64,000 nucleotides of DNA from an uncultured Gammaproteobacteria bacterium (GTDB lineage: Bacteria > Patescibacteriota > Microgenomatia > UBA8517). Below the pieces are notes generated by a model. That model saw only the letters and a list, made by a program, of their open reading frames with translations. It was not told where the DNA came from and did no database searches. The translations under genes were made by a program, and so were the position numbers. The stretch's first letter is position 1. Each line of letters starts with the position of its first letter. The DNA lies in assembly GCA_964540475.1 (NCBI GenBank), contig CAZIMC010000001.1:204056-268055 (forward strand). Reading direction: 5' to 3'. Shown piece by piece: positions 1-64,000 of this stretch.

Positions 1-681
1 GCAGATAATCAGACTCAGGTTGAAATTCATGTGACCCAAGGCGAGCGCCCTCTAGCGGCTGACAATAAATCTCTTGGCAGATTTATCTTAGACGGGATTC
101 CTCCGGCACCGCGCGGTGTCCCGCAAGTGGAAGTTACATTTGATCTTGATGCGAGTGGAATTTTGACGGTTACAGCAAAAGATAAGGCAACCGGGAAAAG
201 CCAGAATATTAAAATTACGGGAGCAGTTGGGCTTTCTGACGACGAGGTTAAAAGAGCCCAGGAAGAAGCTGAAAAACACAAAGAAGAGGATCAGAAAAAA
301 GCAGAAACAATTCAAGCCAGGAATCAGGCTGACAGCCTTGTTGCAACCGCTGAAAAATCGCTTAAAGATGCGGGAGAAAAGATTCCGGCAGACGTTAAAG
401 AGAACGTAGAACAAAAAATTAAAGCGGTTCGCGAAACAATCGCAAAAGACAATGTGGCCAAAGAAGAGATTGAGACAGTAAACAAGGAATTGTCGGAAGA
501 GTTAAGTAAAATTGGTCAGGCAATGTACCAACAGGAAAGCCAGAACTCAAACGTCAAAGATCAAAATGAAGAGCCGGAGCAAGAAGATACCAAAAAAGAT
601 GAGAAAGAGAATAAAAAGGGAGAAAAAGCCAAAGGTCCTGAGCCTACCGAAAGGGTGGAAGAAGGCGAGGTAGTGGAATAA
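1..681 (+). CDS. dnaK: Chaperone DnaK, C-terminal part; gene starts upstream of the window
   Basis: Frame-1 translation from base 1 shows the Hsp70 substrate-binding and lid region ([35 protein letters not shown]), then a Lys/Glu-rich tail and stop at 681. Confidence 0.9.
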
Positions 682-757
682 TATTCCCATAAAAATTACT
701 TCTCTAAGAAGGCTTCACAAGCACGAAAAATACTTTTATAATTAGCACTGATATATT

Positions 758-1645
758 ATGGCTGCTAAGAGTGATTATTACGACATTTTAGGTATAACCA
801 AAACAGCTTCGGCCGATGAGATTAAAAAAGCCTATAGAAAGCAGGCTTTAGAGTGGCATCCGGACAGGCACAAAGATAACAAAGAGGCTGCCGAAAAACG
901 ATTCAAGGAAATAAACGAGGCATACCAGGTTTTGTCCGATTCTCAAAAAAGACAGGCATATGATCAATTCGGGCATTCTGCGTTTTCACCGGGTGGGGCC
1001 GCAGGAGCGGGAGGATTCGGCGGCCAGGGGCCGTTTGGCCAAGCAGGAAGATATGGTCCGTTTACATATACATACACCACGTCAGGTGGCAATGGACAAA
1101 ATCCATTTGCTGGTTTTGACTTTGGAGATCCATTCGATATTTTTGAGCAATTTTTTGGTGGGGGTGGTTTTAGACAGAGCAGGTCTGTTCCCAGGTATTC
1201 ATTGACAATTGATTTTATGGAAGCAATAAGCGGTACAACAAAAGAGGTGAGCATCGAAGGAAAAAAGCGGAAGATTAAAATTCCTGCAGGAGTAGATGAA
1301 GGGAGTAGGATTAATTTCAACGATTTTATCCTTTCAATAAACATTAGGCCTCACGATATTTTTGAGCGAGACCGCGAAGATATATATGTAAAAGTCGCAA
1401 TCCCTTTTTCCCTGGCTGTATTGGGAGGTATGTTTTCAGTTCCAACTGTTACCGGTGAGGTAAAAATCAGGGTTCGACCGGGAACGCAGTCAGGAACGAT
1501 GGTGCGTTTAAGAGGAAAGGGTGCTTCCAGACTTCATGGAGGAGGCCACGGTGATCAATATGTAAGAATTAATGTCCTGGTTCCTGAGAAGCTAACAAGC
1601 GAACAAAAGGATATTATTAATAAACTTAAAAAGACTGGTCTTTAG
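758..1645 (+). CDS. dnaJ: J-domain co-chaperone, DnaJ/CbpA-like, without the CxxCxGxG zinc-finger domain
   Basis: N-terminal J domain with HPD motif (DYYDILGITKTASADEIKKAYRKQALEWHPDRH), a Gly/Phe-rich linker and C-terminal substrate-binding domains; no Cys repeats. Confidence 0.85.
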   Translation: MAAKSDYYDILGITKTASADEIKKAYRKQALEWHPDRHKDNKEAAEKRFKEINEAYQVLSDSQKRQAYDQFGHSAFSPGGAAGAGGFGGQGPFGQAGRYGPFTYTYTTSGGNGQNPFAGFDFGDPFDIFEQFFGGGGFRQSRSVPRYSLTIDFMEAISGTTKEVSIEGKKRKIKIPAGVDEGSRINFNDFILSINIRPHDIFERDREDIYVKVAIPFSLAVLGGMFSVPTVTGEVKIRVRPGTQSGTMVRLRGKGASRLHGGGHGDQYVRINVLVPEKLTSEQKDIINKLKKTGL

Positions 1646-1646
1646 G

Positions 1647-1675
1647 TTAATTGCTTGACACGTAGCAATTAATTT
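1647..1675 (+). terminator. Hairpin downstream of dnaJ: 9-bp stem TTAATTGCT/AGCAATTAA, 8-nt loop, short T run
   Basis: Perfect inverted repeat read directly; the T tract is only 3 nt, so function is uncertain. Confidence 0.3.
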
Positions 1676-1707
1676 AGGTACTTTTAAGTTGCTGATAAAT
1701 ACAAACA

Positions 1708-1722
1708 GGTGCTGTTAGCACC
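1708..1722 (-). terminator. Intrinsic-terminator-like hairpin for the minus-strand KGG gene
   Basis: GGTGCT-GTT-AGCACC stem-loop, followed on the minus strand by UGUUUGUAUUUAU. Confidence 0.4.
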
Positions 1723-1754
1723 CGTTCGTATCCTAAAATGGAACTTTAAGCAGT

Positions 1755-1904
1755 TTATCTCTCGTTTTGCCCTCTGCCTTGATTACCTTTATTGGTTTTG
1801 TTGTTACGTGCCCTGGCTTTACCACCTTTTCTGCCTGCCTTTGCGTGTCCCTCAGGGTCACCGTGCCAACCTCTGCCTTGCCCTTGGTTGTTGTCTTGGT
1901 CCAT
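1755..1904 (-). CDS. Small KGG-motif general stress protein (YciG/Con-10-like), 49 aa; not in the ORF track
   Basis: Minus-strand ORF MDQDNNQGQGRGWHGDPEGHAKAGRKGGKARARNNKTNKGNQGRGQNER preceded by a strong SD (GGAGGGAGGTG). The EGHAKAGRKGG motif matches the KGG stress-protein repeat. A terminator hairpin follows; it lies downstream of the receiver gene on the same strand. Confidence 0.5.
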   Translation of the reverse strand: MDQDNNQGQGRGWHGDPEGHAKAGRKGGKARARNNKTNKGNQGRGQNER

Positions 1905-2005
1905 CTACTTCTTCACCTCCCTCCTCATTAATTTCAAGTATCATTTAAATAGGTAAGAAACAAAGGAAGGTGATGTAAGAAATATGAAAGAAATAGCTTG
2001 AGTTT

Positions 2006-2353
2006 TTAAAGAAGTTTTTCCACCTTGTTTATAACTGTATTAATGTTAAAAGGTTTAGCAATATAATCATCCGCATGACACTTTTGGGCCAATTGCTTAG
2101 TCTTTTCTTCTGGGTGAGCAGACATTAAAATTACGGGTATTTTTTTCTTTTGTTTCACTTGCAGACACAGATCCGACCCGTTAACGCCTTTAAGAATAAC
2201 ATCCATAATTATTAAGTCTGGTGGCGAATTCAGTTTTTGAAATATAGTGTTCCCCACCTCATCTATTTCCACGGCATATCCTCTGCCAGCCAACACTTCC
2301 CTAAGAACAACTGATATTTCTTTGCTATCTTCAACAATCAGAATTTTTTTCAT
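2006..2353 (-). CDS. Single-domain response-regulator receiver (CheY-like)
   Basis: 115 aa; the acidic pocket and conserved Lys of the REC fold are recognisable (IVEDS...IIMDV...AKPF). Confidence 0.8.
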   Translation of the reverse strand: MKKILIVEDSKEISVVLREVLAGRGYAVEIDEVGNTIFQKLNSPPDLIIMDVILKGVNGSDLCLQVKQKKKIPVILMSAHPEEKTKQLAQKCHADDYIAKPFNINTVINKVEKLL

Positions 2354-2474
2354 TCACCAATTGTAGGCAAAATCATGCCTTTTCTTCAAGCTAATCTTTT
2401 TAATTTCTTACGATAAATTGCCGTTATTTTGATTTAGCAAAGTGAGGATATTGTAAGAAAGGGGGTGATATAAA

Positions 2475-3011
2475 ATGGCTAAAACTATATTGGGAGTTTT
2501 TCCTCACGAGGAAAATGCAAACAGAGCGTTGTCTGAACTCCAAAATCAGGGGATCGATAGAAGTGATATATCGGTAATAATGAGAGAGACAACGGAAGGC
2601 AGGCCGGTTGATGAAAAAGGCAAGGGCGAGCAAATTGGGGAGTCGGCGGTTGAAGGCGCAACAACAGGCGGTGTTATTGGGGGAATTGCTGGGCTTCTGG
2701 CTGGAGTTGGGGCAATTGCCATACCTGGATTTGGTGCGATACTAGTGGGTGGCCCACTGGTTGCATTGTTGGGCTTGACTGGTGCAGCTGCTACGACAGC
2801 TTCGGGAGCCATAACAGGCGCATTGGCTGGTGGGGTAATCGGAGCCTTAGTAGGCTTGGGTGTTCCAAGAGAGCGGGCAGAAGCAATTGAGGAGCGCATC
2901 AAAAGAGGCGAAATCTTGCTTTCGGCGGATGCCGAAGACGGACGGGAAGATGAGATTTCAAGGGTTTTTAGTGAGAATGGTGCAAATGAAATTACCACAA
3001 TAACGAGGTAA
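2475..3011 (+). CDS. General stress protein: YflT/DUF1269-like N-domain plus a glycine-zipper membrane segment
   Basis: N-terminus MAKTILGVFPHEENANRALSELQNQGIDRSDISVI is the typical start of heat-induced stress protein YflT. A central GxxxG-rich hydrophobic stretch follows; the RBS is AAGGGGGTGA. Confidence 0.6.
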   Translation: MAKTILGVFPHEENANRALSELQNQGIDRSDISVIMRETTEGRPVDEKGKGEQIGESAVEGATTGGVIGGIAGLLAGVGAIAIPGFGAILVGGPLVALLGLTGAAATTASGAITGALAGGVIGALVGLGVPRERAEAIEERIKRGEILLSADAEDGREDEISRVFSENGANEITTITR

Positions 3012-3066
3012 TTTTTGGCAACCAATAATATGCCCCGCTATTTGCGGGGCATATTTAAATTTGTTT

Positions 3067-3315
3067 CTACCTTCTGGCCATTCTTACCAGGAAAAGCAGA
3101 ACACTTGCACCAATTACAGCCACTACTATGCTGTAAAGGTTGAATCCGGTGACCCCGGGTTGACCTAAAAAGTTAAATATAAGTCCTCCCAAAAGCCCTC
3201 CTATGACTCCAACCACAATATCACCAACTGTAGATTGCTGACTGTCGGTTTTCATTACAATTGATGCAATCCAACCAACTAATGCTCCAAATAAAATCCA
3301 AGCTAATATTGACAT
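3067..3315 (-). CDS. GlsB/YeaQ/YmgE-family transglycosylase-associated membrane protein
   Basis: 82 aa; the MSILAWILFGALVGWIA...VGVIGGLLGGLIFNFLG pattern is characteristic of this stress-membrane family. Confidence 0.8.
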   Translation of the reverse strand: MSILAWILFGALVGWIASIVMKTDSQQSTVGDIVVGVIGGLLGGLIFNFLGQPGVTGFNLYSIVVAVIGASVLLFLVRMARR

Positions 3316-3506
3316 TTATTTCACCCCCCTTCGCATAAATTGCTTAGGTACGTTAAGCCTTTATGAATGCTTAACGCCATTAAGATTTAATATCGCCCTT
3401 TACCATAAAAGGAATATTAATTTAATGTAAAGAAGCAGTAAGACCGATTGAAATTTGCTAATTGCTTGCCTTTTTGGTCGGGATTTGGGATCATATCTAA
3501 CAAATT

Positions 3507-4613
3507 GTGATGCTTGAAAAACTTCTAACCCGTGTTTCCTCGTCACTTGAACAAATTATAAGTAGTGCTGGCACCAGGGATTTTTACAAAACTATCGTAG
3601 TGGAAATCGTAGGTCTTACCCGTTCGGAAGGTGGCGGAATATATCTACTTGAAGAGGGCACACTCATGCTTGGATACTCGTCACAATCAAATTATTTTTC
3701 AAAGAAAATATCTAAATTCCACCCCTATTACACTGCTTTCGGCGACAGTCATCATCATGAACTTCTAAAAAAAGACCATAAATTATATATTTGGCCACTT
3801 TATGTGGGTAATAAGGATAAGGTCGGTTTGTTGGTGATGATTAGAAAAAGGAATTACCCCTTTAGATTTCAAGAGCTTTTTGCTACATATTGTCAGATAA
3901 TTGCAGTGATCATTAAAAAATTTGAGTTTAAAGAGCGTGTTGCACGGCTACTTGTGCAAAAGAACCATTTTATTTCCCTCACTGCCCACGAGATGCGCAC
4001 GCCCTTAACTTCAATTTTTGGTTACTTGCAGCTTTTATGTATATGTAGCGATGAAACTATATTGCCAAAGCATAAAAACTGGCTTAATGTAGCTCTTATT
4101 GAATCCCACAAGCTTAATAACATTGTAAACGAGCTTCTGTTGTTTAACAGGATTACCGACCTACGCTTAGTTTTTACTTGGGAGCGGGTGTCTTTGGGTA
4201 GACTCCTGAAAGAGATAAAGGAAAAACTATTATTTTTATATCCCAATGAAAACTTAAAATTTTTGGTGGATTTAAACTTTCCCGAGAATAAAAAGGTCAT
4301 AGTTGACGTTGATAAAATAGAAACGGCAATTGTAAACATGATTGATAAAATACTTAAAAAGTCAGACGCTGATACGGAAACCACCATTCTGACAAGCGGT
4401 ACTGGTGAGCACCTAGAGGTAATAATCAAGCAAGATAAAAAAATCGTGGGTATTGGAAGGGGTGCTAAAAGCCTCGCAGAAATTAATAACGATTGGGATT
4501 TAAGTATTTATATTGCAACCAAGATCCTGAATGCACATGGTGGGAAACTGAGAGTTGATAACTCAAAAGCATTTAAAATGAGAATAATATTTCCAAAAGT
4601 TAAATTTCACTAA
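3507..4613 (+). CDS. Cytoplasmic sensor histidine kinase: GAF-like N-domain, HisKA, HATPase
   Basis: H-box LTAHEMRTPLTSIFGYLQLL; C-terminal G2-like ATKILNAHGGKLRV; no TM segments seen. Confidence 0.65.
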   Translation: MMLEKLLTRVSSSLEQIISSAGTRDFYKTIVVEIVGLTRSEGGGIYLLEEGTLMLGYSSQSNYFSKKISKFHPYYTAFGDSHHHELLKKDHKLYIWPLYVGNKDKVGLLVMIRKRNYPFRFQELFATYCQIIAVIIKKFEFKERVARLLVQKNHFISLTAHEMRTPLTSIFGYLQLLCICSDETILPKHKNWLNVALIESHKLNNIVNELLLFNRITDLRLVFTWERVSLGRLLKEIKEKLLFLYPNENLKFLVDLNFPENKKVIVDVDKIETAIVNMIDKILKKSDADTETTILTSGTGEHLEVIIKQDKKIVGIGRGAKSLAEINNDWDLSIYIATKILNAHGGKLRVDNSKAFKMRIIFPKVKFH

Positions 4614-5281
4614 TCTTTTAAGATATATCCGAAACCACGAACGGAGTGTATCAGTTTATCTTCATAACCATTGTCGACCTTCTTTCTTAAATACCCAACA
4701 TATACATCAACGACCCTGGTTTCTATCTCGTTTGAATACATCCACACTCGGTTTAGAATCATCTCGCGTGTTAAAACTCTGTTTCGGTTACTCATTAAGT
4801 ATTGTAAAAGCTTAAATTCCTGGGGAGTTAATTCAATAAGCTTTTTGCCTCGCTTTACTTCGTGTGTTTGAAGATCTACCGTTAGGTCCTTGGCTTTTAA
4901 TTTTTGCTCTTGGGAAGAGCGTTTCCTAAGAAGTGCTTTAACTCGTGCTACAAGCTCAGTTGCATGGAATGGTTTTGTGACGTAATCGTCTGCCCCTAAT
5001 CCCAAACCCTTGACAATATCATCTACTGTGTCTTTTGCTGTCAAAATCAGAATGGGTATATCTGGGTAGTTACTCCTTATTTCCTGGCAAACGCTCTCTC
5101 CTGATACATCCGGTAAACCCAAGTCAAGTATTACCAGGTCGGGTTCCGTCCCTTCGAGAATTTCCAGAGCCTTAGTCCCGGTTGAGGCTGATTTTGCTGA
5201 ATAACCGTTCTCGAGCAGTAGATCTACTAAGAATTTTTGTAATTGTTTGTCATCCTCAACTATTAAGATGTTTTCCAGCAT
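4610..5281 (-). CDS. OmpR/PhoB-family response regulator (REC plus winged helix)
   Basis: Receiver with DLVILDLGLPD; C-terminal winged helix LTPQEFKLLQYLMSNRNRVLTREMILNRVW...RGFGY. Confidence 0.9.
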   Translation of the reverse strand: MLENILIVEDDKQLQKFLVDLLLENGYSAKSASTGTKALEILEGTEPDLVILDLGLPDVSGESVCQEIRSNYPDIPILILTAKDTVDDIVKGLGLGADDYVTKPFHATELVARVKALLRKRSSQEQKLKAKDLTVDLQTHEVKRGKKLIELTPQEFKLLQYLMSNRNRVLTREMILNRVWMYSNEIETRVVDVYVGYLRKKVDNGYEDKLIHSVRGFGYILKD

Positions 5282-5404
5282 GTGTTACTTTCCGGTAATA
5301 CAGATTACACTAGCGCACATAAACCTGCAATCAATTGAGCACCGTTCTAAATTGCTTGACTCCTAGCATTTTCCTATTGTACTGTAAGAGCTCTGTAAGA
5401 AACT

Positions 5405-5959
5405 ATGCAGAAAACGCAAAGAGCAGCCTCGTTTGAAGGATTTCCAAAACATAAAACTTTCGATACCGGACCGTTCAGGTTCAGTGTCCGTGTGGGCATG
5501 AATCAAACAGTCATGAGAATGACTTGCTATACGGACAAAATCTACACCTCATTTTACAGTTCAACATACAAGAATTTGTTAGCACACCTTCCTGGTATAT
5601 TTAATTGTCAATGTTTTAACCGCGACAACAAAAATTTTGCTGAAGAATCTAAAAATACTGAAATTGCCCACCTTTTTGAGCATATATTTATTCAGTACTT
5701 TTGCGAGATAAAGGCTAATTACTGTAATTGTGCTATCGAGTGCGAGGGCTATACGGAATGGGATTGGGTGGAGAACCCTCCGGGAACGTTCACCATAATC
5801 CTAAATATCGGAAAGAAAGACCTAAAATATATTGCGAAAGCATTAGAAAGGAGTATTGCCCTGTTTAATAAAATTATAGCCGAAAACGAGGATGAAGGTT
5901 TTTTCCCTCTCCCCCAGCCGGTCGTTGTCCCGGTCCCGATTTATGTACCATCAAGATAA
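5405..5959 (+). CDS. Hypothetical Cys-rich protein; start uncertain, internal Met possible
   Basis: 184-aa ORF with several CxC/CxxC pairs (CQCF, CNCAIECEGY); no family recognised. Confidence 0.3.
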   Translation: MQKTQRAASFEGFPKHKTFDTGPFRFSVRVGMNQTVMRMTCYTDKIYTSFYSSTYKNLLAHLPGIFNCQCFNRDNKNFAEESKNTEIAHLFEHIFIQYFCEIKANYCNCAIECEGYTEWDWVENPPGTFTIILNIGKKDLKYIAKALERSIALFNKIIAENEDEGFFPLPQPVVVPVPIYVPSR

Positions 5960-6138
5960 GATTAATTAGTTGGAGAGAAGTATGGTGTTGTTGCAGTTTG
6001 CAATACGCTCCCGGCGCCACTTTCTAGTTCTTGAATTATGGCATTTCTTCTACGGATAATTAAATCTCTTTGAGTATCCTTTAATGCATCACTGTCGGGA
6101 ACGCCTGTTTCTTCTACCATTCTGGCAGCTAGAGCATA

Positions 6139-6648
6139 TCATAGTAGACTCAGTGACAGGGTGTCTGGTTTTACCGTTTCATTTGATACATCTCCAACTG
6201 TAATAGTTTTAGATTCTGGATCGAAATCCTCATACCCCGCAATTCCATCTAAAATCTCAGGAGCAGCATAGTGCAGATTTGCTGAGCTTACAGTTTGAAA
6301 TTTCCAGTTAGGAGGCAAAATCTGAATCAAATCTAAAGATTTTCCCGCTCCCCCCTTTGTGTTGATGTCCAACCTATTGACGTCGTAAATTACTACTACG
6401 GGTGTGTGGCCATTCTCCATGTCAATTTTAACGACTTCTGCGGGTTTTTTTACCCCGCCTGAAATATGAAGTTCCCATTTACCACCTATTAAATCATGGC
6501 TATACTCCGGGGGAACCGAGCTGTCTATTGAGTAGCCGTTTTCAGCTGTGAGAGGTGGAGTTTTGTCTCGTTTGCCTACCAATGCTTTTATTTTTTGTAA
6601 AAAACCACCCGATGACTCCGACATATTATATAAATATAGCACACACAA
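6139..6648 (-). CDS. Hypothetical protein
   Basis: 169-aa ORF. The likely start MSESSGGFLQ shares the MSES start with the next gene. No recognisable motif. Confidence 0.35.
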   Translation of the reverse strand: MCVLYLYNMSESSGGFLQKIKALVGKRDKTPPLTAENGYSIDSSVPPEYSHDLIGGKWELHISGGVKKPAEVVKIDMENGHTPVVVIYDVNRLDINTKGGAGKSLDLIQILPPNWKFQTVSSANLHYAAPEILDGIAGYEDFDPESKTITVGDVSNETVKPDTLSLSLL

Positions 6649-6746
6649 TTTAATGCACCTTTTCTGCCACAGAGCTTATTGAACTAAAAGTCTCTTCTGT
6701 CATTTAAATCATTATATACAAAGCTCACCGGCCAAGGGGAATATTT

Positions 6747-7502
6747 TTAAGCGGCTGGCAAGGCCGTCATAGCTTTGTTTCTTCCACCAAGGGAATTAGT
6801 CAGACTCGAAATTCCATTGATATAAAAAACAGGAACGCTTTTTGCTTTCAATTCATCACTTCCGGTGTAGCATGATTCTAATAAAATTGCGGAATAAAGT
6901 GAACTGTCGTCATATTTTTTCAAAAGCTCATCAACCAAAACGGTGTTGCCTGCTCTTTGCAGTTGTACGCCTTCACTGTTTCTCGGAATATCGCTGTATT
7001 GCTCTCCGATACTGCGGGAACCATCTCCACCATGTCCTTGCACTATTACCACTCCAGTGGCCTGAGAGTTCTTAGTTGCATTTTGGAATTTTTGCCGGTC
7101 TTCGTTTGTGGGTAAAACCTTAATAAGCTCTCGGGCTAGATATTCGTAGGGACGTTCACCGTTCTTGGTAAGTGTATTTAGGTTTTTTGTTGTTTCGGCC
7201 ATCAATTGAAGCATGGATTCATGGGTACGGCTGGATCTTATAGTCCTTTGTTCCGGAGTAAGTGACTCCTGAGGCGAGAGGGTAAGAAATTTTATATTAA
7301 GAACTGATTGGGGAAGCTCGATATCGTAATTGGCAAGATAATTTTTAACATCAGCTGTTACAGGAATATCAACTTCTATTCCCCAGGCAATATTTTCACC
7401 TTCCCCAAAAGTAACCATTCTCCCAGACAACTCTTTTGCGAAGTTGTCAGGAACCTCAGGTGATATGGGAATAACCTGCAATTCGATTGGAGACTCACTC
7501 AT
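6747..7502 (-). CDS. Hypothetical protein with metacaspase/caspase-like His...Cys signature
   Basis: 251 aa. GVVIVQGHGGDG and, about 55 aa later, LLESCYTGS resemble the SGHGG and DSCHSG catalytic-dyad motifs of peptidase C14. Confidence 0.4.
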   Translation of the reverse strand: MSESPIELQVIPISPEVPDNFAKELSGRMVTFGEGENIAWGIEVDIPVTADVKNYLANYDIELPQSVLNIKFLTLSPQESLTPEQRTIRSSRTHESMLQLMAETTKNLNTLTKNGERPYEYLARELIKVLPTNEDRQKFQNATKNSQATGVVIVQGHGGDGSRSIGEQYSDIPRNSEGVQLQRAGNTVLVDELLKKYDDSSLYSAILLESCYTGSDELKAKSVPVFYINGISSLTNSLGGRNKAMTALPAA

Positions 7503-7567
7503 AAATAAATAGTAACATACGCTTGTCTAACTAACTTTTCTCTAAGATAAGAGCTTGCAAACATTTA

Positions 7568-8260
7568 TTGAAATGCTATTATCAATGTAAAGCTATGGCA
7601 GACAGAAACCAAGACACGATCAAGCAGATGCTTGGTGGACTTAATTCAGACTCGCGTATTACTTCAAATCGGCAAGGTAATCCCCTAGAACAAGCAATAG
7701 CCGCAGGATCCAATTCGCTTACGGAGCACGAGCTTTACAAGTTGTTTTATGAGTCGGGTGTAAAAAACGAAGATTTTGACAACCTTGATCCTAAATCGAA
7801 GGAAGCGGTAGCCAATGGATTATTTAGATTGTGGAAAATTGATAGATTTGGTAAAGAAGTTGAAGATAAAGATCAGCGAAATATACCTAACGTCCAAGAA
7901 CTTAAGGATGTTTATGAGCAAAGGGTTAGGGAGAAGAGTTACGCTGCACAAGGTTGGCTTAGAGAATCCACAAGAAATTTGGTACAACTTGCTGGGATGG
8001 TGGAGGAGCCGAAGGAGGAAAGGTCAAGAATAGCCGATAGAGTATACGGTAATGCGGAATCTTATGTTAAGTTTTTGAAACGATCGGGGGAGAATTATGA
8101 GGATGCCGCTAACAGACGGCTTGTGGCCGATACGCTTTATGAGATACGAGATTATTTAAAAAAAAGAGAAGGTGACATGGCGAATATACAAGGTGAATTA
8201 AACAAATTGGGTAATAATGAATTGGACTATTTTGTGAATCGGTCTAGCAGTGGGGTATGA
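7568..8260 (+). CDS. Hypothetical, predicted helical protein
   Basis: 230-aa ORF (start may be the internal MADRNQ); diverges from the caspase-like gene across a shared promoter region. Confidence 0.35.
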   Translation: MKCYYQCKAMADRNQDTIKQMLGGLNSDSRITSNRQGNPLEQAIAAGSNSLTEHELYKLFYESGVKNEDFDNLDPKSKEAVANGLFRLWKIDRFGKEVEDKDQRNIPNVQELKDVYEQRVREKSYAAQGWLRESTRNLVQLAGMVEEPKEERSRIADRVYGNAESYVKFLKRSGENYEDAANRRLVADTLYEIRDYLKKREGDMANIQGELNKLGNNELDYFVNRSSSGV

Positions 8261-8310
8261 ACTTTTCGCTTTGTTAGGTTACCATGGCGGCAAACCACAA
8301 CAACTTAGGT

Positions 8311-8339
8311 TTGACTTATTTTGTGCTTCGGAGTAGAAT
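8311..8339 (+). promoter_or_regulatory. Sigma-70-type promoter upstream of nusA (TTGACT-17-TAGAAT)
   Basis: Hexamers and spacing read directly. Confidence 0.4.
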
Positions 8340-8402
8340 TTAGGTAGTTTAAGTACGTTTTGATTTGGTGGGAGAAAAACCCGCCATTTTTTTTAGAAAA
8401 AT

Positions 8403-9707
8403 ATGCAGACACCAAGAACAGAATTTGCACAAGCTTTGAAAGCTGTCGCGACAGAGCGAGGGCTAGATGCTAACGTGATCCTTGAAACCATAAAGCAGGC
8501 AATTATTGCTGCCTACAGAAGAGATGCAAGAGAAAGAGGCGAAGAGACCGACGACTTGGAGTTTGATGTAGAGCTTAATCCCAGTAATGGCGAGGCGCGG
8601 GTTTTTGCATGGCCGGCTCGTGTTGTTGAAACTCCGGAAGCTGTGGCAGAAGAAGGCGTAGAGGCTGATCTTCCTGAAGAGCCGGAAGAAGAAAAGAAAG
8701 CAAGACTTGCACAAAAACAGGACGTAACCCCTCCGGGATTTGGAAGAATTGCAGCGCAAACCGCAAAGCAGGTTATCCATCAAAAGATCCGCGAGGCAGA
8801 GAAAGATGCTATTTTGGGAGAATTTTCGGAGAGAGTTGGTAACCTGGTTTCGGGAATGATTCTGCGGTTTGATGGGCCCAATGTACGCATTGATATTGGA
8901 AGAACGGAAGGCATAATGCCCGCTGAGGAACGTATTCCAACTGAGAGGCTTAACCCCAACCAGAGGTTAACCTTCCTTCTAAAAGATATCAAAGAAACAC
9001 CAAGGGGCAGGGAAATTATTCTTTCAAGAGCCGAACCCTCATTTGTTGAAAAACTGTTTGCAAGAGAGGTTCCTGAAATTGCATCAGGGAGTGTGATAGT
9101 TAAAAAAGTTGCAAGGGAGGCCGGTGTTAGAACGAAAATCGTTGTCTCTTCTGGTCAGCCGGGTGTTGATCCGGTGGGATCATGTGTAGGTCAAAAAGGT
9201 GTTCGTGTTCAGGCAGTTACAAATGAATTGGGAGGAGAGCGCGTAGATATTATTCCCTGGAGCGAGGATATGGTTGAGCTTATTAAGGCCTCCCTTTCCC
9301 CCGCTGAGAACTTGAGTGTTACTTTGGATGAGGAAAACAAAACAGCTATTGTGTATGCACCGGAAGATCAACTTTCACTCGTAATCGGCAAGGATGGACA
9401 AAACGTTAGGCTGGCTGCAAAAATAACCGGTTGGAAGATCGAAGCCATTGGAACACCGGTTGAAAAAGAAGAACAAGCAGGACAGGTAGAAGAGGTAGAG
9501 CAAGTAGATGGCGAAAAAGAGCCAGAAACCGGAGATGTAAATGCAGAAAAGAATGAAAAAGTAGAACCTGAGAAAGAGATGGAAAAGGTTGAGAAAAAGG
9601 AAAAAACGACCGAGGATACACAAGCTGATCAGCAAGAGGAACATCAGGTAAATTCGAAAGCTTTAAGTGAGGCAGACGCTAGCGGCTCCCAAGAAGACGA
9701 ACAGTAA
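8403..9707 (+). CDS. nusA: Transcription termination/antitermination factor NusA with a long acidic Lys/Glu tail
   Basis: S1 and KH-domain region conserved (GIMPAEERIPTERLNPNQR...SGQPGVDPVGSCVGQKGVRVQAV). Confidence 0.92.
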   Translation: MQTPRTEFAQALKAVATERGLDANVILETIKQAIIAAYRRDARERGEETDDLEFDVELNPSNGEARVFAWPARVVETPEAVAEEGVEADLPEEPEEEKKARLAQKQDVTPPGFGRIAAQTAKQVIHQKIREAEKDAILGEFSERVGNLVSGMILRFDGPNVRIDIGRTEGIMPAEERIPTERLNPNQRLTFLLKDIKETPRGREIILSRAEPSFVEKLFAREVPEIASGSVIVKKVAREAGVRTKIVVSSGQPGVDPVGSCVGQKGVRVQAVTNELGGERVDIIPWSEDMVELIKASLSPAENLSVTLDEENKTAIVYAPEDQLSLVIGKDGQNVRLAAKITGWKIEAIGTPVEKEEQAGQVEEVEQVDGEKEPETGDVNAEKNEKVEPEKEMEKVEKKEKTTEDTQADQQEEHQVNSKALSEADASGSQEDEQ

Positions 9708-9739
9708 AATGAAAAGCCTATTGGGTTTAAATTTAAATT

Positions 9740-11125
9740 ATGGAAACTTTACGCGCACCAATTGTAGCAGTTTTAGGCCACGTTGATCATGGTAAGACCT
9801 CGCTTCTTGATGCAGTAAGAAAAACCAAAGTAGCTGCAGGTGAAGCGGGAGGGATTACGCAAAGTATTGGAGCCTCGGTGGTTGAAACTTCGGACAAGAA
9901 AAAAATAACATTTATCGATACTCCAGGTCACGCAGCCTTTGCCAAAATGCGCGCTAGAGGCGTGGGGTTGGCAGATATTGTAATACTTGTAGTTGCAGCC
10001 AACGATGGGCCAAAACCACAAACATTGGAGAGCTTAAATGCCATTCGTGAAACTAATACCCCTTTTATTGTGGCTATAACAAAAATGGATTTGCCTTCGG
10101 CAAACCCGGAGGCAGTTCATGGTCAACTCGAGAAAGAAGGGGTTCTCTTCGAGGGGCGTGGAGGACAAACCCCCTCAGTGCTAGTTTCTTCCAAAACCGG
10201 TGAGGGTATAGAGGAGCTATTGCAGATGATAAGTTTACTGGCAGAAGTAAACGGTGTGAAGGCAGATGAGGATGCGGACCTTGAAGCTGTTGTTATTGAA
10301 ACTCAAAAAGGAAAGGGTGGTCCACAAGTGTCGTTGGTGGTTAGAAACGGGAAGGTGTCAGTTGGTGACCTGATTTCAACAGATTCAGTTTCAGCAAAGG
10401 TTCGTGGAATTTTGAATGAGCGAGGCACACCAGTTAAGCAAATTTTACCTGGCGAGCCGGGACTCATATTGGGATTTTCGGAGCTACCCGTGGTTGGCGC
10501 TTTAGTTAAAAAAGGAGAAGCCACCTATCACAAATCGCATGACGTTGTTGCTAAAAGTCCTCCTACCAAAGCCGATGTTACGGTTTACTTAAAAGCTGAA
10601 AATGCCGGGTCCCTGGAAGCATTGGAAGCCTCCATTCCCGAAGGGGTTGCTGTGGTTGGTTCGTCTGTGGGCGCTGTAACGGAAACTGATGTTTTTATGG
10701 CTAAGGCGGCTGGAGCGTGGATATTTGTATTTCAAGCAAACGTGCCCTCTGGTGTTTCAAAGCTAGCCGAAACCGAAGGGGTGAATATTGAAAGCTATGA
10801 AATTATTTATGAACTTCTGCAGCGACTTGATGAGCTTATTAAAAAGGGGCAGGTGCAAGTTTTGGGAAAAGCACAAATCTTGGAAACTTTCCCTTTTAAT
10901 AACAAGAAGGTTGCGGGTTGTAAGGTCGTTGAAGGAAGGATCAATAAGATAGACAAGCTTTTGCTTATGCGCGAAGATAAAGAACTTGGTGGAACAAAAA
11001 TCGCATCAATCAGAAAACAAAAACAGGAAGTTAGTGAAGTTCGTGCAGGTGAAGAGTTTGGGGTGATTCTTGAACCACAGCTTGATTTTAAAGCTGGCGA
11101 TATGATACTATCGGTCGCAAAGTAA
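9740..11125 (+). CDS. infB: Translation initiation factor IF-2, minimal form (G domain onward)
   Basis: [24 protein letters not shown]1 motif, DTPGH, NKMD; only 461 aa, with no N-terminal extension. Confidence 0.92.
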   Translation: METLRAPIVAVLGHVDHGKTSLLDAVRKTKVAAGEAGGITQSIGASVVETSDKKKITFIDTPGHAAFAKMRARGVGLADIVILVVAANDGPKPQTLESLNAIRETNTPFIVAITKMDLPSANPEAVHGQLEKEGVLFEGRGGQTPSVLVSSKTGEGIEELLQMISLLAEVNGVKADEDADLEAVVIETQKGKGGPQVSLVVRNGKVSVGDLISTDSVSAKVRGILNERGTPVKQILPGEPGLILGFSELPVVGALVKKGEATYHKSHDVVAKSPPTKADVTVYLKAENAGSLEALEASIPEGVAVVGSSVGAVTETDVFMAKAAGAWIFVFQANVPSGVSKLAETEGVNIESYEIIYELLQRLDELIKKGQVQVLGKAQILETFPFNNKKVAGCKVVEGRINKIDKLLLMREDKELGGTKIASIRKQKQEVSEVRAGEEFGVILEPQLDFKAGDMILSVAK

Positions 11126-11128
11126 ATA

Positions 11129-11983
11129 ATGGATAACTCTTTTAAGAATTTAGTTGAATCTGCCAATGCAATAACAATTCTTTTGCCTCAAAACCCTTCA
11201 ATGGACGAAGTCGCCGCTGGGCTGTCCTTTTATTTGGCATTAAGAGATAAAAAGGAGGTTGCGGTTTCTTGTCCCACGCCAATGGTAGTTGAATTTAACA
11301 GACTTATTGGTGTAAACAAAGTTAGTTCGGACTTGGGAAACAAAAATTTAAGCATAAGATTTACGGATTACGAAGCTAGTGATATCGAGCGTGTAAGTTA
11401 TGATATCGAAAACGGACAGTTTAAGCTTACAGTTATCCCTAAACCGGGTTTGTCTGCACCCAAACAAGAACAGGTAGAGATGAACTATTCTGGGTTGGCG
11501 GGTGATACGGTAATATTGGTTGGTGGTAACTCGGCTGATGATTTTCCCGCTCTGTCTTCAAAAGACATGCTTTCTTCAAAAATAATTCACGTCGGAACAA
11601 AGACTTTGGCAACAAGCGGCGACAAGGCCCTACTCTCTTTTGACAGACCAGCCTCCGCGGTCAGTGAAATTGCCTACGCTTTGATTAGCGAAACTGGCGT
11701 AACCATTGACAGCGACGTGTCGACAAATCTTTTGGCTGGGATTGAAGCTGCCAGTCAAGGATTTAAAGCCGATGGTGTATCCGCTGAGACATTTGAGATC
11801 GTTGCCCATCTTTTACGTGCTGGCGGACAAAGACTTGTGCGAAATCAAAATAAGGAAACTTTCCCGGGCAACATTATACCCGGTCAGGCAGTTTTTGCAG
11901 GACCGGACGAACCCGAAGTTAAGGAAAATGCCCCACAAGATTGGCTCGGGCCAAAAGTATACAAAGGCACTTCGATAAGTTAA
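11129..11983 (+). CDS. DHH-family (NrnA-like) homolog with degenerate catalytic motifs
   Basis: PSMDEVAAGLSFYLAL aligns with the PDGDAIGSALAL motif I of NrnA-type phosphoesterases but lacks the Asp pair. No DHH motif found. It sits where ylxP/rbfA/truB normally lie between infB and rpsO. Confidence 0.4.
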   Translation: MDNSFKNLVESANAITILLPQNPSMDEVAAGLSFYLALRDKKEVAVSCPTPMVVEFNRLIGVNKVSSDLGNKNLSIRFTDYEASDIERVSYDIENGQFKLTVIPKPGLSAPKQEQVEMNYSGLAGDTVILVGGNSADDFPALSSKDMLSSKIIHVGTKTLATSGDKALLSFDRPASAVSEIAYALISETGVTIDSDVSTNLLAGIEAASQGFKADGVSAETFEIVAHLLRAGGQRLVRNQNKETFPGNIIPGQAVFAGPDEPEVKENAPQDWLGPKVYKGTSIS

Positions 11984-12081
11984 AAAGGCTTTGCATTTTG
12001 AATTTGTAAAATTGTGTGATATTATTCCCTAGATGTATACGCAGTTAACCGGTTAGCCGGCTACTTCGTTCCACACGACAT

Positions 12082-12351
12082 ATGGCACTAGTTAAAGACG
12101 AAAAACAAGATATAATTAAAAAGTTCGCACGAGAAAAGGGCGATACTGGTTCTCCTGAAGTTCAGATTGCACTACTCACCTACCAGATCGATAAGCTGGT
12201 AGCCCATTTGAAAGATCACAATAAAGATGTTCATTCAAGACGCGGACTATTATCGATGGTTGCAAAAAGGCGAAGACTATTAGGGTATTTAAGGAAAAAA
12301 GACGAAGAACGGCACAAAAAGTTGACCACAGAACTTAAATTAGAGAAATAA
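12082..12351 (+). CDS. rpsO: 30S ribosomal protein S15
   Basis: 89 aa; full-length S15 similarity ([27 protein letters not shown]). Confidence 0.95.
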
Positions 12352-12416
12352 AAAGATTAGGTTACAGAATTCAAAACCAAGTTAAGGTAATTAGAATACA
12401 AGTTTATTAAAAGTTA

Positions 12417-14708
12417 ATGAAAAAGATCGAAAAAAGCATTGAGCTAGGGGGTAGAACCCTTACTTTAAAAGCGGGAATCTTAGCAGAACAAGCAACTTCA
12501 GCAGTTTTAGCCTCTTATGGTGATACGGTTGTTTTGGCTACAGTTGTATCTTCTCCTCAGAAAATGGACATTGGGTATTTCCCCCTTTATGTTGAATACC
12601 AAGAAAGGCTTTACGCGGGAGGAAGAATTAAAGGAAGCCGTTGGGTTAAAAGAGAAGGAAGACCGACCGATGAAGAAATATTGAATGGAAGATTGATAGA
12701 TAGATCAATTAGACCACTTTTCCCCAAAGAATACAAAGAAGAAGTTCAAGTTATGGTAACCGTTCTTTCGGTCGACCTCGAAAACGACCCCGGAATCTTA
12801 TCTGCAGTTGCTTGTTCGGCAGCATTGGCGGCATCGAGTATTCCATGGAAAGGGCCAGTGGGAGTTGTGAATGTAGGACTTAAAGACGGAACTTACTTTA
12901 CAAACCCAATCGACTCAGAGAAAAAATTCTCTGAACTTGACCTGGTGGTTTCGGCGACAAAAGAAGCAGTTTTAATGATTGAAGCGGGCGCAAACGAGGT
13001 TACCGAGGAAGAAATCCTGGGAGGCATAAAGCATGCGCAAGAAGAGATTGCGAAAATAAACACCTTTATTCAGGAATTTGCAGATGAAGTTGGACCTAAA
13101 AAGAAAGAAGTTAAAGAAACAAGTGCTTCCTCAGATTTAATTAAGCAAGTCAAGAAATTGGCTGAGCCTCAGATCCCGCAAATAATTGAGAACATGAATA
13201 AATTTGGCGGAGAGAGGTCAAGCGAGTACGAAGAATTGGTAAAGTCTGTATCCGAGGCTGTGTCTGAAGACAATAAGTCTTTAGTGTACGCAGTCGTAGA
13301 AGATTTAAAGAAGAAGTATATTAGAGAATTAATTCTTTCCGGCAAAAGAACCGATGGAAGAAAACATGATGAAATAAGGCCGCTTACGGCAATTGTAGGA
13401 GTGTTGCCACGAACACACGGCTCAGCAATATTTTCAAGGGGTGCAACCCAGGTTTTGACAGTTGCAACCTTGGGGGCTCCTTCAATGGGGCAACTTATTG
13501 AATCCGCTGAGGGAGAAGAAGAAAAAAGATATATGCATCACTATTCAATGCCTCCATATTCAACTGGTGAAGTAGGGAGAGTGGGGAGTCCTAATAGACG
13601 AGAGATTGGCCATGGTGCATTAGCAGAGCGTGCTTTAGAGCCAGTTATTCCCAGCGAAGAAGTTTTTCCGTATGCAATCCGTGTGGTTTCGGAAGTTATG
13701 AGCTCAAATGGATCAACTTCTATGGCTTCGGTGGTCGGTTCTACGCTTTCTTTGATGGATGCTGGAGTTCCTTTGACTGCGCCAGTTGCTGGTATTGCCA
13801 TGGGACTAATTCTCGATGAGAAAAAGCATGCAATACTATCTGACATTGCGGGAATTGAAGACTTTAATGGGGATATGGATTTCAAGGTTGCAGGAACTGC
13901 CAAGGGAGTTACCGCACTTCAACTTGATGTTAAGACATTGAATCTGACATTACCTGTTCTTGAGGAAGCGTTTGCTCAAGCTAAAAAGGGAAGAGAGCAT
14001 ATTATGGAGGCAATTCTGAAAGCAATTCCCGAGTCAAGAAAGCAAGTTTCTAACTTTGCGCCAAAAATTAAAGTTGTCAAAGTTCCGGTTGAGAAGATTG
14101 GGGAAGTTATTGGTCCAGGTGGGAAAATGATCAAAAAGATTATTGCCGAAACTGGCGCACAGGTTGAGGTTGAGGATGACGGGAGCGTTAACATCTCAGC
14201 CCAAGATGAGAGCGCCTTAGAGAAAGCAGTAACTTGGGTTGAATCACTGGTCAAAGAAGTAGCAGCTGGTGAAATTTACGAAGGAACAGTTAAAAGAATT
14301 CAACCGTTTGGAGCATTTGTTGAAGTTTTGCCAGGCAAGGAAGGCTTGGTACATGTGTCAGATATGGGAGAAGAGTTTGTTAAAGACCCGAACGATGTGG
14401 TAAGCGAAGGCGACACGGTCCAGGTCAGAGTCAAGGAAATTGATAATTTGGGAAGAATCAATCTATCAATGAGGATGGATCCTTCAAAAGATGCACCCAA
14501 GGAGGAGAGAAGCGACAGAGGGTTCTCCCGAGGTGGACGAGGAGGTTTTGGTGACCGAGACAGAAGGGGCGGAGGAAGAGGTTTTGGGGGTGACAGGCGA
14601 GGCGGGGGTTCACGGGGCGGCAGACAAAGCTTTGGTGACCGACCAAGCGGTCCTCACTTCCCTACTAGTAGATACTTGGACGACAAGAAAAAAAACTTCG
14701 ACAGATAA
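12417..14708 (+). CDS. pnp: Polyribonucleotide nucleotidyltransferase (PNPase) with a C-terminal RGG/Gly-Arg-rich tail
   Basis: Two RNase PH domains, then KH and S1 (GEIYEGTVKRIQPFGAFVE). The last ~70 aa are RGGRGGFGDRDRRGGGRGFGG repeats. Confidence 0.95.
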   Translation: MKKIEKSIELGGRTLTLKAGILAEQATSAVLASYGDTVVLATVVSSPQKMDIGYFPLYVEYQERLYAGGRIKGSRWVKREGRPTDEEILNGRLIDRSIRPLFPKEYKEEVQVMVTVLSVDLENDPGILSAVACSAALAASSIPWKGPVGVVNVGLKDGTYFTNPIDSEKKFSELDLVVSATKEAVLMIEAGANEVTEEEILGGIKHAQEEIAKINTFIQEFADEVGPKKKEVKETSASSDLIKQVKKLAEPQIPQIIENMNKFGGERSSEYEELVKSVSEAVSEDNKSLVYAVVEDLKKKYIRELILSGKRTDGRKHDEIRPLTAIVGVLPRTHGSAIFSRGATQVLTVATLGAPSMGQLIESAEGEEEKRYMHHYSMPPYSTGEVGRVGSPNRREIGHGALAERALEPVIPSEEVFPYAIRVVSEVMSSNGSTSMASVVGSTLSLMDAGVPLTAPVAGIAMGLILDEKKHAILSDIAGIEDFNGDMDFKVAGTAKGVTALQLDVKTLNLTLPVLEEAFAQAKKGREHIMEAILKAIPESRKQVSNFAPKIKVVKVPVEKIGEVIGPGGKMIKKIIAETGAQVEVEDDGSVNISAQDESALEKAVTWVESLVKEVAAGEIYEGTVKRIQPFGAFVEVLPGKEGLVHVSDMGEEFVKDPNDVVSEGDTVQVRVKEIDNLGRINLSMRMDPSKDAPKEERSDRGFSRGGRGGFGDRDRRGGGRGFGGDRRGGGSRGGRQSFGDRPSGPHFPTSRYLDDKKKNFDR

Positions 14709-14782
14709 CAACTTCGTGATACTATAAATTAGAAGCATCAGACCTTAGAGCCATGCTATTGCTGGATTCTAATTTATTTTTA

Positions 14783-14803
14783 AACATCTAGAGTTTAGAT
14801 GTT
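14783..14803 (+). other. Perfect 8-bp hairpin AACATCTA-GAGTT-TAGATGTT between pnp and the Lon-like gene
   Basis: Inverted repeat read directly; no trailing T tract. Confidence 0.3.
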
Positions 14804-14835
14804 CGAAATTAAAATTATTAGTAAAATTTAAAATT

Positions 14836-15882
14836 ATGGATACTGCCGCACAGGAAATTAACCTTCTTTCCCAACAAGTTGGGCAAACTCAGATTCCAGA
14901 AAAACTAAAAGAGTCGATAATTCTTAGGCTTGGCCAACTCGGGAAACTTACTCAATCACCAACTTTTTTGCCTGAATTTGACAGAGTTAATAAATATATT
15001 CAGTGGGTCATAAAAATTCCCTGGAATAATAAGACTCAAGATATTTTAAATATCGAAACGGCCAAAGCAATCTTAGACAAAAACCATTTTGGTTTAACAG
15101 ATATTAAGGAGCGCATTCTTGAATATGTTTCTGTAATGAAACTAAAGCAGGAGAGAGGAGAGGGACAGGATATTTACCGTGCGCCTATTTTGTTTTTTGT
15201 TGGTCTGGCGGGTACCGGAAAAACTACAATCGCAATCTCAATTGCCGAGGCTCTTGGGCGTAAGTTTGCAAGAATCCCTTTTGGCGGGATGGGTAGTCCG
15301 TTTGATTTACGGGGGCAGTCACGCATGCATCCTGAGGCAGAACCTGGAAATGTTATTAAGGCATTGGTTGATGTTGGTTCTAGAAACCCAGTAATTTTAC
15401 TCGATGAAATTGACAGGGTTACCGATGATGGCCGTTCCTCCATAATGGGTGTACTATTGGAACTACTAGACCCGGGACAGAATAAAGACTTTATTGACCA
15501 CTATATTGACTACCCTGTTAACTTATCAGAGGTTTTATTTGTTGCAACGGGAAATAATACTACCCACGTTTCAACAGCGGTTTTGGATAGGTTGGAGCCA
15601 ATTTCAATGCCCAGTTATACCGATTTGGAGAAAATCACAATTGCAAGGCAATATGTGTTGCCGAAACTAATAAAGCTTTCCGGGGTCCCGGAAAATGCTT
15701 TGGTAATTGATGAGAATGTATGGCCGAACATTGTGCGGCCATTGGGTTTTGATGCCGGAATCAGAACTTTAGAGCGCACTATCGAGGGAATAGTAAGGAA
15801 AGTGGCTCGGGCAATTGTCGAAGGAAAAGGTCACACCTTCCATATAACTTCAGATAATGTTAAACAGTTTTTGCCATTGTAA
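14836..15882 (+). CDS. Lon-like AAA+ ATPase module; no N-terminal substrate domain and no protease domain
   Basis: Collinear with the Lon helical linker plus AAA+ region (IQWVIKIPWNNKT, HFGLTDIKERILEYV, Walker A GLAGTGKTT, Walker B ILLDEIDRV, sensor-2 region). The ORF stops where the Lon protease domain would begin. Confidence 0.75.
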   Translation: MDTAAQEINLLSQQVGQTQIPEKLKESIILRLGQLGKLTQSPTFLPEFDRVNKYIQWVIKIPWNNKTQDILNIETAKAILDKNHFGLTDIKERILEYVSVMKLKQERGEGQDIYRAPILFFVGLAGTGKTTIAISIAEALGRKFARIPFGGMGSPFDLRGQSRMHPEAEPGNVIKALVDVGSRNPVILLDEIDRVTDDGRSSIMGVLLELLDPGQNKDFIDHYIDYPVNLSEVLFVATGNNTTHVSTAVLDRLEPISMPSYTDLEKITIARQYVLPKLIKLSGVPENALVIDENVWPNIVRPLGFDAGIRTLERTIEGIVRKVARAIVEGKGHTFHITSDNVKQFLPL

Positions 15883-16349
15883 TGAAAGTGGTGGTAGTTG
15901 GCGACTCACATGGGAATATTGCTAACTTAAAACATGCGTTGGGTTTTGCAAAACACATTAATGCAAGGGTAGTAATTCACACCGGCGATTGGGACAATTT
16001 GGAAGCTGTAAAGATTGTTTTAGACGCCGGCCTTGACATATATACAGTTGCCGGGAACGCTGACATAGATCCGAGGGTTGTGGAAAGCCTGAGGCTAAAT
16101 GCCAACGGATTTAGCAAAGATATATTAAAAATCGAAATCAATAGAAGAAAAATTGGCCTGGTTCATTCGTTTAAAGTGGGTGGCGATTGGTATAAAAATT
16201 GCGATATCGTATTTTGCGGACACAGACACTCACAGGATGAAAGAATGGTAGACGGAATAAAAGTGGTTAGGCCGGGAAGTTTAGCTACTGAAATCGCTTT
16301 CGCCATTTACGACGTTGTGACCAATGAAGTAGAATTCATAAGTGAATAA
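15882..16349 (+). CDS. Metallophosphoesterase, YfcE/MJ0936 family
   Basis: VVGDSHGN, HTGDWDN, GNAD and CGHRH motifs. Its ATG overlaps the upstream stop (ATGA). Confidence 0.8.
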   Translation: MKVVVVGDSHGNIANLKHALGFAKHINARVVIHTGDWDNLEAVKIVLDAGLDIYTVAGNADIDPRVVESLRLNANGFSKDILKIEINRRKIGLVHSFKVGGDWYKNCDIVFCGHRHSQDERMVDGIKVVRPGSLATEIAFAIYDVVTNEVEFISE

Positions 16350-16951
16350 TGGATAAAGAAACCAAACTGAATAAATTAAAAGAGAAAATGCTTGCAGATG
16401 ACACACTTCCTCTGAAGAAAGGTGCGACCAATCTGGTCTTTGGTGTAGGTAACGCCGATACCAAAATACTTTTTATAGGCGAGGGACCAGGCTTTTGGGA
16501 AGACCAAAAAGCGGAACCGTTTGTGGGTAATGCCGGTAAACTTCTTGACCGGGGACTTTTGGCTATTAAACTACCAAGGGAAAGTGTCTATATAACAAAT
16601 GTAGTTCACCACCGGCCGCCGAGAAACCGCGATCCTCTCCCAGAAGAACTTGAAGCGTATGGGAAGTATTTGGATAAAATTATTGAAATAATCGACCCGA
16701 AAGTTATTGTTACGCTGGGGCGTTTTTCGATGGGTAAATTTATCCCCAACGTAAAAATTACAGGTGTACATGGAGCCCCCCATAAGGTAAAATGGAGGAG
16801 TAGGAATTTAACAGTAGTTCCTATGTTTCATCCTGCAGCAGCCCTCAGGAATGGTAATGTGATGCAAATGTTTAAAGAAGATTTTTTAAAACTTCCCGAA
16901 TTGCTTAAAGAGGTAAATAAGCCAGATGTTAAACAGATGAAGTTGGTTTAA
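16349..16951 (+). CDS. Uracil-DNA glycosylase, family 4
   Basis: Motif A GEGPGFWEDQKAEPFVGNAG and motif B FHPAAALRN. Confidence 0.8.
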   Translation: MDKETKLNKLKEKMLADDTLPLKKGATNLVFGVGNADTKILFIGEGPGFWEDQKAEPFVGNAGKLLDRGLLAIKLPRESVYITNVVHHRPPRNRDPLPEELEAYGKYLDKIIEIIDPKVIVTLGRFSMGKFIPNVKITGVHGAPHKVKWRSRNLTVVPMFHPAAALRNGNVMQMFKEDFLKLPELLKEVNKPDVKQMKLV

Positions 16952-16955
16952 TATT

Positions 16956-18605
16956 ATGTCGTTAAAATTCATTGCAGTATCAGGAACCACCTCAGTTACA
17001 GAAAATCTGTATATTTATGAATATGGCAACGACATGGTTGTTCTGGATTGCGGTGTTGGTTTTCCCGAGCCGGAAATGTACGGAGTCGATTTAGTAGTTC
17101 CGGATACTACATATATTAAGGAAAATAAACACAAACTAAAAGGAGTTTTAATAACCCATGGACATGAAGATCATATGGGCGGCCTGCCCTTTTTACTGAA
17201 AGACGTAAACGTTCCAGTTTATTCGACTAAACTAGTGGCTGGTTTTATTGAAGAAAAGCTCTCCGATCACGGGCTAGATAGGGTAAAAATTCACGTTTTT
17301 GATCCTGAAAAAGACACAATCAGCTTGGGTGCATTTAAGATAACTCCTTTTAGAGTCTCTCATTCTGTACCCGACGGAGTTGGGTTTGCAATAGATACAC
17401 CGGAAGGCAGGGTTTACCACATTCCAGATTATAAATTTGACTGGACCCCGGTTGACGGCAAACCGTTTGATATAAGAAGACTTGCAAGTTTAGCTAACGA
17501 ACCAACCTTAGCTTTAGCATCCGATGCATTGGGGTCAACCTCTCCGGGTTATACCGAAAGCGAAAGAGAGATTGAAGGAAGGATTGAAATAATCGCGCGA
17601 GAAGCAAAAAAAAGAATCTATTTCACCACTATTTCCTCCAATATATCAAGGGTTCAACAGGCCCTGAATGTTGCTGCACGATTAAATCGAAAGGTAGTTT
17701 TTATTGGCAGATCAATTGACAGAAAGGCAAAAATAGCAGAAAGCCTAGGATATTTAAATTTTCCCAAGGGGTGTGTAATATCTCCTAAACAAGCTGACAA
17801 ACTACCTTTAAACCAAGTTTGGTATATTATTTCGGGTAGCTATGGTCAGCCCGGAAGCGCATTGTATAGGACAGCCATTGGCGAGCATCAGTTTTTATCA
17901 ATCGATGAGGAAGATGTTGTAATATTCTCTTCGGACCCGGCCCCTCCGGGGTCCAAAGCAAACGTAGATTTTGTGGTCGACAAGTTAATCGAAAAGAATG
18001 CGATTGTCCACTATTACGATATTCAGGAAGATATTTATGTTTCAGGGCATGGAAGCATTAAGGATATTGAGATGCTCTTTGCAATTTTAAGGCCAAAATA
18101 CTTTATTCCAATTGGCGGGACAAAAAGACATATGAGAGCATATAGCCATTTGGCGCAAAACATGGGTGCATCGGCTAATCAGGTTTTCGAACTTACATCA
18201 GGCCAGGTTTTGGAGTTTAGTAATAAAAACGCAAGGATTACCGGAAAAATTCCAGTTCGTGATATTTTGGTTGACGGGCTTGGAATCGGAGACGTTGGCA
18301 ATGTGGTTCTAAGGGATAGGCAGGTACTAGCAAAAGACGGGGTTGCAATTGTAATGCTTCAGATTGATAGAAGGGAAGGAAGACTAATTAGCGTACCGGA
18401 GGTAATAAGCCGCGGGTTTGTGTACGAGGAAAAAGAGAAAGGTTTTCTCATGGAATCCGGGCGAAAATTAAGAGAACAAATTGACAAAAAAGGCAAGACA
18501 AGCTCAAGAGAAGCAAGGGATGCCGCAATTGATTTCTTGGAAAAATATTTCTTCGATGTAACTGGGAGAAGACCCATGGTCCTTCCAGTTGTAGTGGAAG
18601 TTTAA
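16956..18605 (+). CDS. rnj: Ribonuclease J (metallo-beta-lactamase/beta-CASP)
   Basis: HGHEDHMGG zinc motif and beta-CASP region; 549 aa. Confidence 0.9.
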   Translation: MSLKFIAVSGTTSVTENLYIYEYGNDMVVLDCGVGFPEPEMYGVDLVVPDTTYIKENKHKLKGVLITHGHEDHMGGLPFLLKDVNVPVYSTKLVAGFIEEKLSDHGLDRVKIHVFDPEKDTISLGAFKITPFRVSHSVPDGVGFAIDTPEGRVYHIPDYKFDWTPVDGKPFDIRRLASLANEPTLALASDALGSTSPGYTESEREIEGRIEIIAREAKKRIYFTTISSNISRVQQALNVAARLNRKVVFIGRSIDRKAKIAESLGYLNFPKGCVISPKQADKLPLNQVWYIISGSYGQPGSALYRTAIGEHQFLSIDEEDVVIFSSDPAPPGSKANVDFVVDKLIEKNAIVHYYDIQEDIYVSGHGSIKDIEMLFAILRPKYFIPIGGTKRHMRAYSHLAQNMGASANQVFELTSGQVLEFSNKNARITGKIPVRDILVDGLGIGDVGNVVLRDRQVLAKDGVAIVMLQIDRREGRLISVPEVISRGFVYEEKEKGFLMESGRKLREQIDKKGKTSSREARDAAIDFLEKYFFDVTGRRPMVLPVVVEV

Positions 18606-18695
18606 ATTACAGATCAAACCCCACCCGTCTCGTATTTATTAGTTCTCAATTTCTTATGTTTACATATTTGCTCATGAGGTATAATGATTTAGATT

Positions 18696-20813
18696 ATGTC
18701 CAAAAAGAAAAAAAGAGGTGGCGGGAGGCGTTCATTCAGCCTCAAGCTTAAAAAAGAGACTGTCTATTCGATTGTTCAAATTTTGTTTTTTTCCCTTGCA
18801 CTTCTTGTTATAGTTTCTTTCTCAAGACGCGGGCTTATTCTTGTTCGTTTAAACGATCTGTTGGTTGAATATTTTTCCTGGACAACTGTTTTGTTACCTT
18901 TTATTTTTCTTTCATTTGCCTTTCTTCTTTCGAAGATTAAGTTTCCGCTTAGTCAACCCAACGTGATTGTTGGGAGTTTGTTGTTTTTTGTTTCTATTGC
19001 CTCAATTGCAAGAGCGGGAATAGCGGGCACTCTGGCTTGGGAGGGAATTGCAAGCCTTATAACGCCAGTTGGTGCTTTTATTGTACTTTTAGGAACATTA
19101 ATAACAGGCATTGTGATTCTTTTTAACACCTCTTTTGACCAGCTGTTTAAGTTTGTATCGGGCGTAGTGACCGCAATGAATAGATATATTTTTGGTGACA
19201 AGAGGTTCGTTGGTGCTGCTCCCCGCGGAGAATTGAAAGTAGTTGGAGGAACACCCTTTAGTAATACCGCTCAAGCTAAAGCTCCGGTTACCAATACCCC
19301 AAAAGAACCCTTGGCACCTAAGCTTGTAAGTAATGTCCCCGGTGAAGACAAGCTTTGGAAGTATCCTTCGGTTGAGCTTTTAAGCGATGCGGAATCAGGT
19401 AAGGCAGATCGTGGAGACATAAAAGGGAATGCTGCAATTATTGAGAAAACTTTGGAATCATTTGGAATTACAGCACGCGTCGTTGAGGTTAATTTAGGGC
19501 CTGCAGTTACACAATACGCAATTGAGGTCGCCTTAGGAACAAAGCTTAGTAAGATTACTGCCTTAGAGCGGGATTTGGCTTTGGCCCTTGCTGCTCCAAC
19601 TGGGACTATCAGAATTGAAGCACCTATTCCAGGAAGAAGCCTTGTTGGAATAGAACTTCCAAATAAAACATCGGAATTTGTGCCTCTTAGGAAAATGATT
19701 GAATCAGAAAGCATGAATTCTCATGGATCAAAACTAGCAGTAGCGCTGGGTCTTGACGTTGGTGGAAAGGCTTTAGTGGGTGATATTGCCAAAATGCCCC
19801 ATGTTATGATTGCCGGACAGACCGGTTCAGGTAAGTCGGTTTGTGTCAATGCTTTCCTTGCATCCATTCTTTTCCGCGCTAGCCCGAGTGAGGTTAAATT
19901 TATATTAGTTGACCCTAAAAGAGTTGAGTTAACAGGCTATAACGGTATTCCACACCTTTTGGCACCGGTTATTGTTGAGCCGGAAAAAGTTATTTCCGCA
20001 CTACGTTGGGTTTTGTCTGAAATGGACAGACGCTATAAGCTTTTTGCGGAGGCTGGGGTTAGGAATATTGATGGATATAATGAAATGAGCGGTTTTCAAG
20101 CACTTCCATATATTGTTGTAGTAATTGATGAACTAGCAGATATCATGCTTTTCTCGCCTGTTGAGGTTGAAGATGCCATCACTAGAATTGCGCAGATGAG
20201 CAGGGCTACGGGGATACACATGGTTCTTGCGACCCAAAGGCCGTCGGTTGATGTCATTACTGGCCTTATCAAAGCAAATATTCCCTCAAGAATTGCTTTC
20301 GCTGTTGCCTCCCTTGTTGACTCTAGAGTTATTTTGGATACCCAAGGAGCCGAGAAGTTACTTGGAAAAGGCGACATGCTTTACCTTCCCCCCGAGCAGG
20401 CTAAGCCATTACGAATTCAGGGAGCATTCGTTTCTGACAAAGAGGTAAATGAACTAGTCAGTTTTCTTAAAAACCAGGGAATCGAGCCACAGTACACCGA
20501 GGAAGTTACCACTATGACCAAGGCGGGTGTAGCTGGGTTACCGGGAGCTGGAAGTGATATCGATGATTTGTTTAAGGAGGCAATTAAGATTGTTTGCCAA
20601 TACGACCGCGCATCTGCATCGCTATTACAACGGAGGCTTTCAGTTGGATATGCCCGGGCAGCCAGAATAATTGATCAACTCGAAGCCGCTGGTGTCGTGG
20701 GGCCAGCCGAGGGGAGTAAACCCCGAGATGTATTGGTTCAGAATGCAGACGAATTTCTAGCATCATTAGGGGCTTCGACCGACACTCCTCAGGCGGAACA
20801 GGTGGCGAATTAG
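18696..20813 (+). CDS. ftsK: DNA translocase FtsK/SpoIIIE
   Basis: N-terminal TM helices, then motor domain with Walker A GQTGSGKSV and the C-terminal winged-helix gamma region. Confidence 0.9.
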   Translation: MSKKKKRGGGRRSFSLKLKKETVYSIVQILFFSLALLVIVSFSRRGLILVRLNDLLVEYFSWTTVLLPFIFLSFAFLLSKIKFPLSQPNVIVGSLLFFVSIASIARAGIAGTLAWEGIASLITPVGAFIVLLGTLITGIVILFNTSFDQLFKFVSGVVTAMNRYIFGDKRFVGAAPRGELKVVGGTPFSNTAQAKAPVTNTPKEPLAPKLVSNVPGEDKLWKYPSVELLSDAESGKADRGDIKGNAAIIEKTLESFGITARVVEVNLGPAVTQYAIEVALGTKLSKITALERDLALALAAPTGTIRIEAPIPGRSLVGIELPNKTSEFVPLRKMIESESMNSHGSKLAVALGLDVGGKALVGDIAKMPHVMIAGQTGSGKSVCVNAFLASILFRASPSEVKFILVDPKRVELTGYNGIPHLLAPVIVEPEKVISALRWVLSEMDRRYKLFAEAGVRNIDGYNEMSGFQALPYIVVVIDELADIMLFSPVEVEDAITRIAQMSRATGIHMVLATQRPSVDVITGLIKANIPSRIAFAVASLVDSRVILDTQGAEKLLGKGDMLYLPPEQAKPLRIQGAFVSDKEVNELVSFLKNQGIEPQYTEEVTTMTKAGVAGLPGAGSDIDDLFKEAIKIVCQYDRASASLLQRRLSVGYARAARIIDQLEAAGVVGPAEGSKPRDVLVQNADEFLASLGASTDTPQAEQVAN

Positions 20814-20821
20814 TTACAGAA

Positions 20822-21448
20822 ATGGTTACATTAGGCCAAATATTTAAGGAGGCGCGTCGCAAAAAAAAGCTTTCTATAGAGTCACTAGCTTATAAAACTA
20901 AGATAAAACAGAGCTTTCTGCGCGCGCTTGAAAATCATAGCTGGGAGTTATTACCAGAATACCCGGTTGTAGTTGGTTTTGTAAAAAATACTGCCTCGGT
21001 GTTGGGGGTGGATGAGCGAAAAGCGGTTGCGCTTCTAAGACGAGATTATCCGCCGCAAATCCTTCCAATTAACCCAAAACCTGACGTTGAAAACAAATTT
21101 TTGTGGAGTCCGAGGCTAACGTTTTTTGCTGGCCTTCTACTCATTTTTTTGGCGTTATCGGGATACCTGGTTTTGCAGTATTCCCGTTTTGTTAGTCCAC
21201 CACCCCTTGAAATTACTATTCCCCAGGAAGGGCAGATAATTAAGGAAACCAGCCTTCGTGTTATTGGAAGAACTAATCCTGAGGTAGCTGTACGAGTAAA
21301 CAATCAGCCTGTGATTGTTGAGCAGACTGGTGAATTTATTGCAAACTTAGAAATTTTCGAAGGGACAACTGAGATTATTGTTGTTGCAAGATCACGTTCT
21401 GGCAAAGAGACCACAGTTAAGCGTATGATAAAACCGGAGCTTAAATAA
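20822..21448 (+). CDS. RodZ-like protein: XRE-type HTH, single TM, C-terminal domain
   Basis: HTH LGQIFKEARRKKKLSIESLAYKTKIKQSFLRALEN, then a hydrophobic helix LTFFAGLLLIFLALSGYLVL. Confidence 0.55.
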   Translation: MVTLGQIFKEARRKKKLSIESLAYKTKIKQSFLRALENHSWELLPEYPVVVGFVKNTASVLGVDERKAVALLRRDYPPQILPINPKPDVENKFLWSPRLTFFAGLLLIFLALSGYLVLQYSRFVSPPPLEITIPQEGQIIKETSLRVIGRTNPEVAVRVNNQPVIVEQTGEFIANLEIFEGTTEIIVVARSRSGKETTVKRMIKPELK

Positions 21449-21531
21449 TGGATGGAGTCCAAACACTACTTGTAATTGTAATTGTAACTCTCACAATTCT
21501 TCTATTGATTGTTGGCATGCAGGTTTTTTGA
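21448..21531 (+). CDS. Possible 27-aa hydrophobic peptide
   Basis: MDGVQTLLVIVIVTLTILLLIVGMQVF; its ATG overlaps the RodZ-like stop; it ends at a T6 run. Confidence 0.2.
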   Translation: MDGVQTLLVIVIVTLTILLLIVGMQVF

Positions 21532-21692
21532 TAATCATAGATTTGAGAAAGGCCATTAAACGCTTAAATAATATTTTAGAGGACGCAATTTTGGGAGGAG
21601 GACTTATAAAGCCAGATAAATTAACTGGAATAATTGAAATGGTCAGAAAGAATAAAGGTATGACTTCCCATGGCCAAAGAGAAGATAAATGA

Positions 21693-22049
21693 CTACTTTG
21701 ATCTTGTTGTCAAAAAAGCAGCCGGGATCAGTCCTAGAAATGCTCCACCAAAAACCCCCAAGATACCGGAGCTTAACGCTAAAAGGATAAACGCAAAATT
21801 ATTTAAAAGCCCCTTAGTTTTAAGAATCAAAAAACTCATGATCGGAGGGTATAATACCGCTACCAAAAGTCCACCCTTTTGCCCTGCCTCAAAATTTAAC
21901 AATGCGTCGTTGCCTGGAGACAATAATGTTCCTGTTATTGCGCCGGCTATTCCGCCCAAAATAATTCCCAATATAAAGTACGCAACATAAAACCCAATAG
22001 CTTGTAATGGGGTTCGTTTGCAGGACAAATCTGCGAGTTTACTAAACAT
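21693..22049 (-). CDS. Small integral membrane protein, 3-4 TM
   Basis: 118 aa with Gly-rich hydrophobic helices. Preferred over the low-complexity antisense ORF 21670-21990. Confidence 0.4.
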   Translation of the reverse strand: MFSKLADLSCKRTPLQAIGFYVAYFILGIILGGIAGAITGTLLSPGNDALLNFEAGQKGGLLVAVLYPPIMSFLILKTKGLLNNFAFILLALSSGILGVFGGAFLGLIPAAFLTTRSK

Positions 22050-22097
22050 TCTTTAATGTTAAGTCCTGGCAAGTGCCCCTGTCAATAAGTGTCCAAT

Positions 22098-22126
22098 TGT
22101 TAACAACAAACCAAAAAGGGTATAAT
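22098..22126 (+). promoter_or_regulatory. Promoter for alaS with the -10 TATAAT 7 nt upstream of the ATG (leaderless-type)
   Basis: TATAAT at 22121-22126 and ATG at 22134; a weak -35 TTGTTA. Confidence 0.35.
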
Positions 22127-22133
22127 CCTAAGC

Positions 22134-23960
22134 ATGCTGGCCAGTGAAATACGAGAGAAATATTTGAAGTTTTTCGAAAAACGCGGGCATAAACGGATTG
22201 CTCCTGCACCCTTAGTTTTGGAAAATGACCCAACGACACTTTTTACTTCTTCCGGCATGCAGCCTCTGGTACCGTATCTATTGGGTAAAAATCATCCTGA
22301 AGGAAGAAGGCTTGTTGATTCCCAACCCTCCCTGCGGCTTCAAGACATCGAAGAAGTTGGTGACAATAGGCATACAACCTTTTTTGAAATGCTTGGCAAT
22401 TGGAGTTTGGGGGACTATTTTAAAAAAGAACAACTCAGCTGGTTTTATGAATTTCTAACGAAGGATCTTGGGCTCGAAAAAGACAAATTATGGGTCACTG
22501 TTTTTGAAGGAGACGCTCAGGTGCCAAAAGATCAGGAGTCAATCGAAATTTGGAAAAGTCTTGGTATTCCCAGAGAGCGGATATTTGAATACGGTGTAAA
22601 GAAAAACTGGTGGAGCAGGTCAGGAACCCCAGAACAAATGCCTGTGGGGGAAATTGGCGGCCCAGATTCAGAAGTTTTTTACGATTTCGGCGAGGAATTA
22701 GGACTTCATGAGAAATCACAGTGGAAAGACAGTAAATGTCATCCCAATTGCGATTGCGGAAGATTTATAGAATTGGGCAACTCGGTTTTTATCCAATATA
22801 AAAAGCTCGAAAGCGGTGATTTAGAAGAACTGCCTAACAAAAATGTGGATTTCGGTGGGGGACTCGAAAGAATTACAGCGGCAGTCTTGGGAACACCAGA
22901 TGTTTTCAAAACTGACCTTTTCTTGCAGACGGTTGCAAATGTTGAAAACACATATGGTGTTAGTTACGGCGGGTCGGAAGTAATCGACAGAAGTGTGCGA
23001 ATTATTGTAGAGCACTTAAGGGGTGCTTCAGCGCTCATTTCCGAAGGGGTATTGCCTGGTAACAAAGGCCAGGGATATATACTACGAAGACTGCTAAGAA
23101 GGTCTGTGCTTCATGCTAGACTGCTTAACAAAGATGCGCAGTTAAAGCTTCCTGAAGTAGATTTCTCGGATAGTGGTATACCCATCAACTTTAAGCCTTC
23201 GCAAGAAATAAATGCAGTAATACAGGAGGAAGCTAATAAATTTGCCAGGGCCTTGGACAAAGGAATGAAAAAACTACTGCAGTTGACAACTTCTGGGCAA
23301 GAGGTTACCGCACAAATCGCTTTTGATTTGTATCAGACAGAGGGATTTCCTTTGGAGGTAACGGTTGAAACCTTAGAAAATGCTGGACTTAAATTTTCTG
23401 ACGATGACCAAAAAAAGTTTGTCAAGGAATTTGAGAAACATAAAGAAAAATCCCGGACAGCTTCAGCGGGAATGTTTAAAGGCGGATTGGCAGATAAGGG
23501 CGAGGAAACTACAAAACTTCATACCGCGACACATCTGTTACATGCTTCTTTAAGAAAAGTGCTTGGAGAACATGTTTCTCAAAAAGGAAGCAATATTACA
23601 GCCGAGAGATTAAGATTTGATTTTTCCCACCCCCAAAAGTTAACGGACGATGAGCTTAAAAAGGTTGAAGGCTTAGTCAATGAGCAGATAGAAAAGAACA
23701 TGCCGGTTAGTATGGAAACAAAAAGCTTTAAAGAGGCGGTGGGCGAGGGTGCTTTGGCATTTTTTGGAGAACGTTACGACGAAAAGGTGAACGTTTATAC
23801 AATTGGAGAGAGTGGCAACTGGTTTTCCAAAGAAGTGTGTGGTGGACCGCATGTCACTTCTACAAACCAGATCGGTCATGTTAGAATTATAAAACAGGAA
23901 AGTATTGGCTCTGGTCTTGTCAGAGTCTATGCGTCTGTCTTGCCCAAAAATGAATCTTAG
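22134..23960 (+). CDS. alaS: Alanine--tRNA ligase, short form (catalytic, tRNA-binding and editing regions; no C-Ala domain)
   Basis: N-terminal class II AlaRS motifs (FTSSGMQPLVPYLLG, FFEMLGNWSLGDYFK). Editing-domain HxxxH (TATHLLH) and CGGPH are present; only 608 aa. Confidence 0.9.
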   Translation: MLASEIREKYLKFFEKRGHKRIAPAPLVLENDPTTLFTSSGMQPLVPYLLGKNHPEGRRLVDSQPSLRLQDIEEVGDNRHTTFFEMLGNWSLGDYFKKEQLSWFYEFLTKDLGLEKDKLWVTVFEGDAQVPKDQESIEIWKSLGIPRERIFEYGVKKNWWSRSGTPEQMPVGEIGGPDSEVFYDFGEELGLHEKSQWKDSKCHPNCDCGRFIELGNSVFIQYKKLESGDLEELPNKNVDFGGGLERITAAVLGTPDVFKTDLFLQTVANVENTYGVSYGGSEVIDRSVRIIVEHLRGASALISEGVLPGNKGQGYILRRLLRRSVLHARLLNKDAQLKLPEVDFSDSGIPINFKPSQEINAVIQEEANKFARALDKGMKKLLQLTTSGQEVTAQIAFDLYQTEGFPLEVTVETLENAGLKFSDDDQKKFVKEFEKHKEKSRTASAGMFKGGLADKGEETTKLHTATHLLHASLRKVLGEHVSQKGSNITAERLRFDFSHPQKLTDDELKKVEGLVNEQIEKNMPVSMETKSFKEAVGEGALAFFGERYDEKVNVYTIGESGNWFSKEVCGGPHVTSTNQIGHVRIIKQESIGSGLVRVYASVLPKNES

Positions 23961-26178
23961 GGATTTCTTAAACAGAGATGGTAAAACTCACGAGCTCTAT
24001 TGGGCTCTGAGCATAGAAGCGGATTGGGTGCAGTCGGCTATTTGGTATATAGAAGGTGAGGTTGCTCAGGTTGTTGCAACTAGTCCTGTTTCGGCTTGGC
24101 AAACTGAAGAAGAGCTAATCGAAGCTACCGATGCATCACTTTCTGCTGCTATTCAAAATCTTCCGGAGGATACAAAAGAGCCTGAAAAAACCGTATTTGG
24201 AGTTCCCCCAGGGTGGGTGAGCGACGGCCAGATTAAAGAAGAATACTTACTGAAGATCAAAAAGATCTGCTCCGAACTCTCACTCTCCCCGTCTGGTTTT
24301 GTAATTTTACCTGAGGCGATAGCCCACCTTATTAAGTCGGAAGAAGAAGCGCCCCTAACCGCTATTGTTTTGGGTGTATCAAAGGAAAATATTGAACTTA
24401 GCCTTTTTAGATTAGGGAACTTAATAGGAAATACTACTGTTGCTCGAAGCGTCTCGATATTCGATGACGCGATAGAAGGCCTAACCCGTTTTGGTACGCA
24501 AGACCCTCTTCCCTCACGGATTATTATCTACGATGGCAAAGAAGGACAGCTTGAGGATTTAAGGCAGGAACTTATTAAGGCAGATTGGAAAGAAATTGAG
24601 AATCTCAAATTTTTACATACACCTAAAGTGGAAGTGTTGGACTCGGAAAAGAAAGTGGCAGCAGTTTCTTTGGCTGGAGCATCAGAAATGGGTAATGTCA
24701 CCGCAATTGTTACAGAAAAAGAAGACAAAGAAGATCAGGCTGAGGCATTGGCAGTAGAAGAAGAGCCGAATTTTAGTGAAGCGGGAGACATATCTGCTGA
24801 AGAGCTAGGGTTTGTGGTTGGTAAAGATGTTTCAGAAGAAGAGACGCCCACCATCCCCGCCACTCCCGTTACACAAGAAAGCGGTGACCAGGAGTTTATA
24901 GCAGGTGACGGAAAGTTAAGCCACGATAAAGCGCCGACTGTTGCACACTTTCCCTCAGCGTCCAAATTTTCAGGTTTGACTAGCCGCGTTTTAGATTTTG
25001 CCAAAAGTCTAGCCGGCAAAGTACCTCCTAGGATGGGAGCGGGGGCCGCAGGAAAGCGTCCATTGATTTTTGCCGCACTAGGTGGTCTCTTTGTGGCACT
25101 GGCATTGGCGTGGTGGTTTTTGCCCAAAGCGACAGTTGCCATCTATGTAGCCCCACAATCAACCTCTGCAACTTTTCCGGTTAACCTTGATTCAAATGTA
25201 AGCTCTCCGCGCCTTTCCGAAAAGATGCTAAATGCGGTTCTAATTAGCACTCAAGCTTCAGGGGAGAAATCTAGGGGAACTACTGGCAGAAAGACCGTGG
25301 GAGATAGGGCAAAAGGAAGTGTACAAGTTCGCAATGGAAATAGTGCCCCAGTTAATCTACCTGCGGGAACTGTTTTTCTATCTTCAAACAACCTCGAATT
25401 TAGTTTAGACAAAAGTGCGTCAATAGCAGGTTCTCTTTCTCCTGTTACTCCGGGAACTGCGGAGGTGGATATTACTGCGCGTGCTATCGGAGCAGAATAT
25501 AATTTGGGTAAAGATGAAACTTTCAAAATTGGTAATTATCCCAAGGCAGATATAGATGCTGTAGCAATAAATCAACTGACAGGTGGGAGTAGCCGCGAGA
25601 TATCGGCAATTTCCGAATCAGATCAGCAGTCGCTCCGTGATGAATTAACAAAAGAGTTAACAGAAAAGGCAAAACAAGATTTATTTGGAAAAATTTCGTC
25701 AGAACAATATTTTATCGAAAATTCCCTCCAGACCCAAGTAGTGACATCGTCTTTTAGTGGTAGGGTGGGAGATGAATCCTCCAACTTGAGTTTAAGCTTA
25801 AATATTAGTGTTTCGGGTCTTGCGGTTGATAGAAACTTAATCTACGAGCTTTCAAGCGAGGAACTAAAAGATCGTATTCCTGGGGGTTACATTTTAAGAA
25901 ATGATCAAATGAGGTTGCAATTCGACCTTAAAGATCAAAAAGACGGAGTTTATGAATTTGAAGCAGATATAGCTGCCAATCTGCTGCCGGAAATTAACCC
26001 GGACGAAATTGCTAAAAAGATAGCAGGAAGAAACCCAGTTCGAGCAGAAGAATACCTAAGAACCGTGCCCGGATTCAGAAGAGCTGAGATTACTTTTTCC
26101 CCGCGTTTGCCTGGTTTTCTGGGAATAATGCCTAGGGTTTCCAGGAATATTAATATCGAAATAGGAGCTGAAAGGTAA
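23950..26178 (+). CDS. Large bitopic membrane protein: ~380-aa cytoplasmic domain, one TM, ~350-aa external domain
   Basis: The ORF track starts at 23905 inside alaS; the ATG at 23950 (MNLRDFLN) is more plausible. Central TM LIFAALGGLFVALALAWWFL; no LPXTG; followed by a sortase gene. Confidence 0.5.
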   Translation: MNLRDFLNRDGKTHELYWALSIEADWVQSAIWYIEGEVAQVVATSPVSAWQTEEELIEATDASLSAAIQNLPEDTKEPEKTVFGVPPGWVSDGQIKEEYLLKIKKICSELSLSPSGFVILPEAIAHLIKSEEEAPLTAIVLGVSKENIELSLFRLGNLIGNTTVARSVSIFDDAIEGLTRFGTQDPLPSRIIIYDGKEGQLEDLRQELIKADWKEIENLKFLHTPKVEVLDSEKKVAAVSLAGASEMGNVTAIVTEKEDKEDQAEALAVEEEPNFSEAGDISAEELGFVVGKDVSEEETPTIPATPVTQESGDQEFIAGDGKLSHDKAPTVAHFPSASKFSGLTSRVLDFAKSLAGKVPPRMGAGAAGKRPLIFAALGGLFVALALAWWFLPKATVAIYVAPQSTSATFPVNLDSNVSSPRLSEKMLNAVLISTQASGEKSRGTTGRKTVGDRAKGSVQVRNGNSAPVNLPAGTVFLSSNNLEFSLDKSASIAGSLSPVTPGTAEVDITARAIGAEYNLGKDETFKIGNYPKADIDAVAINQLTGGSSREISAISESDQQSLRDELTKELTEKAKQDLFGKISSEQYFIENSLQTQVVTSSFSGRVGDESSNLSLSLNISVSGLAVDRNLIYELSSEELKDRIPGGYILRNDQMRLQFDLKDQKDGVYEFEADIAANLLPEINPDEIAKKIAGRNPVRAEEYLRTVPGFRRAEITFSPRLPGFLGIMPRVSRNINIEIGAER

Positions 26179-26180
26179 AC

Positions 26181-26876
26181 ATGAGGCGCAGGTCTATTAT
26201 TAAGCTCTTTGGTTTTACATCAGGAATAACAGGCCTTGTCATACTAGCGGGAGTATTTTTACCGATTGTCGATTACGTAAGTTTTGCTAATGAAAAATAC
26301 CCCACGTTACTGTCTCCACTTGTTGAGGAAAATTCAGAAACAGGTTCTGTCAATCTGGATTATACTCTAGCCAGTAACTGGTTCACTGGTGTGAGTAGAG
26401 ACGCTTTCACAACTCCGAATATTAGTTACTTCAGTCTGTCGGTACCCAAACTGGGAATTAACAATGCGACTGTTGCAGTTGGTGGGGATGATTTATCAAA
26501 AAGCCTGATTCAATATCCGGGAACAGCGCTTCCCGGGAAAAAAGGTAATGCAGTAATTTTTGGTCACTCGATTTTGCCAATTTTCTATAATCCAAAGGAT
26601 TACATGGCAATCTTTTCAACGTTACATACCTTAAAAAAGGGCGATGAAATTCAGGTTAGTTATGATGGTGTGTTTTATAAATACCAGGTTGAGGAAATGT
26701 ATGAGGTTTTGCCAACTGATTTAAAAGTATTAAGTCAGGAAGGGTCGGATTCTTATATCACTCTTATCACATGTACACCTCCAGGTGATCCTCGGAAACC
26801 CAAGCGTTTGATTGTCAAAGCACGTGTGGTACCATTCAACCAGGCGAGTGGGCAAGCCACTACTAACCTTCAATGA
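26181..26876 (+). CDS. Sortase-family transpeptidase
   Basis: N-terminal TM anchor; catalytic His (VIFGHS), Cys (TLITCTPP) and Arg (RLIVKARV) in the canonical order. Confidence 0.85.
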   Translation: MRRRSIIKLFGFTSGITGLVILAGVFLPIVDYVSFANEKYPTLLSPLVEENSETGSVNLDYTLASNWFTGVSRDAFTTPNISYFSLSVPKLGINNATVAVGGDDLSKSLIQYPGTALPGKKGNAVIFGHSILPIFYNPKDYMAIFSTLHTLKKGDEIQVSYDGVFYKYQVEEMYEVLPTDLKVLSQEGSDSYITLITCTPPGDPRKPKRLIVKARVVPFNQASGQATTNLQ

Positions 26877-27259
26877 AAATACTGGGAATAGATTACGGAA
26901 GAAGAAAAGTTGGACTTGCGTTGGCAGAAGGGACTATTGCGGAACCACACATTGTTATACGTGCAAATTCAACCAAGGATGCCATGGAGAAAGTGGTAAA
27001 AGTAATACAGGCGGAACGGGTAGATAAAATTGTGGTTGGTCTGTCCGAGGGAGAAATGGGCGAAGAATCCAAGAGTTTCAGCCTTCAGCTTTCAGCCAGA
27101 CTGCCTATTCCAGTTGAAACTTTTGATGAGACGCTTAGTACACAAGAGGCCCAATCCCTAGCTATTAAATCCGGGGTTAAAAGAAGTAAGCGGAGAAAAA
27201 TGGAAGATGCCTACGCTGCGACGATTATGCTTCAGGGCTATATCGACAATTTGAGTTGA
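26873..27259 (+). CDS. ruvX: Putative pre-16S rRNA nuclease / Holliday-junction resolvase-like YqgF (RuvX)
   Basis: MKILGIDYGRRKVGLALAE start and RNase H-like acidic residues; 128 aa. Confidence 0.9.
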   Translation: MKILGIDYGRRKVGLALAEGTIAEPHIVIRANSTKDAMEKVVKVIQAERVDKIVVGLSEGEMGEESKSFSLQLSARLPIPVETFDETLSTQEAQSLAIKSGVKRSKRRKMEDAYAATIMLQGYIDNLS

Positions 27260-27300
27260 CTTCTTGACTGACGGCCTCAAAGGAAGTAAAGTTTAGAGAA

Positions 27301-27504
27301 GTGTTTAAAAATGTAATCTCACCGATTCAAGCTTGGCTTTTGTCGCAAGGCAGGTGTGTCGGTTGTGGCCGCGAACTTTCAGAGGGAAGGGTCGTAGACA
27401 GAAAAGATAGTACAAAAAAAGTGACATGCAAAAATTGTGGTAGAATTTTTGTTCTAGATCCAAAAACCAAGAAGTATAGACGCGCCCTCCTTGAAGAAGC
27501 CTAA
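27301..27504 (+). CDS. Small C4 zinc-ribbon protein (GTG start)
   Basis: CVGCG...CKNCG pairs in a 67-aa ORF. Confidence 0.4.
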   Translation: MFKNVISPIQAWLLSQGRCVGCGRELSEGRVVDRKDSTKKVTCKNCGRIFVLDPKTKKYRRALLEEA

Positions 27505-27511
27505 ATAGGCC

Positions 27512-28498
27512 ATGAAGAAACTTTTTTTAGCCCCATTTTTATTGGCAATATTCTTATTTGTTGCTGTTCTTTGGTGGATACAAAATAGCAAGCCAGTTTC
27601 TGGTAAGACCGAAATGCAAGATTTTCTAATTGTACGCGGTGCATCGGCGGGTCAAATTGCTAATAAACTACATGGGGACGGCCTAATCAAAAGCCCTCTG
27701 GCATTTAAGATTTATGTTCAGGTTACAAATAAGCAAAACAAAATTCAGGCCGGCGAATTCAGACTTTCGCCAAGTTTTAGCTTACAAAGAATAGTCGAAG
27801 AGCTGGAAAGTGGTCCAACTGAGGTTTGGGTAACAATTCCTGAAGGATTTAGGCGGGAAGAAATAGCAAAGCGCTTTGCAAGCGTATTAGAAAAAGACGA
27901 ACAATTTACAGTTGATTTTTTAAACGTCACCCAAGGCCAAGAAGGTCTTTTATTTCCTGACACGTACCTTTTTGCCAAAGAGGCTTCCCCTTCGGCAGTT
28001 GCAAATAAATTACGCTCTACATTTGATAGTAAACTAAGCGCTAAAATGCGCCAGGATATTGCGGAGCTGGGTTATACAATGAATCAAGTAGTTACCATGG
28101 CCTCTATTGTCGAAAGAGAAACGTTAACTGGTGGGGAAAGACCAGTTGTTGCTGGGATTCTTTATAAAAGATTGCGTGCTGGTTGGCCACTTCAAGCCGA
28201 TGCAACACTCCAGTATGCTGTGGCAAATGCTAAATGCCAAATGCCAAATGCCAAATGCGAGAACTGGTGGCAAACACCAACCTCTGCAGATAAAGAGATC
28301 AATTCTGCCTATAACACTTACCGATCTGGTGGGCTTCCTCCAGGGCCTATCGCAAATCCAGGTCTTTCTTCCTTGGAGGCTGCAATCTATCCAGAAGACA
28401 GTCCCTATTGGTACTATATTCACGATAGGTCGGGAAAAATTCATTATGCGGTAACTCTTGAAGAGCATAATGAAAATATTAGACGGTACTTACGTTAG
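27512..28498 (+). CDS. mltG: Endolytic murein transglycosylase MltG (YceG-like)
   Basis: N-terminal TM; YceG motifs GEFRLSPSFS, LFPDTYLF, LQADATLQYA, YNTYRSGGLPPGPIANPG. Confidence 0.9.
   Translation: MKKLFLAPFLLAIFLFVAVLWWIQNSKPVSGKTEMQDFLIVRGASAGQIANKLHGDGLIKSPLAFKIYVQVTNKQNKIQAGEFRLSPSFSLQRIVEELESGPTEVWVTIPEGFRREEIAKRFASVLEKDEQFTVDFLNVTQGQEGLLFPDTYLFAKEASPSAVANKLRSTFDSKLSAKMRQDIAELGYTMNQVVTMASIVERETLTGGERPVVAGILYKRLRAGWPLQADATLQYAVANAKCQMPNAKCENWWQTPTSADKEINSAYNTYRSGGLPPGPIANPGLSSLEAAIYPEDSPYWYYIHDRSGKIHYAVTLEEHNENIRRYLR
28224..28258 (+). repeat. Five tandem copies of heptanucleotide (C/T)AAATGC inside mltG
   Basis: CAAATGC TAAATGC CAAATGC CAAATGC CAAATGC read directly; encodes ANAKCQMPNAKC. 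Confidence 0.9.
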
Positions 28499-28607
28499 CG
28501 TGGGTCTTGACAAACCTCATAAATTACATATAATTCTGTTTAGGCGTAACTAAGTTTACGCTCGTCCCGCGTCTAAAGCGGGAATTTTCTGTGTAAAGAG
28601 GTAAATA

Positions 28608-31600
28608 ATGGCGTCCAACCTTACCCGACAACAGTTTGGAAAAAAAGAAAAAAACCTACCCGAACTTGATCTCTCGTTGATTCAACGAGAATCGTGGGAC
28701 TGGTTTTTGACGGAAGGAATCGCACAGGAATTAACTCAAATTTCCCCAATCGATGATTTTACAGGCAAGAATTGGCAACTTGTCTTGGGCGAGCACACAC
28801 TTGGTGAACCCCTCACAACTTCAAGAATCGCGCTTCAAAAAGGAATTACATACGCCTCTCAGCTTAAAATTTCAGCTACGTTGGTAAACAAACGAACAGG
28901 AAAAGAAGTGACTCAGGAAGTATTCTTAGGAGAACTTCCACAAATGACGTCCAGAGGGACATTTATTGTTAATGGAGTTGAGCGCGCAGTTATAAATCAA
29001 ATTGTAAGAAGTCCGGGAGTTTATTTTTCTGGAGAACTTGATGCTTCAACAGGAAGAATGCTCTATAAAGCAGAAGTGAGACCTCTTCATGGATCCTGGC
29101 TTGAGTTTGAGGTTTCAAAGGGAGACGTAATTTCAGCAAGAATTGACAGAAGAAGAAAAGTTGTTGCCACCGTTCTTCTTCGTGCAATGGGCATAGAAAG
29201 CGACAATGAAATCAGGCAAACGTTTAAGATGCTCGATATTGATCCACAGCATAAATACATTGAGAGCACAATTGCAAAAGACCCTACAAAGTCCCGCGAA
29301 GAAGCATTGATCGAGATATACAAAAAGTTAAGACCGGGAGAACCGGCTGTTTTGGAAAACGCTGAAAATCTATTTAATTCTCTATTTTTTGATTTTAGAA
29401 GATATGATTTAGGGAAGGTTGGACGATTTAAAATCAATAAAAGACTTGATCTAAATCTTCCTAACGACCGGTCAACGTGGGTTTTAACAAAACAGGATAT
29501 TGTTGGGGCAATAAATTATCTTATTGGTCTACAAAGGGGTATTGGCAGGGTCGATGATATAGATCACTTGGCCAACAGAAGACTTCGCAGAGTGGGAGAG
29601 TTGGTTGCGACAAATGCATTCAGAATCGGACTCATTAGGCTGGAGAGAAGCGTTAAGGAAAAGATGAGTTTAATTTCTGCTGACGATAGGCCACTCCCTG
29701 CAACCTTAATAAACGCAAGACCTCTAATTGCCGCGCTAAATGAATTCTTTAGAAGTAATCAGCTTTCAACTATCCTAGACGATACTAACCCATTAAGCGA
29801 GATTGATAACCTTAGGCGTGTGTCAGTTTTGGGTACAGGGGGCATAAACCGTGAAAGAGCAAGTTTTTCAATCCGTGACGTTAATTCATCGCAATATGGA
29901 AGAATTGATCCTGTTCGTTCTCCTGAAGGTCAAAACATTGGTTTGGTTACATACCTTGCGCTTTACACAAGAGTAAATGAATATGGATTCTTAGAAACAC
30001 CCTATCGCAAAGTCGAAAAGACAAAGTCCGGCAAGAAAGAGAAGGTCAAGGTAACTGATGAGGTTATTTATATCACAGCCGACGATGAGGAAACCTATCA
30101 CATTACCCATGCCGGGGTAAATATCGATGACGAAGGGTTTTTAACCGATGAGCGTGTTCCCTTGCGCTTCCAAGGGACGTTTACTGAAGGAGATGCTTCG
30201 CTTGTGGATCTTATTGATGTTACCCCAAGACAAGTTGTCGGAGTGTCGGCGTCGCTTATCCCATTTTTGGCACACGATGAAGGAAACCGCGCTCTTATGG
30301 GAAGCAACATGCAATGTCAGGCAGTTCCACTAGTTAACCCTGAATCACCTGTTGTTGGAACTGGTATGGAAGCGGAGGTCGCTGGGGCTATGCAAAGAGT
30401 TGTTAGAGCCAGAAATAGTGGAACTGTAGAGTATGCAGATGGTAATCGTATTGAGGTTAAGCTTGATAAGGCAATCGATCTTGATTCGACAGAGGATATT
30501 GAGGTTGCAAGCGGCGGGAAACAGGAAATTTATCACTTAGTTAAGTTTAAAAGAACTGCACATTCAACCTGCTATAACCCCCGAGTGGTAGTCAAAGCCG
30601 GAGATAAGGTGAAGCAAGGAGACTTGCTGGCGGATGGACCATCAGCCCAGGACGGAGAATTGGCGTTAGGCAGAAACCTTGTTATTGCATATATGTCATT
30701 TGAAGGATACGGTTTTGAAGATGCAATTTTAGTTTCAGATCGCCTTGTCAAAGAAGATTTACTAACTTCAGTCCATATAGAGGAATATGAGGCAGACGTA
30801 GTTGATACCAAACTTGGTCCGGAGGAGCTTACGCGGGATATTCCCAATGTTGCCGAAACGGAGCTTGCCAATCTGGCTGAGGATGGAATCGTTGTGATTG
30901 GGGCAGAAGTGGGGCCTAACGATATATTGGTCGGGAAGATTGCACCCAAAGGAGAGACAGAACTTACCTCAGAAGAACGGCTTTTGAGGGCAATTTTCGG
31001 TGAAAAGGCTCGTGAGGTTAGGGATACATCGCTTCGTGTCCCTCATGGAGAAAAAGGAATTGTTGTTGATGTTCAGATCCTAGACAAAGATAAAGGTGAT
31101 GAGTTGGGGCCAGGAATAATTAAAAAAGTAATTGTAAGGGTTGCGCAGATGAGAAAGATTACAGTGGGAGACAAGGTAGCGGGAAGGCATGGAAATAAGG
31201 GCGTTATTGCTAAAATTCTGCCAATTGCGGATATGCCTTATCTTGAAGATGGAACGCCTGTTGATATCATCATCTCACCTCTTTCGGTTTTAGCGCGTAT
31301 GAATCTGGGCCAGTTGCTTGAAGCACATCTCGGTTGGGCATTCGCCAAGAAAGGGGCCAAAGCCGCAATACCAGTATTTGAGAAGATGGGTGAAGAGACT
31401 ATAACCGAGGAGCTTAAAAAGGAAGGATTGCCGGTTAGCGGGAAAGTAAGACTTTACGATGGTAGAACTGGTGAATCATACAAAGAAGATACGGTTGTGG
31501 GTGTTGGATACATCATGAAACTTATCCATATGGTTGAGGATAAAACCCACGCCAGATCAACCGGACCGTACTCACTAGTTACACAACAACCTCTCGGTGG

Positions 31601-31982
31601 AAAGGCGCAAATGGGGGGACAGAGATTTGGAGAAATGGAGGTATGGGGACTGGAAGCTCATAGGGCAGCATACACCTTACAAGAGATGTTAACAATTAAA
31701 TCTGATGATATACTAGGCCGAGCTAGGGCATTTGAATCTATTGTTAAGGGAGAGGACATCCCCGAAGCAACAATTCCTGAGTCTTTCAAAGTATTGGTTC
31801 GGGAACTTAACTCGTTAGGACTTTCGGTTGATGCAAAGGGTGCAGTTATTGCCGCAGAAGAAGCTGAAGAAGAGACCAAAGAAGGCGAAGAGTTTGCCCA
31901 GGCAGTAGGTGCACAACTGGTTGCAGATGAAAGCATGACCGAACCGGCAAGCCCAATTGAGATTGAGGAGGTTAAAAGTTAA
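28608..31982 (+). CDS. rpoB: DNA-directed RNA polymerase beta subunit
   Basis: 1124 aa; conserved rif cluster and catalytic regions throughout. Confidence 0.97.
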   Translation: MASNLTRQQFGKKEKNLPELDLSLIQRESWDWFLTEGIAQELTQISPIDDFTGKNWQLVLGEHTLGEPLTTSRIALQKGITYASQLKISATLVNKRTGKEVTQEVFLGELPQMTSRGTFIVNGVERAVINQIVRSPGVYFSGELDASTGRMLYKAEVRPLHGSWLEFEVSKGDVISARIDRRRKVVATVLLRAMGIESDNEIRQTFKMLDIDPQHKYIESTIAKDPTKSREEALIEIYKKLRPGEPAVLENAENLFNSLFFDFRRYDLGKVGRFKINKRLDLNLPNDRSTWVLTKQDIVGAINYLIGLQRGIGRVDDIDHLANRRLRRVGELVATNAFRIGLIRLERSVKEKMSLISADDRPLPATLINARPLIAALNEFFRSNQLSTILDDTNPLSEIDNLRRVSVLGTGGINRERASFSIRDVNSSQYGRIDPVRSPEGQNIGLVTYLALYTRVNEYGFLETPYRKVEKTKSGKKEKVKVTDEVIYITADDEETYHITHAGVNIDDEGFLTDERVPLRFQGTFTEGDASLVDLIDVTPRQVVGVSASLIPFLAHDEGNRALMGSNMQCQAVPLVNPESPVVGTGMEAEVAGAMQRVVRARNSGTVEYADGNRIEVKLDKAIDLDSTEDIEVASGGKQEIYHLVKFKRTAHSTCYNPRVVVKAGDKVKQGDLLADGPSAQDGELALGRNLVIAYMSFEGYGFEDAILVSDRLVKEDLLTSVHIEEYEADVVDTKLGPEELTRDIPNVAETELANLAEDGIVVIGAEVGPNDILVGKIAPKGETELTSEERLLRAIFGEKAREVRDTSLRVPHGEKGIVVDVQILDKDKGDELGPGIIKKVIVRVAQMRKITVGDKVAGRHGNKGVIAKILPIADMPYLEDGTPVDIIISPLSVLARMNLGQLLEAHLGWAFAKKGAKAAIPVFEKMGEETITEELKKEGLPVSGKVRLYDGRTGESYKEDTVVGVGYIMKLIHMVEDKTHARSTGPYSLVTQQPLGGKAQMGGQRFGEMEVWGLEAHRAAYTLQEMLTIKSDDILGRARAFESIVKGEDIPEATIPESFKVLVRELNSLGLSVDAKGAVIAAEEAEEETKEGEEFAQAVGAQLVADESMTEPASPIEIEEVKS

Positions 31983-34900
31983 TGGAACCATTATCTGACC
32001 TTAAAACACTAACAGACTTTAAAAGTCTCGTATTAAGACTTGCGTCTTCTGAGGAAATCAGAAAGTGGTCCCGTGGAGAAGTAACCAAGCCCGAGACCAT
32101 CAACTACAGAACCCTAAAACCCGAAAAAGATGGTCTATTCGATGAGCGAATTTTTGGCCCAACAAAAGATTGGGAATGTTACTGTGGAAAATATAAAAGA
32201 ATTAGATATAAAGGTGTGGTTTGTGACAAATGTGGAGTTGAGGTCACCCAATCGCGAGTAAGGCGCGAAAGAATGGGACATGTTGCACTGGCGTGCCCTG
32301 TTGTACATGTTTGGTATTTCAAGGGTGCTCCCTCAAAAATCTCTTTACTTCTAGGAGTTGCACCACGTGCGTTGGAGCAGGTCATTTACTTTGCCCGCTA
32401 TTTGGTCACAGAAATTGACGAGCAGGGTAGAAAAGATGCCATTTCATCGCTCGAAAAAGCAGCCAAAGTACGCTTGGATGAGATAGCTCAAAACTACAAG
32501 GAAAGAAAAGAAATTTTGGCAAAGGAGTCAGTCGATGCGAAGCAGAAGATTCAAAACAAAATTAAAGACAAAGAACAGCTATCACTGGCTTTAAGCGAGG
32601 TTGACTTGGAATTCAGGAAGAAAGAGACGCTGCTCTCCGAAGAAGAACGCTCAACCATGGAAAAAACAAGCCAGCTATTTGAGAATTTGGCATCGGTTGT
32701 TAGGAGCCTTAAGCCACTTTCAGTTCTCTCTGAGGAGGAATATGATGAGCTGGCAAGTTATGAAGCAGAACGTTTCTTTACGGCTAAAATGGGGGCAGAT
32801 GCAGTAAGTACTGCTCTTGAAACAATTGATCTGGAAGCCATCTCTAAGGATTTGCGAGTGGAAATCGAAGAAGTTAAGGGAGGAGGAGCCAGATACACAA
32901 AGATTGCCAAGAGGCTAAAACTTATTGATGGTCTCAGGCGGGCAAAAATCGATCCGTCCTGGATGATTATGAAGGTTTTGCCAGTTTTGCCTCCCGACCT
33001 TAGGCCTATGGTTCAGCTTTCCGGTGGAAGATTTGCAACTAGCGATTTGAATGATTTATATAGAAGAGTTATTAACCGCAATAATCGCCTAAAGCACCTT
33101 ATTGGTTTGGGGGCTCCGGAGATAATACTCAGGAACGAAAAGAGAATGCTTCAAGAGGCAGTCGATTCGTTAATCGATGCTTCGCAAAGAAAGGCTGTCA
33201 GGCGGGGCCGAGGTAGACAGGTATTAAGATCGCTATCCGATATGCTTCGAGGAAAGCAGGGGAGATTTAGACAAAATTTGTTAGGTAAAAGAGTCGACTA
33301 TTCAGGACGAAGCGTTATTATAGTAGGCCCGGAACTTAAGCTCAATCAATGTGGTCTTCCGAAAGACATGGCTTTGGAGATGTTTAAGCCTTTTGTCCTT
33401 AAGGAAATGATAGTTCGGGGTATCGCACCTAACGTTAAAAGTGCTAAAAACATGCTCGAAAGAAGACCGGCTGAGGTCTTTGATATTTTGGAAGAGATTA
33501 CCAAAAATCATCCGATTTTGCTTAATCGTGCACCAACTTTACACAAGCTTTCTATCCAAGCATTTTACCCTGTCTTAATTGAGGGTAACGCAATTCGTGT
33601 TCACCCTGCAGTGTGTTCCGGGTTTAATGCAGACTTTGATGGAGACCAGATGGCCGTTCATATTCCCCTTTCAAAGAAAGCCGTCGAAGAAGCAAGAGCA
33701 CTTATGCTGCCTGAGAATAATTTACTAAGACCCGCGGATGGTACTCCAATTTCTGCTCCATCATCAAAAGAAATGGCTTTAGGGGTTTACTACCTAACAA
33801 GTGAAGACCCAAGAATCGAAAGCGGCGATTGGTTCTTTGCAGACAGCAACGAGGCAATATTGGCATATCAGGCTGGAAAGGTTGAATTGCGACAAAAAGT
33901 CAACGTACGTGTTAATGGTAAGGTTTTGGAAACAACCGCAGGACGCGTCATCTTCAATGAGGTTTTGCCCGAAAACTTCGAGTTTGTGAATGAGGCAATT
34001 ACCTCAACTGTCATTAAAAAGCTCTTCAGTAAAGCATATGCCACAGTTAGCAAAGAACGTGTTGTTCAAATGATTGATGCAATTAAAGATCTGGGCTTTA
34101 TGGGTGGCACACTGTCTGGCCTTTCTTTTGGAATAACAGACGCCAAGATTTTACCTGAAAAAGCGAAGCTCTTGGCCGATGCTAACGAGAGAATTAAAGA
34201 GATTGAGAGTAACTATGCCCAAGGGCTTATTACCTATGAGGAAAAGAAAAGGCTTACTCAGGAAATCTGGATCGAGGTAACAGAAGAGCTAGCGGATAAA
34301 ACCTGGGAAGCAATGGAGGCAACTAACTCGATTAAGCTTGTGATCGACGCAAAGGTTGGTCGTGCATCCAGGGATCAAGTTAAGCAGTTGGCAGCAATCC
34401 GAGGGCTTATCGTTGATCCATTAGGCAAGATTGTAGAACTACCAATCAAAAGCAATTTCCGTGAGGGACTTTCAGTTTTTGAATACGTCACATCTTCTCG
34501 GGGTTCGCGAAAGGGCCTTACTGATACAGCCATCAAGACCGCTGATGCAGGCTACTTAACTCGTAGGCTTGTCGATGTTGCACACGATCAGATTGTCCGG
34601 CTTGATGATTGTGGTTCTAGCGAAAAGTTCATAATCCAAAAGAGCATTAGGCCAACCAGTTTTGTGTTAAGGATTACAGGCAGATTTGCTGCGGAGGATA
34701 TTAATCTTAAGGACGGAAAGACTCTGGTTGCCCACAATGAAATTATAGATGAAGAGAAGGCTGCGCAAATTGACGAATCGGGTATTGAAAATGTGGCTGT
34801 TAGGTCGCCATTAACTTGTGTAAGCAGGTATGGAATTTGTGCTAAGTGTTATGGTTGGGACCTGTCCACAAAAAAGGTGGTGGATTTGGGGATGCCTGTT

Positions 34901-35719
34901 GGGGTTGTAGCTGCTCAGTCAATCGGTGAGCCAGGAACTCAGCTTACACTTAAAACTAAGCACTCCGGAGGAATTGTTGGGCTTGATGTTACACAAGGCC
35001 TTCCACGTGTTGAAGAGTTGGTTGAAGCCCGTGTGCCAAAAGTCCTAGCACCACTTGCTGAGATTTCAGGAAAAGTTACAGTTAATGAGGCAACTGAAGG
35101 ATGGAAGATTACCATAACCTCGGTTAATACCAAGCCAAAAGAGGAAAGAGAGTATATTATTCCTAAAACACTGAAATTAGCTGTAGAGGACAAGCAATTG
35201 GTGGATGCTGGTACACAGCTTGCAGCAGGATACCTGGATATTAAAGAGATTTTGTCTATCAAGGGCCTGCGAAGTGCCCAGGAATACCTGGTGAACGAGA
35301 TTCAAAGGGTGTATGAGTCGCAAGGAATTCCCATTAATGATAAGCATTTTGAGGTCATTGTAAGAAAGATGAGCGATGAGGTTAGGATTGTTACTCCTGG
35401 CGACACCAATTTCTTACCGGGCGAGCTTACCGCTAAAACTACTTTTGAAGAAGAAAATGAAAGAGTTTTAGCTGCAGGTGGAGAACCTGCAAGTGGCCAA
35501 CAGGTAATATTGGGTATCACCAGAAGATCGCTTTATACTGAAAGCTGGTTGTCTTCGGCCTCTTTTGAACAGACCACGGATGTTTTAACTGATGCATCTT
35601 TGCAGGCAAAAGAGGATAAATTGGCTGGTCTCAAAGAAAATGTAATTATTGGAAGACTTATACCAGTCACCCCAGACAGAGCGGCACTACCCACCTTGCC
35701 CACCGAGACTGTGCAGTGA
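31982..35719 (+). CDS. rpoC: DNA-directed RNA polymerase beta-prime subunit
   Basis: 1245 aa; zinc-binding CYCGKYKRIRYKGVVCDKCG and NADFDGDQM catalytic motif. Confidence 0.97.
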   Translation: MEPLSDLKTLTDFKSLVLRLASSEEIRKWSRGEVTKPETINYRTLKPEKDGLFDERIFGPTKDWECYCGKYKRIRYKGVVCDKCGVEVTQSRVRRERMGHVALACPVVHVWYFKGAPSKISLLLGVAPRALEQVIYFARYLVTEIDEQGRKDAISSLEKAAKVRLDEIAQNYKERKEILAKESVDAKQKIQNKIKDKEQLSLALSEVDLEFRKKETLLSEEERSTMEKTSQLFENLASVVRSLKPLSVLSEEEYDELASYEAERFFTAKMGADAVSTALETIDLEAISKDLRVEIEEVKGGGARYTKIAKRLKLIDGLRRAKIDPSWMIMKVLPVLPPDLRPMVQLSGGRFATSDLNDLYRRVINRNNRLKHLIGLGAPEIILRNEKRMLQEAVDSLIDASQRKAVRRGRGRQVLRSLSDMLRGKQGRFRQNLLGKRVDYSGRSVIIVGPELKLNQCGLPKDMALEMFKPFVLKEMIVRGIAPNVKSAKNMLERRPAEVFDILEEITKNHPILLNRAPTLHKLSIQAFYPVLIEGNAIRVHPAVCSGFNADFDGDQMAVHIPLSKKAVEEARALMLPENNLLRPADGTPISAPSSKEMALGVYYLTSEDPRIESGDWFFADSNEAILAYQAGKVELRQKVNVRVNGKVLETTAGRVIFNEVLPENFEFVNEAITSTVIKKLFSKAYATVSKERVVQMIDAIKDLGFMGGTLSGLSFGITDAKILPEKAKLLADANERIKEIESNYAQGLITYEEKKRLTQEIWIEVTEELADKTWEAMEATNSIKLVIDAKVGRASRDQVKQLAAIRGLIVDPLGKIVELPIKSNFREGLSVFEYVTSSRGSRKGLTDTAIKTADAGYLTRRLVDVAHDQIVRLDDCGSSEKFIIQKSIRPTSFVLRITGRFAAEDINLKDGKTLVAHNEIIDEEKAAQIDESGIENVAVRSPLTCVSRYGICAKCYGWDLSTKKVVDLGMPVGVVAAQSIGEPGTQLTLKTKHSGGIVGLDVTQGLPRVEELVEARVPKVLAPLAEISGKVTVNEATEGWKITITSVNTKPKEEREYIIPKTLKLAVEDKQLVDAGTQLAAGYLDIKEILSIKGLRSAQEYLVNEIQRVYESQGIPINDKHFEVIVRKMSDEVRIVTPGDTNFLPGELTAKTTFEEENERVLAAGGEPASGQQVILGITRRSLYTESWLSSASFEQTTDVLTDASLQAKEDKLAGLKENVIIGRLIPVTPDRAALPTLPTETVQ

Positions 35720-35751
35720 TACAATACTGTGTTACATAAGGGAAAACAGAT

Positions 35752-36204
35752 ATGCCAACAGTAAATCAATTAGTTCGAAAAGGTCGTAAACAAATAAAGA
35801 AAAAGGAAAGCACCACTTCTCTTAAAAAGTGGTTTAGTGCAAAAGATAGGAAATTTTCCGAATTTTCATCCCCTTTAAAACGAGGGGTAGTTCTTTCTGT
35901 GCGCACAATGACACCCAGAAAGCCAAATTCGGCTCTTAGAAAAGTTGCCAGAGTTAGACTTTCTAATAAGCAGGAAATTACTGCTTATATTCCCGGCGAA
36001 GGCCATGAATTGGCAGAACATTCAATTGTCTTAGTTCGCGGTGGTAAGGTTAAGGATTTGGCAGGAGTTAAATTCCATGTGGTGAGAGGAAAATATGACA
36101 CAACTGGGGTTGTGGGAAGACAGCGTGGTAGAAGCAAATACGGAACAAAGAAAGGAGGCGGTGGCGCAGCTCCAAAAGCAGCTGGTGCGCCAGCAGAAGG
36201 ATAA
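35752..36204 (+). CDS. rpsL: 30S ribosomal protein S12 with a short N-terminal insertion and a Gly/Ala-rich C-terminal extension
   Basis: [11 protein letters not shown] start, [24 protein letters not shown]. Confidence 0.95.
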
Positions 36205-36205
36205 T

Positions 36206-36685
36206 ATGGCAAGACGAGGCGGAGTGCGACCAAGAAAGATCGACCCAGATCCAATTTATGGAAGCGCTGTAGTTACCAAGCTTATAAACAGGCTGATGAA
36301 AGATGGCAAGAAAAGCGTAATTCAAAAGCAGGTATATAACGCTTTTGAGTTGATTAAAGAAAAAACGGGGGAAGATCCTTTAAAAGTTTTTGAGACGGCA
36401 ATGGAAAACATTAAACCGACAATGGAAGTTCGCCCAAGAAGAGTTGGCGGTGCAGCTTATCAGGTTCCAATGAGTGTCCGTGGGCCAAGACGCGAATCTT
36501 TGGCAATTCGCTGGCTAGCACAAGCCGCAAATTCAAGGAGCAATTCCGAATACCATACATTTGCTGAAAAATTGGCAGCTGAAATTATAGATGCTAAAGA
36601 AGGAGAAGGGGCAGCTATGAAGAAAAAACAAGACATGGAACGTTCAGCTGAAGCCAACCGCGCCTTTGCCCACTTCAGGTGGTAA
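36206..36685 (+). CDS. rpsG: 30S ribosomal protein S7
   Basis: MARRGGVRPRKIDPDPIYGS...; the track ORF starting at 36095 overlaps rpsL, so the in-frame ATG at 36206 is preferred. Confidence 0.93.
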   Translation: MARRGGVRPRKIDPDPIYGSAVVTKLINRLMKDGKKSVIQKQVYNAFELIKEKTGEDPLKVFETAMENIKPTMEVRPRRVGGAAYQVPMSVRGPRRESLAIRWLAQAANSRSNSEYHTFAEKLAAEIIDAKEGEGAAMKKKQDMERSAEANRAFAHFRW

Positions 36686-36704
36686 ATCAACCTCATCCTA
36701 GACC

Positions 36705-37727
36705 ATGACAGCAGACAATGTTCCTAGCAAACGCCCCGATCTTGACATAGAGTTGACCCCCACAGGTATTCGAAATTTAATGGGTGAAATACAAAAGCGT
36801 GGTTTTCATCCATTAACCGAAGAAGGAGAGAATAAAGAAATTGCCAACTTACAAGCTCATGAATTTTTAAATTTTGTACAGGTGGTGCTTGATAGAATTG
36901 GAGTAAGACAACACGAGGTGGACAAAACTTTAGCCCTTGATTTGGGTGGGCAGGATCCAGACTGGGATAAAATTTTAAAAACAATATGGAACAAACGAGC
37001 GAAGGTTTGGGGTTGGGTCGAAACCCCAACCAACTATTTTGCCACCTTTAGCACTTTAGTGGAGCACTTTGAAACCGACAACAATCAACGTAAGAAAGAG
37101 AGAATAGCTAGCTTAGGCTCTGGCCCAGGATTGTACGAGGCATACCTTATGTATTTGCTCTCACGAGTAGGAGGCCATCAAAATGTAGAAATGTATTGTG
37201 TTGATTTTGCTCGCGAGATGACTGCAATCAATTCACGAATATTAAAATTGTATAAAGATGAAAGCGGCAAAATGATACAAAACACTAGAGCTTTAACTGG
37301 CGATATGACGAATTTAGATTTTCCTGATAATCATTTTAATCAAATTATATGCAATAACGCACTACAATGGACCCAAAACTGGAAAGACGCAGTTTCTGAA
37401 ATGGCACGTGTTCTTAATCCCCAAGGCCTTGGAGTTTTGTATATTTTTATTAATCGCCATCCTATGAGATTGATTAATCAGGAAACTAACGAAGTTATGT
37501 TGAGTATTGGGGGTATTGATCCAGCAGAGTTATTTGATGCACTGGAAGAAAAGAACTTCCAAATTGAGCGAACCAGGCAATATCGCACCGCAAAAGGTTT
37601 GGGCCAAATGGGTGGAACATCAGACAGAATGTTCATTAAAGCAAGACTGAGCAAAGACGGAACTGTTAATAGTTGGAGGCAAGCTAATATTGGATATTCG
37701 GTGTCAACCTGGGAATCTGGTAGGTGA
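36705..37727 (+). CDS. Class I SAM-dependent methyltransferase with an unrecognised ~135-aa N-domain, inserted between rpsG and fusA
   Basis: Motif I SLGSGPGLYEAYL, acidic motif II (CVDFA), motif IV-like NNALQW; 340 aa. Confidence 0.7.
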   Translation: MTADNVPSKRPDLDIELTPTGIRNLMGEIQKRGFHPLTEEGENKEIANLQAHEFLNFVQVVLDRIGVRQHEVDKTLALDLGGQDPDWDKILKTIWNKRAKVWGWVETPTNYFATFSTLVEHFETDNNQRKKERIASLGSGPGLYEAYLMYLLSRVGGHQNVEMYCVDFAREMTAINSRILKLYKDESGKMIQNTRALTGDMTNLDFPDNHFNQIICNNALQWTQNWKDAVSEMARVLNPQGLGVLYIFINRHPMRLINQETNEVMLSIGGIDPAELFDALEEKNFQIERTRQYRTAKGLGQMGGTSDRMFIKARLSKDGTVNSWRQANIGYSVSTWESGR

Positions 37728-37767
37728 GTTGTTGATTTAGATATTGAACACTGTTAAAATTGTTAAA

Positions 37768-37792
37768 GCTTCCGATAGGAAGCGATTTTTTT
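37768..37792 (+). terminator. Intrinsic terminator after the methyltransferase gene (GCTTCC-GATA-GGAAGC plus T7)
   Basis: Perfect 6-bp GC-rich stem, 4-nt loop, then GATTTTTTT. Confidence 0.6.
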
Positions 37793-37872
37793 GACAGGCT
37801 AGTCCATAGCGCACAGAGCATAGGTCAGTTTTCTATGCACTATGAGCTGTGTACTAATTATTAAGCAAACTC

Positions 37873-40041
37873 ATGGCAGAAGCAGCAAAAAAGAAAAGCT
37901 CAATGGTTTTAACGGTCACAAAAGACCGAACTGTTCCATTGGAGAAACTCCGAAATATCGGCATTATCGCCCATATCGATGCAGGTAAAACTACTACAAC
38001 TGAAAGAATACTTTACGAAACAGGGAAAACTTACAAACTTGGTTCAGTTGATGAAGGCACAACTGTTACTGACTGGATGGAGCAGGAGAGGGAGCGCGGA
38101 ATTACAATCGTTTCGGCGGCAATTACAACATTTTGGGATATCAAAGAAACAACTTCAGTCGAGGCGGGCCACTACCGGGTTAATATTATTGATACCCCAG
38201 GACACATCGATTTTACCGCAGAAGTTGAACGATCATTAAGGGTTTTAGACGGGGCAGTAATGGTTTTTGACGGAAGAACGGGAGTTGAGAGTCAGTCGGA
38301 AACTGTCTGGAGACAAGCAGATAAATACAATGTGCCAAGGATTTGTGTTTTGAACAAATTAAATTTGATAGGCGCTGATTTTGAAGGAAGCCTTAAGTCG
38401 ATTCGAGAAAGGTTGGGAGCAAATGCGGCTCCAGTTATTTATCCAATAGGACAAGAACACGCACACCGAGGAGTAATCGATTTAATCAAAATGAAAGCGT
38501 TTACCTTCGAAAATGTAAACGACAATGCGCTTAAAGAAGAAGAAATTCCAGCAGACTTTCTTGACACAGCACAAAAATACAGAGCCGATTTAATTGAAAA
38601 GATTGCAGAATATGACGATGAGGCCTTGAATAAGTATCTGGAGGGGCAAGAGCTAACCGAAGTTGATATCAAAAGAGCCATAAGAAAAGGTGTAGTTGCC
38701 GGCCGCTTTTTCCCGATATTCGGAGGAGATAATAGAACCGCCGAAACTCAACTTTTGTTAAATGGAGTGGTTGAATACCTGCCTTCTCCCTTGGATCTTC
38801 CTGCAGTCGAAGGAACTAATCCACAAACTGGCGAAAAGGAAAAGAGAGAGCGCAAGAACGAAGAAAGCTTTTCTGCTTTAGCCTTTAAAGTTATTACAGA
38901 TCCGCACGTAGGACGTTTGGTTTATTTAAGAATCTATTCAGGAACGCTTAAGACTGGGCAAACTATCTACAATACCACCAAAAAGACCCAGGAAAGAATT
39001 GGGAAATTAGTGCTTTTGCATGCTGACCAGAGAGAACTTATCGAAGAGGCTTTTTCGGGAGAAATTGTTGCCGCGGTTGGAATTAAAGATACTACAACCG
39101 GTGATACGGTTTGTGATCCAAACAAGCAGATTTTACTTGAATCCATAAGTTTTCCTGAGCCAGTTATATCTCTTGCTATTGAGCCGGCTACAAAGACAGA
39201 CCAGGAAAAGATGGGTACTGCTTTGCAAAAGCTATCAGACGAAGACCCGACATTTACAATTAAAAGTAATCCTGAAACAGGGCAAACTATTATTTCCGGA
39301 ATGGGTGAGTTGCAACTTGAAGTTCTTGTAGACCGCATGAAGAGGGAATTTAATGTTGTAGCTACAACCGGTGCGCCCCAAGTTGCATACAAAGAAACAA
39401 TTAAAAGAACTGGTCAAGGAGAAGGAAAGTATATTCGCCAAACTGGTGGTCGGGGACAATATGGACACTGTTTGCTTCGCATAGAACCAAAAGGACGCGG
39501 CGAAGGGTTCGAATTTAAGAGCGAGATTAAGGGAGGAGCAATTCCACAAGAATTTATTGCACCAATTGAAAAAGGTGTTAAGGAAAAATTGGATAACGGA
39601 ATATTGGCAGGCTTCCCGTTAGTTGACGTATTTGTTGCAGTGTATGACGGGTCATTCCACGATGTAGATTCCTCTGAAATGGCCTTTAAGATTGCCGGAT
39701 CCATGGCTGTTGAAGATGCTGCTAAAAGGGCCGAAATGGTTCTTCTTGAGCCTATAATGAAGGTTGAGGTTTTTACTCCGGCTGAGTTTATGGGGGACGT
39801 TATGGGAGACCTTTCAAGTAAACGCGCCCAAATTAGCGGAACAGAAGAAAAAGCAGGCGAAACTGTAATTTACGCAACAGCTCCTTTGGCCGAGCTTTCA
39901 GGATATGCAACCAAGTTAAGGTCCTTAACCCAGGGAAGGGCACGAGCATATGTTGAGCCAAGTCATTACGAGGAGGTTCCAAGCCATATTGCTGCTCAAA
40001 TTGTCGCAAAGAGCGGCAAAGCCCCTATTAGTGCGAGTTGA
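37873..40041 (+). CDS. fusA: Elongation factor G
   Basis: G domain AHIDAGKTTTTE, DTPGH, NKLN; 722 aa, full-length. Confidence 0.97.
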   Translation: MAEAAKKKSSMVLTVTKDRTVPLEKLRNIGIIAHIDAGKTTTTERILYETGKTYKLGSVDEGTTVTDWMEQERERGITIVSAAITTFWDIKETTSVEAGHYRVNIIDTPGHIDFTAEVERSLRVLDGAVMVFDGRTGVESQSETVWRQADKYNVPRICVLNKLNLIGADFEGSLKSIRERLGANAAPVIYPIGQEHAHRGVIDLIKMKAFTFENVNDNALKEEEIPADFLDTAQKYRADLIEKIAEYDDEALNKYLEGQELTEVDIKRAIRKGVVAGRFFPIFGGDNRTAETQLLLNGVVEYLPSPLDLPAVEGTNPQTGEKEKRERKNEESFSALAFKVITDPHVGRLVYLRIYSGTLKTGQTIYNTTKKTQERIGKLVLLHADQRELIEEAFSGEIVAAVGIKDTTTGDTVCDPNKQILLESISFPEPVISLAIEPATKTDQEKMGTALQKLSDEDPTFTIKSNPETGQTIISGMGELQLEVLVDRMKREFNVVATTGAPQVAYKETIKRTGQGEGKYIRQTGGRGQYGHCLLRIEPKGRGEGFEFKSEIKGGAIPQEFIAPIEKGVKEKLDNGILAGFPLVDVFVAVYDGSFHDVDSSEMAFKIAGSMAVEDAAKRAEMVLLEPIMKVEVFTPAEFMGDVMGDLSSKRAQISGTEEKAGETVIYATAPLAELSGYATKLRSLTQGRARAYVEPSHYEEVPSHIAAQIVAKSGKAPISAS

Positions 40042-40132
40042 AATTAGGTATTGACATAGCAATTCGGGCTTTAATATAATACGGACACTGAGGGCAATTT
40101 AAGCCCTCGTTTTATTGTAAAAGCTTACGGCT

Positions 40133-40160
40133 TTTGCAAACTGAAAAAATAAAGTATAAT
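40133..40160 (+). promoter_or_regulatory. Internal promoter for tuf: TTGCAA-16-TATAAT, with the -10 box 6 nt upstream of the ATG
   Basis: TATAAT at 40155-40160; ATG at 40167. Confidence 0.35.
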
Positions 40161-40166
40161 AACAAT

Positions 40167-41360
40167 ATGGCAGCAGATACAAAACAAAAATTTGACAGAA
40201 GCAAACCGCACGTAAATGTTGGAACTATTGGTCACGTTGACCATGGTAAGACCACATTAACCTCAGCAATCACAATGGTTTTGGCAAAGCAGGGTTTGGC
40301 CCAGGCCAGAAAATATGAAGACATTGATTCGGCTCCCGAAGAAAAAGAAAGAGGAGTCACAATCAATATTTCTCACCAAGAATACGAAACCGAAAAAAGG
40401 CATTATGCCCACATCGATGCCCCGGGACATGCTGACTACATTAAAAACATGATTACGGGTGCCGCACAAATGGATGGGGCAATTTTAGTTGTCTCAGCGG
40501 CTGATGGACCAATGCCTCAAACTCGTGAGCACGTCATTTTAGCAAGGCAAGTTAATGTTCCAGCTTTAGTTGTCTTTTTGAATAAAGTTGACACAGTTGA
40601 TGATCCCGAAATTGTTGATTTGGTTGAGGCAGATATTCGTGATCTTCTTAAGAAATACGAATACCCGGGAGATGAGGTTCCAGTTATAAGGGGAAGCGCC
40701 CTCAAAGCAACAGAAGGGGACGCCGAAGCTGAAAAGCAAATTTTAGAGCTTATGAAGGCAGTTGATGAATATATCCCAGACCCACAACGCGAAGTTGATA
40801 AACCCTTCTTGATGCCGGTTGAGGATGTATTTACAATTCAGGGACGCGGAACAGTTGTAACCGGTCGGGTTGAGCGCGGTAAATTGGCCTTAAACGAGGA
40901 AATTGAGATCGTTGGACTCAGGGACACTAAAAAGACGGTTGTTACCGGAATCGAAATGTTCCACAAGATGCTTGACGAAGCTCAAGCTGGGGACAACACA
41001 GGACTGCTTCTAAGAGGAGTTGAAAAAACAGAAATTGAGCGCGGACAAGTTCTTGCAAAGACTGGCTCAGTGACACCACACACAGAATTTGAGGCAGAAG
41101 TATATATTTTGAGCAAGGACGAAGGTGGACGTCATACACCATTCTTTACGGGATACAAGCCACAATTTTTCATCCGCACAGCAGATGTAACCGGTGAGGT
41201 GACACTTCCGGAAGGAATTGAGATGGTTATGCCTGGAGATAACGCAAAGATGAAGGTTAAACTCATGAAACCGGTCGCCATGGAAGAAGGGCTTAGATTT
41301 GCAATCAGAGAAGGTGGATCAACAGTTGGGGCAGGAGTTATCACAAAGATATTAGCCTGA
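40167..41360 (+). CDS. tuf: Elongation factor Tu
   Basis: [31 protein letters not shown]; the track ORF at 40134 begins on a TTG; the ATG at 40167 matches the canonical EF-Tu N-terminus. Confidence 0.96.
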
Positions 41361-41386
41361 TCCAGAAGTAATTTTGCACATTTAAT

Positions 41387-41695
41387 ATGCCAGTAGGTAG
41401 ACTTAGAGTCAAGCTCAAAAGCTATGACCACCGTCTTATAGACGAAGTGGCAGGCAAGATATTAGATACAGCTCTGGCAACTGGTGCAAAAGTAAAAGGC
41501 CCCATTCCTCTTCCTACTCAAAGAAGTATAATCTCTGTTAAGGAATCTCCGTTCAAGCATAAAGATGCGCAAGAACATTTTGAAATTTTAGTCCATAAAA
41601 GACTAATCGATCTTTTAGACCCTTCTGAGCGTACAATTGATTCTCTAAGCAACCTCGACCTCCCCGCAGGAGTAAGTATTGAAATAAAAATGTAA
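41387..41695 (+). CDS. rpsJ: 30S ribosomal protein S10
   Basis: 102 aa; RLRVKLKSYDHRLIDEV... Confidence 0.95.
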   Translation: MPVGRLRVKLKSYDHRLIDEVAGKILDTALATGAKVKGPIPLPTQRSIISVKESPFKHKDAQEHFEILVHKRLIDLLDPSERTIDSLSNLDLPAGVSIEIKM

Positions 41696-41725
41696 TCTTT
41701 GGTCATATGACTTATTATAAGTAAT

Positions 41726-42799
41726 ATGTCAGAAGATGGCGCATCAAAGTATATTCAGGTAACTCATTCGGATCTTGAGCCAGATATAAAAATAACAGAA
41801 GCCGAACTTGCGCCTGATATACAAATAATGAATGACGAGCTTGCTAATTCCCCAGAAATTAGAATAACACGCAAGGATCTCGCAAGAAATCCACTCGAGT
41901 GGCTTCAAGCAACCTATCGCGACACAAGAGAAAGACTTACAGATAATTTGAATTGGTGGGGGAATATGGCCAAACAAAAGCTAGATGCTTACAAAAGAGT
42001 AGATCGCGAACGCAGAGACGTAGAAGGCATTGTAGTTACTATACTTAATACCCGTGGGGAAAAGGAACCGCAATCATGGGAAACATTAACAGAAAGAGAT
42101 TTGGGTGATGCAGAAAGCGAAGCAATCGGCTTAACTAAAGAAGAGCTGCTAAGTGAACTTACGCTCACATTGGAAGAGTTGGACAGGGGTGTTCGGCCCG
42201 ATCGTACTGCAATTCAACAGTATATTCGAGAACTTTCACAACTACACGAAAGACAAGCTGCAGAAGCAAATAGAATCTATGGTAGCAGAGAATTTTCCAC
42301 ACCCATCAGAATGGAGAACCACCGGAGTCAACAGTATTTGTTTCGGGCGAAAGACGGTAGATCCATATCTACCTGTGTAATTGCCTCAACCCTAAATGGT
42401 TTAACTGCGCTTGGTATTGCCCAATCCCAAGAAACCGAAGACACAGTAATTGACGCCATTGGAGGAGTTCGGGAATTTGACGAGAGGGGTTATCTTGAAA
42501 TGGGCAAGGTGGAAGGTTATTTAAGAGAAAGAGGTACACGCTTATCAAGATCAGGTAATATACTGGAGTTGTTGCAGAGTCTGGAGAATGGAGGAGTTGC
42601 AATTATCGCATATGGAGGTCACGCAAGATTAATTTCCGGAGCTGAGTCGCAAAATGGTCAGGTTATGTTACGTGAACACGATCCACTGAATACGAATGTA
42701 CGATTAGTGCCAGTTTCAGAGATGGTCACGAGGGTTAACAGTACTGAGATGTATCTTAATTTGTTACTTATCGAGAGAAATCCTTCATCTGTTCGTTAG
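41726..42799 (+). CDS. Hypothetical protein inserted between rpsJ and rplC: N-terminal 9-11-aa tandem repeats and a C-terminal putative Cys/His/Asp (papain-like?) domain
   Basis: Repeats DLEPDIKIT / ELAPDIQIM / ELANSPEIRIT. C-terminal candidate catalytic residues STCVIAST ... AYGGHARLISG ... REHDP; 357 aa. Confidence 0.5.
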   Translation: MSEDGASKYIQVTHSDLEPDIKITEAELAPDIQIMNDELANSPEIRITRKDLARNPLEWLQATYRDTRERLTDNLNWWGNMAKQKLDAYKRVDRERRDVEGIVVTILNTRGEKEPQSWETLTERDLGDAESEAIGLTKEELLSELTLTLEELDRGVRPDRTAIQQYIRELSQLHERQAAEANRIYGSREFSTPIRMENHRSQQYLFRAKDGRSISTCVIASTLNGLTALGIAQSQETEDTVIDAIGGVREFDERGYLEMGKVEGYLRERGTRLSRSGNILELLQSLENGGVAIIAYGGHARLISGAESQNGQVMLREHDPLNTNVRLVPVSEMVTRVNSTEMYLNLLLIERNPSSVR

Positions 42800-42835
42800 A
42801 TTCTGCCTTGTTCTATTGCGTAAGTTAGGTTCATT

Positions 42836-42844
42836 TGATATAAT
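42836..42844 (+). promoter_or_regulatory. Extended -10 element TGATATAAT in the leader upstream of rplC
   Basis: TGnTATAAT read directly. Confidence 0.3.
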
Positions 42845-42907
42845 TTCTGCTACATGAGAGTGGTTTTAAACCTTGACCACTAGTTACGTGCTAGATGTGC
42901 TTAAGTA

Positions 42908-42932
42908 AAGCGCCTCTGGGCGCTTTTTTGTT
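42908..42932 (+). terminator. Intrinsic terminator/attenuator hairpin 18 nt upstream of the rplC start
   Basis: AAGCGCC-TCTG-GGCGCTT perfect 7-bp stem, then TTTTTTGTT. Confidence 0.55.
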
Positions 42933-42949
42933 GGATTTCAAAGCTAAAA

Positions 42950-43744
42950 ATGTTAAACGCAATGATCGGATCAAAAGTCGGAATGAATCAGTCCTTTATT
43001 GAAGGGAGAAGGATTCCAGTGACCAAAATTGTTGTTGGTCCCTGTGTGGTTACACAAGTCAAAAAACAGGAAAAGGATGGTTATTGGGCAATACAACTAG
43101 GATTTGGAAGCAGAAAAGCCAAGCATACTTCCAAAGCTCTTCAAGGACACTTCAAGGAAATTCAAAGTTCAAAAATCAAAAATCAAAATGAAAAGACTAA
43201 GACTACAAATTACCCCCGACACTTAAGAGAAATTAGACTAGAAAAAGAGCCCGACTTTAAAGTTGGAGACGTGATAAACGTCTCCGATGTTTTTAAGAGA
43301 GGGGATATTATTGCCGTTACCGGAGTTTCAAAAGGCAAGGGTTTTGCAGGAGGAGTTAAAAGATGGGGTTTTGCAGGTGGCTCAAGGACTCATGGCCAGA
43401 GCGACCGTGAACGTGCACCTGGTTCAATTGGTCAAGGAACAACTCCCGGAAGAGTATTAAAAGGCAAGAAGATGGCCGGCAAAATGGGAGATGAGCAGGT
43501 AACTGTTAAAAATCTTCAGATTGTAGCTGTCAATCATGACGTTAACGAAATTGAAATAAGCGGACCAGTACCCGGAAGACCGGAAGGACTGTTAATTATT
43601 CGTAAAATCGCTGAAGGTAAATTAGAGGGTATTCAGGAAGTTCAAGCACAAGTGGTTGAGGGTGAAGGTGGAGAAGAAGCGGGCGAAGGAGCAGAAAGCT
43701 CGGAGAAACCACAAGAAGTAAAGGAGGAACAGGCTAATGGCTAA
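42950..43744 (+). CDS. rplC: 50S ribosomal protein L3 with an internal insertion and an acidic C-terminal tail
   Basis: FAGGVKRWGFAGGSRTHGQSDRERAPGSIG core. Confidence 0.95.
   Translation: MLNAMIGSKVGMNQSFIEGRRIPVTKIVVGPCVVTQVKKQEKDGYWAIQLGFGSRKAKHTSKALQGHFKEIQSSKIKNQNEKTKTTNYPRHLREIRLEKEPDFKVGDVINVSDVFKRGDIIAVTGVSKGKGFAGGVKRWGFAGGSRTHGQSDRERAPGSIGQGTTPGRVLKGKKMAGKMGDEQVTVKNLQIVAVNHDVNEIEISGPVPGRPEGLLIIRKIAEGKLEGIQEVQAQVVEGEGGEEAGEGAESSEKPQEVKEEQANG
43169..43189 (+). repeat. Three tandem heptamers TCAAAAA/TCAAAAT within the rplC insertion
   Basis: Read directly. Confidence 0.8.
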
Positions 43745-44450
43745 AGCGGATCTTTATACAATGAAGGGAAATAAAACAAAGGTTATTAACTTGCCTTCGG
43801 ATTTTGGCCAAGAGATCAATATGTCTCTTGTGGCACAAGCAATGAGGGTTTATGAAGATCGCAGCCACGTTGGTTTTGCGAAGACAAAAACACGAGGGGA
43901 AGTTATTCGAACTAAAAAGAAAATTTACAGACAGAAGGGAACCGGTGGTGCAAGACACGGTGCGCGTTCTGCTCCAATCTATGTAGGCGGGGGAATCGCA
44001 CACGGGCCCAGACCAGTTAAAAGGGTTTTAAGCTTGCCTGCTAAATTAAAAAGAAAGGCACTTAATATGGCACTTAGCTCCAAGGCAGCCGATGGTGGAC
44101 TGATTGTTGTGGAAGGATTGTCTAAAGTAAAGAAGACTAAAGAAGTTTCAGAATTTCTTAAAAAAGCCAGCAAAGATATGAATTTCAAAAGATTTACATT
44201 TGTTTTAGCCGATGACAAAAAGGATACTGCCGGTTTCACCAGAAATCTTAAAAATACCAATACATATTTCAAGAAAGATCTTAATGCTTACAATATATAT
44301 CTTGGGGGTTTGGTAATTCTGGATGCTGATTTGGTTGGTAACATTAAAACCGAGAACACTACCAGTAAAACTAAAATGAAAACTAGTGCCAAACTAAAGG
44401 ATAAATCAGGTAAAAAAGTTACAAATGCAACAAGGAGGACAACTAAATGA
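43737..44450 (+). CDS. rplD: 50S ribosomal protein L4
   Basis: GTGGARHGARSAPIYVGGGIAHGP. Confidence 0.95.
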   Translation: MAKADLYTMKGNKTKVINLPSDFGQEINMSLVAQAMRVYEDRSHVGFAKTKTRGEVIRTKKKIYRQKGTGGARHGARSAPIYVGGGIAHGPRPVKRVLSLPAKLKRKALNMALSSKAADGGLIVVEGLSKVKKTKEVSEFLKKASKDMNFKRFTFVLADDKKDTAGFTRNLKNTNTYFKKDLNAYNIYLGGLVILDADLVGNIKTENTTSKTKMKTSAKLKDKSGKKVTNATRRTTK

Positions 44451-44725
44451 GAATTACACCTCTTATGACTGAAAAAAGTATGACAGAAGCCAAAGATGGA
44501 AGATACAGTTTCTGGGTGCCAACAAGTTTAACGAAAAATCAAATAAAAACTCAAATCGGTGAGATTTTTGGGGTAAGTGTGGTTTCGGTTAGAACAATAA
44601 ACTACAAGAGACTAACCAAAAGAAACATTCGTGGTAAAAAACAAGTAGTCAAGGCTAGAAAAAAAGCTGTAGTTACTCTTTCAGGTAAAGATAAAATTGA
44701 TTTATTTGAGGAGAAAACTAAATGA
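44447..44725 (+). CDS. rplW: 50S ribosomal protein L23
   Basis: Length (92 aa), position and sequence. Confidence 0.93.
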   Translation: MRITPLMTEKSMTEAKDGRYSFWVPTSLTKNQIKTQIGEIFGVSVVSVRTINYKRLTKRNIRGKKQVVKARKKAVVTLSGKDKIDLFEEKTK

Positions 44726-45468
44726 AACTTAAAAATTTATTACCTAAAAAAAGCGGCAGATCTAATGGTAAACTAACCGTTAGACACCAAGGTGGCAGGC
44801 ACAAAAGATTTTTGAGAGAAATTGACTTTAAGCGCGACAAAAGAGATATCGCCGGCCGTGTTGAGGGAATTGAATACGATCCTAACAGGAATGTTGATAT
44901 TGCGCGTATTGTTTACTTAGACGGGGAAAGACGTTATATTTTAGCACCTGTTGGTGTTCTTGTGGGACAAAAGATATACGCAGGAGCAGCTGCACCAGTT
45001 GAAGCGGGAAATGCTTTGCCCTTGAGTGCTATTCCTGTAGGAACACCCGTCCACAATCTGGAGATTCGCCCTGGAAAAGGCGGACAAATTGTTAAAAGCG
45101 CAGGCAGTGTAGCATATGTGCATGGAAAAGAAGAAGAGTTTGTACTTTTAAGACTGCCCTCCGGTGAGATTAGAAGGTTTAAGCCGGAAAGTTATGCAAG
45201 CATCGGACAATTGGGTAATGTTGAGCAGAAAGCCAGAAGGTTTAAAAAAGCAGGAACCAAAAGGCACATGGGTATCAGGCCAACTGTAAGGGGAGTAGCA
45301 ATGCACCCTAATGCACATCCACATGGTGGAGGAGAGGGCAGAAGCGGTGTGGGCATGAAGGCGCCCAAGACAGTTTATGGTAAGTCTGCTGCTGGCAAAA
45401 CCAGGAAAAAAAGAAAGTATTCCGATAAGTTGATAGTGCAAGGCAGAAAAAAAGGAGCACACGCATAA
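44722..45468 (+). CDS. rplB: 50S ribosomal protein L2
   Basis: GVAMHPNAHPHGGGEGRS motif. Confidence 0.95.
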   Translation: MKLKNLLPKKSGRSNGKLTVRHQGGRHKRFLREIDFKRDKRDIAGRVEGIEYDPNRNVDIARIVYLDGERRYILAPVGVLVGQKIYAGAAAPVEAGNALPLSAIPVGTPVHNLEIRPGKGGQIVKSAGSVAYVHGKEEEFVLLRLPSGEIRRFKPESYASIGQLGNVEQKARRFKKAGTKRHMGIRPTVRGVAMHPNAHPHGGGEGRSGVGMKAPKTVYGKSAAGKTRKKRKYSDKLIVQGRKKGAHA

Positions 45469-45750
45469 ATGGCAAGATCAAGTAAAAAAGGACCATATGT
45501 TGACACAAACCTGTTGAAAAAGGTAGGGAACGGTATGGGTAGCAAGGAAAAGTCCATAAAAACGTGGGCTCGTGCTTCTCAAATTCCGCCTGAATTTGTG
45601 GGAAAGTATTTTCAAGTGCACAATGGTCGAATTTTTGTTGAGGTTTTTGTTACAGAAGATATGGTGGGGCATAGACTCGGGGAATTTGCACCGACGCGAA
45701 CATTCCGGGGACATGGAGAAATTGTAAAACGCACAATGGACAAAACATAA
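45469..45750 (+). CDS. rpsS: 30S ribosomal protein S19
   Basis: [12 protein letters not shown]...[17 protein letters not shown]. Confidence 0.95.
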
Positions 45751-45754
45751 TACT

Positions 45755-46210
45755 ATGGAATTTATATCTGAACAAAAGTTCTTATTGTTATCACCTAGAA
45801 AAGTGAGACCTGTTGTTGATGTTATAAGAAAAATGAGCCCAACTTATGCATTGGCTGTGTTGCCGCAGGTTAATAAGAAAGCTGCAGATTCAATTTCGAA
45901 GGTGATAAAGTCTGCCATTGCGAATGCAAAGGTCAAAGGTGTAAGCGAAAGTGATTTATCTTTTAAGGAAATTCAAATAAATGAAGGACCGAGACTTAAG
46001 AGAGGTAGGCCGGTTTCAAGAGGAATGTGGCACCCTGTTAAAAAAAGAATGAGCCATATTCGAATTGTGTTGCAAACAGTGGATAGACCACAGGCTACTG
46101 CCAAGATGGTTTCCAAAGATCCGGCAAAAAGCGACAAGAAGAAGGTTAATAATGATAAGACAGTTGAGTTAAAGAAGACCAAAACTAAGAAAGGAGCTAA
46201 GCAGGTTTAG
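45755..46210 (+). CDS. rplV: 50S ribosomal protein L22 with a Lys-rich tail
   Basis: Position and sequence. Confidence 0.93.
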   Translation: MEFISEQKFLLLSPRKVRPVVDVIRKMSPTYALAVLPQVNKKAADSISKVIKSAIANAKVKGVSESDLSFKEIQINEGPRLKRGRPVSRGMWHPVKKRMSHIRIVLQTVDRPQATAKMVSKDPAKSDKKKVNNDKTVELKKTKTKKGAKQV

Positions 46211-46221
46211 AATTTAGCAAT

Positions 46222-46872
46222 ATGGGACAAAAGATAAATCCTACCGGTTTTAGAACGGGACACTTTCTACCTTGGAAGTCCAGGTGGTTTTCAGAAAATG
46301 ATATTTATAAAGAAAACCTGGTTGAAGATATAAAAATTCGAAGAACATTAATGGATAGATTGAAACTGGCAGGTATAACATCAGTTGAAATAGAAAGACT
46401 ACCAAAGAGCATGGTTATATATATGACAGTTGCCAGGCCGGGTGTTGTTATTGGAAGGGGTGGGTCGGGGATCGAGGATGTTAAAAATCAAATATTAAAA
46501 GTGATCTCTGACAATCGTGGAAAGAAAATTACTGACGTTAAAATTGATCCACGGGTTTCGGAAATCAAAAATCCGGAAACATCTTCATACTTAGTTGCAA
46601 GCAGAATTGCCGCTGAGCTGGAAAGAAGAATGCCTCACCGAAGAGTGGTTACACGAGCCATGGAGAGAGTAATAGCAGCAGGAGCAAAAGGTGTTAAAAT
46701 TGTGCTTTCGGGAAGAATTGGGGGAGCTGACATTTCAAGAGTTGAAAAATACCACTTAGGATCAGTGCCCACCCAAACTTTAAGAGAAAATATTGATTAT
46801 GCACAATATACAGCCCTTCTTAAAAGAGGTTATGTAGGGGTAAAGGTTTGGATACACAGAAAGGAAGATTAA
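46222..46872 (+). CDS. rpsC: 30S ribosomal protein S3
   Basis: MGQKINPTGFRTG, KH domain. Confidence 0.95.
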   Translation: MGQKINPTGFRTGHFLPWKSRWFSENDIYKENLVEDIKIRRTLMDRLKLAGITSVEIERLPKSMVIYMTVARPGVVIGRGGSGIEDVKNQILKVISDNRGKKITDVKIDPRVSEIKNPETSSYLVASRIAAELERRMPHRRVVTRAMERVIAAGAKGVKIVLSGRIGGADISRVEKYHLGSVPTQTLRENIDYAQYTALLKRGYVGVKVWIHRKED

Positions 46873-46873
46873 T

Positions 46874-47284
46874 ATGATACAGCCAAAACGGCAAAAATAC
46901 AGAAAAATGTTCAGAGGAAGAAGAAGGGGCACAGCTTTAAGGGGCTCCGAGCTTTCTTTTGGTGAATATGGTATAAAAGCATTGGAAGTAGCCTGGCTTA
47001 CTTCTTCCCAGATTGAGTCTGCCAGAAGGACGATCACACATAGTCTCAAAAAAGGCGGGCGAGTATGGATAAGAATTTTTCCAGACAAGCCAATTACAGC
47101 AAGAGCTGCTGGAAGAAGGATGGGTGGAGGAAAAGGCGATATCTCTACGTATGTTGCTGTGGTAAAACCAGGCAGAATGCTATTTGAAGTGGCAGGTGCC
47201 GCACCGGAATACGTTTTAGAAGCCTTTAGAAAGGCAGCTACTAAGCTACCAATTAAAACAAAAATTATAACAAAGGAAGAATAA
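46874..47284 (+). CDS. rplP: 50S ribosomal protein L16
   Basis: MIQPKRQKYRKMFRGRRRG. Confidence 0.95.
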   Translation: MIQPKRQKYRKMFRGRRRGTALRGSELSFGEYGIKALEVAWLTSSQIESARRTITHSLKKGGRVWIRIFPDKPITARAAGRRMGGGKGDISTYVAVVKPGRMLFEVAGAAPEYVLEAFRKAATKLPIKTKIITKEE

Positions 47285-47285
47285 T

Positions 47286-47513
47286 ATGAAGAAAAAAGAA
47301 TTAAGCGATCTAAGAAAAAAAGACATAGTAGGTTTAACCAAACTGGTATCCGAAAAAAGGGCAGAATTAACTAAAGCATATTCCGAGAAAGACGCTGGAA
47401 AACAAAAGAATCTTAAACACACCAAAATCTTAAAAAGGGATATTGCCCAGATTTTAACTATAGTTACGGAGTTGGAGCTAAACAACCAAAAGGAGGTTAA
47501 GGAAAAAATATGA
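47286..47513 (+). CDS. rpmC: 50S ribosomal protein L29
   Basis: 75 aa; position between L16 and S17. Confidence 0.9.
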   Translation: MKKKELSDLRKKDIVGLTKLVSEKRAELTKAYSEKDAGKQKNLKHTKILKRDIAQILTIVTELELNNQKEVKEKI

Positions 47514-47758
47514 AAGTATTTACTGGAAGAGTGGTTTCAGTCAAAAACAACAAGACGGCAGCAGTCGTTGTGGAGAATGTCTTTATGCATCCCATCTACA
47601 AAAAACGTTCCAAGAGAAGTAGAAAATATCATGTACATACCGAAACTAATGTTCAAGTTAATGACATTGTAAGATTTGTGGCAACTAAGCCTTACAGTAA
47701 GTTAAAAAAGTGGAGACTCATTGATATGCAAGAAGAAAAGAAGGGTGGAAAGAAATGA
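47510..47758 (+). CDS. rpsQ: 30S ribosomal protein S17
   Basis: VFTGRVVSVKNNKTAAVVVE. Confidence 0.95.
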   Translation: MKVFTGRVVSVKNNKTAAVVVENVFMHPIYKKRSKRSRKYHVHTETNVQVNDIVRFVATKPYSKLKKWRLIDMQEEKKGGKK

Positions 47759-48120
47759 TACAACTAAGAAGTGTTTTAAGGCCAGCTGATAATTCAGGGG
47801 CCAAAAGGTTAATGGTAATTGGAATTTCTCACAAAATTGGCAAAAAAGCTAGTTTGGGAGACACAATACTATGTGTAGTACACGGAGCTGATCCTGCTGG
47901 GGCGGTGGCTGACCACGAGAAGGTAAAAGTATTAGTAGTAAGGACAAAAAAAGAAGTAAAACGAAAAGATGGTAGTTATATTAGATTTGACGATAACGCC
48001 GGTGTGGTAATAGATAAGCAAGGGCTTCCGGTTGGTACCCGAGTTTTGGGTCCAATTGCCAGAGAGGTAAAAGAGGCGGGTTATAATAAGATAGCCTCGC
48101 TTGCAAGGGAGGTAGTCTAA
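47755..48120 (+). CDS. rplN: 50S ribosomal protein L14
   Basis: MIQLRSVLRPADNSGAKRLMVIG. Confidence 0.95.
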   Translation: MIQLRSVLRPADNSGAKRLMVIGISHKIGKKASLGDTILCVVHGADPAGAVADHEKVKVLVVRTKKEVKRKDGSYIRFDDNAGVVIDKQGLPVGTRVLGPIAREVKEAGYNKIASLAREVV

Positions 48121-48179
48121 TTATTCTAAATTTCTTTTAGAAAAAGAAAGTTAGGCAAAGAAAATAATCAGAAAAACGT

Positions 48180-48494
48180 ATGTTGAAATTTAAAACTGGA
48201 GATACAATTAAAGTTACTGCCGGAAAGGATAAAGGTCGTGAGGGTAAAATTGAAAAAGTTTTACCGAAGAAGGAAATGGTCATAGTGCCGGGCCTAAATA
48301 TGTATAAAAAACACGTAAAAGGTTTTCAAGGCCAAAAGGGTGGCATTTATGATTTAGTTAGACCACTTCCTTATTCAAAAATTGCCCTGGTTTGCCCAAA
48401 TTGCAAAAAGATCACCAGAGTTGGTTATAAATTGGAAAAAGAAGACAAAATCAGAGTTTGTAAAAAGTGTGGTAAGCAAATAAATATTAAATAA
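48180..48494 (+). CDS. rplX: 50S ribosomal protein L24 with a C-terminal C4 zinc-ribbon extension
   Basis: KOW region FKTGDTIKVTAGKDKGREGKI, then CPNCKK...CKKCGK. Confidence 0.9.
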   Translation: MLKFKTGDTIKVTAGKDKGREGKIEKVLPKKEMVIVPGLNMYKKHVKGFQGQKGGIYDLVRPLPYSKIALVCPNCKKITRVGYKLEKEDKIRVCKKCGKQINIK

Positions 48495-48495
48495 T

Positions 48496-49053
48496 ATGAA
48501 TACACAAGTTAAACCCAGACTAAAAGAAAAATACAACAATGAAGTAGCCGGCATGTTGTCTAGTGAGTTTGCCATTAAAAATAAAATGGCAGTTCCGTAC
48601 ATAGAAAAGGTGGTAGTAAATATGGGAATTGGTGAGATTTCGAGAAGCAAAGAGCTAAAAGAATCATTAATCAAAGACTTATCAACAATTACTGGTCAGG
48701 TTCCGTCTATTAGGCGAGCCAAGGTATCCATTGCAACATTTAATCTGCGAGCTGGAATGCCAGTGGGTCTGGCAGTTACCTTAAGAAAAGATAAAATGTA
48801 CAGCTTCATAGACAAGCTTTTTTCTATAGTATTACCTCGACTGCGTGATTTTAAAGGTGTTCCGGTAGGATCATTTGATAAAAGTGGAAGCTACACTTTG
48901 GGATTAACAGAGCATACAATATTTCCGGAAATTGACATTGCCAAAACCCCAAGTCCTAAAAGCTTGGAGATAACGGTAGTAATTAAACAGTCTGATCCAG
49001 AAAAAAGCAGGAGACTATTGGAGTTATTAGGTATGCCTTTTGAGAAAGTATAA
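48496..49053 (+). CDS. rplE: 50S ribosomal protein L5
   Basis: Position and sequence. Confidence 0.95.
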   Translation: MNTQVKPRLKEKYNNEVAGMLSSEFAIKNKMAVPYIEKVVVNMGIGEISRSKELKESLIKDLSTITGQVPSIRRAKVSIATFNLRAGMPVGLAVTLRKDKMYSFIDKLFSIVLPRLRDFKGVPVGSFDKSGSYTLGLTEHTIFPEIDIAKTPSPKSLEITVVIKQSDPEKSRRLLELLGMPFEKV

Positions 49054-49062
49054 GGAGGAAAT

Positions 49063-49248
49063 ATGGCAACAACAGCAAAAGAAGTTAGAGAAAACAAGAA
49101 ATTAAAATTTAGTATTAGATACCGCAACCGATGCAGGCTTTGCGGAAGGCCTAGAGGTTATTTGCGTAAATTCGGTCTTTGCAGAATTTGTTTCAGGGAA
49201 TTTGCCCACAAAGGTGAGTTGCCAGGGGTTAGAAAGGCGAGTTGGTAA
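49063..49248 (+). CDS. rpsN: 30S ribosomal protein S14, zinc-binding type Z
   Basis: 61 aa; [23 protein letters not shown]. Confidence 0.9.
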
Positions 49249-49249
49249 T

Positions 49250-49627
49250 ATGACAAATTATCCAGTAGGTGACTTTTTAATAAGACTCAAAAACGCAGCC
49301 AATGCTGGTCTCAAGGAGGTTTCGGCCGATTCAACCAAACAAATTCGGTCTGTTTCCGAAGCTCTTAAAAAGGCGGGCTATATAGAGGATGTTGTTGAAG
49401 AGGATGGAATAATAAAAGTTAAGCTATCTATAAGAAGCAAGCAACCCGTTCTTGCTAACGTCAAACTTATTTCTCGCCCCGGGCTCAGAGTATACATGGA
49501 AGTTAAAGATCTTGGCAAAAAGCGAGGACCATCAATTTATTTAGTCAGTTCGTCGCGAGGGGTGCTAACTTCAAAAGAGGCACTAAAGCAAAGAGTTGGT
49601 GGTGAAGTAATAGCAGAAATCTGGTAA
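49250..49627 (+). CDS. rpsH: 30S ribosomal protein S8
   Basis: MTNYPVGDFLIRLKNA; the in-frame ATG at 49250 is preferred over the track start at 49202, which overlaps rpsN. Confidence 0.9.
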   Translation: MTNYPVGDFLIRLKNAANAGLKEVSADSTKQIRSVSEALKKAGYIEDVVEEDGIIKVKLSIRSKQPVLANVKLISRPGLRVYMEVKDLGKKRGPSIYLVSSSRGVLTSKEALKQRVGGEVIAEIW

Positions 49628-49629
49628 TT

Positions 49630-50178
49630 ATGAGCAAAATAGGAAAACAACCAATAAAAATACCTGCCGGAATCAACGTCAAGGTCGTTGATGGAGGAGT
49701 CAAGATATCTACTCCCCAGGTGGAAGAAGAATATATTCTGCCCAGCGGGATCGAAGCTGTATTAGAAGATAGCAAGCTTTTAATAAGTAGAAAAAGTGCA
49801 AAGGCAAGCATGGCAGTCTATGGAACTACACGTGCCAATATTTCCAATATAATTCACGGACTTAGTCAGGGATGGGAGAAACAGTTGGAGATTATCGGAA
49901 CGGGGTATAGAGCAGAGGTTGCAGGGGGCGACCTGGTTTTGAATGTGGGATTTTCTCATCCTGTGAAGTTCGAGGCACCTGAAGGTGTTACATTTAAGGT
50001 TGAGAAGACTATAATCACAGTATCTGGTGCCGATAAAATGCTTGTTGGGAAGGTGGCATCAGAGGTAAGGGGAATTAGGCCCCCTGAGCCATACAAAGGC
50101 AAGGGAATAAAATATTTAGACGAACTTATCAGAAGAAAGGTGGGTAAGGCAGCTAAAGCTGCAGGCGCAGGAGCATAA
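49630..50178 (+). CDS. rplF: 50S ribosomal protein L6
   Basis: MSKIGKQPIKIPAGI. Confidence 0.95.
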   Translation: MSKIGKQPIKIPAGINVKVVDGGVKISTPQVEEEYILPSGIEAVLEDSKLLISRKSAKASMAVYGTTRANISNIIHGLSQGWEKQLEIIGTGYRAEVAGGDLVLNVGFSHPVKFEAPEGVTFKVEKTIITVSGADKMLVGKVASEVRGIRPPEPYKGKGIKYLDELIRRKVGKAAKAAGAGA

Positions 50179-50179
50179 A

Positions 50180-50530
50180 ATGTCAAACTTGAAACTTAAG
50201 CGATTTAATCAAAGAAAGAGAAGAGTCTCCACTAAAATTAGTGGTACAGGGAAATATCCCAGATTGTCTGTCTTTCGCTCAAATAAGTATACCTACGCAC
50301 AGATAATAGATGACGCAAAGGCAGCTACATTGGTTTTTGTATCATCGAAGGAGATAAATGACGAAAAGGCGAATAAAGTGAGTAAATCCGAAGCACTGGG
50401 CGAACTCTTGGCAAAAAAAGCATTGGCTAAAAAAATCAATAAAGTTAAATTTGATAGAAGTGGATATAAATATCATGGTAGGATAGCTGCTATTGCCAAT
50501 GGCGCAAGGAAAGGGGGATTAACAATCTAA
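50180..50530 (+). CDS. rplR: 50S ribosomal protein L18
   Basis: Position and sequence. Confidence 0.9.
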   Translation: MSNLKLKRFNQRKRRVSTKISGTGKYPRLSVFRSNKYTYAQIIDDAKAATLVFVSSKEINDEKANKVSKSEALGELLAKKALAKKINKVKFDRSGYKYHGRIAAIANGARKGGLTI

Positions 50531-50532
50531 TT

Positions 50533-51027
50533 ATGCAATATCAAGGAGGAGGCAACAAATACGCAATGAATACAATCAAGGAATTTGAGGAAACAGTTGT
50601 GCAGATTAACAGAATCTCTAAAAAGACTAAAGGTGGAAATCAAATAAGATTTTCTGCTTTAGTAGTTGTGGGTGACAAAAAAGGTAAAGTGGGTGTTGGT
50701 CTGTCGAAGGCGGGGGATGTGAGAAATGCGATCAGAAAAGCAATATCATTTGCCAAGCGTCGAATGATTGAAGTGCCTTTGGTGGGTTCCACAATTCCCC
50801 ATTCAACGAGAGAGAAATTCTCTGCAGCCAAAGTTCTTTTGAAACCAGCTCCTCCTGGCTCAGGTATCATAGCCGGGGGACCGATGAGAGTAGTGCTCGA
50901 GGCTGCTGGAGTAAAAGATGCTGTTGGCAAGATCTTGGGTACTAGTAACAAAATCTCGAATGTATATGCTACCATCAAGGCACTGGAGACAATCGCCGAA
51001 ATAGAAAGACTCAAAAAGGAAGCTTAA
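50533..51027 (+). CDS. rpsE: 30S ribosomal protein S5
   Basis: RFSALVVVGDKKGKVGVGLSKAGDVRNAIRKA. Confidence 0.92.
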   Translation: MQYQGGGNKYAMNTIKEFEETVVQINRISKKTKGGNQIRFSALVVVGDKKGKVGVGLSKAGDVRNAIRKAISFAKRRMIEVPLVGSTIPHSTREKFSAAKVLLKPAPPGSGIIAGGPMRVVLEAAGVKDAVGKILGTSNKISNVYATIKALETIAEIERLKKEA

Positions 51028-51032
51028 TAAAT

Positions 51033-51512
51033 ATGACTAGAACATTACCCAAAATAGTACAAAGATCTAAAAAAAGAACGGGCCGTGGCTACGGAAGCGG
51101 GAAAGGTGGCCATACTGTTGGTAAAGGACAAAAAGGTCAAAAGACACGCGGTAGAATAAGTGTAATTTTTGAGGGAGTAAAGGTAAGGAAAAGCCTGATC
51201 AAAAGACTTCCGTTTAAACGAGGTAAGGGGAAATTTGGACCCAGCGGAAAACCAGTTATTGTAAAGCTGGCATCTCTTGAGATCCTTCCTAAAGGAGCCA
51301 AGGTGGATACCGAAACACTAATTAAAAACGGAATTGTTAATAAGGAAGATATTGATAGAGTAGGTGTAAAAGTGTTAGGCAATAGTGAGATTACTAAAGC
51401 CCTAACAATTTTAGTACCTATATCGAGATCTGCCGCCAGGAGAGTAGAGACTGCAGGTGGGAAGGTTGAAGTGTCTAATAAAAAGCTAGGCAATAATAAA
51501 GACCTGGGTTAA
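51033..51512 (+). CDS. rplO: 50S ribosomal protein L15 (no rpmD/L30 gene before it)
   Basis: GRGYGSGKGGHTVGKGQKGQKTR. Confidence 0.9.
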   Translation: MTRTLPKIVQRSKKRTGRGYGSGKGGHTVGKGQKGQKTRGRISVIFEGVKVRKSLIKRLPFKRGKGKFGPSGKPVIVKLASLEILPKGAKVDTETLIKNGIVNKEDIDRVGVKVLGNSEITKALTILVPISRSAARRVETAGGKVEVSNKKLGNNKDLG

Positions 51513-51558
51513 TTTATCTGTCTAGAGGAAACACATATTACCAGAAAGTGGATCTTTT

Positions 51559-52842
51559 ATGCTCTCTTCCATATTAAGTTTTTTCTCAAAATCGTTAAAG
51601 ATAGCTGCAATTAGGCGCAAGCTAATTATCACTGCCTTAGTAATTTTTGTATTCAGGTTGGTTGCCCATATACCAGCTGCCGGTGTCGATCGTGAGTCTT
51701 TATCTGCATTATTTGATGGTAGTCCACTCTTATCGCTCCTGGACGTGTTTTCAGGAGGGACATTAGCCAATTTTTCAATAATGGCAGTTGGTTTGGGGCC
51801 TTACATTAATGCCTCAATTGTGTTGCAGCTTCTGGTTCACGTTATCCCGCAACTAGAAGAACTCCAGAAAGAAGGCGAGTATGGTCAAGAGAAAATAAAC
51901 CAATACACCAGATTTTTAACCGTACCCCTGGCGGTTTTGCAATCATTTGTAATGTATTCATTACTTCGCTCCCAGGGAATAATTGATTTTATTTCGCCCT
52001 TAGCACTAATCTCGCTTGTTATCACAATGACGGCCGGAACAGTTTTTGCAGTATGGCTTGGGGAACTTATAACCGAATATGGATTCAAAAACGGAATTTC
52101 GATTTTAATTTTTGCTGGTATTGTAGCCCGGCTTCCCGTTACCGTGGGGCAATCAATCGGAGCACTTTCGTCTTCAGACCTTTTGAAAATTGCAATATTT
52201 CTCGTTATTTCTGCAATCGTTGTTGGGTTTATTGTTTTTATGAGTGAAGCAATTCGTAAAATCCCAGTCAATTATGCGAGAAGTGCAAATCGCAATAATT
52301 CGGTAGCATCCTACCTCCCATTGCGTGTAAATCAGGCGGGAGTTATTCCAATTATCTTTGCTGTCTCTTTAGTGTTTTTACCATCTCTATTGATGCAATT
52401 CTTGGCACCCTTGGCAAGTAATGAAGTTGCTGGCGTTATTGCAAGCATTGAGCGATTATTTAATCCAGAAAGTGCAATTTATAATATAATTTATTTCCTT
52501 CTAGTTTTTGGTTTTACATATTTTTACACATCAATAGTTTTCGACCCCGCTAAGATATCTGAGAATTTGCAAAAAAGTGGTGGATTTATACCTGGTATCA
52601 GACCAGGGACACAAACTGCAAAACATCTCTCTTTCGTATTAAATCGAATTACATTTGTGGGTGCTAGTTTTTTGGGGTTTGTTGCCGTGCTACCTTCTCT
52701 ATTTCAGAATATAATCGGAGTAGCCAATTTGGCAGTTGGGGGGACGGGTGTTTTGATCGTGGTTTCTGTGGTGTTGGAAATTACCCGTGAGCTAGAATCT
52801 CAGATGGTTATGGGGAGGTATGATACGTTTCTAAGAAATTAG
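51559..52842 (+). CDS. secY: Preprotein translocase SecY
   Basis: 10-TM profile; 427 aa. Confidence 0.95.
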
Positions 52843-52845
52843 TCG

Positions 52846-53490
52846 ATGAATATCATAATACTTGGCTCTCCCGCTTCAGGAAAAGGTACACAAGCAGAAC
52901 TTCTTGCCAATAGATTGGGTCTATTTCACTTGCAGGGCGGTGAAATTGCCAGAGATCTTGCCGGTAAAGACGCTCGTATAGCTAAGATCGTGAATTCTGG
53001 TAAGCTAATTCCGCAAGATGAAATGACAATGTACGTCATCGATTACTTGAATAAAAACAAGCCGGATTATAAGGATATTATATATGAAGGTTTTCCCAGG
53101 TTTATATCCCAATATGAAGCCCTGGAAAAGTTTCTTGGAACCAAGGGTGTTGCGTTAGATTATGTAATAACGCTAGACATAAGCAAAAAAGAAGCTGTAA
53201 AAAGAATTTCTTCTCGAAGAATTTGCACCAAATGTGGCGAGGTTTATAACCTTATTACCAACCCACCAGTTAATGAGAATAAGTGCAATAAATGCGGGGG
53301 AGAGTTGATTCAAAGAAAAGATGATAACCCGGAATCTGTGGAGACCAGATTTGAGTATTACAAAAAAAATACAAAAGAATTAGTAGATTATATCGAAGGT
53401 AAGGGCAAACTAGTAAAGATCGATGGAGAAAGGCCGATTGAAGATATATATAACGACATATTAACTAAAATTAAGGCAAATGTTAAGTAG
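52846..53490 (+). CDS. adk: Adenylate kinase with a zinc-binding lid
   Basis: P-loop GSPASGKGTQ; lid Cys pairs CTKCG...CNKCGG. Confidence 0.95.
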   Translation: MNIIILGSPASGKGTQAELLANRLGLFHLQGGEIARDLAGKDARIAKIVNSGKLIPQDEMTMYVIDYLNKNKPDYKDIIYEGFPRFISQYEALEKFLGTKGVALDYVITLDISKKEAVKRISSRRICTKCGEVYNLITNPPVNENKCNKCGGELIQRKDDNPESVETRFEYYKKNTKELVDYIEGKGKLVKIDGERPIEDIYNDILTKIKANVK

Positions 53491-54238
53491 TATCCACATA
53501 AAGACTTCTGAGGAAATAAAAATTATGAAGGAAGGGGGAGAAAAACTGTTGGCTGTTAAGTCGGCAGTTACAAAGGCAATTACAAGTGGTATAAGTGCTT
53601 ATGATATAGATAAGCTGGCAGATGAGCTGATAATTAAACAAGGTGGCACGCCTTCATTTAAAAAAGTCCCCGGTTATTATTGGGCTACTTGCGTGAATGT
53701 GAACGCGGGCATTGTTCATGGAGTGCCTAAAAGGGAAATAATTTTTAAGAAAGGGGATATTGTTAGTGTAGATATGGGTATGTATTACAAAGGATTTCAT
53801 ACGGATACTTCAATTAGCGTGGGAATTGACGCTGGCAAGGAAATAAAGGAATTTTTAAAGGCAGGAGAGATAGCTTTAAGGAAAGCTATTAAGAAGGCAA
53901 AAGTCGGAGGACGAATTTATGACATATCTGAAAGCATAGAATTGGTAATTAAGGGTTCTGGATTTAGCCCAGTATTGTCACTTGTAGGTCATGGGGTAGG
54001 CAGAAACCTGCATGAAGAGCCCCAAATACCCTGCTTTGTGTATGATGAGAGGGAAAATACCCCCAAGATATTGGAAGGAATGACTTTAGCAATTGAGGTT
54101 ATGTATACAAAAGGCAAACCAGAACTGGTACACGAAGACGACGGGTGGACAATTTCAACTGCTGATGGTAAAATATCAGGGCTTTTCGAAGAGACCGTGG
54201 CAGTTAGCGCGCACGGTCCTGTTGTTTTGACGGCATAA
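53480..54238 (+). CDS. map: Methionine aminopeptidase type I
   Basis: Pita-bread fold with metal-ligand residues conserved. Confidence 0.93.
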
Positions 54239-54239
54239 T

Positions 54240-54452
54240 ATGCAATCTGATTTTGAAGAGATAGACGGTATTATAACCGAGAGTTTGCCCAACACAATGT
54301 TTAGGGTGGAGCTTGTCACTGGAAAAGTAGTATTAGCGACGCTTAAAGGAAGAATGAGAAAGAATTATGTAAGGATATTTCCGGGTGATAGGGTAAAAGT
54401 AGAAATGACCAAATATGACCAGGAAAGAGGTAGAATAGTTTACAAATATTAA
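54240..54452 (+). CDS. infA: Translation initiation factor IF-1
   Basis: 70 aa; S1-like domain. Confidence 0.95.
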
Positions 54453-54453
54453 T

Positions 54454-54567
54454 ATGAAAGTAATCAGTTCAATCAAAAAAAGATGCAAAGATTGCAAGAT
54501 AGTTAAAAGGGGTGGAGTTTTGTATATAGTTTGCAAAAATCCAAGACATAAACAAAGACAAGGGTAA
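54454..54567 (+). CDS. rpmJ: 50S ribosomal protein L36 (37 aa; not in the ORF track)
   Basis: [37 protein letters not shown] translated directly from the sequence. Confidence 0.85.
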
Positions 54568-54583
54568 AAAAATATAAAAATTT

Positions 54584-55000
54584 ATGGCACGTATTGCTGG
54601 TATTGAGTTACAAGACAATCATAGAATAGACTACGCCTTGACAAGAATAAAAGGTATTGGGTGGGTGTTGTCTAAAAGGATCTTGAATGATGTTAATATT
54701 GAAAGCACTAAAAGAGTAAAGGACTTATCAAGTGATGAAATTTCTAAAATATCCAGCAATCTCGAAAATTTTAATGTTGAAGGAGATTTGATTAGTCAGA
54801 TTAGAGAAAATATAATAAGACTTCAGAGAATTGGTAGCTTTAGGGGTCTAAGGCACAATAAAAGTCTTCCCGTAAGGGGGCAGAGAACACGAACCAATGC
54901 GCGTACAAAAAGAGGCAAAAGAAAAACTGTTGGCGCTTTCAAAAAAGAAGCTCTAACCAAAATGAAGACTACAGATACTGCCTCAGAGAAGAAAGGTTAA
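54584..55000 (+). CDS. rpsM: 30S ribosomal protein S13
   Basis: MARIAGIELQDNHRIDYALTRIKGIG. Confidence 0.95.
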   Translation: MARIAGIELQDNHRIDYALTRIKGIGWVLSKRILNDVNIESTKRVKDLSSDEISKISSNLENFNVEGDLISQIRENIIRLQRIGSFRGLRHNKSLPVRGQRTRTNARTKRGKRKTVGAFKKEALTKMKTTDTASEKKG

Positions 55001-55003
55001 TAT

Positions 55004-55372
55004 ATGGCAAAAGCAAATAAGCAGGTAGGAGTAGGAAAAGTTTTTATATCAGCATCATTTAACAACACATTAATTAACGTTACCGATGAAAAAGGTAATA
55101 GTCTGGCATGGGGGTCATCTGGAAACGCAGGCTTTAAGGGTACAAGAAAAGCTACTCCTTATGCAGCAACTACAGCAGTTGAAAAGGTACTTAAAAAGGC
55201 CAAGGACGAGCATGGATTTGATGAAGCGGAAGTATACATTAAGGGCCCAGGTCCAGGCAGAGACGCTGCTCTGCGAGCAATTAAAGCGGGTGGGGTTAAA
55301 ATATCATTAATCGCTGACGTGACACCAATACCGCATAATGGTCCAAGACCCAGAAAGAAAAGGAGAGCTTAA
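55004..55372 (+). CDS. rpsK: 30S ribosomal protein S11
   Basis: Position and sequence. Confidence 0.95.
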   Translation: MAKANKQVGVGKVFISASFNNTLINVTDEKGNSLAWGSSGNAGFKGTRKATPYAATTAVEKVLKKAKDEHGFDEAEVYIKGPGPGRDAALRAIKAGGVKISLIADVTPIPHNGPRPRKKRRA

Positions 55373-55374
55373 AA

Positions 55375-55974
55375 ATGGCTAGATATACTGGAGCAAAAGA
55401 CAGACTATCAAGAAGAGAAGGATTTGATCTTTTCGGAAAAGGTTCTAAGCTTACTCGGTTAACCGTACCGCCCGGTGTACATGGACCTAAGGGCACATTC
55501 TCATCACCTTCCCAATATGGAAGGCAACTACGGGAAAAACAAAAGGTAAAAAGAATGTATGGTGTTTTGGAGAAGCAGTTCGCAGGTTATGTGGCGGAGG
55601 CTTTTAAAACTCGGGGAAACACGACAGAGAAGATTTTATCCTTTTTGGAAAGAAGACTGGATAATGTAGTGTATAGACTAGGATTTGCGCCAACAAGGCC
55701 TGCTGCAAGGCAATTGGTTTCACACCGCCATGTGTTGGTAAATGGAAAAAAGCTAAATATTCCTTCGTATCAAGTAAAGCCGGGCGATACCGTAAGTTTA
55801 GACAATAAGGCAGCAGAAATTCCAGCCACAAAAAAGCTGCTACAAGAGGAGACCAAACTGCCTGAGTGGCTGAAGAAGAAGGCTATAGTCGGAAAAGTTG
55901 TTCGGGAACCAAAGCGCGATGATGTGGTAGAACCAGTATCAATGCAAGATATAGTTGAGTTCTACTCAAGATAG
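55375..55974 (+). CDS. rpsD: 30S ribosomal protein S4
   Basis: MARYTGAKDRLSRREG. Confidence 0.95.
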   Translation: MARYTGAKDRLSRREGFDLFGKGSKLTRLTVPPGVHGPKGTFSSPSQYGRQLREKQKVKRMYGVLEKQFAGYVAEAFKTRGNTTEKILSFLERRLDNVVYRLGFAPTRPAARQLVSHRHVLVNGKKLNIPSYQVKPGDTVSLDNKAAEIPATKKLLQEETKLPEWLKKKAIVGKVVREPKRDDVVEPVSMQDIVEFYSR

Positions 55975-56035
55975 CTGTAAAATAGCTTCACCCCCATATA
56001 TTTGGGGGTGATTTGTGAAAAGGGAGGTGATTTGA

Positions 56036-56959
56036 ATGAATGAACCAATGTTTGAAATAAATGTTCAAGAAACAAAGCAGAATTATGCTGTTATCGCTGT
56101 TTCTCCTTTGGAACAGGGTTATGGTGATACTTTGGGAAACTCCCTAAGAAGAGTTCTGCTTACAAGTTTACCCGGGATGGCAGTAACAAAAGTGAGAATG
56201 AATGGAGTAAAGCATCAATTCACCACACTTAAAGGAATGAAGGAAGATGTGGTCGAATTTTTACTCAACTTAAAAAGGGTAAGATTCTCAGGTGAGCAAA
56301 TTGAAACAGGTCAGGTGATTAAAGCATCTATATCAGTTAAAGGGCCTGGTGAAGTAAGAGCTAAGGATATTAAGCTTCCTTCCAACGTAAAGGCAGCAAA
56401 TCCAGAAATGCTCTTAGCTGTACTTAACAAAGGAGCATCCTTAGAAGCAGACTTGGAGATAGAGTCGGGAGTTGGCTATATTCCCGCCAAGGATAGGGAT
56501 TCTGGCGCATTAGGGGAAATTTCTCTTGATGCATCGTTTTCTCCGATAGTCAGAGTAAATTACAAAGTTGAAGAAACTCGTGTAGGAAGACTGACAAATT
56601 ATGATAAATTACTTTTACAAATCTGGACCGATGGAACAGTTGACGCTAAGGACGCACTAGTTACGGCTGGGAAAATTTTGGTCTCCTATTTCTCGCAAGT
56701 TGTTACACCAAAAAGGGTGGTAAAACAGGAGAATGGTGTTGGACTAGACGATTTAGGGCCAGTGGGTAAATTATCAGTTGAAGAGATTGGGCTTCCCACC
56801 CGAGTATCAAATGCCTTAGTTAAAGCTGACTATGAAACGGTTGAGGATTTGGTCAATGCAGACAGAGAAAAGCTGGTCAAAGTTAGAAATCTCGGAGAAA
56901 AGTCGCTTAAAATAATAGCGGTTGCTTTAGCTGAAAAAGGAGTCAAATTTGCGATATGA
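56036..56959 (+). CDS. rpoA: DNA-directed RNA polymerase alpha subunit
   Basis: 307 aa; N-terminal and C-terminal domains. Confidence 0.95.
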   Translation: MNEPMFEINVQETKQNYAVIAVSPLEQGYGDTLGNSLRRVLLTSLPGMAVTKVRMNGVKHQFTTLKGMKEDVVEFLLNLKRVRFSGEQIETGQVIKASISVKGPGEVRAKDIKLPSNVKAANPEMLLAVLNKGASLEADLEIESGVGYIPAKDRDSGALGEISLDASFSPIVRVNYKVEETRVGRLTNYDKLLLQIWTDGTVDAKDALVTAGKILVSYFSQVVTPKRVVKQENGVGLDDLGPVGKLSVEEIGLPTRVSNALVKADYETVEDLVNADREKLVKVRNLGEKSLKIIAVALAEKGVKFAI

Positions 56960-57450
56960 GAAAAATGGTTTATGGTAGACAGCTAGGGAGAAGTCGTAAA
57001 GCTAGACTGGCATTATTTAGAACTTTAGTCAGATCGTTGGTTCTTAAGGAGGCTATTGTTACGACAAAAGCTAAAGCTAAGTCTGTTGTTCCTTTAGTGG
57101 AAAAGCTTATGACTTTGTCCAAAAAAAGCACAATAGCTTCAAGACGAAGAGTGTTATCCGAAGTTGGCAATCAGAGAGAGGTTGTAGATAAATTGCTTAC
57201 TCAAGTTACACCCTCATTCAAAGAGAAAAACAGCGGTTTTTTGAGAATTACCCCTCTACCGAAAAGAAGAGGGGATGCATCAGATGTGGTGAGGATTGAG
57301 TGGACAGAGAAAATCAACAAACAAGAGGAGAGAGCAAGTAAAAACAAAATAGAAAAGGCCAAACAAGTAAAGACGACAAAAAAAGAAGTTTCTAAAAAGC
57401 CTGTTAAAAAAGCTGTCAAAGAGAAGATCAAATCACAAAAGAAGAAATGA
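56956..57450 (+). CDS. rplQ: 50S ribosomal protein L17 with a Lys-rich C-terminal extension
   Basis: Position and sequence. Confidence 0.9.
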   Translation: MRKMVYGRQLGRSRKARLALFRTLVRSLVLKEAIVTTKAKAKSVVPLVEKLMTLSKKSTIASRRRVLSEVGNQREVVDKLLTQVTPSFKEKNSGFLRITPLPKRRGDASDVVRIEWTEKINKQEERASKNKIEKAKQVKTTKKEVSKKPVKKAVKEKIKSQKKK

Positions 57451-57860
57451 AAACCTTCCAACCCAGCATAAAAGAAGTTAAGAGAAATTGGCATTTAATT
57501 GATGCTAAAGAAGCAGTATTAGGCAGAATCAGTACAGATATTGCAAAACTATTGATGGGTAAGCATAAATCAGATTATGTTGCCCATCTTGATTTAGGTG
57601 ATAATGTTGTCGTTCTAAATGCTGAGAAGGTTAAGCTTACTGGTAAAAAAGCTGACCAGAAAATTTATAGACGCCATTCTGGTTACCCAGGTGGCCTAAA
57701 GGAAGTTTCATTCACAAAAATGATTGAGGAAAAACCCGAAGATGTAATTAGGCTAGCTGTTTCTGGAATGCTACCTGACAACAGGCTCAAAAAAGTTAGA
57801 CTTACTAGACTAAAGATTATAAAGGGGCCCAATAACCCATACGAAGAGAATTTTAAATAA
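57447..57860 (+). CDS. rplM: 50S ribosomal protein L13
   Basis: WHLIDAKEAVLGRISTDIAKLL. Confidence 0.95.
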   Translation: MKTFQPSIKEVKRNWHLIDAKEAVLGRISTDIAKLLMGKHKSDYVAHLDLGDNVVVLNAEKVKLTGKKADQKIYRRHSGYPGGLKEVSFTKMIEEKPEDVIRLAVSGMLPDNRLKKVRLTRLKIIKGPNNPYEENFK

Positions 57861-58264
57861 TGAAAAAAGCAAGTAAAAATTTTACATACGCGGCAGGAAA
57901 AAGGCGGATGGCTTCAGCAAGAGTCAGACTGTTTAAAGGTAAGGGAGATACGCTGGTTAATGACAAACCTATCAAAGAGTATTTTTCTGATGTGGTTGGC
58001 GGTGATTTGTGGAGTCAGCCATTTGAGGTTTCGGTGGCTATGGAAAATTATTATGCCCATGTCAGAGTGATTGGGGGGGGCAAAAAGGGGCAATTTGAGG
58101 CAGTTTTGCATGGAATCGCAAAAGCTTTAGGGACATTAGATACCAACAATAAATTACCCTTAAGAAAGCAGGGACTTTTGACGCGCGACGCAAGAATTCG
58201 CGAACGAAGGAAAGTGGGCAAAGGCGGTAAAGCAAGACGCGCTAAGCAGTCTCCGAAAAGGTAA
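57860..58264 (+). CDS. rpsI: 30S ribosomal protein S9
   Basis: C-terminal RRKVGKGGKARRAKQSPKR. Confidence 0.95.
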   Translation: MKKASKNFTYAAGKRRMASARVRLFKGKGDTLVNDKPIKEYFSDVVGGDLWSQPFEVSVAMENYYAHVRVIGGGKKGQFEAVLHGIAKALGTLDTNNKLPLRKQGLLTRDARIRERRKVGKGGKARRAKQSPKR

Positions 58265-58819
58265 CTACTTGCTTTTTAAATACTGACTAGCCAAATCTGG
58301 GTGGTTAGACTCCAAAACCTGCTTAAGTAACCTTTTTGCTCTATATAGCTTGCCTTCAACAGAACGCTCACCCGCATTCATTGCTTTGGCAATTTCCTTT
58401 ATGGTTAAGTTTCCCCAAAATCTTAGATAAATAAGTTGTCTTTTTTCTGGGGGAATCAGTTTTACGCATTCCCTAATTGAGGCTCTAACTTCATGCAATA
58501 TAGTGATCTCCTCGGGAGAATAATCATTGTCTTGCAACTCAAAGGCCATTGACTCAAGAAATGGAGAAATCATTACCGAGTTAGTGTGTACCTGTTCTCT
58601 GTAATAGTCAGCGATTTTTTTAATCGCAATGGCGCAAAACCAGGTCAAATATCCACTTTTGTTTCTGAAAGTCCCCCACCCTTTCCACGCAGCGCAAATA
58701 GTTCTGGCAAAGATTTCATCCAGCGCTTCGGGATCGCTCCCTAGCTTTTTTGCTATAAATTTTGTTAGCGGAGAGGAGATGGTAGTATAAACATTTTCAA
58801 ACGAATTTCTGGTAGGCAT
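58265..58819 (-). CDS. ECF-type sigma-70 family sigma factor
   Basis: Region 2 (YLTWFCAIAIKKIADYYR) and region 4 HTH (LTIKEIAKAMNAGERSVEGKLYRAKRLLK). Convergent with rpsI, abutting it with no spacer. Confidence 0.8.
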   Translation of the reverse strand: MPTRNSFENVYTTISSPLTKFIAKKLGSDPEALDEIFARTICAAWKGWGTFRNKSGYLTWFCAIAIKKIADYYREQVHTNSVMISPFLESMAFELQDNDYSPEEITILHEVRASIRECVKLIPPEKRQLIYLRFWGNLTIKEIAKAMNAGERSVEGKLYRAKRLLKQVLESNHPDLASQYLKSK

Positions 58820-58988
58820 TTGTTGGGTCGAGAATCAGAAAATTATCACGAACTTTACAACCATATTATAGAACATCTGGACTGGTTGAGTGTAACCAAA
58901 GAGGAAATTGAGGCTATTTCAGCCAAGGAAGCTGAGATGCAAAAGTCACCACTATTTATTACCTACTGACATTGGCTATAATAAAAGC

Positions 58989-59252
58989 ATGGACAAAGTT
59001 AAAAAAGACAATCTAACAGATCTGATAGGAGATGTAACCAAACCTCAAGAATCTACGCCTCCCGAGCCGGATGCAAACCCAAAGCCTCAACTTGGATTAG
59101 ATGACTATCAAGTAACTACTCCTGATGGTGAAGTCATAGATTTAGCCTTGCTTACAGTTGATAAAAGCCAGAATATAAATCAAACTTTGATGCGAGGAAC
59201 AGATCAAAAAGGAAATCACTACATCCTCATAGTACAGAGGAAAACTCCATAA
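58989..59252 (+). CDS. Hypothetical 88-aa protein (start chosen at MDKVKKDN); divergent from the ECF sigma gene
   Basis: ORF with TATAAT 6 nt upstream of the ATG; no similarity recognised. Confidence 0.3.
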   Translation: MDKVKKDNLTDLIGDVTKPQESTPPEPDANPKPQLGLDDYQVTTPDGEVIDLALLTVDKSQNINQTLMRGTDQKGNHYILIVQRKTP

Positions 59253-59500
59253 ATTACACTAGCTCGAATCCTCCCGAACTTAGTATATGTAGTGGTATTG
59301 GTAAATGAATCATCAATGATGGAAATGATAGACGGGGGTGGTTATTTTAGCTGTTGAACTTTTGTTACAATTGGTTAGTAGCCTCTAAAATCTCTGGCTC
59401 TTTTTGAAATTGAGTTTTTAAGGCTAAATAGTCTTAGTTTAAGTCTTTCAGAATTAAGTTTTTAGTATGAGTAAAACTATCAAACTCTTAACAAAATCAA

Positions 59501-60013
59501 ATGGCACAAAATTTAATCTCAAATTCAAGGCGGGATCGGTTACTAAGGCAGTGCGAGAGCCTCATGTTGCGTGGCATAGATTCTCCAACTGACATATCCG
59601 ATACACTCAACATCTCCTACAACACAGCAAAATCCTACATTTCCCTTATCAGGGAGAGATGGGCTTGTTTGTCTACAGTTGATGAATTACAGGCCAAAAG
59701 GCAGGAATTGATACGCAAGACTGAGGAGATCGTCAAAGAGTCATGGGAGCTAAAAAAGACTGCTAGAAACAACCTAGAGGCTGTAGGTGCATTGAGAACC
59801 GCCTTGATGGCCATAGAAAGGCTTGAGAGGCTACAGGGGATTAGTTCTTTACCCTTGCCAATAGAAAAGCCAAGGGAGCAACAAATATCCGAACTTGCTC
59901 ATAAGATCAATCAATTACCATCAGAGGAGAAACAAAAATATATATTACGGGTAAGAGAGGAGATAAAAAGAAGAAAAGGCAAGAACTACAACTTGTCAAA
60001 TTATCCTCTTTAG
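59501..60013 (+). CDS. Hypothetical element-borne protein with a probable N-terminal HTH
   Basis: 170 aa; DISDTLNISYNTAKSYISLIRE resembles an HTH; coiled-coil C-terminus. Confidence 0.4.
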   Translation: MAQNLISNSRRDRLLRQCESLMLRGIDSPTDISDTLNISYNTAKSYISLIRERWACLSTVDELQAKRQELIRKTEEIVKESWELKKTARNNLEAVGALRTALMAIERLERLQGISSLPLPIEKPREQQISELAHKINQLPSEEKQKYILRVREEIKRRKGKNYNLSNYPL

Positions 60014-60059
60014 TATGGGCAGTATGCACCACTGCCCATCGTTAAAAAAGACAATTTAC

Positions 60060-60440
60060 TTAGCCTTGCTCTTTTTTAGGTGCATATGGTGCTAATCTTG
60101 TCTTTACAAAATCAGCAAACGCCTCTGTTGGCCTAAGCATTTTGTTGCCCTCTTTATCAGTCTCTACTGTTGCAAAACCTGCCTCCACTACTTGCTCATA
60201 GTGTCCTTGCAGGGGTACGTCTACCCATCTACCAGCTTCAACTGCATGCACAGTCATTCTTCCCATCAATACTTCTGATTCGGAGTGGTTAGTTGGGGAA
60301 TTTCTGTAAATGGAAACCCAACCCATTCCTGTCAATGTTTTTGACTGTTCTGCATTTTCAGGAGTCAGTAATTCAGGTACAGGAATTTTTTCATCTAGTT
60401 GTTTCAATGGGCTTTCTACTCCTTGTGGTATTTCAGACAT
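60060..60440 (-). CDS. Hypothetical protein, co-oriented with and 3 nt downstream of the excisionase-like gene
   Basis: 126-aa ORF; no family recognised. Confidence 0.4.
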   Translation of the reverse strand: MSEIPQGVESPLKQLDEKIPVPELLTPENAEQSKTLTGMGWVSIYRNSPTNHSESEVLMGRMTVHAVEAGRWVDVPLQGHYEQVVEAGFATVETDKEGNKMLRPTEAFADFVKTRLAPYAPKKEQG

Positions 60441-60443
60441 TAC

Positions 60444-60653
60444 TTAATCACCTCCTTTCTTATGATCTATTGTAACTTGTTTTGATAAGTTCTGCTTAAT
60501 AAAGCTATCTAGAGCGTCTTTTGATATTCGATACCCTCTACCTAGTTTTACTGCTTCCAATCTGCCATTTTTTATGTAGTTCAAAACTGTCTGCCAGTGT
60601 ACTTGAAGGAGTCTTGCTACCTGTTCCACTGTGTAAAAAGAATTGCTTTTCAT
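60444..60653 (-). CDS. Excisionase-family (MerR-like) HTH DNA-binding protein; candidate recombination directionality factor
   Basis: YTVEQVARLLQVHWQTVLNYIKNGRLEAVKLGRGYRISKDALDSFI matches the excisionase-family HTH pattern. Confidence 0.75.
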   Translation of the reverse strand: MKSNSFYTVEQVARLLQVHWQTVLNYIKNGRLEAVKLGRGYRISKDALDSFIKQNLSKQVTIDHKKGGD

Positions 60654-60749
60654 AGCTGAATAAGTTATAAATTATTATAAGCATTTGTCAATCAAAATAG
60701 CAAGTGCAAGTTCCATCATCGATGATGGAAATAGAAAATTTAGACAATT

Positions 60750-62411
60750 ATGGCTACTACACAAGACTTATTGTCCATCCTAGAAAAATTGCAGGGTAAG
60801 GATCAGGAACGGGATACTTCACAATATCGCTATGTTATTTATGCCAGAAAATCTACAGAGGGTGAGGAACGGCAAGCCAGATCTTTGGGAGATCAAGTTG
60901 TTGAATGTACAAAGATAGCAAGTAGCCGAGGATTAAAGTTACTCGCTCGTCCATTTAGCCCAATTGAGGAGAAACAAAGTGCCAAAGAACCAGATATCAG
61001 GCCGAAGTTCCGGAAAATGTTGGATGACATTAAACAAGGCAAATACGAGGGTATCATAGCCTGGCATCCAGATAGACTTGCTCGCAATATGAAAGACGCG
61101 GGGGAGATTATCGACTTACTGGATAAGCAAATCATAAAAGATTTACAATTTGTGAGCTTCACTTTCGAGAATGACACGGCTGGCAAGATGCTTCTGGGTA
61201 TGTCTTTTGTCCTCTCCAAGCAGTATTCAGACAAGCTACGAGATGACGTTAAACGTGGAATCAGACGGAGTATTGAGGACGGCAAATACCTGAGTAAAGC
61301 CAAGCATGGCTATTATCGGGATCGCAACATGATGCTCAGGCCAGACGGCAACAACTTTACTTTACTCAAAGAAGCCTGGCAATTAAGGCTACAAGGCAAA
61401 ACTCAAAAGGATATTGCCAAGTATCTGACTGATAAGAATTACAAGCGAAGTGAGGGAGTTGGCGATATTACCCACAAGACGTTGAAGATGACGGACAAAG
61501 TTTTGTCTGAGATTTTCCAGGATACGTTCTATACTGGTGTGTTAGATTACGGCACCAGTGGTTTAGTAGACTTAACCGAGGTTTACGATTTTGTCCCTAT
61601 GGTTACAGTTGATGAGTTTTTAAGGATTAACCGCTTCAGTGATATTAGAAAAGCCTTTGAAAACAAGCGTAGAGGGCTTAAAACCGATATTAAAGCGGAC
61701 TTCTTGCGTAGGATCGTCTATTGTGGCCATTGTAACGAACAGATGAGTACGGGCATTACTGTCAAATACTCCAAGACTGATAAAACCAATTATTTCAACT
61801 TCAGGTGTGATACAGTCGGATGTAAGATTACTCTCCCAAGTGGCAGGAAAGTCAATCAGAACGTCCGAGGCAAGGTTGTCCTAGATTTTGTGTACCAATT
61901 CCTAGAGGAAAACAAGTTTACCGACAAAAGAGCCTACAACCATTACTTACAGGAAATGAAACATGTTCAGGAGAATAAACGCAAAGAACTTGAAGCAAGG
62001 AGAAAATCAATCCAGATAGCAGTTAAAGAGCTTGAGGAGCGTATAAACCTCATTAAAGAGTCGTTGTATCACGAAAATGATAGTGAGATTAAGGATGAGT
62101 ACAAGGTTGACTTGAAAGCCAAAAAAGCCCAACTCAAGCAAGCCAATGATGAATTAGTCAAGATCAAGGAAGCTAAAGTCAAGGGAAGTAAGGTTGTACT
62201 GACTTATCAGGAGTTTGTCGAACTTTTTAACAATCTGCCCGATATATTGAGAAAAACCAAGTCTATGGAGGGCAAGGATCAGATCATCCGAAAAATCTTC
62301 TCGAACTTTGTTCTCAAGGATAAAAAAGTGGCGTTATATGGGCTAAATCAGCCTTTCAAGGACTTCATTGATAAAGGCTATTTCGCCTCTAGTCGGGGTA
62401 CTCGGAATTGA
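60750..62411 (+). CDS. Large serine recombinase (phage-integrase type)
   Basis: N-terminal resolvase catalytic domain (YVIYARKSTEGEE, HPDRLARN). Recombinase domain and zinc ribbon (CGHCNEQMS...FRCDTVGCK), then a coiled coil. Its 3' end overlaps tRNA-Pro by 19 nt. Confidence 0.85.
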   Translation: MATTQDLLSILEKLQGKDQERDTSQYRYVIYARKSTEGEERQARSLGDQVVECTKIASSRGLKLLARPFSPIEEKQSAKEPDIRPKFRKMLDDIKQGKYEGIIAWHPDRLARNMKDAGEIIDLLDKQIIKDLQFVSFTFENDTAGKMLLGMSFVLSKQYSDKLRDDVKRGIRRSIEDGKYLSKAKHGYYRDRNMMLRPDGNNFTLLKEAWQLRLQGKTQKDIAKYLTDKNYKRSEGVGDITHKTLKMTDKVLSEIFQDTFYTGVLDYGTSGLVDLTEVYDFVPMVTVDEFLRINRFSDIRKAFENKRRGLKTDIKADFLRRIVYCGHCNEQMSTGITVKYSKTDKTNYFNFRCDTVGCKITLPSGRKVNQNVRGKVVLDFVYQFLEENKFTDKRAYNHYLQEMKHVQENKRKELEARRKSIQIAVKELEERINLIKESLYHENDSEIKDEYKVDLKAKKAQLKQANDELVKIKEAKVKGSKVVLTYQEFVELFNNLPDILRKTKSMEGKDQIIRKIFSNFVLKDKKVALYGLNQPFKDFIDKGYFASSRGTRN

Positions 62412-62464
62412 ACCGAGATCTTACGCACCCCATGCGCAAATACTAGCCGTTATACTATACCCCG
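62393..62464 (-). tRNA. tRNA-Pro (anticodon GGG)
   Basis: Hand-folded cloverleaf: 7-bp acceptor stem with C1:G72, discriminator A73, D arm, anticodon stem TGCGC/GCGTA, loop AT-GGG-GT (U33, G37), 4-nt variable loop, T arm CTCGG-TTCAATT-CCGAG. No encoded CCA. Confidence 0.75.
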
Positions 62465-62508
62465 TAGGTGCTATTTTACCACAAACACAAAGTATAGGCT
62501 TCATACTC

Positions 62509-62537
62509 TTGACTTCGGGTTTTGTTTGGTACATAAT
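62509..62537 (+). promoter_or_regulatory. recA promoter TTGACT-17-CATAAT
   Basis: Hexamers and spacing read directly. Confidence 0.45.
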
Positions 62538-62547
62538 GATTTTTGCA

Positions 62548-62567
62548 ATTGTAACTTTTCTTACAAT
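62548..62567 (+). promoter_or_regulatory. Palindromic operator-like box ATTGTAA-N6-TTACAAT between the recA -10 and the start codon (candidate SOS/LexA-type box)
   Basis: Perfect 7-bp inverted repeat read directly. Confidence 0.35.
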
Positions 62568-62583
62568 GTGATAAAAGAAAGCC

Positions 62584-63666
62584 ATGGCAAAGAAAAAAGA
62601 TGTTCAAAATCCAGTAGCCCAAACTGATTCTTCCCAGAAACTTCAGGCTATAAGGTTAGCAATGGATCAGATCGAGAAGCAATACGGTAGAGGCTCTATT
62701 ATGAGACTAGGACAACAAGACGCAAGTAGGTTAAAAATCGGTGTTATTCCAACAGGTGCCATAGCTCTTGATCTAGCCCTAGGAGTTGGCGGCTTACCGA
62801 CAGGAAGAATCATTGAGATTTATGGCCCGGAAGCTTCGGGAAAAACCACACTCGCTCTTTCTGTGGTTGCCGAAGCCCAAAAAAGAGGCGGCCAGGCTGC
62901 ATTTGTAGATGCTGAACATGCACTTGACCCAGTTCGAGCTGAGACAATAGGTGTTAACTTAGACGACTTATTGCTTTCTCAACCAGATACTGGTGAGCAG
63001 GCGCTAGAGATTACTGAGACCCTAGTGCGATCAGGGGCATTGGACGTTATAGTGGTTGATTCAGTGGCAGCTTTGGTTCCGAGAGCAGAATTAGAGGGTG
63101 AAATGGGTGATGCTGTTATGGGGATGCAGGCAAGACTTATGAGTCAGGCATTGAGGAAATTAACAGGTGCAATCTCTAAATCTAATACGATTTTAATTTT
63201 TACAAATCAGATCAGGCAGAAGATAGGAGTAATGTTTGGTAATCCGGAAACTACACCTGGTGGGCTAGCTCTTAAATTCTATTCATCGGTTAGAATTGAT
63301 GTTCGAAGAACGGAAGCCATTAAAGATGGTGACAATGTAATAGGCACTAGAGTAAGGGCTAGGATAGTTAAAAATAAAGTTGCTCCTCCCCTGAAGGTTG
63401 CTGAGTTTGACATAATGAACGATGTTGGAATATCAAAGGCCGGAGGGCTTTTAGATGTAGCAGTAGAACTTGGCATAATAGGAAAGAGTGGCTCCTTCTA
63501 TAATTATGAGAGCAAACCTTTTGCTCAAGGGCGTGAGGCAGCAAAGCAGTATATACAAGATAATCCTAAATTCGCTGAGGAGTTAGACAAAAAGATTCGT
63601 GAAGTTATGGCTTCAGGCAAAAAGCTCCCAAAGGAAATCGGGGAAGTAGAGGAGAAAGAGGAATAA
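62584..63666 (+). CDS. recA: Recombinase RecA
   Basis: Walker [11 protein letters not shown]1/L2 loop regions; 360 aa. Confidence 0.97.
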
Positions 63667-63676
63667 ACCTTTTTAA

Positions 63677-64000
63677 TGACCGAAATCACTGCATTTAAAT
63701 CCCAGAAAAGCGGCAATAGAGTAAATGTGTATATCGACGGGCAATTCGGGTTTGGAATTGATTTGGAAAATTTTGTTGTATTAGGACTCAGAGTCGGACA
63801 GGTGCTTTCGGAAGAGAGAATAAATGAAATTGTCAAGAAAGCTGAGCAACAGAAGACCTACGATAAACTTTTACGCTTCGCGACTATTAGGCCAAGAAGC
63901 GAAAAAGAAATTAACAGCTGGTTTATTAGAAAAAAGGTGTACACAAGCCTTCGTCCCGAGCTATTTGATAGGTTAAAGAGATTGGAATTAGTTGATGATT
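63677..64000 (+). CDS. recX: Regulatory protein RecX, N-terminal part; continues beyond the window
   Basis: MTEITAFKSQKSGNRVNVYIDGQFGFGIDLENFVVLGLRVGQVLSEERINEI is typical RecX. Confidence 0.8.

Follow-up and report, generated by a model that had tools for sequence, protein, structure and literature searches.

The region between positions 58827 and 62395 of the window, i.e. the whole stretch of 64,000 nucleotides analysed here, is best read as an integrative element of 3.57 kb, carried by a CPR bacterium of the Microgenomates group, with an attP inside the integrase gene (int) and with the terminal segment of that gene, the tail, detached on integration. A probability of about 0.8 was assigned to this reading. 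The element carries GTCG at each end, and the right-hand copy falls within a tRNA-Pro(GGG) gene. The features of the element and of its insertion site are reported in Table 1.

Table 1. Features of the integrated element and of its target site, with their positions in the window and the basis of each assignment.
Feature	Position	Strand	Basis
attL crossover core GTCG, left element end	58827..58830		Homology start; identical 4 bp at right junction
Detached int 3' segment ("C-tail"), 46 codons and stop: RESENYHELYNHIIEHLDWLSVTKEEIEAISAKEAEMQKSPLFITY	58829..58969	+	In frame with int codon 548 after end joining
p87, conserved small core gene, motifs KKDNLTDL and QVxxxDGExIxL	58989..59252	+	Homologues across lineages
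Conserved intergenic region: operator-like ATCATCAATGATGGAAAT (59309-59326) and motif GGGGGTGGTTATTTTAG	59253..59500	+	Sequence conservation
p170, predicted HTH DNA-binding protein, ~70-residue helix	59501..60013	+	Conservation, AF2
p126, variable cargo	60060..60440	-	ORF starts 3 nt past HTH_17 stop
HTH_17/"excise"-family DNA-binding protein, 69 aa, divergent from int	60444..60653	-	Domain matches
Perfect 20-bp palindrome TTCCATCATCGATGATGGAA, likely (putative) operator	60711..60730		20 nt upstream of int ATG
Large serine recombinase (LSR), integrated (truncated) form, 553 aa	60750..62411	+	Pfam, PHROG, AF2
attR crossover core GTCG, tRNA positions 71-74	62392..62395		Junction comparison
Host tRNA-Pro(GGG), integration target	62392..62464	-	ARAGORN; empty-site homologues

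Element limits and the split integrase gene

The limits of the element were obtained by blastn and by comparing junction sequences with those of two related copies, L001 and L002. Despite three differing left flanks, homology with both copies begins exactly at 58827; the homology shared by the three genomes starts with GTCGAGA at this position and finishes with TCTAGTCG/GGGT (62392-5). The initial annotation had placed the start of the module at 59270, about 440 nt to the right of the true left end. It had correctly located the module after ribosomal genes and an ECF sigma gene: the left flank is composed of rpoA-rplQ-rplM-rpsI and the ECF sigma gene (58265-58819, minus strand), and recA (62584-63666) is found on the right. 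The target tRNA spans 62392-62464 according to ARAGORN and 62393-62464 according to Rfam (51.5 bits). Its mature sequence, positions 1-73, is unaltered by the insertion, and the identity set C1:G72/A73, also reported by the initial annotation, can be read straight from the sequence (CGGGGTA...TACCCCGA). Empty-site homologues in L174, L017 and L018 share the ...GTCGGGG tRNA end. The element shows no compositional anomaly, and no displaced tRNA fragment, the signature of tyrosine integrases, was detected in the window by a repeat search.

The window recombinase is a large serine recombinase (serine integrase), in which a catalytic domain, a recombinase domain and a zinc ribbon with coiled coil are present. 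Residues 29-180 match the Resolvase domain PF00239 (E 3.6e-23, 82.7 bits, cut-off 23.3); Recombinase PF07508 is recognized at 24.5 bits (cut-off 21.1), and the PHROG integrase family phrog_95 at E 3e-52. The YARKS motif (R33, S35) is invariant across 36 int homologues; C325, C328, C353 and C358 are also invariant, and PF13408 is precomputed on int homologues. In the AF2 model the protein is laid out as catalytic, recombinase, zinc-ribbon and coiled-coil parts, with helices at 393-441 and 445-479, and it could be aligned end to end with the SPbeta integrase (query residues 30-519 to chain residues 17-507). Its identity to any INPHARED phage integrase is at most about 27%, and look-ups of the exact int and RecA protein sequences returned no record. 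The overlap of this 553-aa protein with the 3' end of the convergent tRNA gene, 19-20 nt with the stop codon, had been seen by the initial annotation, which missed that it is the visible half of an attP situated within the integrase gene. The last five codons of int and its stop (RGTRN) come from the tRNA antisense strand.

When the right end of the element is joined to the left end, int is lengthened in frame by 46 residues (...FASSR/ESENYHELYNHII...), to give one ORF of 594 aa. The reconstructed attP junction sequence is TATTTCGCCTCTAGTCGAGAATCAGAAAATTATCACG, and that of the empty attB is GGCATTTGTTGGGTCGGGGTACTCGGAATTG. The tail motif is kept at the left element end in about 17 lineages, and an HMM built on the tail matches element left ends where int is only 40-50% identical, the targets being Pro(TGG/CGG), Val, Leu, Ala and tmRNA. 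Attachment cores were checked by hand, the automatic detection of the longest shared k-mer being noisy (it picked the T-arm or chance matches). The C-termini of integrated-form int are arbitrary, and range between 5 and about 55 residues. These sequences suggest that the integrase appears to lose a conserved tail of about 45-46 residues once the element is chromosomal. The tail may be dispensable, given that the truncated int gene is intact in all integrated copies.

A different origin of the left-end segment has a small residual probability: it could be a small gene in its own right, or no more than the conserved P' arm of the attachment site, and its frame match with int would then be incidental. 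The element has no ATG, GTG or TTG ahead of the conserved motif, although gene callers sometimes annotate the tail as a protein of 57 or 66 aa, with a start codon in the host flank. Conservation extends over about 135 nt, far more than an LSR half-site, and the substitutions follow a coding pattern, being biased towards third codon positions (10 of 15 in comparison with L001, 22 of 39 with L002). The shared core lies in the codon phase of int in every manually checked lineage, despite cores as different as GTCG, GGTCGGG, GTGC, GGTGCG and TGGTGGAGC. A full-length protein including int and tail, which would speak for a single gene, was not retrieved from the databases by a word-indexed protein search with the tail, and an exhaustive HMMER search produced only the 57- and 66-aa fragments; a contiguous LSR+tail ORF is, however, present in the tandem array L112-L115, in which a real LSR ORF of L114 has the segment as its C-terminus. 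The AF2 model of the reconstructed 594-aa protein, in which the tail is not placed and has low confidence (pLDDT 30-50), counts in favour of a segment lying outside the integrase.

For this subfamily, neither an excised circle nor an intact attP was found in the fetched contigs, the protein databases or IMG/VR; these searches were of low power. A pattern scan of IMG/VR for the attP junction produced spurious matches only, and a terminal-overlap test found no overlapping ends among the fetched contigs. LSR attachment sites are short, about 40-50 bp, and imperfectly dyad-symmetric about a 2-bp crossover. The 4-bp shared core GTCG is consistent with such a crossover; the dyad symmetry of the reconstructed attP and attB, 6-10 of 26 positions, is not above chance, which is unusual for LSR sites.

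Mobility and distribution of the family

The site occupied in the window is empty in related genomes, where the initial annotation had proposed to look for it. In L174, the closest relative found (RecA 88%), rpsI is followed by an RDD gene, tRNA-Pro(GGG) and recA, without integrase; in the more distant Microgenomates L014, L017 and L018, tRNA-Pro(GGG) is similarly located upstream of recA, and the integrase is missing. A scan of genome contigs with RecA was unspecific, the best match being 69% identical and most matches coming from unrelated phyla, and was useful only for L014 and L017-L019.

Occupied sites differ as well. The L001 integrase, 94% identical to that of the window, adjoins a different tRNA-Pro, tRNA-Pro(CGG), beside tRNA-Arg/PEGA/MreB and thus in an unrelated gene context, which indicates a recent movement of the small unit itself. 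The L002 copy has a different left flank, and its int is 81% identical to that of the window, whereas the adjacent RecA proteins are only 68% identical. Empty sites, an alternative tRNA site and an integrase more conserved than RecA bear out the integrated mobile element proposed by the initial annotation; a universally conserved gene order, which would have spoken against it, is contradicted by the empty sites, by the tRNA-Pro(CGG) location in L001 and by the left flank in L002.

In 51 of 60 non-redundant loci of the family, int and a convergent tRNA or tmRNA gene meet at their 3' ends. An in-frame tail followed by p87 is found in about 17 lineages of elements of 2.9-8.2 kb. The family is widespread, uses many tRNA 3' ends, as well as that of tmRNA, as targets, and is apparently undescribed, no published description of it having been found by literature searches.

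It is improbable, and somewhat more so than a tail foreign to int, that the block is a decayed and immobile remnant of a larger prophage, satellite or ICE, of which the integrase module alone is left. Such a remnant would fit the more distant integrase relatives (37% identity) located on IMG/VR contigs of 13.6 and 38 kb, as well as the gene content, since replication, transfer or packaging functions are not recognized in the element. Decay is at odds with the compact tail-p87-...-int layout, which recurs, at 2.9-8.2 kb and with intact genes, in about 20 lineages, with the 94% identical L001 copy at another tRNA, and with the fact that cargo varies between copies but element ends are conserved. 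Features of prophages or PICI-like elements (capsid, terminase, primase or other phage-interference genes) were not found among the cargo, and no relaxase domain was found in any ORF by Pfam and NCBIfam searches; the term "satellite", suggested by the initial annotation, is without support, as PHROG, capsid, terminase and relaxase matches are all missing.

That the recombinase is a fixed host gene, either a developmental excisase like XisF/SpoIVCA or the resolvase of another system, with the tRNA-Pro neighbourhood as ordinary synteny, is extremely improbable: its top NCBIfam match is XisF, yet at 71 bits versus a cut-off of 375, and the tRNA-Pro-recA linkage is conserved in Microgenomates, but this reading is refuted by the pattern of presence and absence, with empty sites in the closest relative as well as in more distant ones, the gene located also at other tRNAs, and int more conserved than RecA between hosts.

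Other genes and sites of the element

The initial annotation had counted three small unrecognised genes. Two of them, p170 and p126, are credible, while a 41-aa ORF (59467-59592) overlaps p170 and is probably spurious; the third real small gene is p87, to the left of the start then proposed. Twenty distinct p87 homologues were found, and a homologue is directly downstream of the tail in all 14 lineages for which both coordinates were recorded. The three genes p126, p170 and p87 are without PHROG matches; for p87, no match was found in Pfam, NCBIfam or PADLOC either.

The spacer between p87 and p170 contains a promoter-like site at 59362-59391, and no supported RNA structure was found in it. 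An 18-nt repeat (59309 and 60715) was considered as a pair of att sites and rejected: the central bases of the two copies differ (CA versus CG), both lie in promoter regions, and the element boundaries are elsewhere.

The p170 gene is kept in the closest subfamily (L001, L002, L095, L096). Its product is modelled by AF2 with a mean pLDDT of 80, as an N-terminal HTH with a long helix; profile searches against PDB and Foldseek searches against PDB and BFVD returned generic HTH matches only. For p126, no homologue was found in any fetched locus or library searched, and there was no phage match. The same slot is occupied by Metallophos_2 and an alpha/beta hydrolase in L001, and by a 216-aa protein in L002.

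The gene described as excisionase-like by the initial annotation does belong to this group by domain, matching PF12728 (E 6.6e-15, 55.5 bits, cut-off 27) and TIGR01764 (E 1.2e-15, 57.6 bits, cut-off 28.8). Its homologues were detected only in the closest subfamily (L002-L011, L094-L097, L108); it is missing from the L001 element (int 94%), and none was detected in the more distant loci. Not being co-inherited with the integrase across the family, it is not a core gene and is better read as a regulator, which could be, but need not be, the directionality factor. The 20-bp palindrome upstream of int is kept in L002 and L097 but not in L001 or the 70% subfamily; it is probably the site by which the HTH_17 protein controls the divergent int promoter.

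Proposed integration mechanism and related systems

In the proposed mechanism, the LSR would have recombined attP with an attB at the extreme 3' end of tRNA-Pro(GGG), the crossover taking place inside GTCG, at tRNA positions 71-74; because of this position, the mature tRNA would be left untouched and only the 3' trailer changed. In the free circular form, int would have 594 codons, with p87 located 19 nt further on. On integration, int would be parted from p87 and from its own last 46 codons, both of which would move to the opposite end of the element; the chromosomal int ends in five arbitrary residues taken from the tRNA antisense strand. The core genes are int, with its tail, and p87, and p170 is a gene of the closest subfamily. 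Between p170 and int lies a variable cargo slot, occupied here by p126.

We infer that the circle yields an Int protein with the tail translated as its end, and that the tail swap changes Int activity. The long Int might integrate, while the short one might be excision-prone or inactive, and p87 might be a partner or a directionality factor. A more far-reaching version, in which integration toggles two isoforms, a free Int-594, with tail and co-transcribed p87, and an integrated, tail-less Int parted from p87, within a dedicated tRNA/tmRNA-targeting clade, is tentative and, on balance, rather unlikely.

Serine integrases, a major class of tools in genome engineering, are generally said to avoid tRNA targets. 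A database paper of 2015 reported that they were not known to use sites at tRNA or tmRNA 3' ends (PMC4383910). The domain architecture, the Cys4 zinc ribbon and the long coiled coil are the same as in LSRs of phages and ICEs (SPbeta SprA, phiC31, Bxb1, A118, TP901-1; CcrAB, XisF), and the short crossover core, without long direct repeats, is also alike; the element differs from these systems by the tRNA/tmRNA 3'-end target, by an attP within the integrase ORF, and by its size, about twice that of its integrase gene.

Integrases of the SSV type, found in archaeal fuselloviruses and related plasmids, are tyrosine recombinases with attP within int and a tRNA target, and their gene is split on integration, with the detachment of a large part of it. 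The resemblance is functional only, as the recombinase described here is a serine recombinase, of an unrelated family, and the tyrosine recombinase fold is absent; moreover, detachment is limited here to the last 46 codons and leaves the catalytic and DNA-binding domains whole. In the integration-dependent immunity of mycobacteriophages BPs and Brujita, whose integrase is a tyrosine recombinase, attP lies in a coding region, and integration alters the C-terminus of the repressor, and hence its activity or stability. There the altered gene is the repressor, whereas here it is the integrase itself.

Among streptococcal IMEs with serine integrases, IME_Spy2096_SNF2 has its recombination site inside the integrase gene (Coluzzi et al. 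2017, PMC5357655); these IMEs have protein-coding targets (snf2, maff2, traG) and mobilisation modules (PMC5357655). Both kinds of element are small and have an LSR, but a conserved detached tail or a tRNA target are not described for the IMEs. Of the tycheposons and cryptic elements of Prochlorococcus, 910 of 937 have a tyrosine recombinase and "the rest" an LSR (Hackl et al., bioRxiv 10.1101/2020.12.28.424599). Compared by description, tycheposons are likewise small cargo-carrying elements at tRNA genes, but they mostly combine a tyrosine recombinase with replication genes, and a split integrase is not reported for them.

The family described here appears specialised for tRNA and tmRNA 3' ends, with the tRNA left intact. 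The location of attP in the integrase gene and the conserved tail that can be detached suggest that integrase activity is coupled to the integration state in a new way. Should the directionality mediated by the coiled coil be set by the tail, alone or together with p87, control would be written in the topology of the gene, replacing or supplementing a separate directionality factor, and the family would represent a clade of serine integrases dedicated to tRNA and tmRNA targets and widespread in Patescibacteria. Found across Patescibacteria, tiny and with a swappable cargo slot, these elements are natural candidates for integration vectors in CPR hosts, for which very few genetic tools exist, and they document horizontal gene flow among divergent CPR hosts.

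Locus layout and limits of the element

The features of the locus, which shows no GC anomaly, are collected in the table. The initial annotation had described a serine integrase meeting a convergent tRNA-Pro beside an excisionase-like HTH gene, as ORF, domain and tRNA calls bear out. The product of int is a large serine recombinase (LSR), matching Pfam Resolvase, Pfam Recombinase and a PHROG 'integrase' family and aligning end to end with the SPbeta integrase (PDB); R33, S35 and four cysteines of the zinc ribbon do not vary among homologues. Besides catalytic, recombinase and zinc-ribbon domains, its AlphaFold model contains a coiled coil of about 90 residues.

Features of the element and its flanks (window positions)
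Feature	Position	Strand	Remarks
rpoA-rplQ-rplM-rpsI			ribosomal operon tail, left of the element
ECF sigma gene	58265-58819	-	after rpsI
GTCG core, left	58827		left element end
int tail segment	58829-58969		141 nt, no start codon
p87	58989-59252
spacer	59253-59500		250 nt, conserved, between p87 and p170; operator-like site
p170	59501-60013		HTH, then ~70-residue helix (AF2, pLDDT 80)
p126	60060-60440	-	variable cargo slot
HTH_17 gene	60444-60653	-	69 aa
palindrome	20 nt upstream of int		perfect, 20 bp, TTCCATCATCGATGATGGAA
int	60750-62411	+	553-aa ORF
GTCG core, right	62392-62395		within the tRNA
tRNA-Pro(GGG)	62392-62464	-
recA	62584-63666		right of tRNA-Pro

Two related elements were used to define the limits. 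In L001 (GCA_964599625.1), int is 94% identical and adjoins another tRNA-Pro (CGG), with tRNA-Arg and the genes for a PEGA protein and MreB beyond it; in L002 (Daviesbacteria GW2011_GWB1_41_5), it is 81% identical and adjoins tRNA-Pro(GGG)-recA, with a different left flank (SET and AdoMetDC genes). Nucleotide homology with either one starts at 58827 (GTCGAGA...) and ends at ...TCTAGTCG/GGGT (62392-62395), the differences among the three tRNA T-arms being compensatory changes. The integrative element proposed initially at 59270-62464 is retained, but these comparisons place its limits at 58827-62395. In each of the three genomes GTCG occurs at either junction, and it corresponds to tRNA positions 71-74; tRNA nucleotides 1-73 are therefore unaltered by integration, which replaces the trailer alone.

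Sites lacking an integrase, with tRNA-Pro(GGG) upstream of recA, had been suggested as a check and were found in L174, the closest relative detected (RecA 88%; rpsI ... RDD gene - tRNA-Pro(GGG) - recA, junction ...TTTGTCGGGGATGG), and in the more distant Microgenomates L014, L017 and L018. A universally conserved gene order had been named as evidence against mobility; the order is not conserved, given the CGG tRNA in L001 and the other left flank in L002. By the initial annotation's own criteria, the mobile-element interpretation is therefore supported. Between window and L002, the integrases are 81% identical whereas the adjoining RecA proteins are only 68% identical, which points to horizontal transfer between divergent hosts.

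Some further details concern the junctions. The ECF sigma start codon (58819, minus strand) lies 7 nt from the left end of the element (region 58813-58830); until the insertion, this gene followed tRNA-Pro at a distance of 7 nt, both on one strand, and the two, now 3.57 kb apart, were probably co-transcribed. In the L174 empty site the corresponding place, 20 nt past the tRNA, is taken by an RDD gene. The tRNA-Pro ends in ...CCCCGA-C in the four genes whose ends were compared (window 62392, L174:7830, L001:11643, L002:11643); the reconstructed pre-insertion trailer of the window is ACCC, not ACCA, so that the gene there appears not to encode CCA in full. L001:7359-7396 contains a fragment of 18 nt that resembles the 3' end of tRNA-Pro (GGTCGGGGTGGCAGAATT), then a perfect hairpin (CCTGCCTGCCGGCAGGCAGG) that stops about 10 nt short of the left junction (GTCG core at 7406); such a fragment is not an expected product of LSR crossover.

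A probable split of the integrase gene

When the right end is joined to the left, as in an excised circle, the int frame runs on through the core (...KGYFASS-R-ESENYHELYNHIIEHLDWLSVTKEEIEAISAKEAEMQKSPLFITY*) to give an ORF of 594 aa. We consider it about 80% probable that integration splits the int gene, attP covering its last codons and those at the start of the tail, and that in the free element a 594-aa integrase is encoded ahead of p87. The tail reads RESENYHELYNHIIEHLDWLSITKEEIEAISSKEAELDQPLFITY in L001 and RDAENSLELYNHIIQNLDWFSVTKEEIEAISAKDAD... in L002; third codon positions account for 10 of the 15 substitutions relative to L001 and 22 of the 39 relative to L002. These sequences show conservation of the detached segment at the protein level.

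An HMM of these tails (consensus hELa..hh.N....h..WN.....F) also detected the motif in elements with integrases of only 40-50% identity, again at the left end; among these elements, which target tRNA-Pro(TGG/CGG), Val, Leu, Ala or tmRNA, are L103, L107, L110, L119, L121, L123, L125/L135, L126, L131, L134, L143, L148, L161 and L164. In all hand-checked cases the bases common to both junctions (GTCG, GGTCGGG, GTGC, GGTGCG, TGGTGGAGC...) have equal codon phase in int and tail. A p87-family member (motifs KKDNLTDL and QVxxxDGExIxL) lies directly 3' of the tail in the 14 lineages with both coordinates recorded; int plus tail and p87 would therefore form one transcription unit in the circle. Integrated copies, in contrast, have arbitrary C-termini, such as RGTRN, RGGGN and REEEN, or those that arise where the whole tRNA is read through (565-606 aa).

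Neither protein searches, an IMG/VR junction scan nor a contig end-overlap test revealed an excised circle, an attP junction or a full-length int-tail protein. Reconstructed att sites showed no dyad symmetry above chance, and the AF2 model of the 594-aa protein did not place the tail. The one contiguous LSR-tail ORF occurs in the tandem array L112-L115 at tRNA-Ala(TGC), where a second, distant LSR, from a neighbouring element with type III restriction-modification, continues in frame into the tail of the element nearest the tRNA, which implies integration into an occupied site. In L114 (1-11671) the distal element carries the restriction-modification pair at 685-3168 and 3171-4808 (-) and the LSR at 5620-7302.

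Family and targets

The window integrase has 1721 database homologues (E <= 1e-10), mainly from CPR/Patescibacteria metagenomes, and is at most about 27% identical to known phage integrases. Targets were counted in 60 non-redundant loci, each with at least 75 nt past the aligned int end: a convergent tRNA or tmRNA 3' end meets that of int in 51, and lies slightly further off in 2 more. Pro (25 loci), Val (6), Leu (4) and Glu (4) are the commonest; Ala, Arg, Gly, Asp, Ile, Gln and tmRNA also occur. tRNA-Gly lies at the end of two IMG/VR contigs whose integrases are 37% identical. Elements with both ends defined measure 2.9-8.2 kb.

Integrases of this family end in the tmRNA (ssrA) 3' end, not a tRNA, at L148:11599-11978 and L159:11620-11742. 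In L128 the integrase (10001-11521) lies between two Rfam LOOT RNAs (RF03000; 8848-8974 and 15622-15738, 70 and 81 bits), one upstream, the other between integrase and tmRNA gene (20053-20370). L095 (1-3918) is a 3.9-kb contig starting just upstream of a p87 homologue and ending 32 nt past int, whose 3' end (GGTCGAGA) resembles attP rather than a tRNA and reaches a stop five codons later; this contig could be a circle, permuted and with its tail degenerate, but its ends do not overlap. The LSR at L152:535-2349 (40% identity, called ORF 604 aa) has an extension of ~45-50 aa, no adjoining tRNA and an unrelated 392-aa gene after it; it may represent a different target or an immobilised copy.

Regulation and relation to known systems

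In the window the cargo slot holds p126; in L001 it is occupied by a Metallophos_2 phosphoesterase and an alpha/beta hydrolase, in L002 by a protein of 216 aa. Relaxase, replication, capsid and defence domains were not detected in the element. The p87-p170 spacer (59253-59500), with the motifs GGGGGTGGTTATTTTAG and GCCTCTAAAAT, is conserved to an unusual degree from element to element; it found no support as structured RNA, and may contain promoter, operator or origin sequences.

The palindrome upstream of int is kept in L002 and L097, and a related half-site precedes p170 in window, L001 and L002; HTH_17 probably represses int through the palindrome. As an HTH gene the excisionase-like candidate stands, and phiRv1 provides a precedent for an HTH-type Xis working with a serine integrase. 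The HTH_17 gene is absent from the L001 element, and homologues were detected only in the closest subfamily (L002-L011, L094-L097, L108); HTH_17 is therefore regarded as an accessory regulator, not a universal directionality factor.

The PDB contains an SPbeta integrase-YotN fusion chain, YotN being presumably the SPbeta directionality factor. This chain, and the control of directionality by the coiled-coil/C-terminal region described for phiC31 and SPbeta integrases (PMC2475636, PMC11722253), prompted the tentative suggestion that tail loss and uncoupling from p87 might alter integrase activity or stability, biasing the reaction after integration.

The element is a genuine LSR integrative element, a known kind. 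LSRs are found in a minority of Prochlorococcus tRNA-associated elements (bioRxiv 10.1101/2020.12.28.424599), and in one streptococcal IME the site was noted inside the integrase gene (PMC5357655). In our literature search we met neither an account of an LSR clade dedicated to tRNA/tmRNA targets whose detachable tail is conserved, nor one of these mini-elements in CPR bacteria. We would liken the element most closely, in functional terms, to the archaeal SSV-type integrases, which are split tyrosine integrases, and to the integration-dependent immunity of mycobacteriophages.
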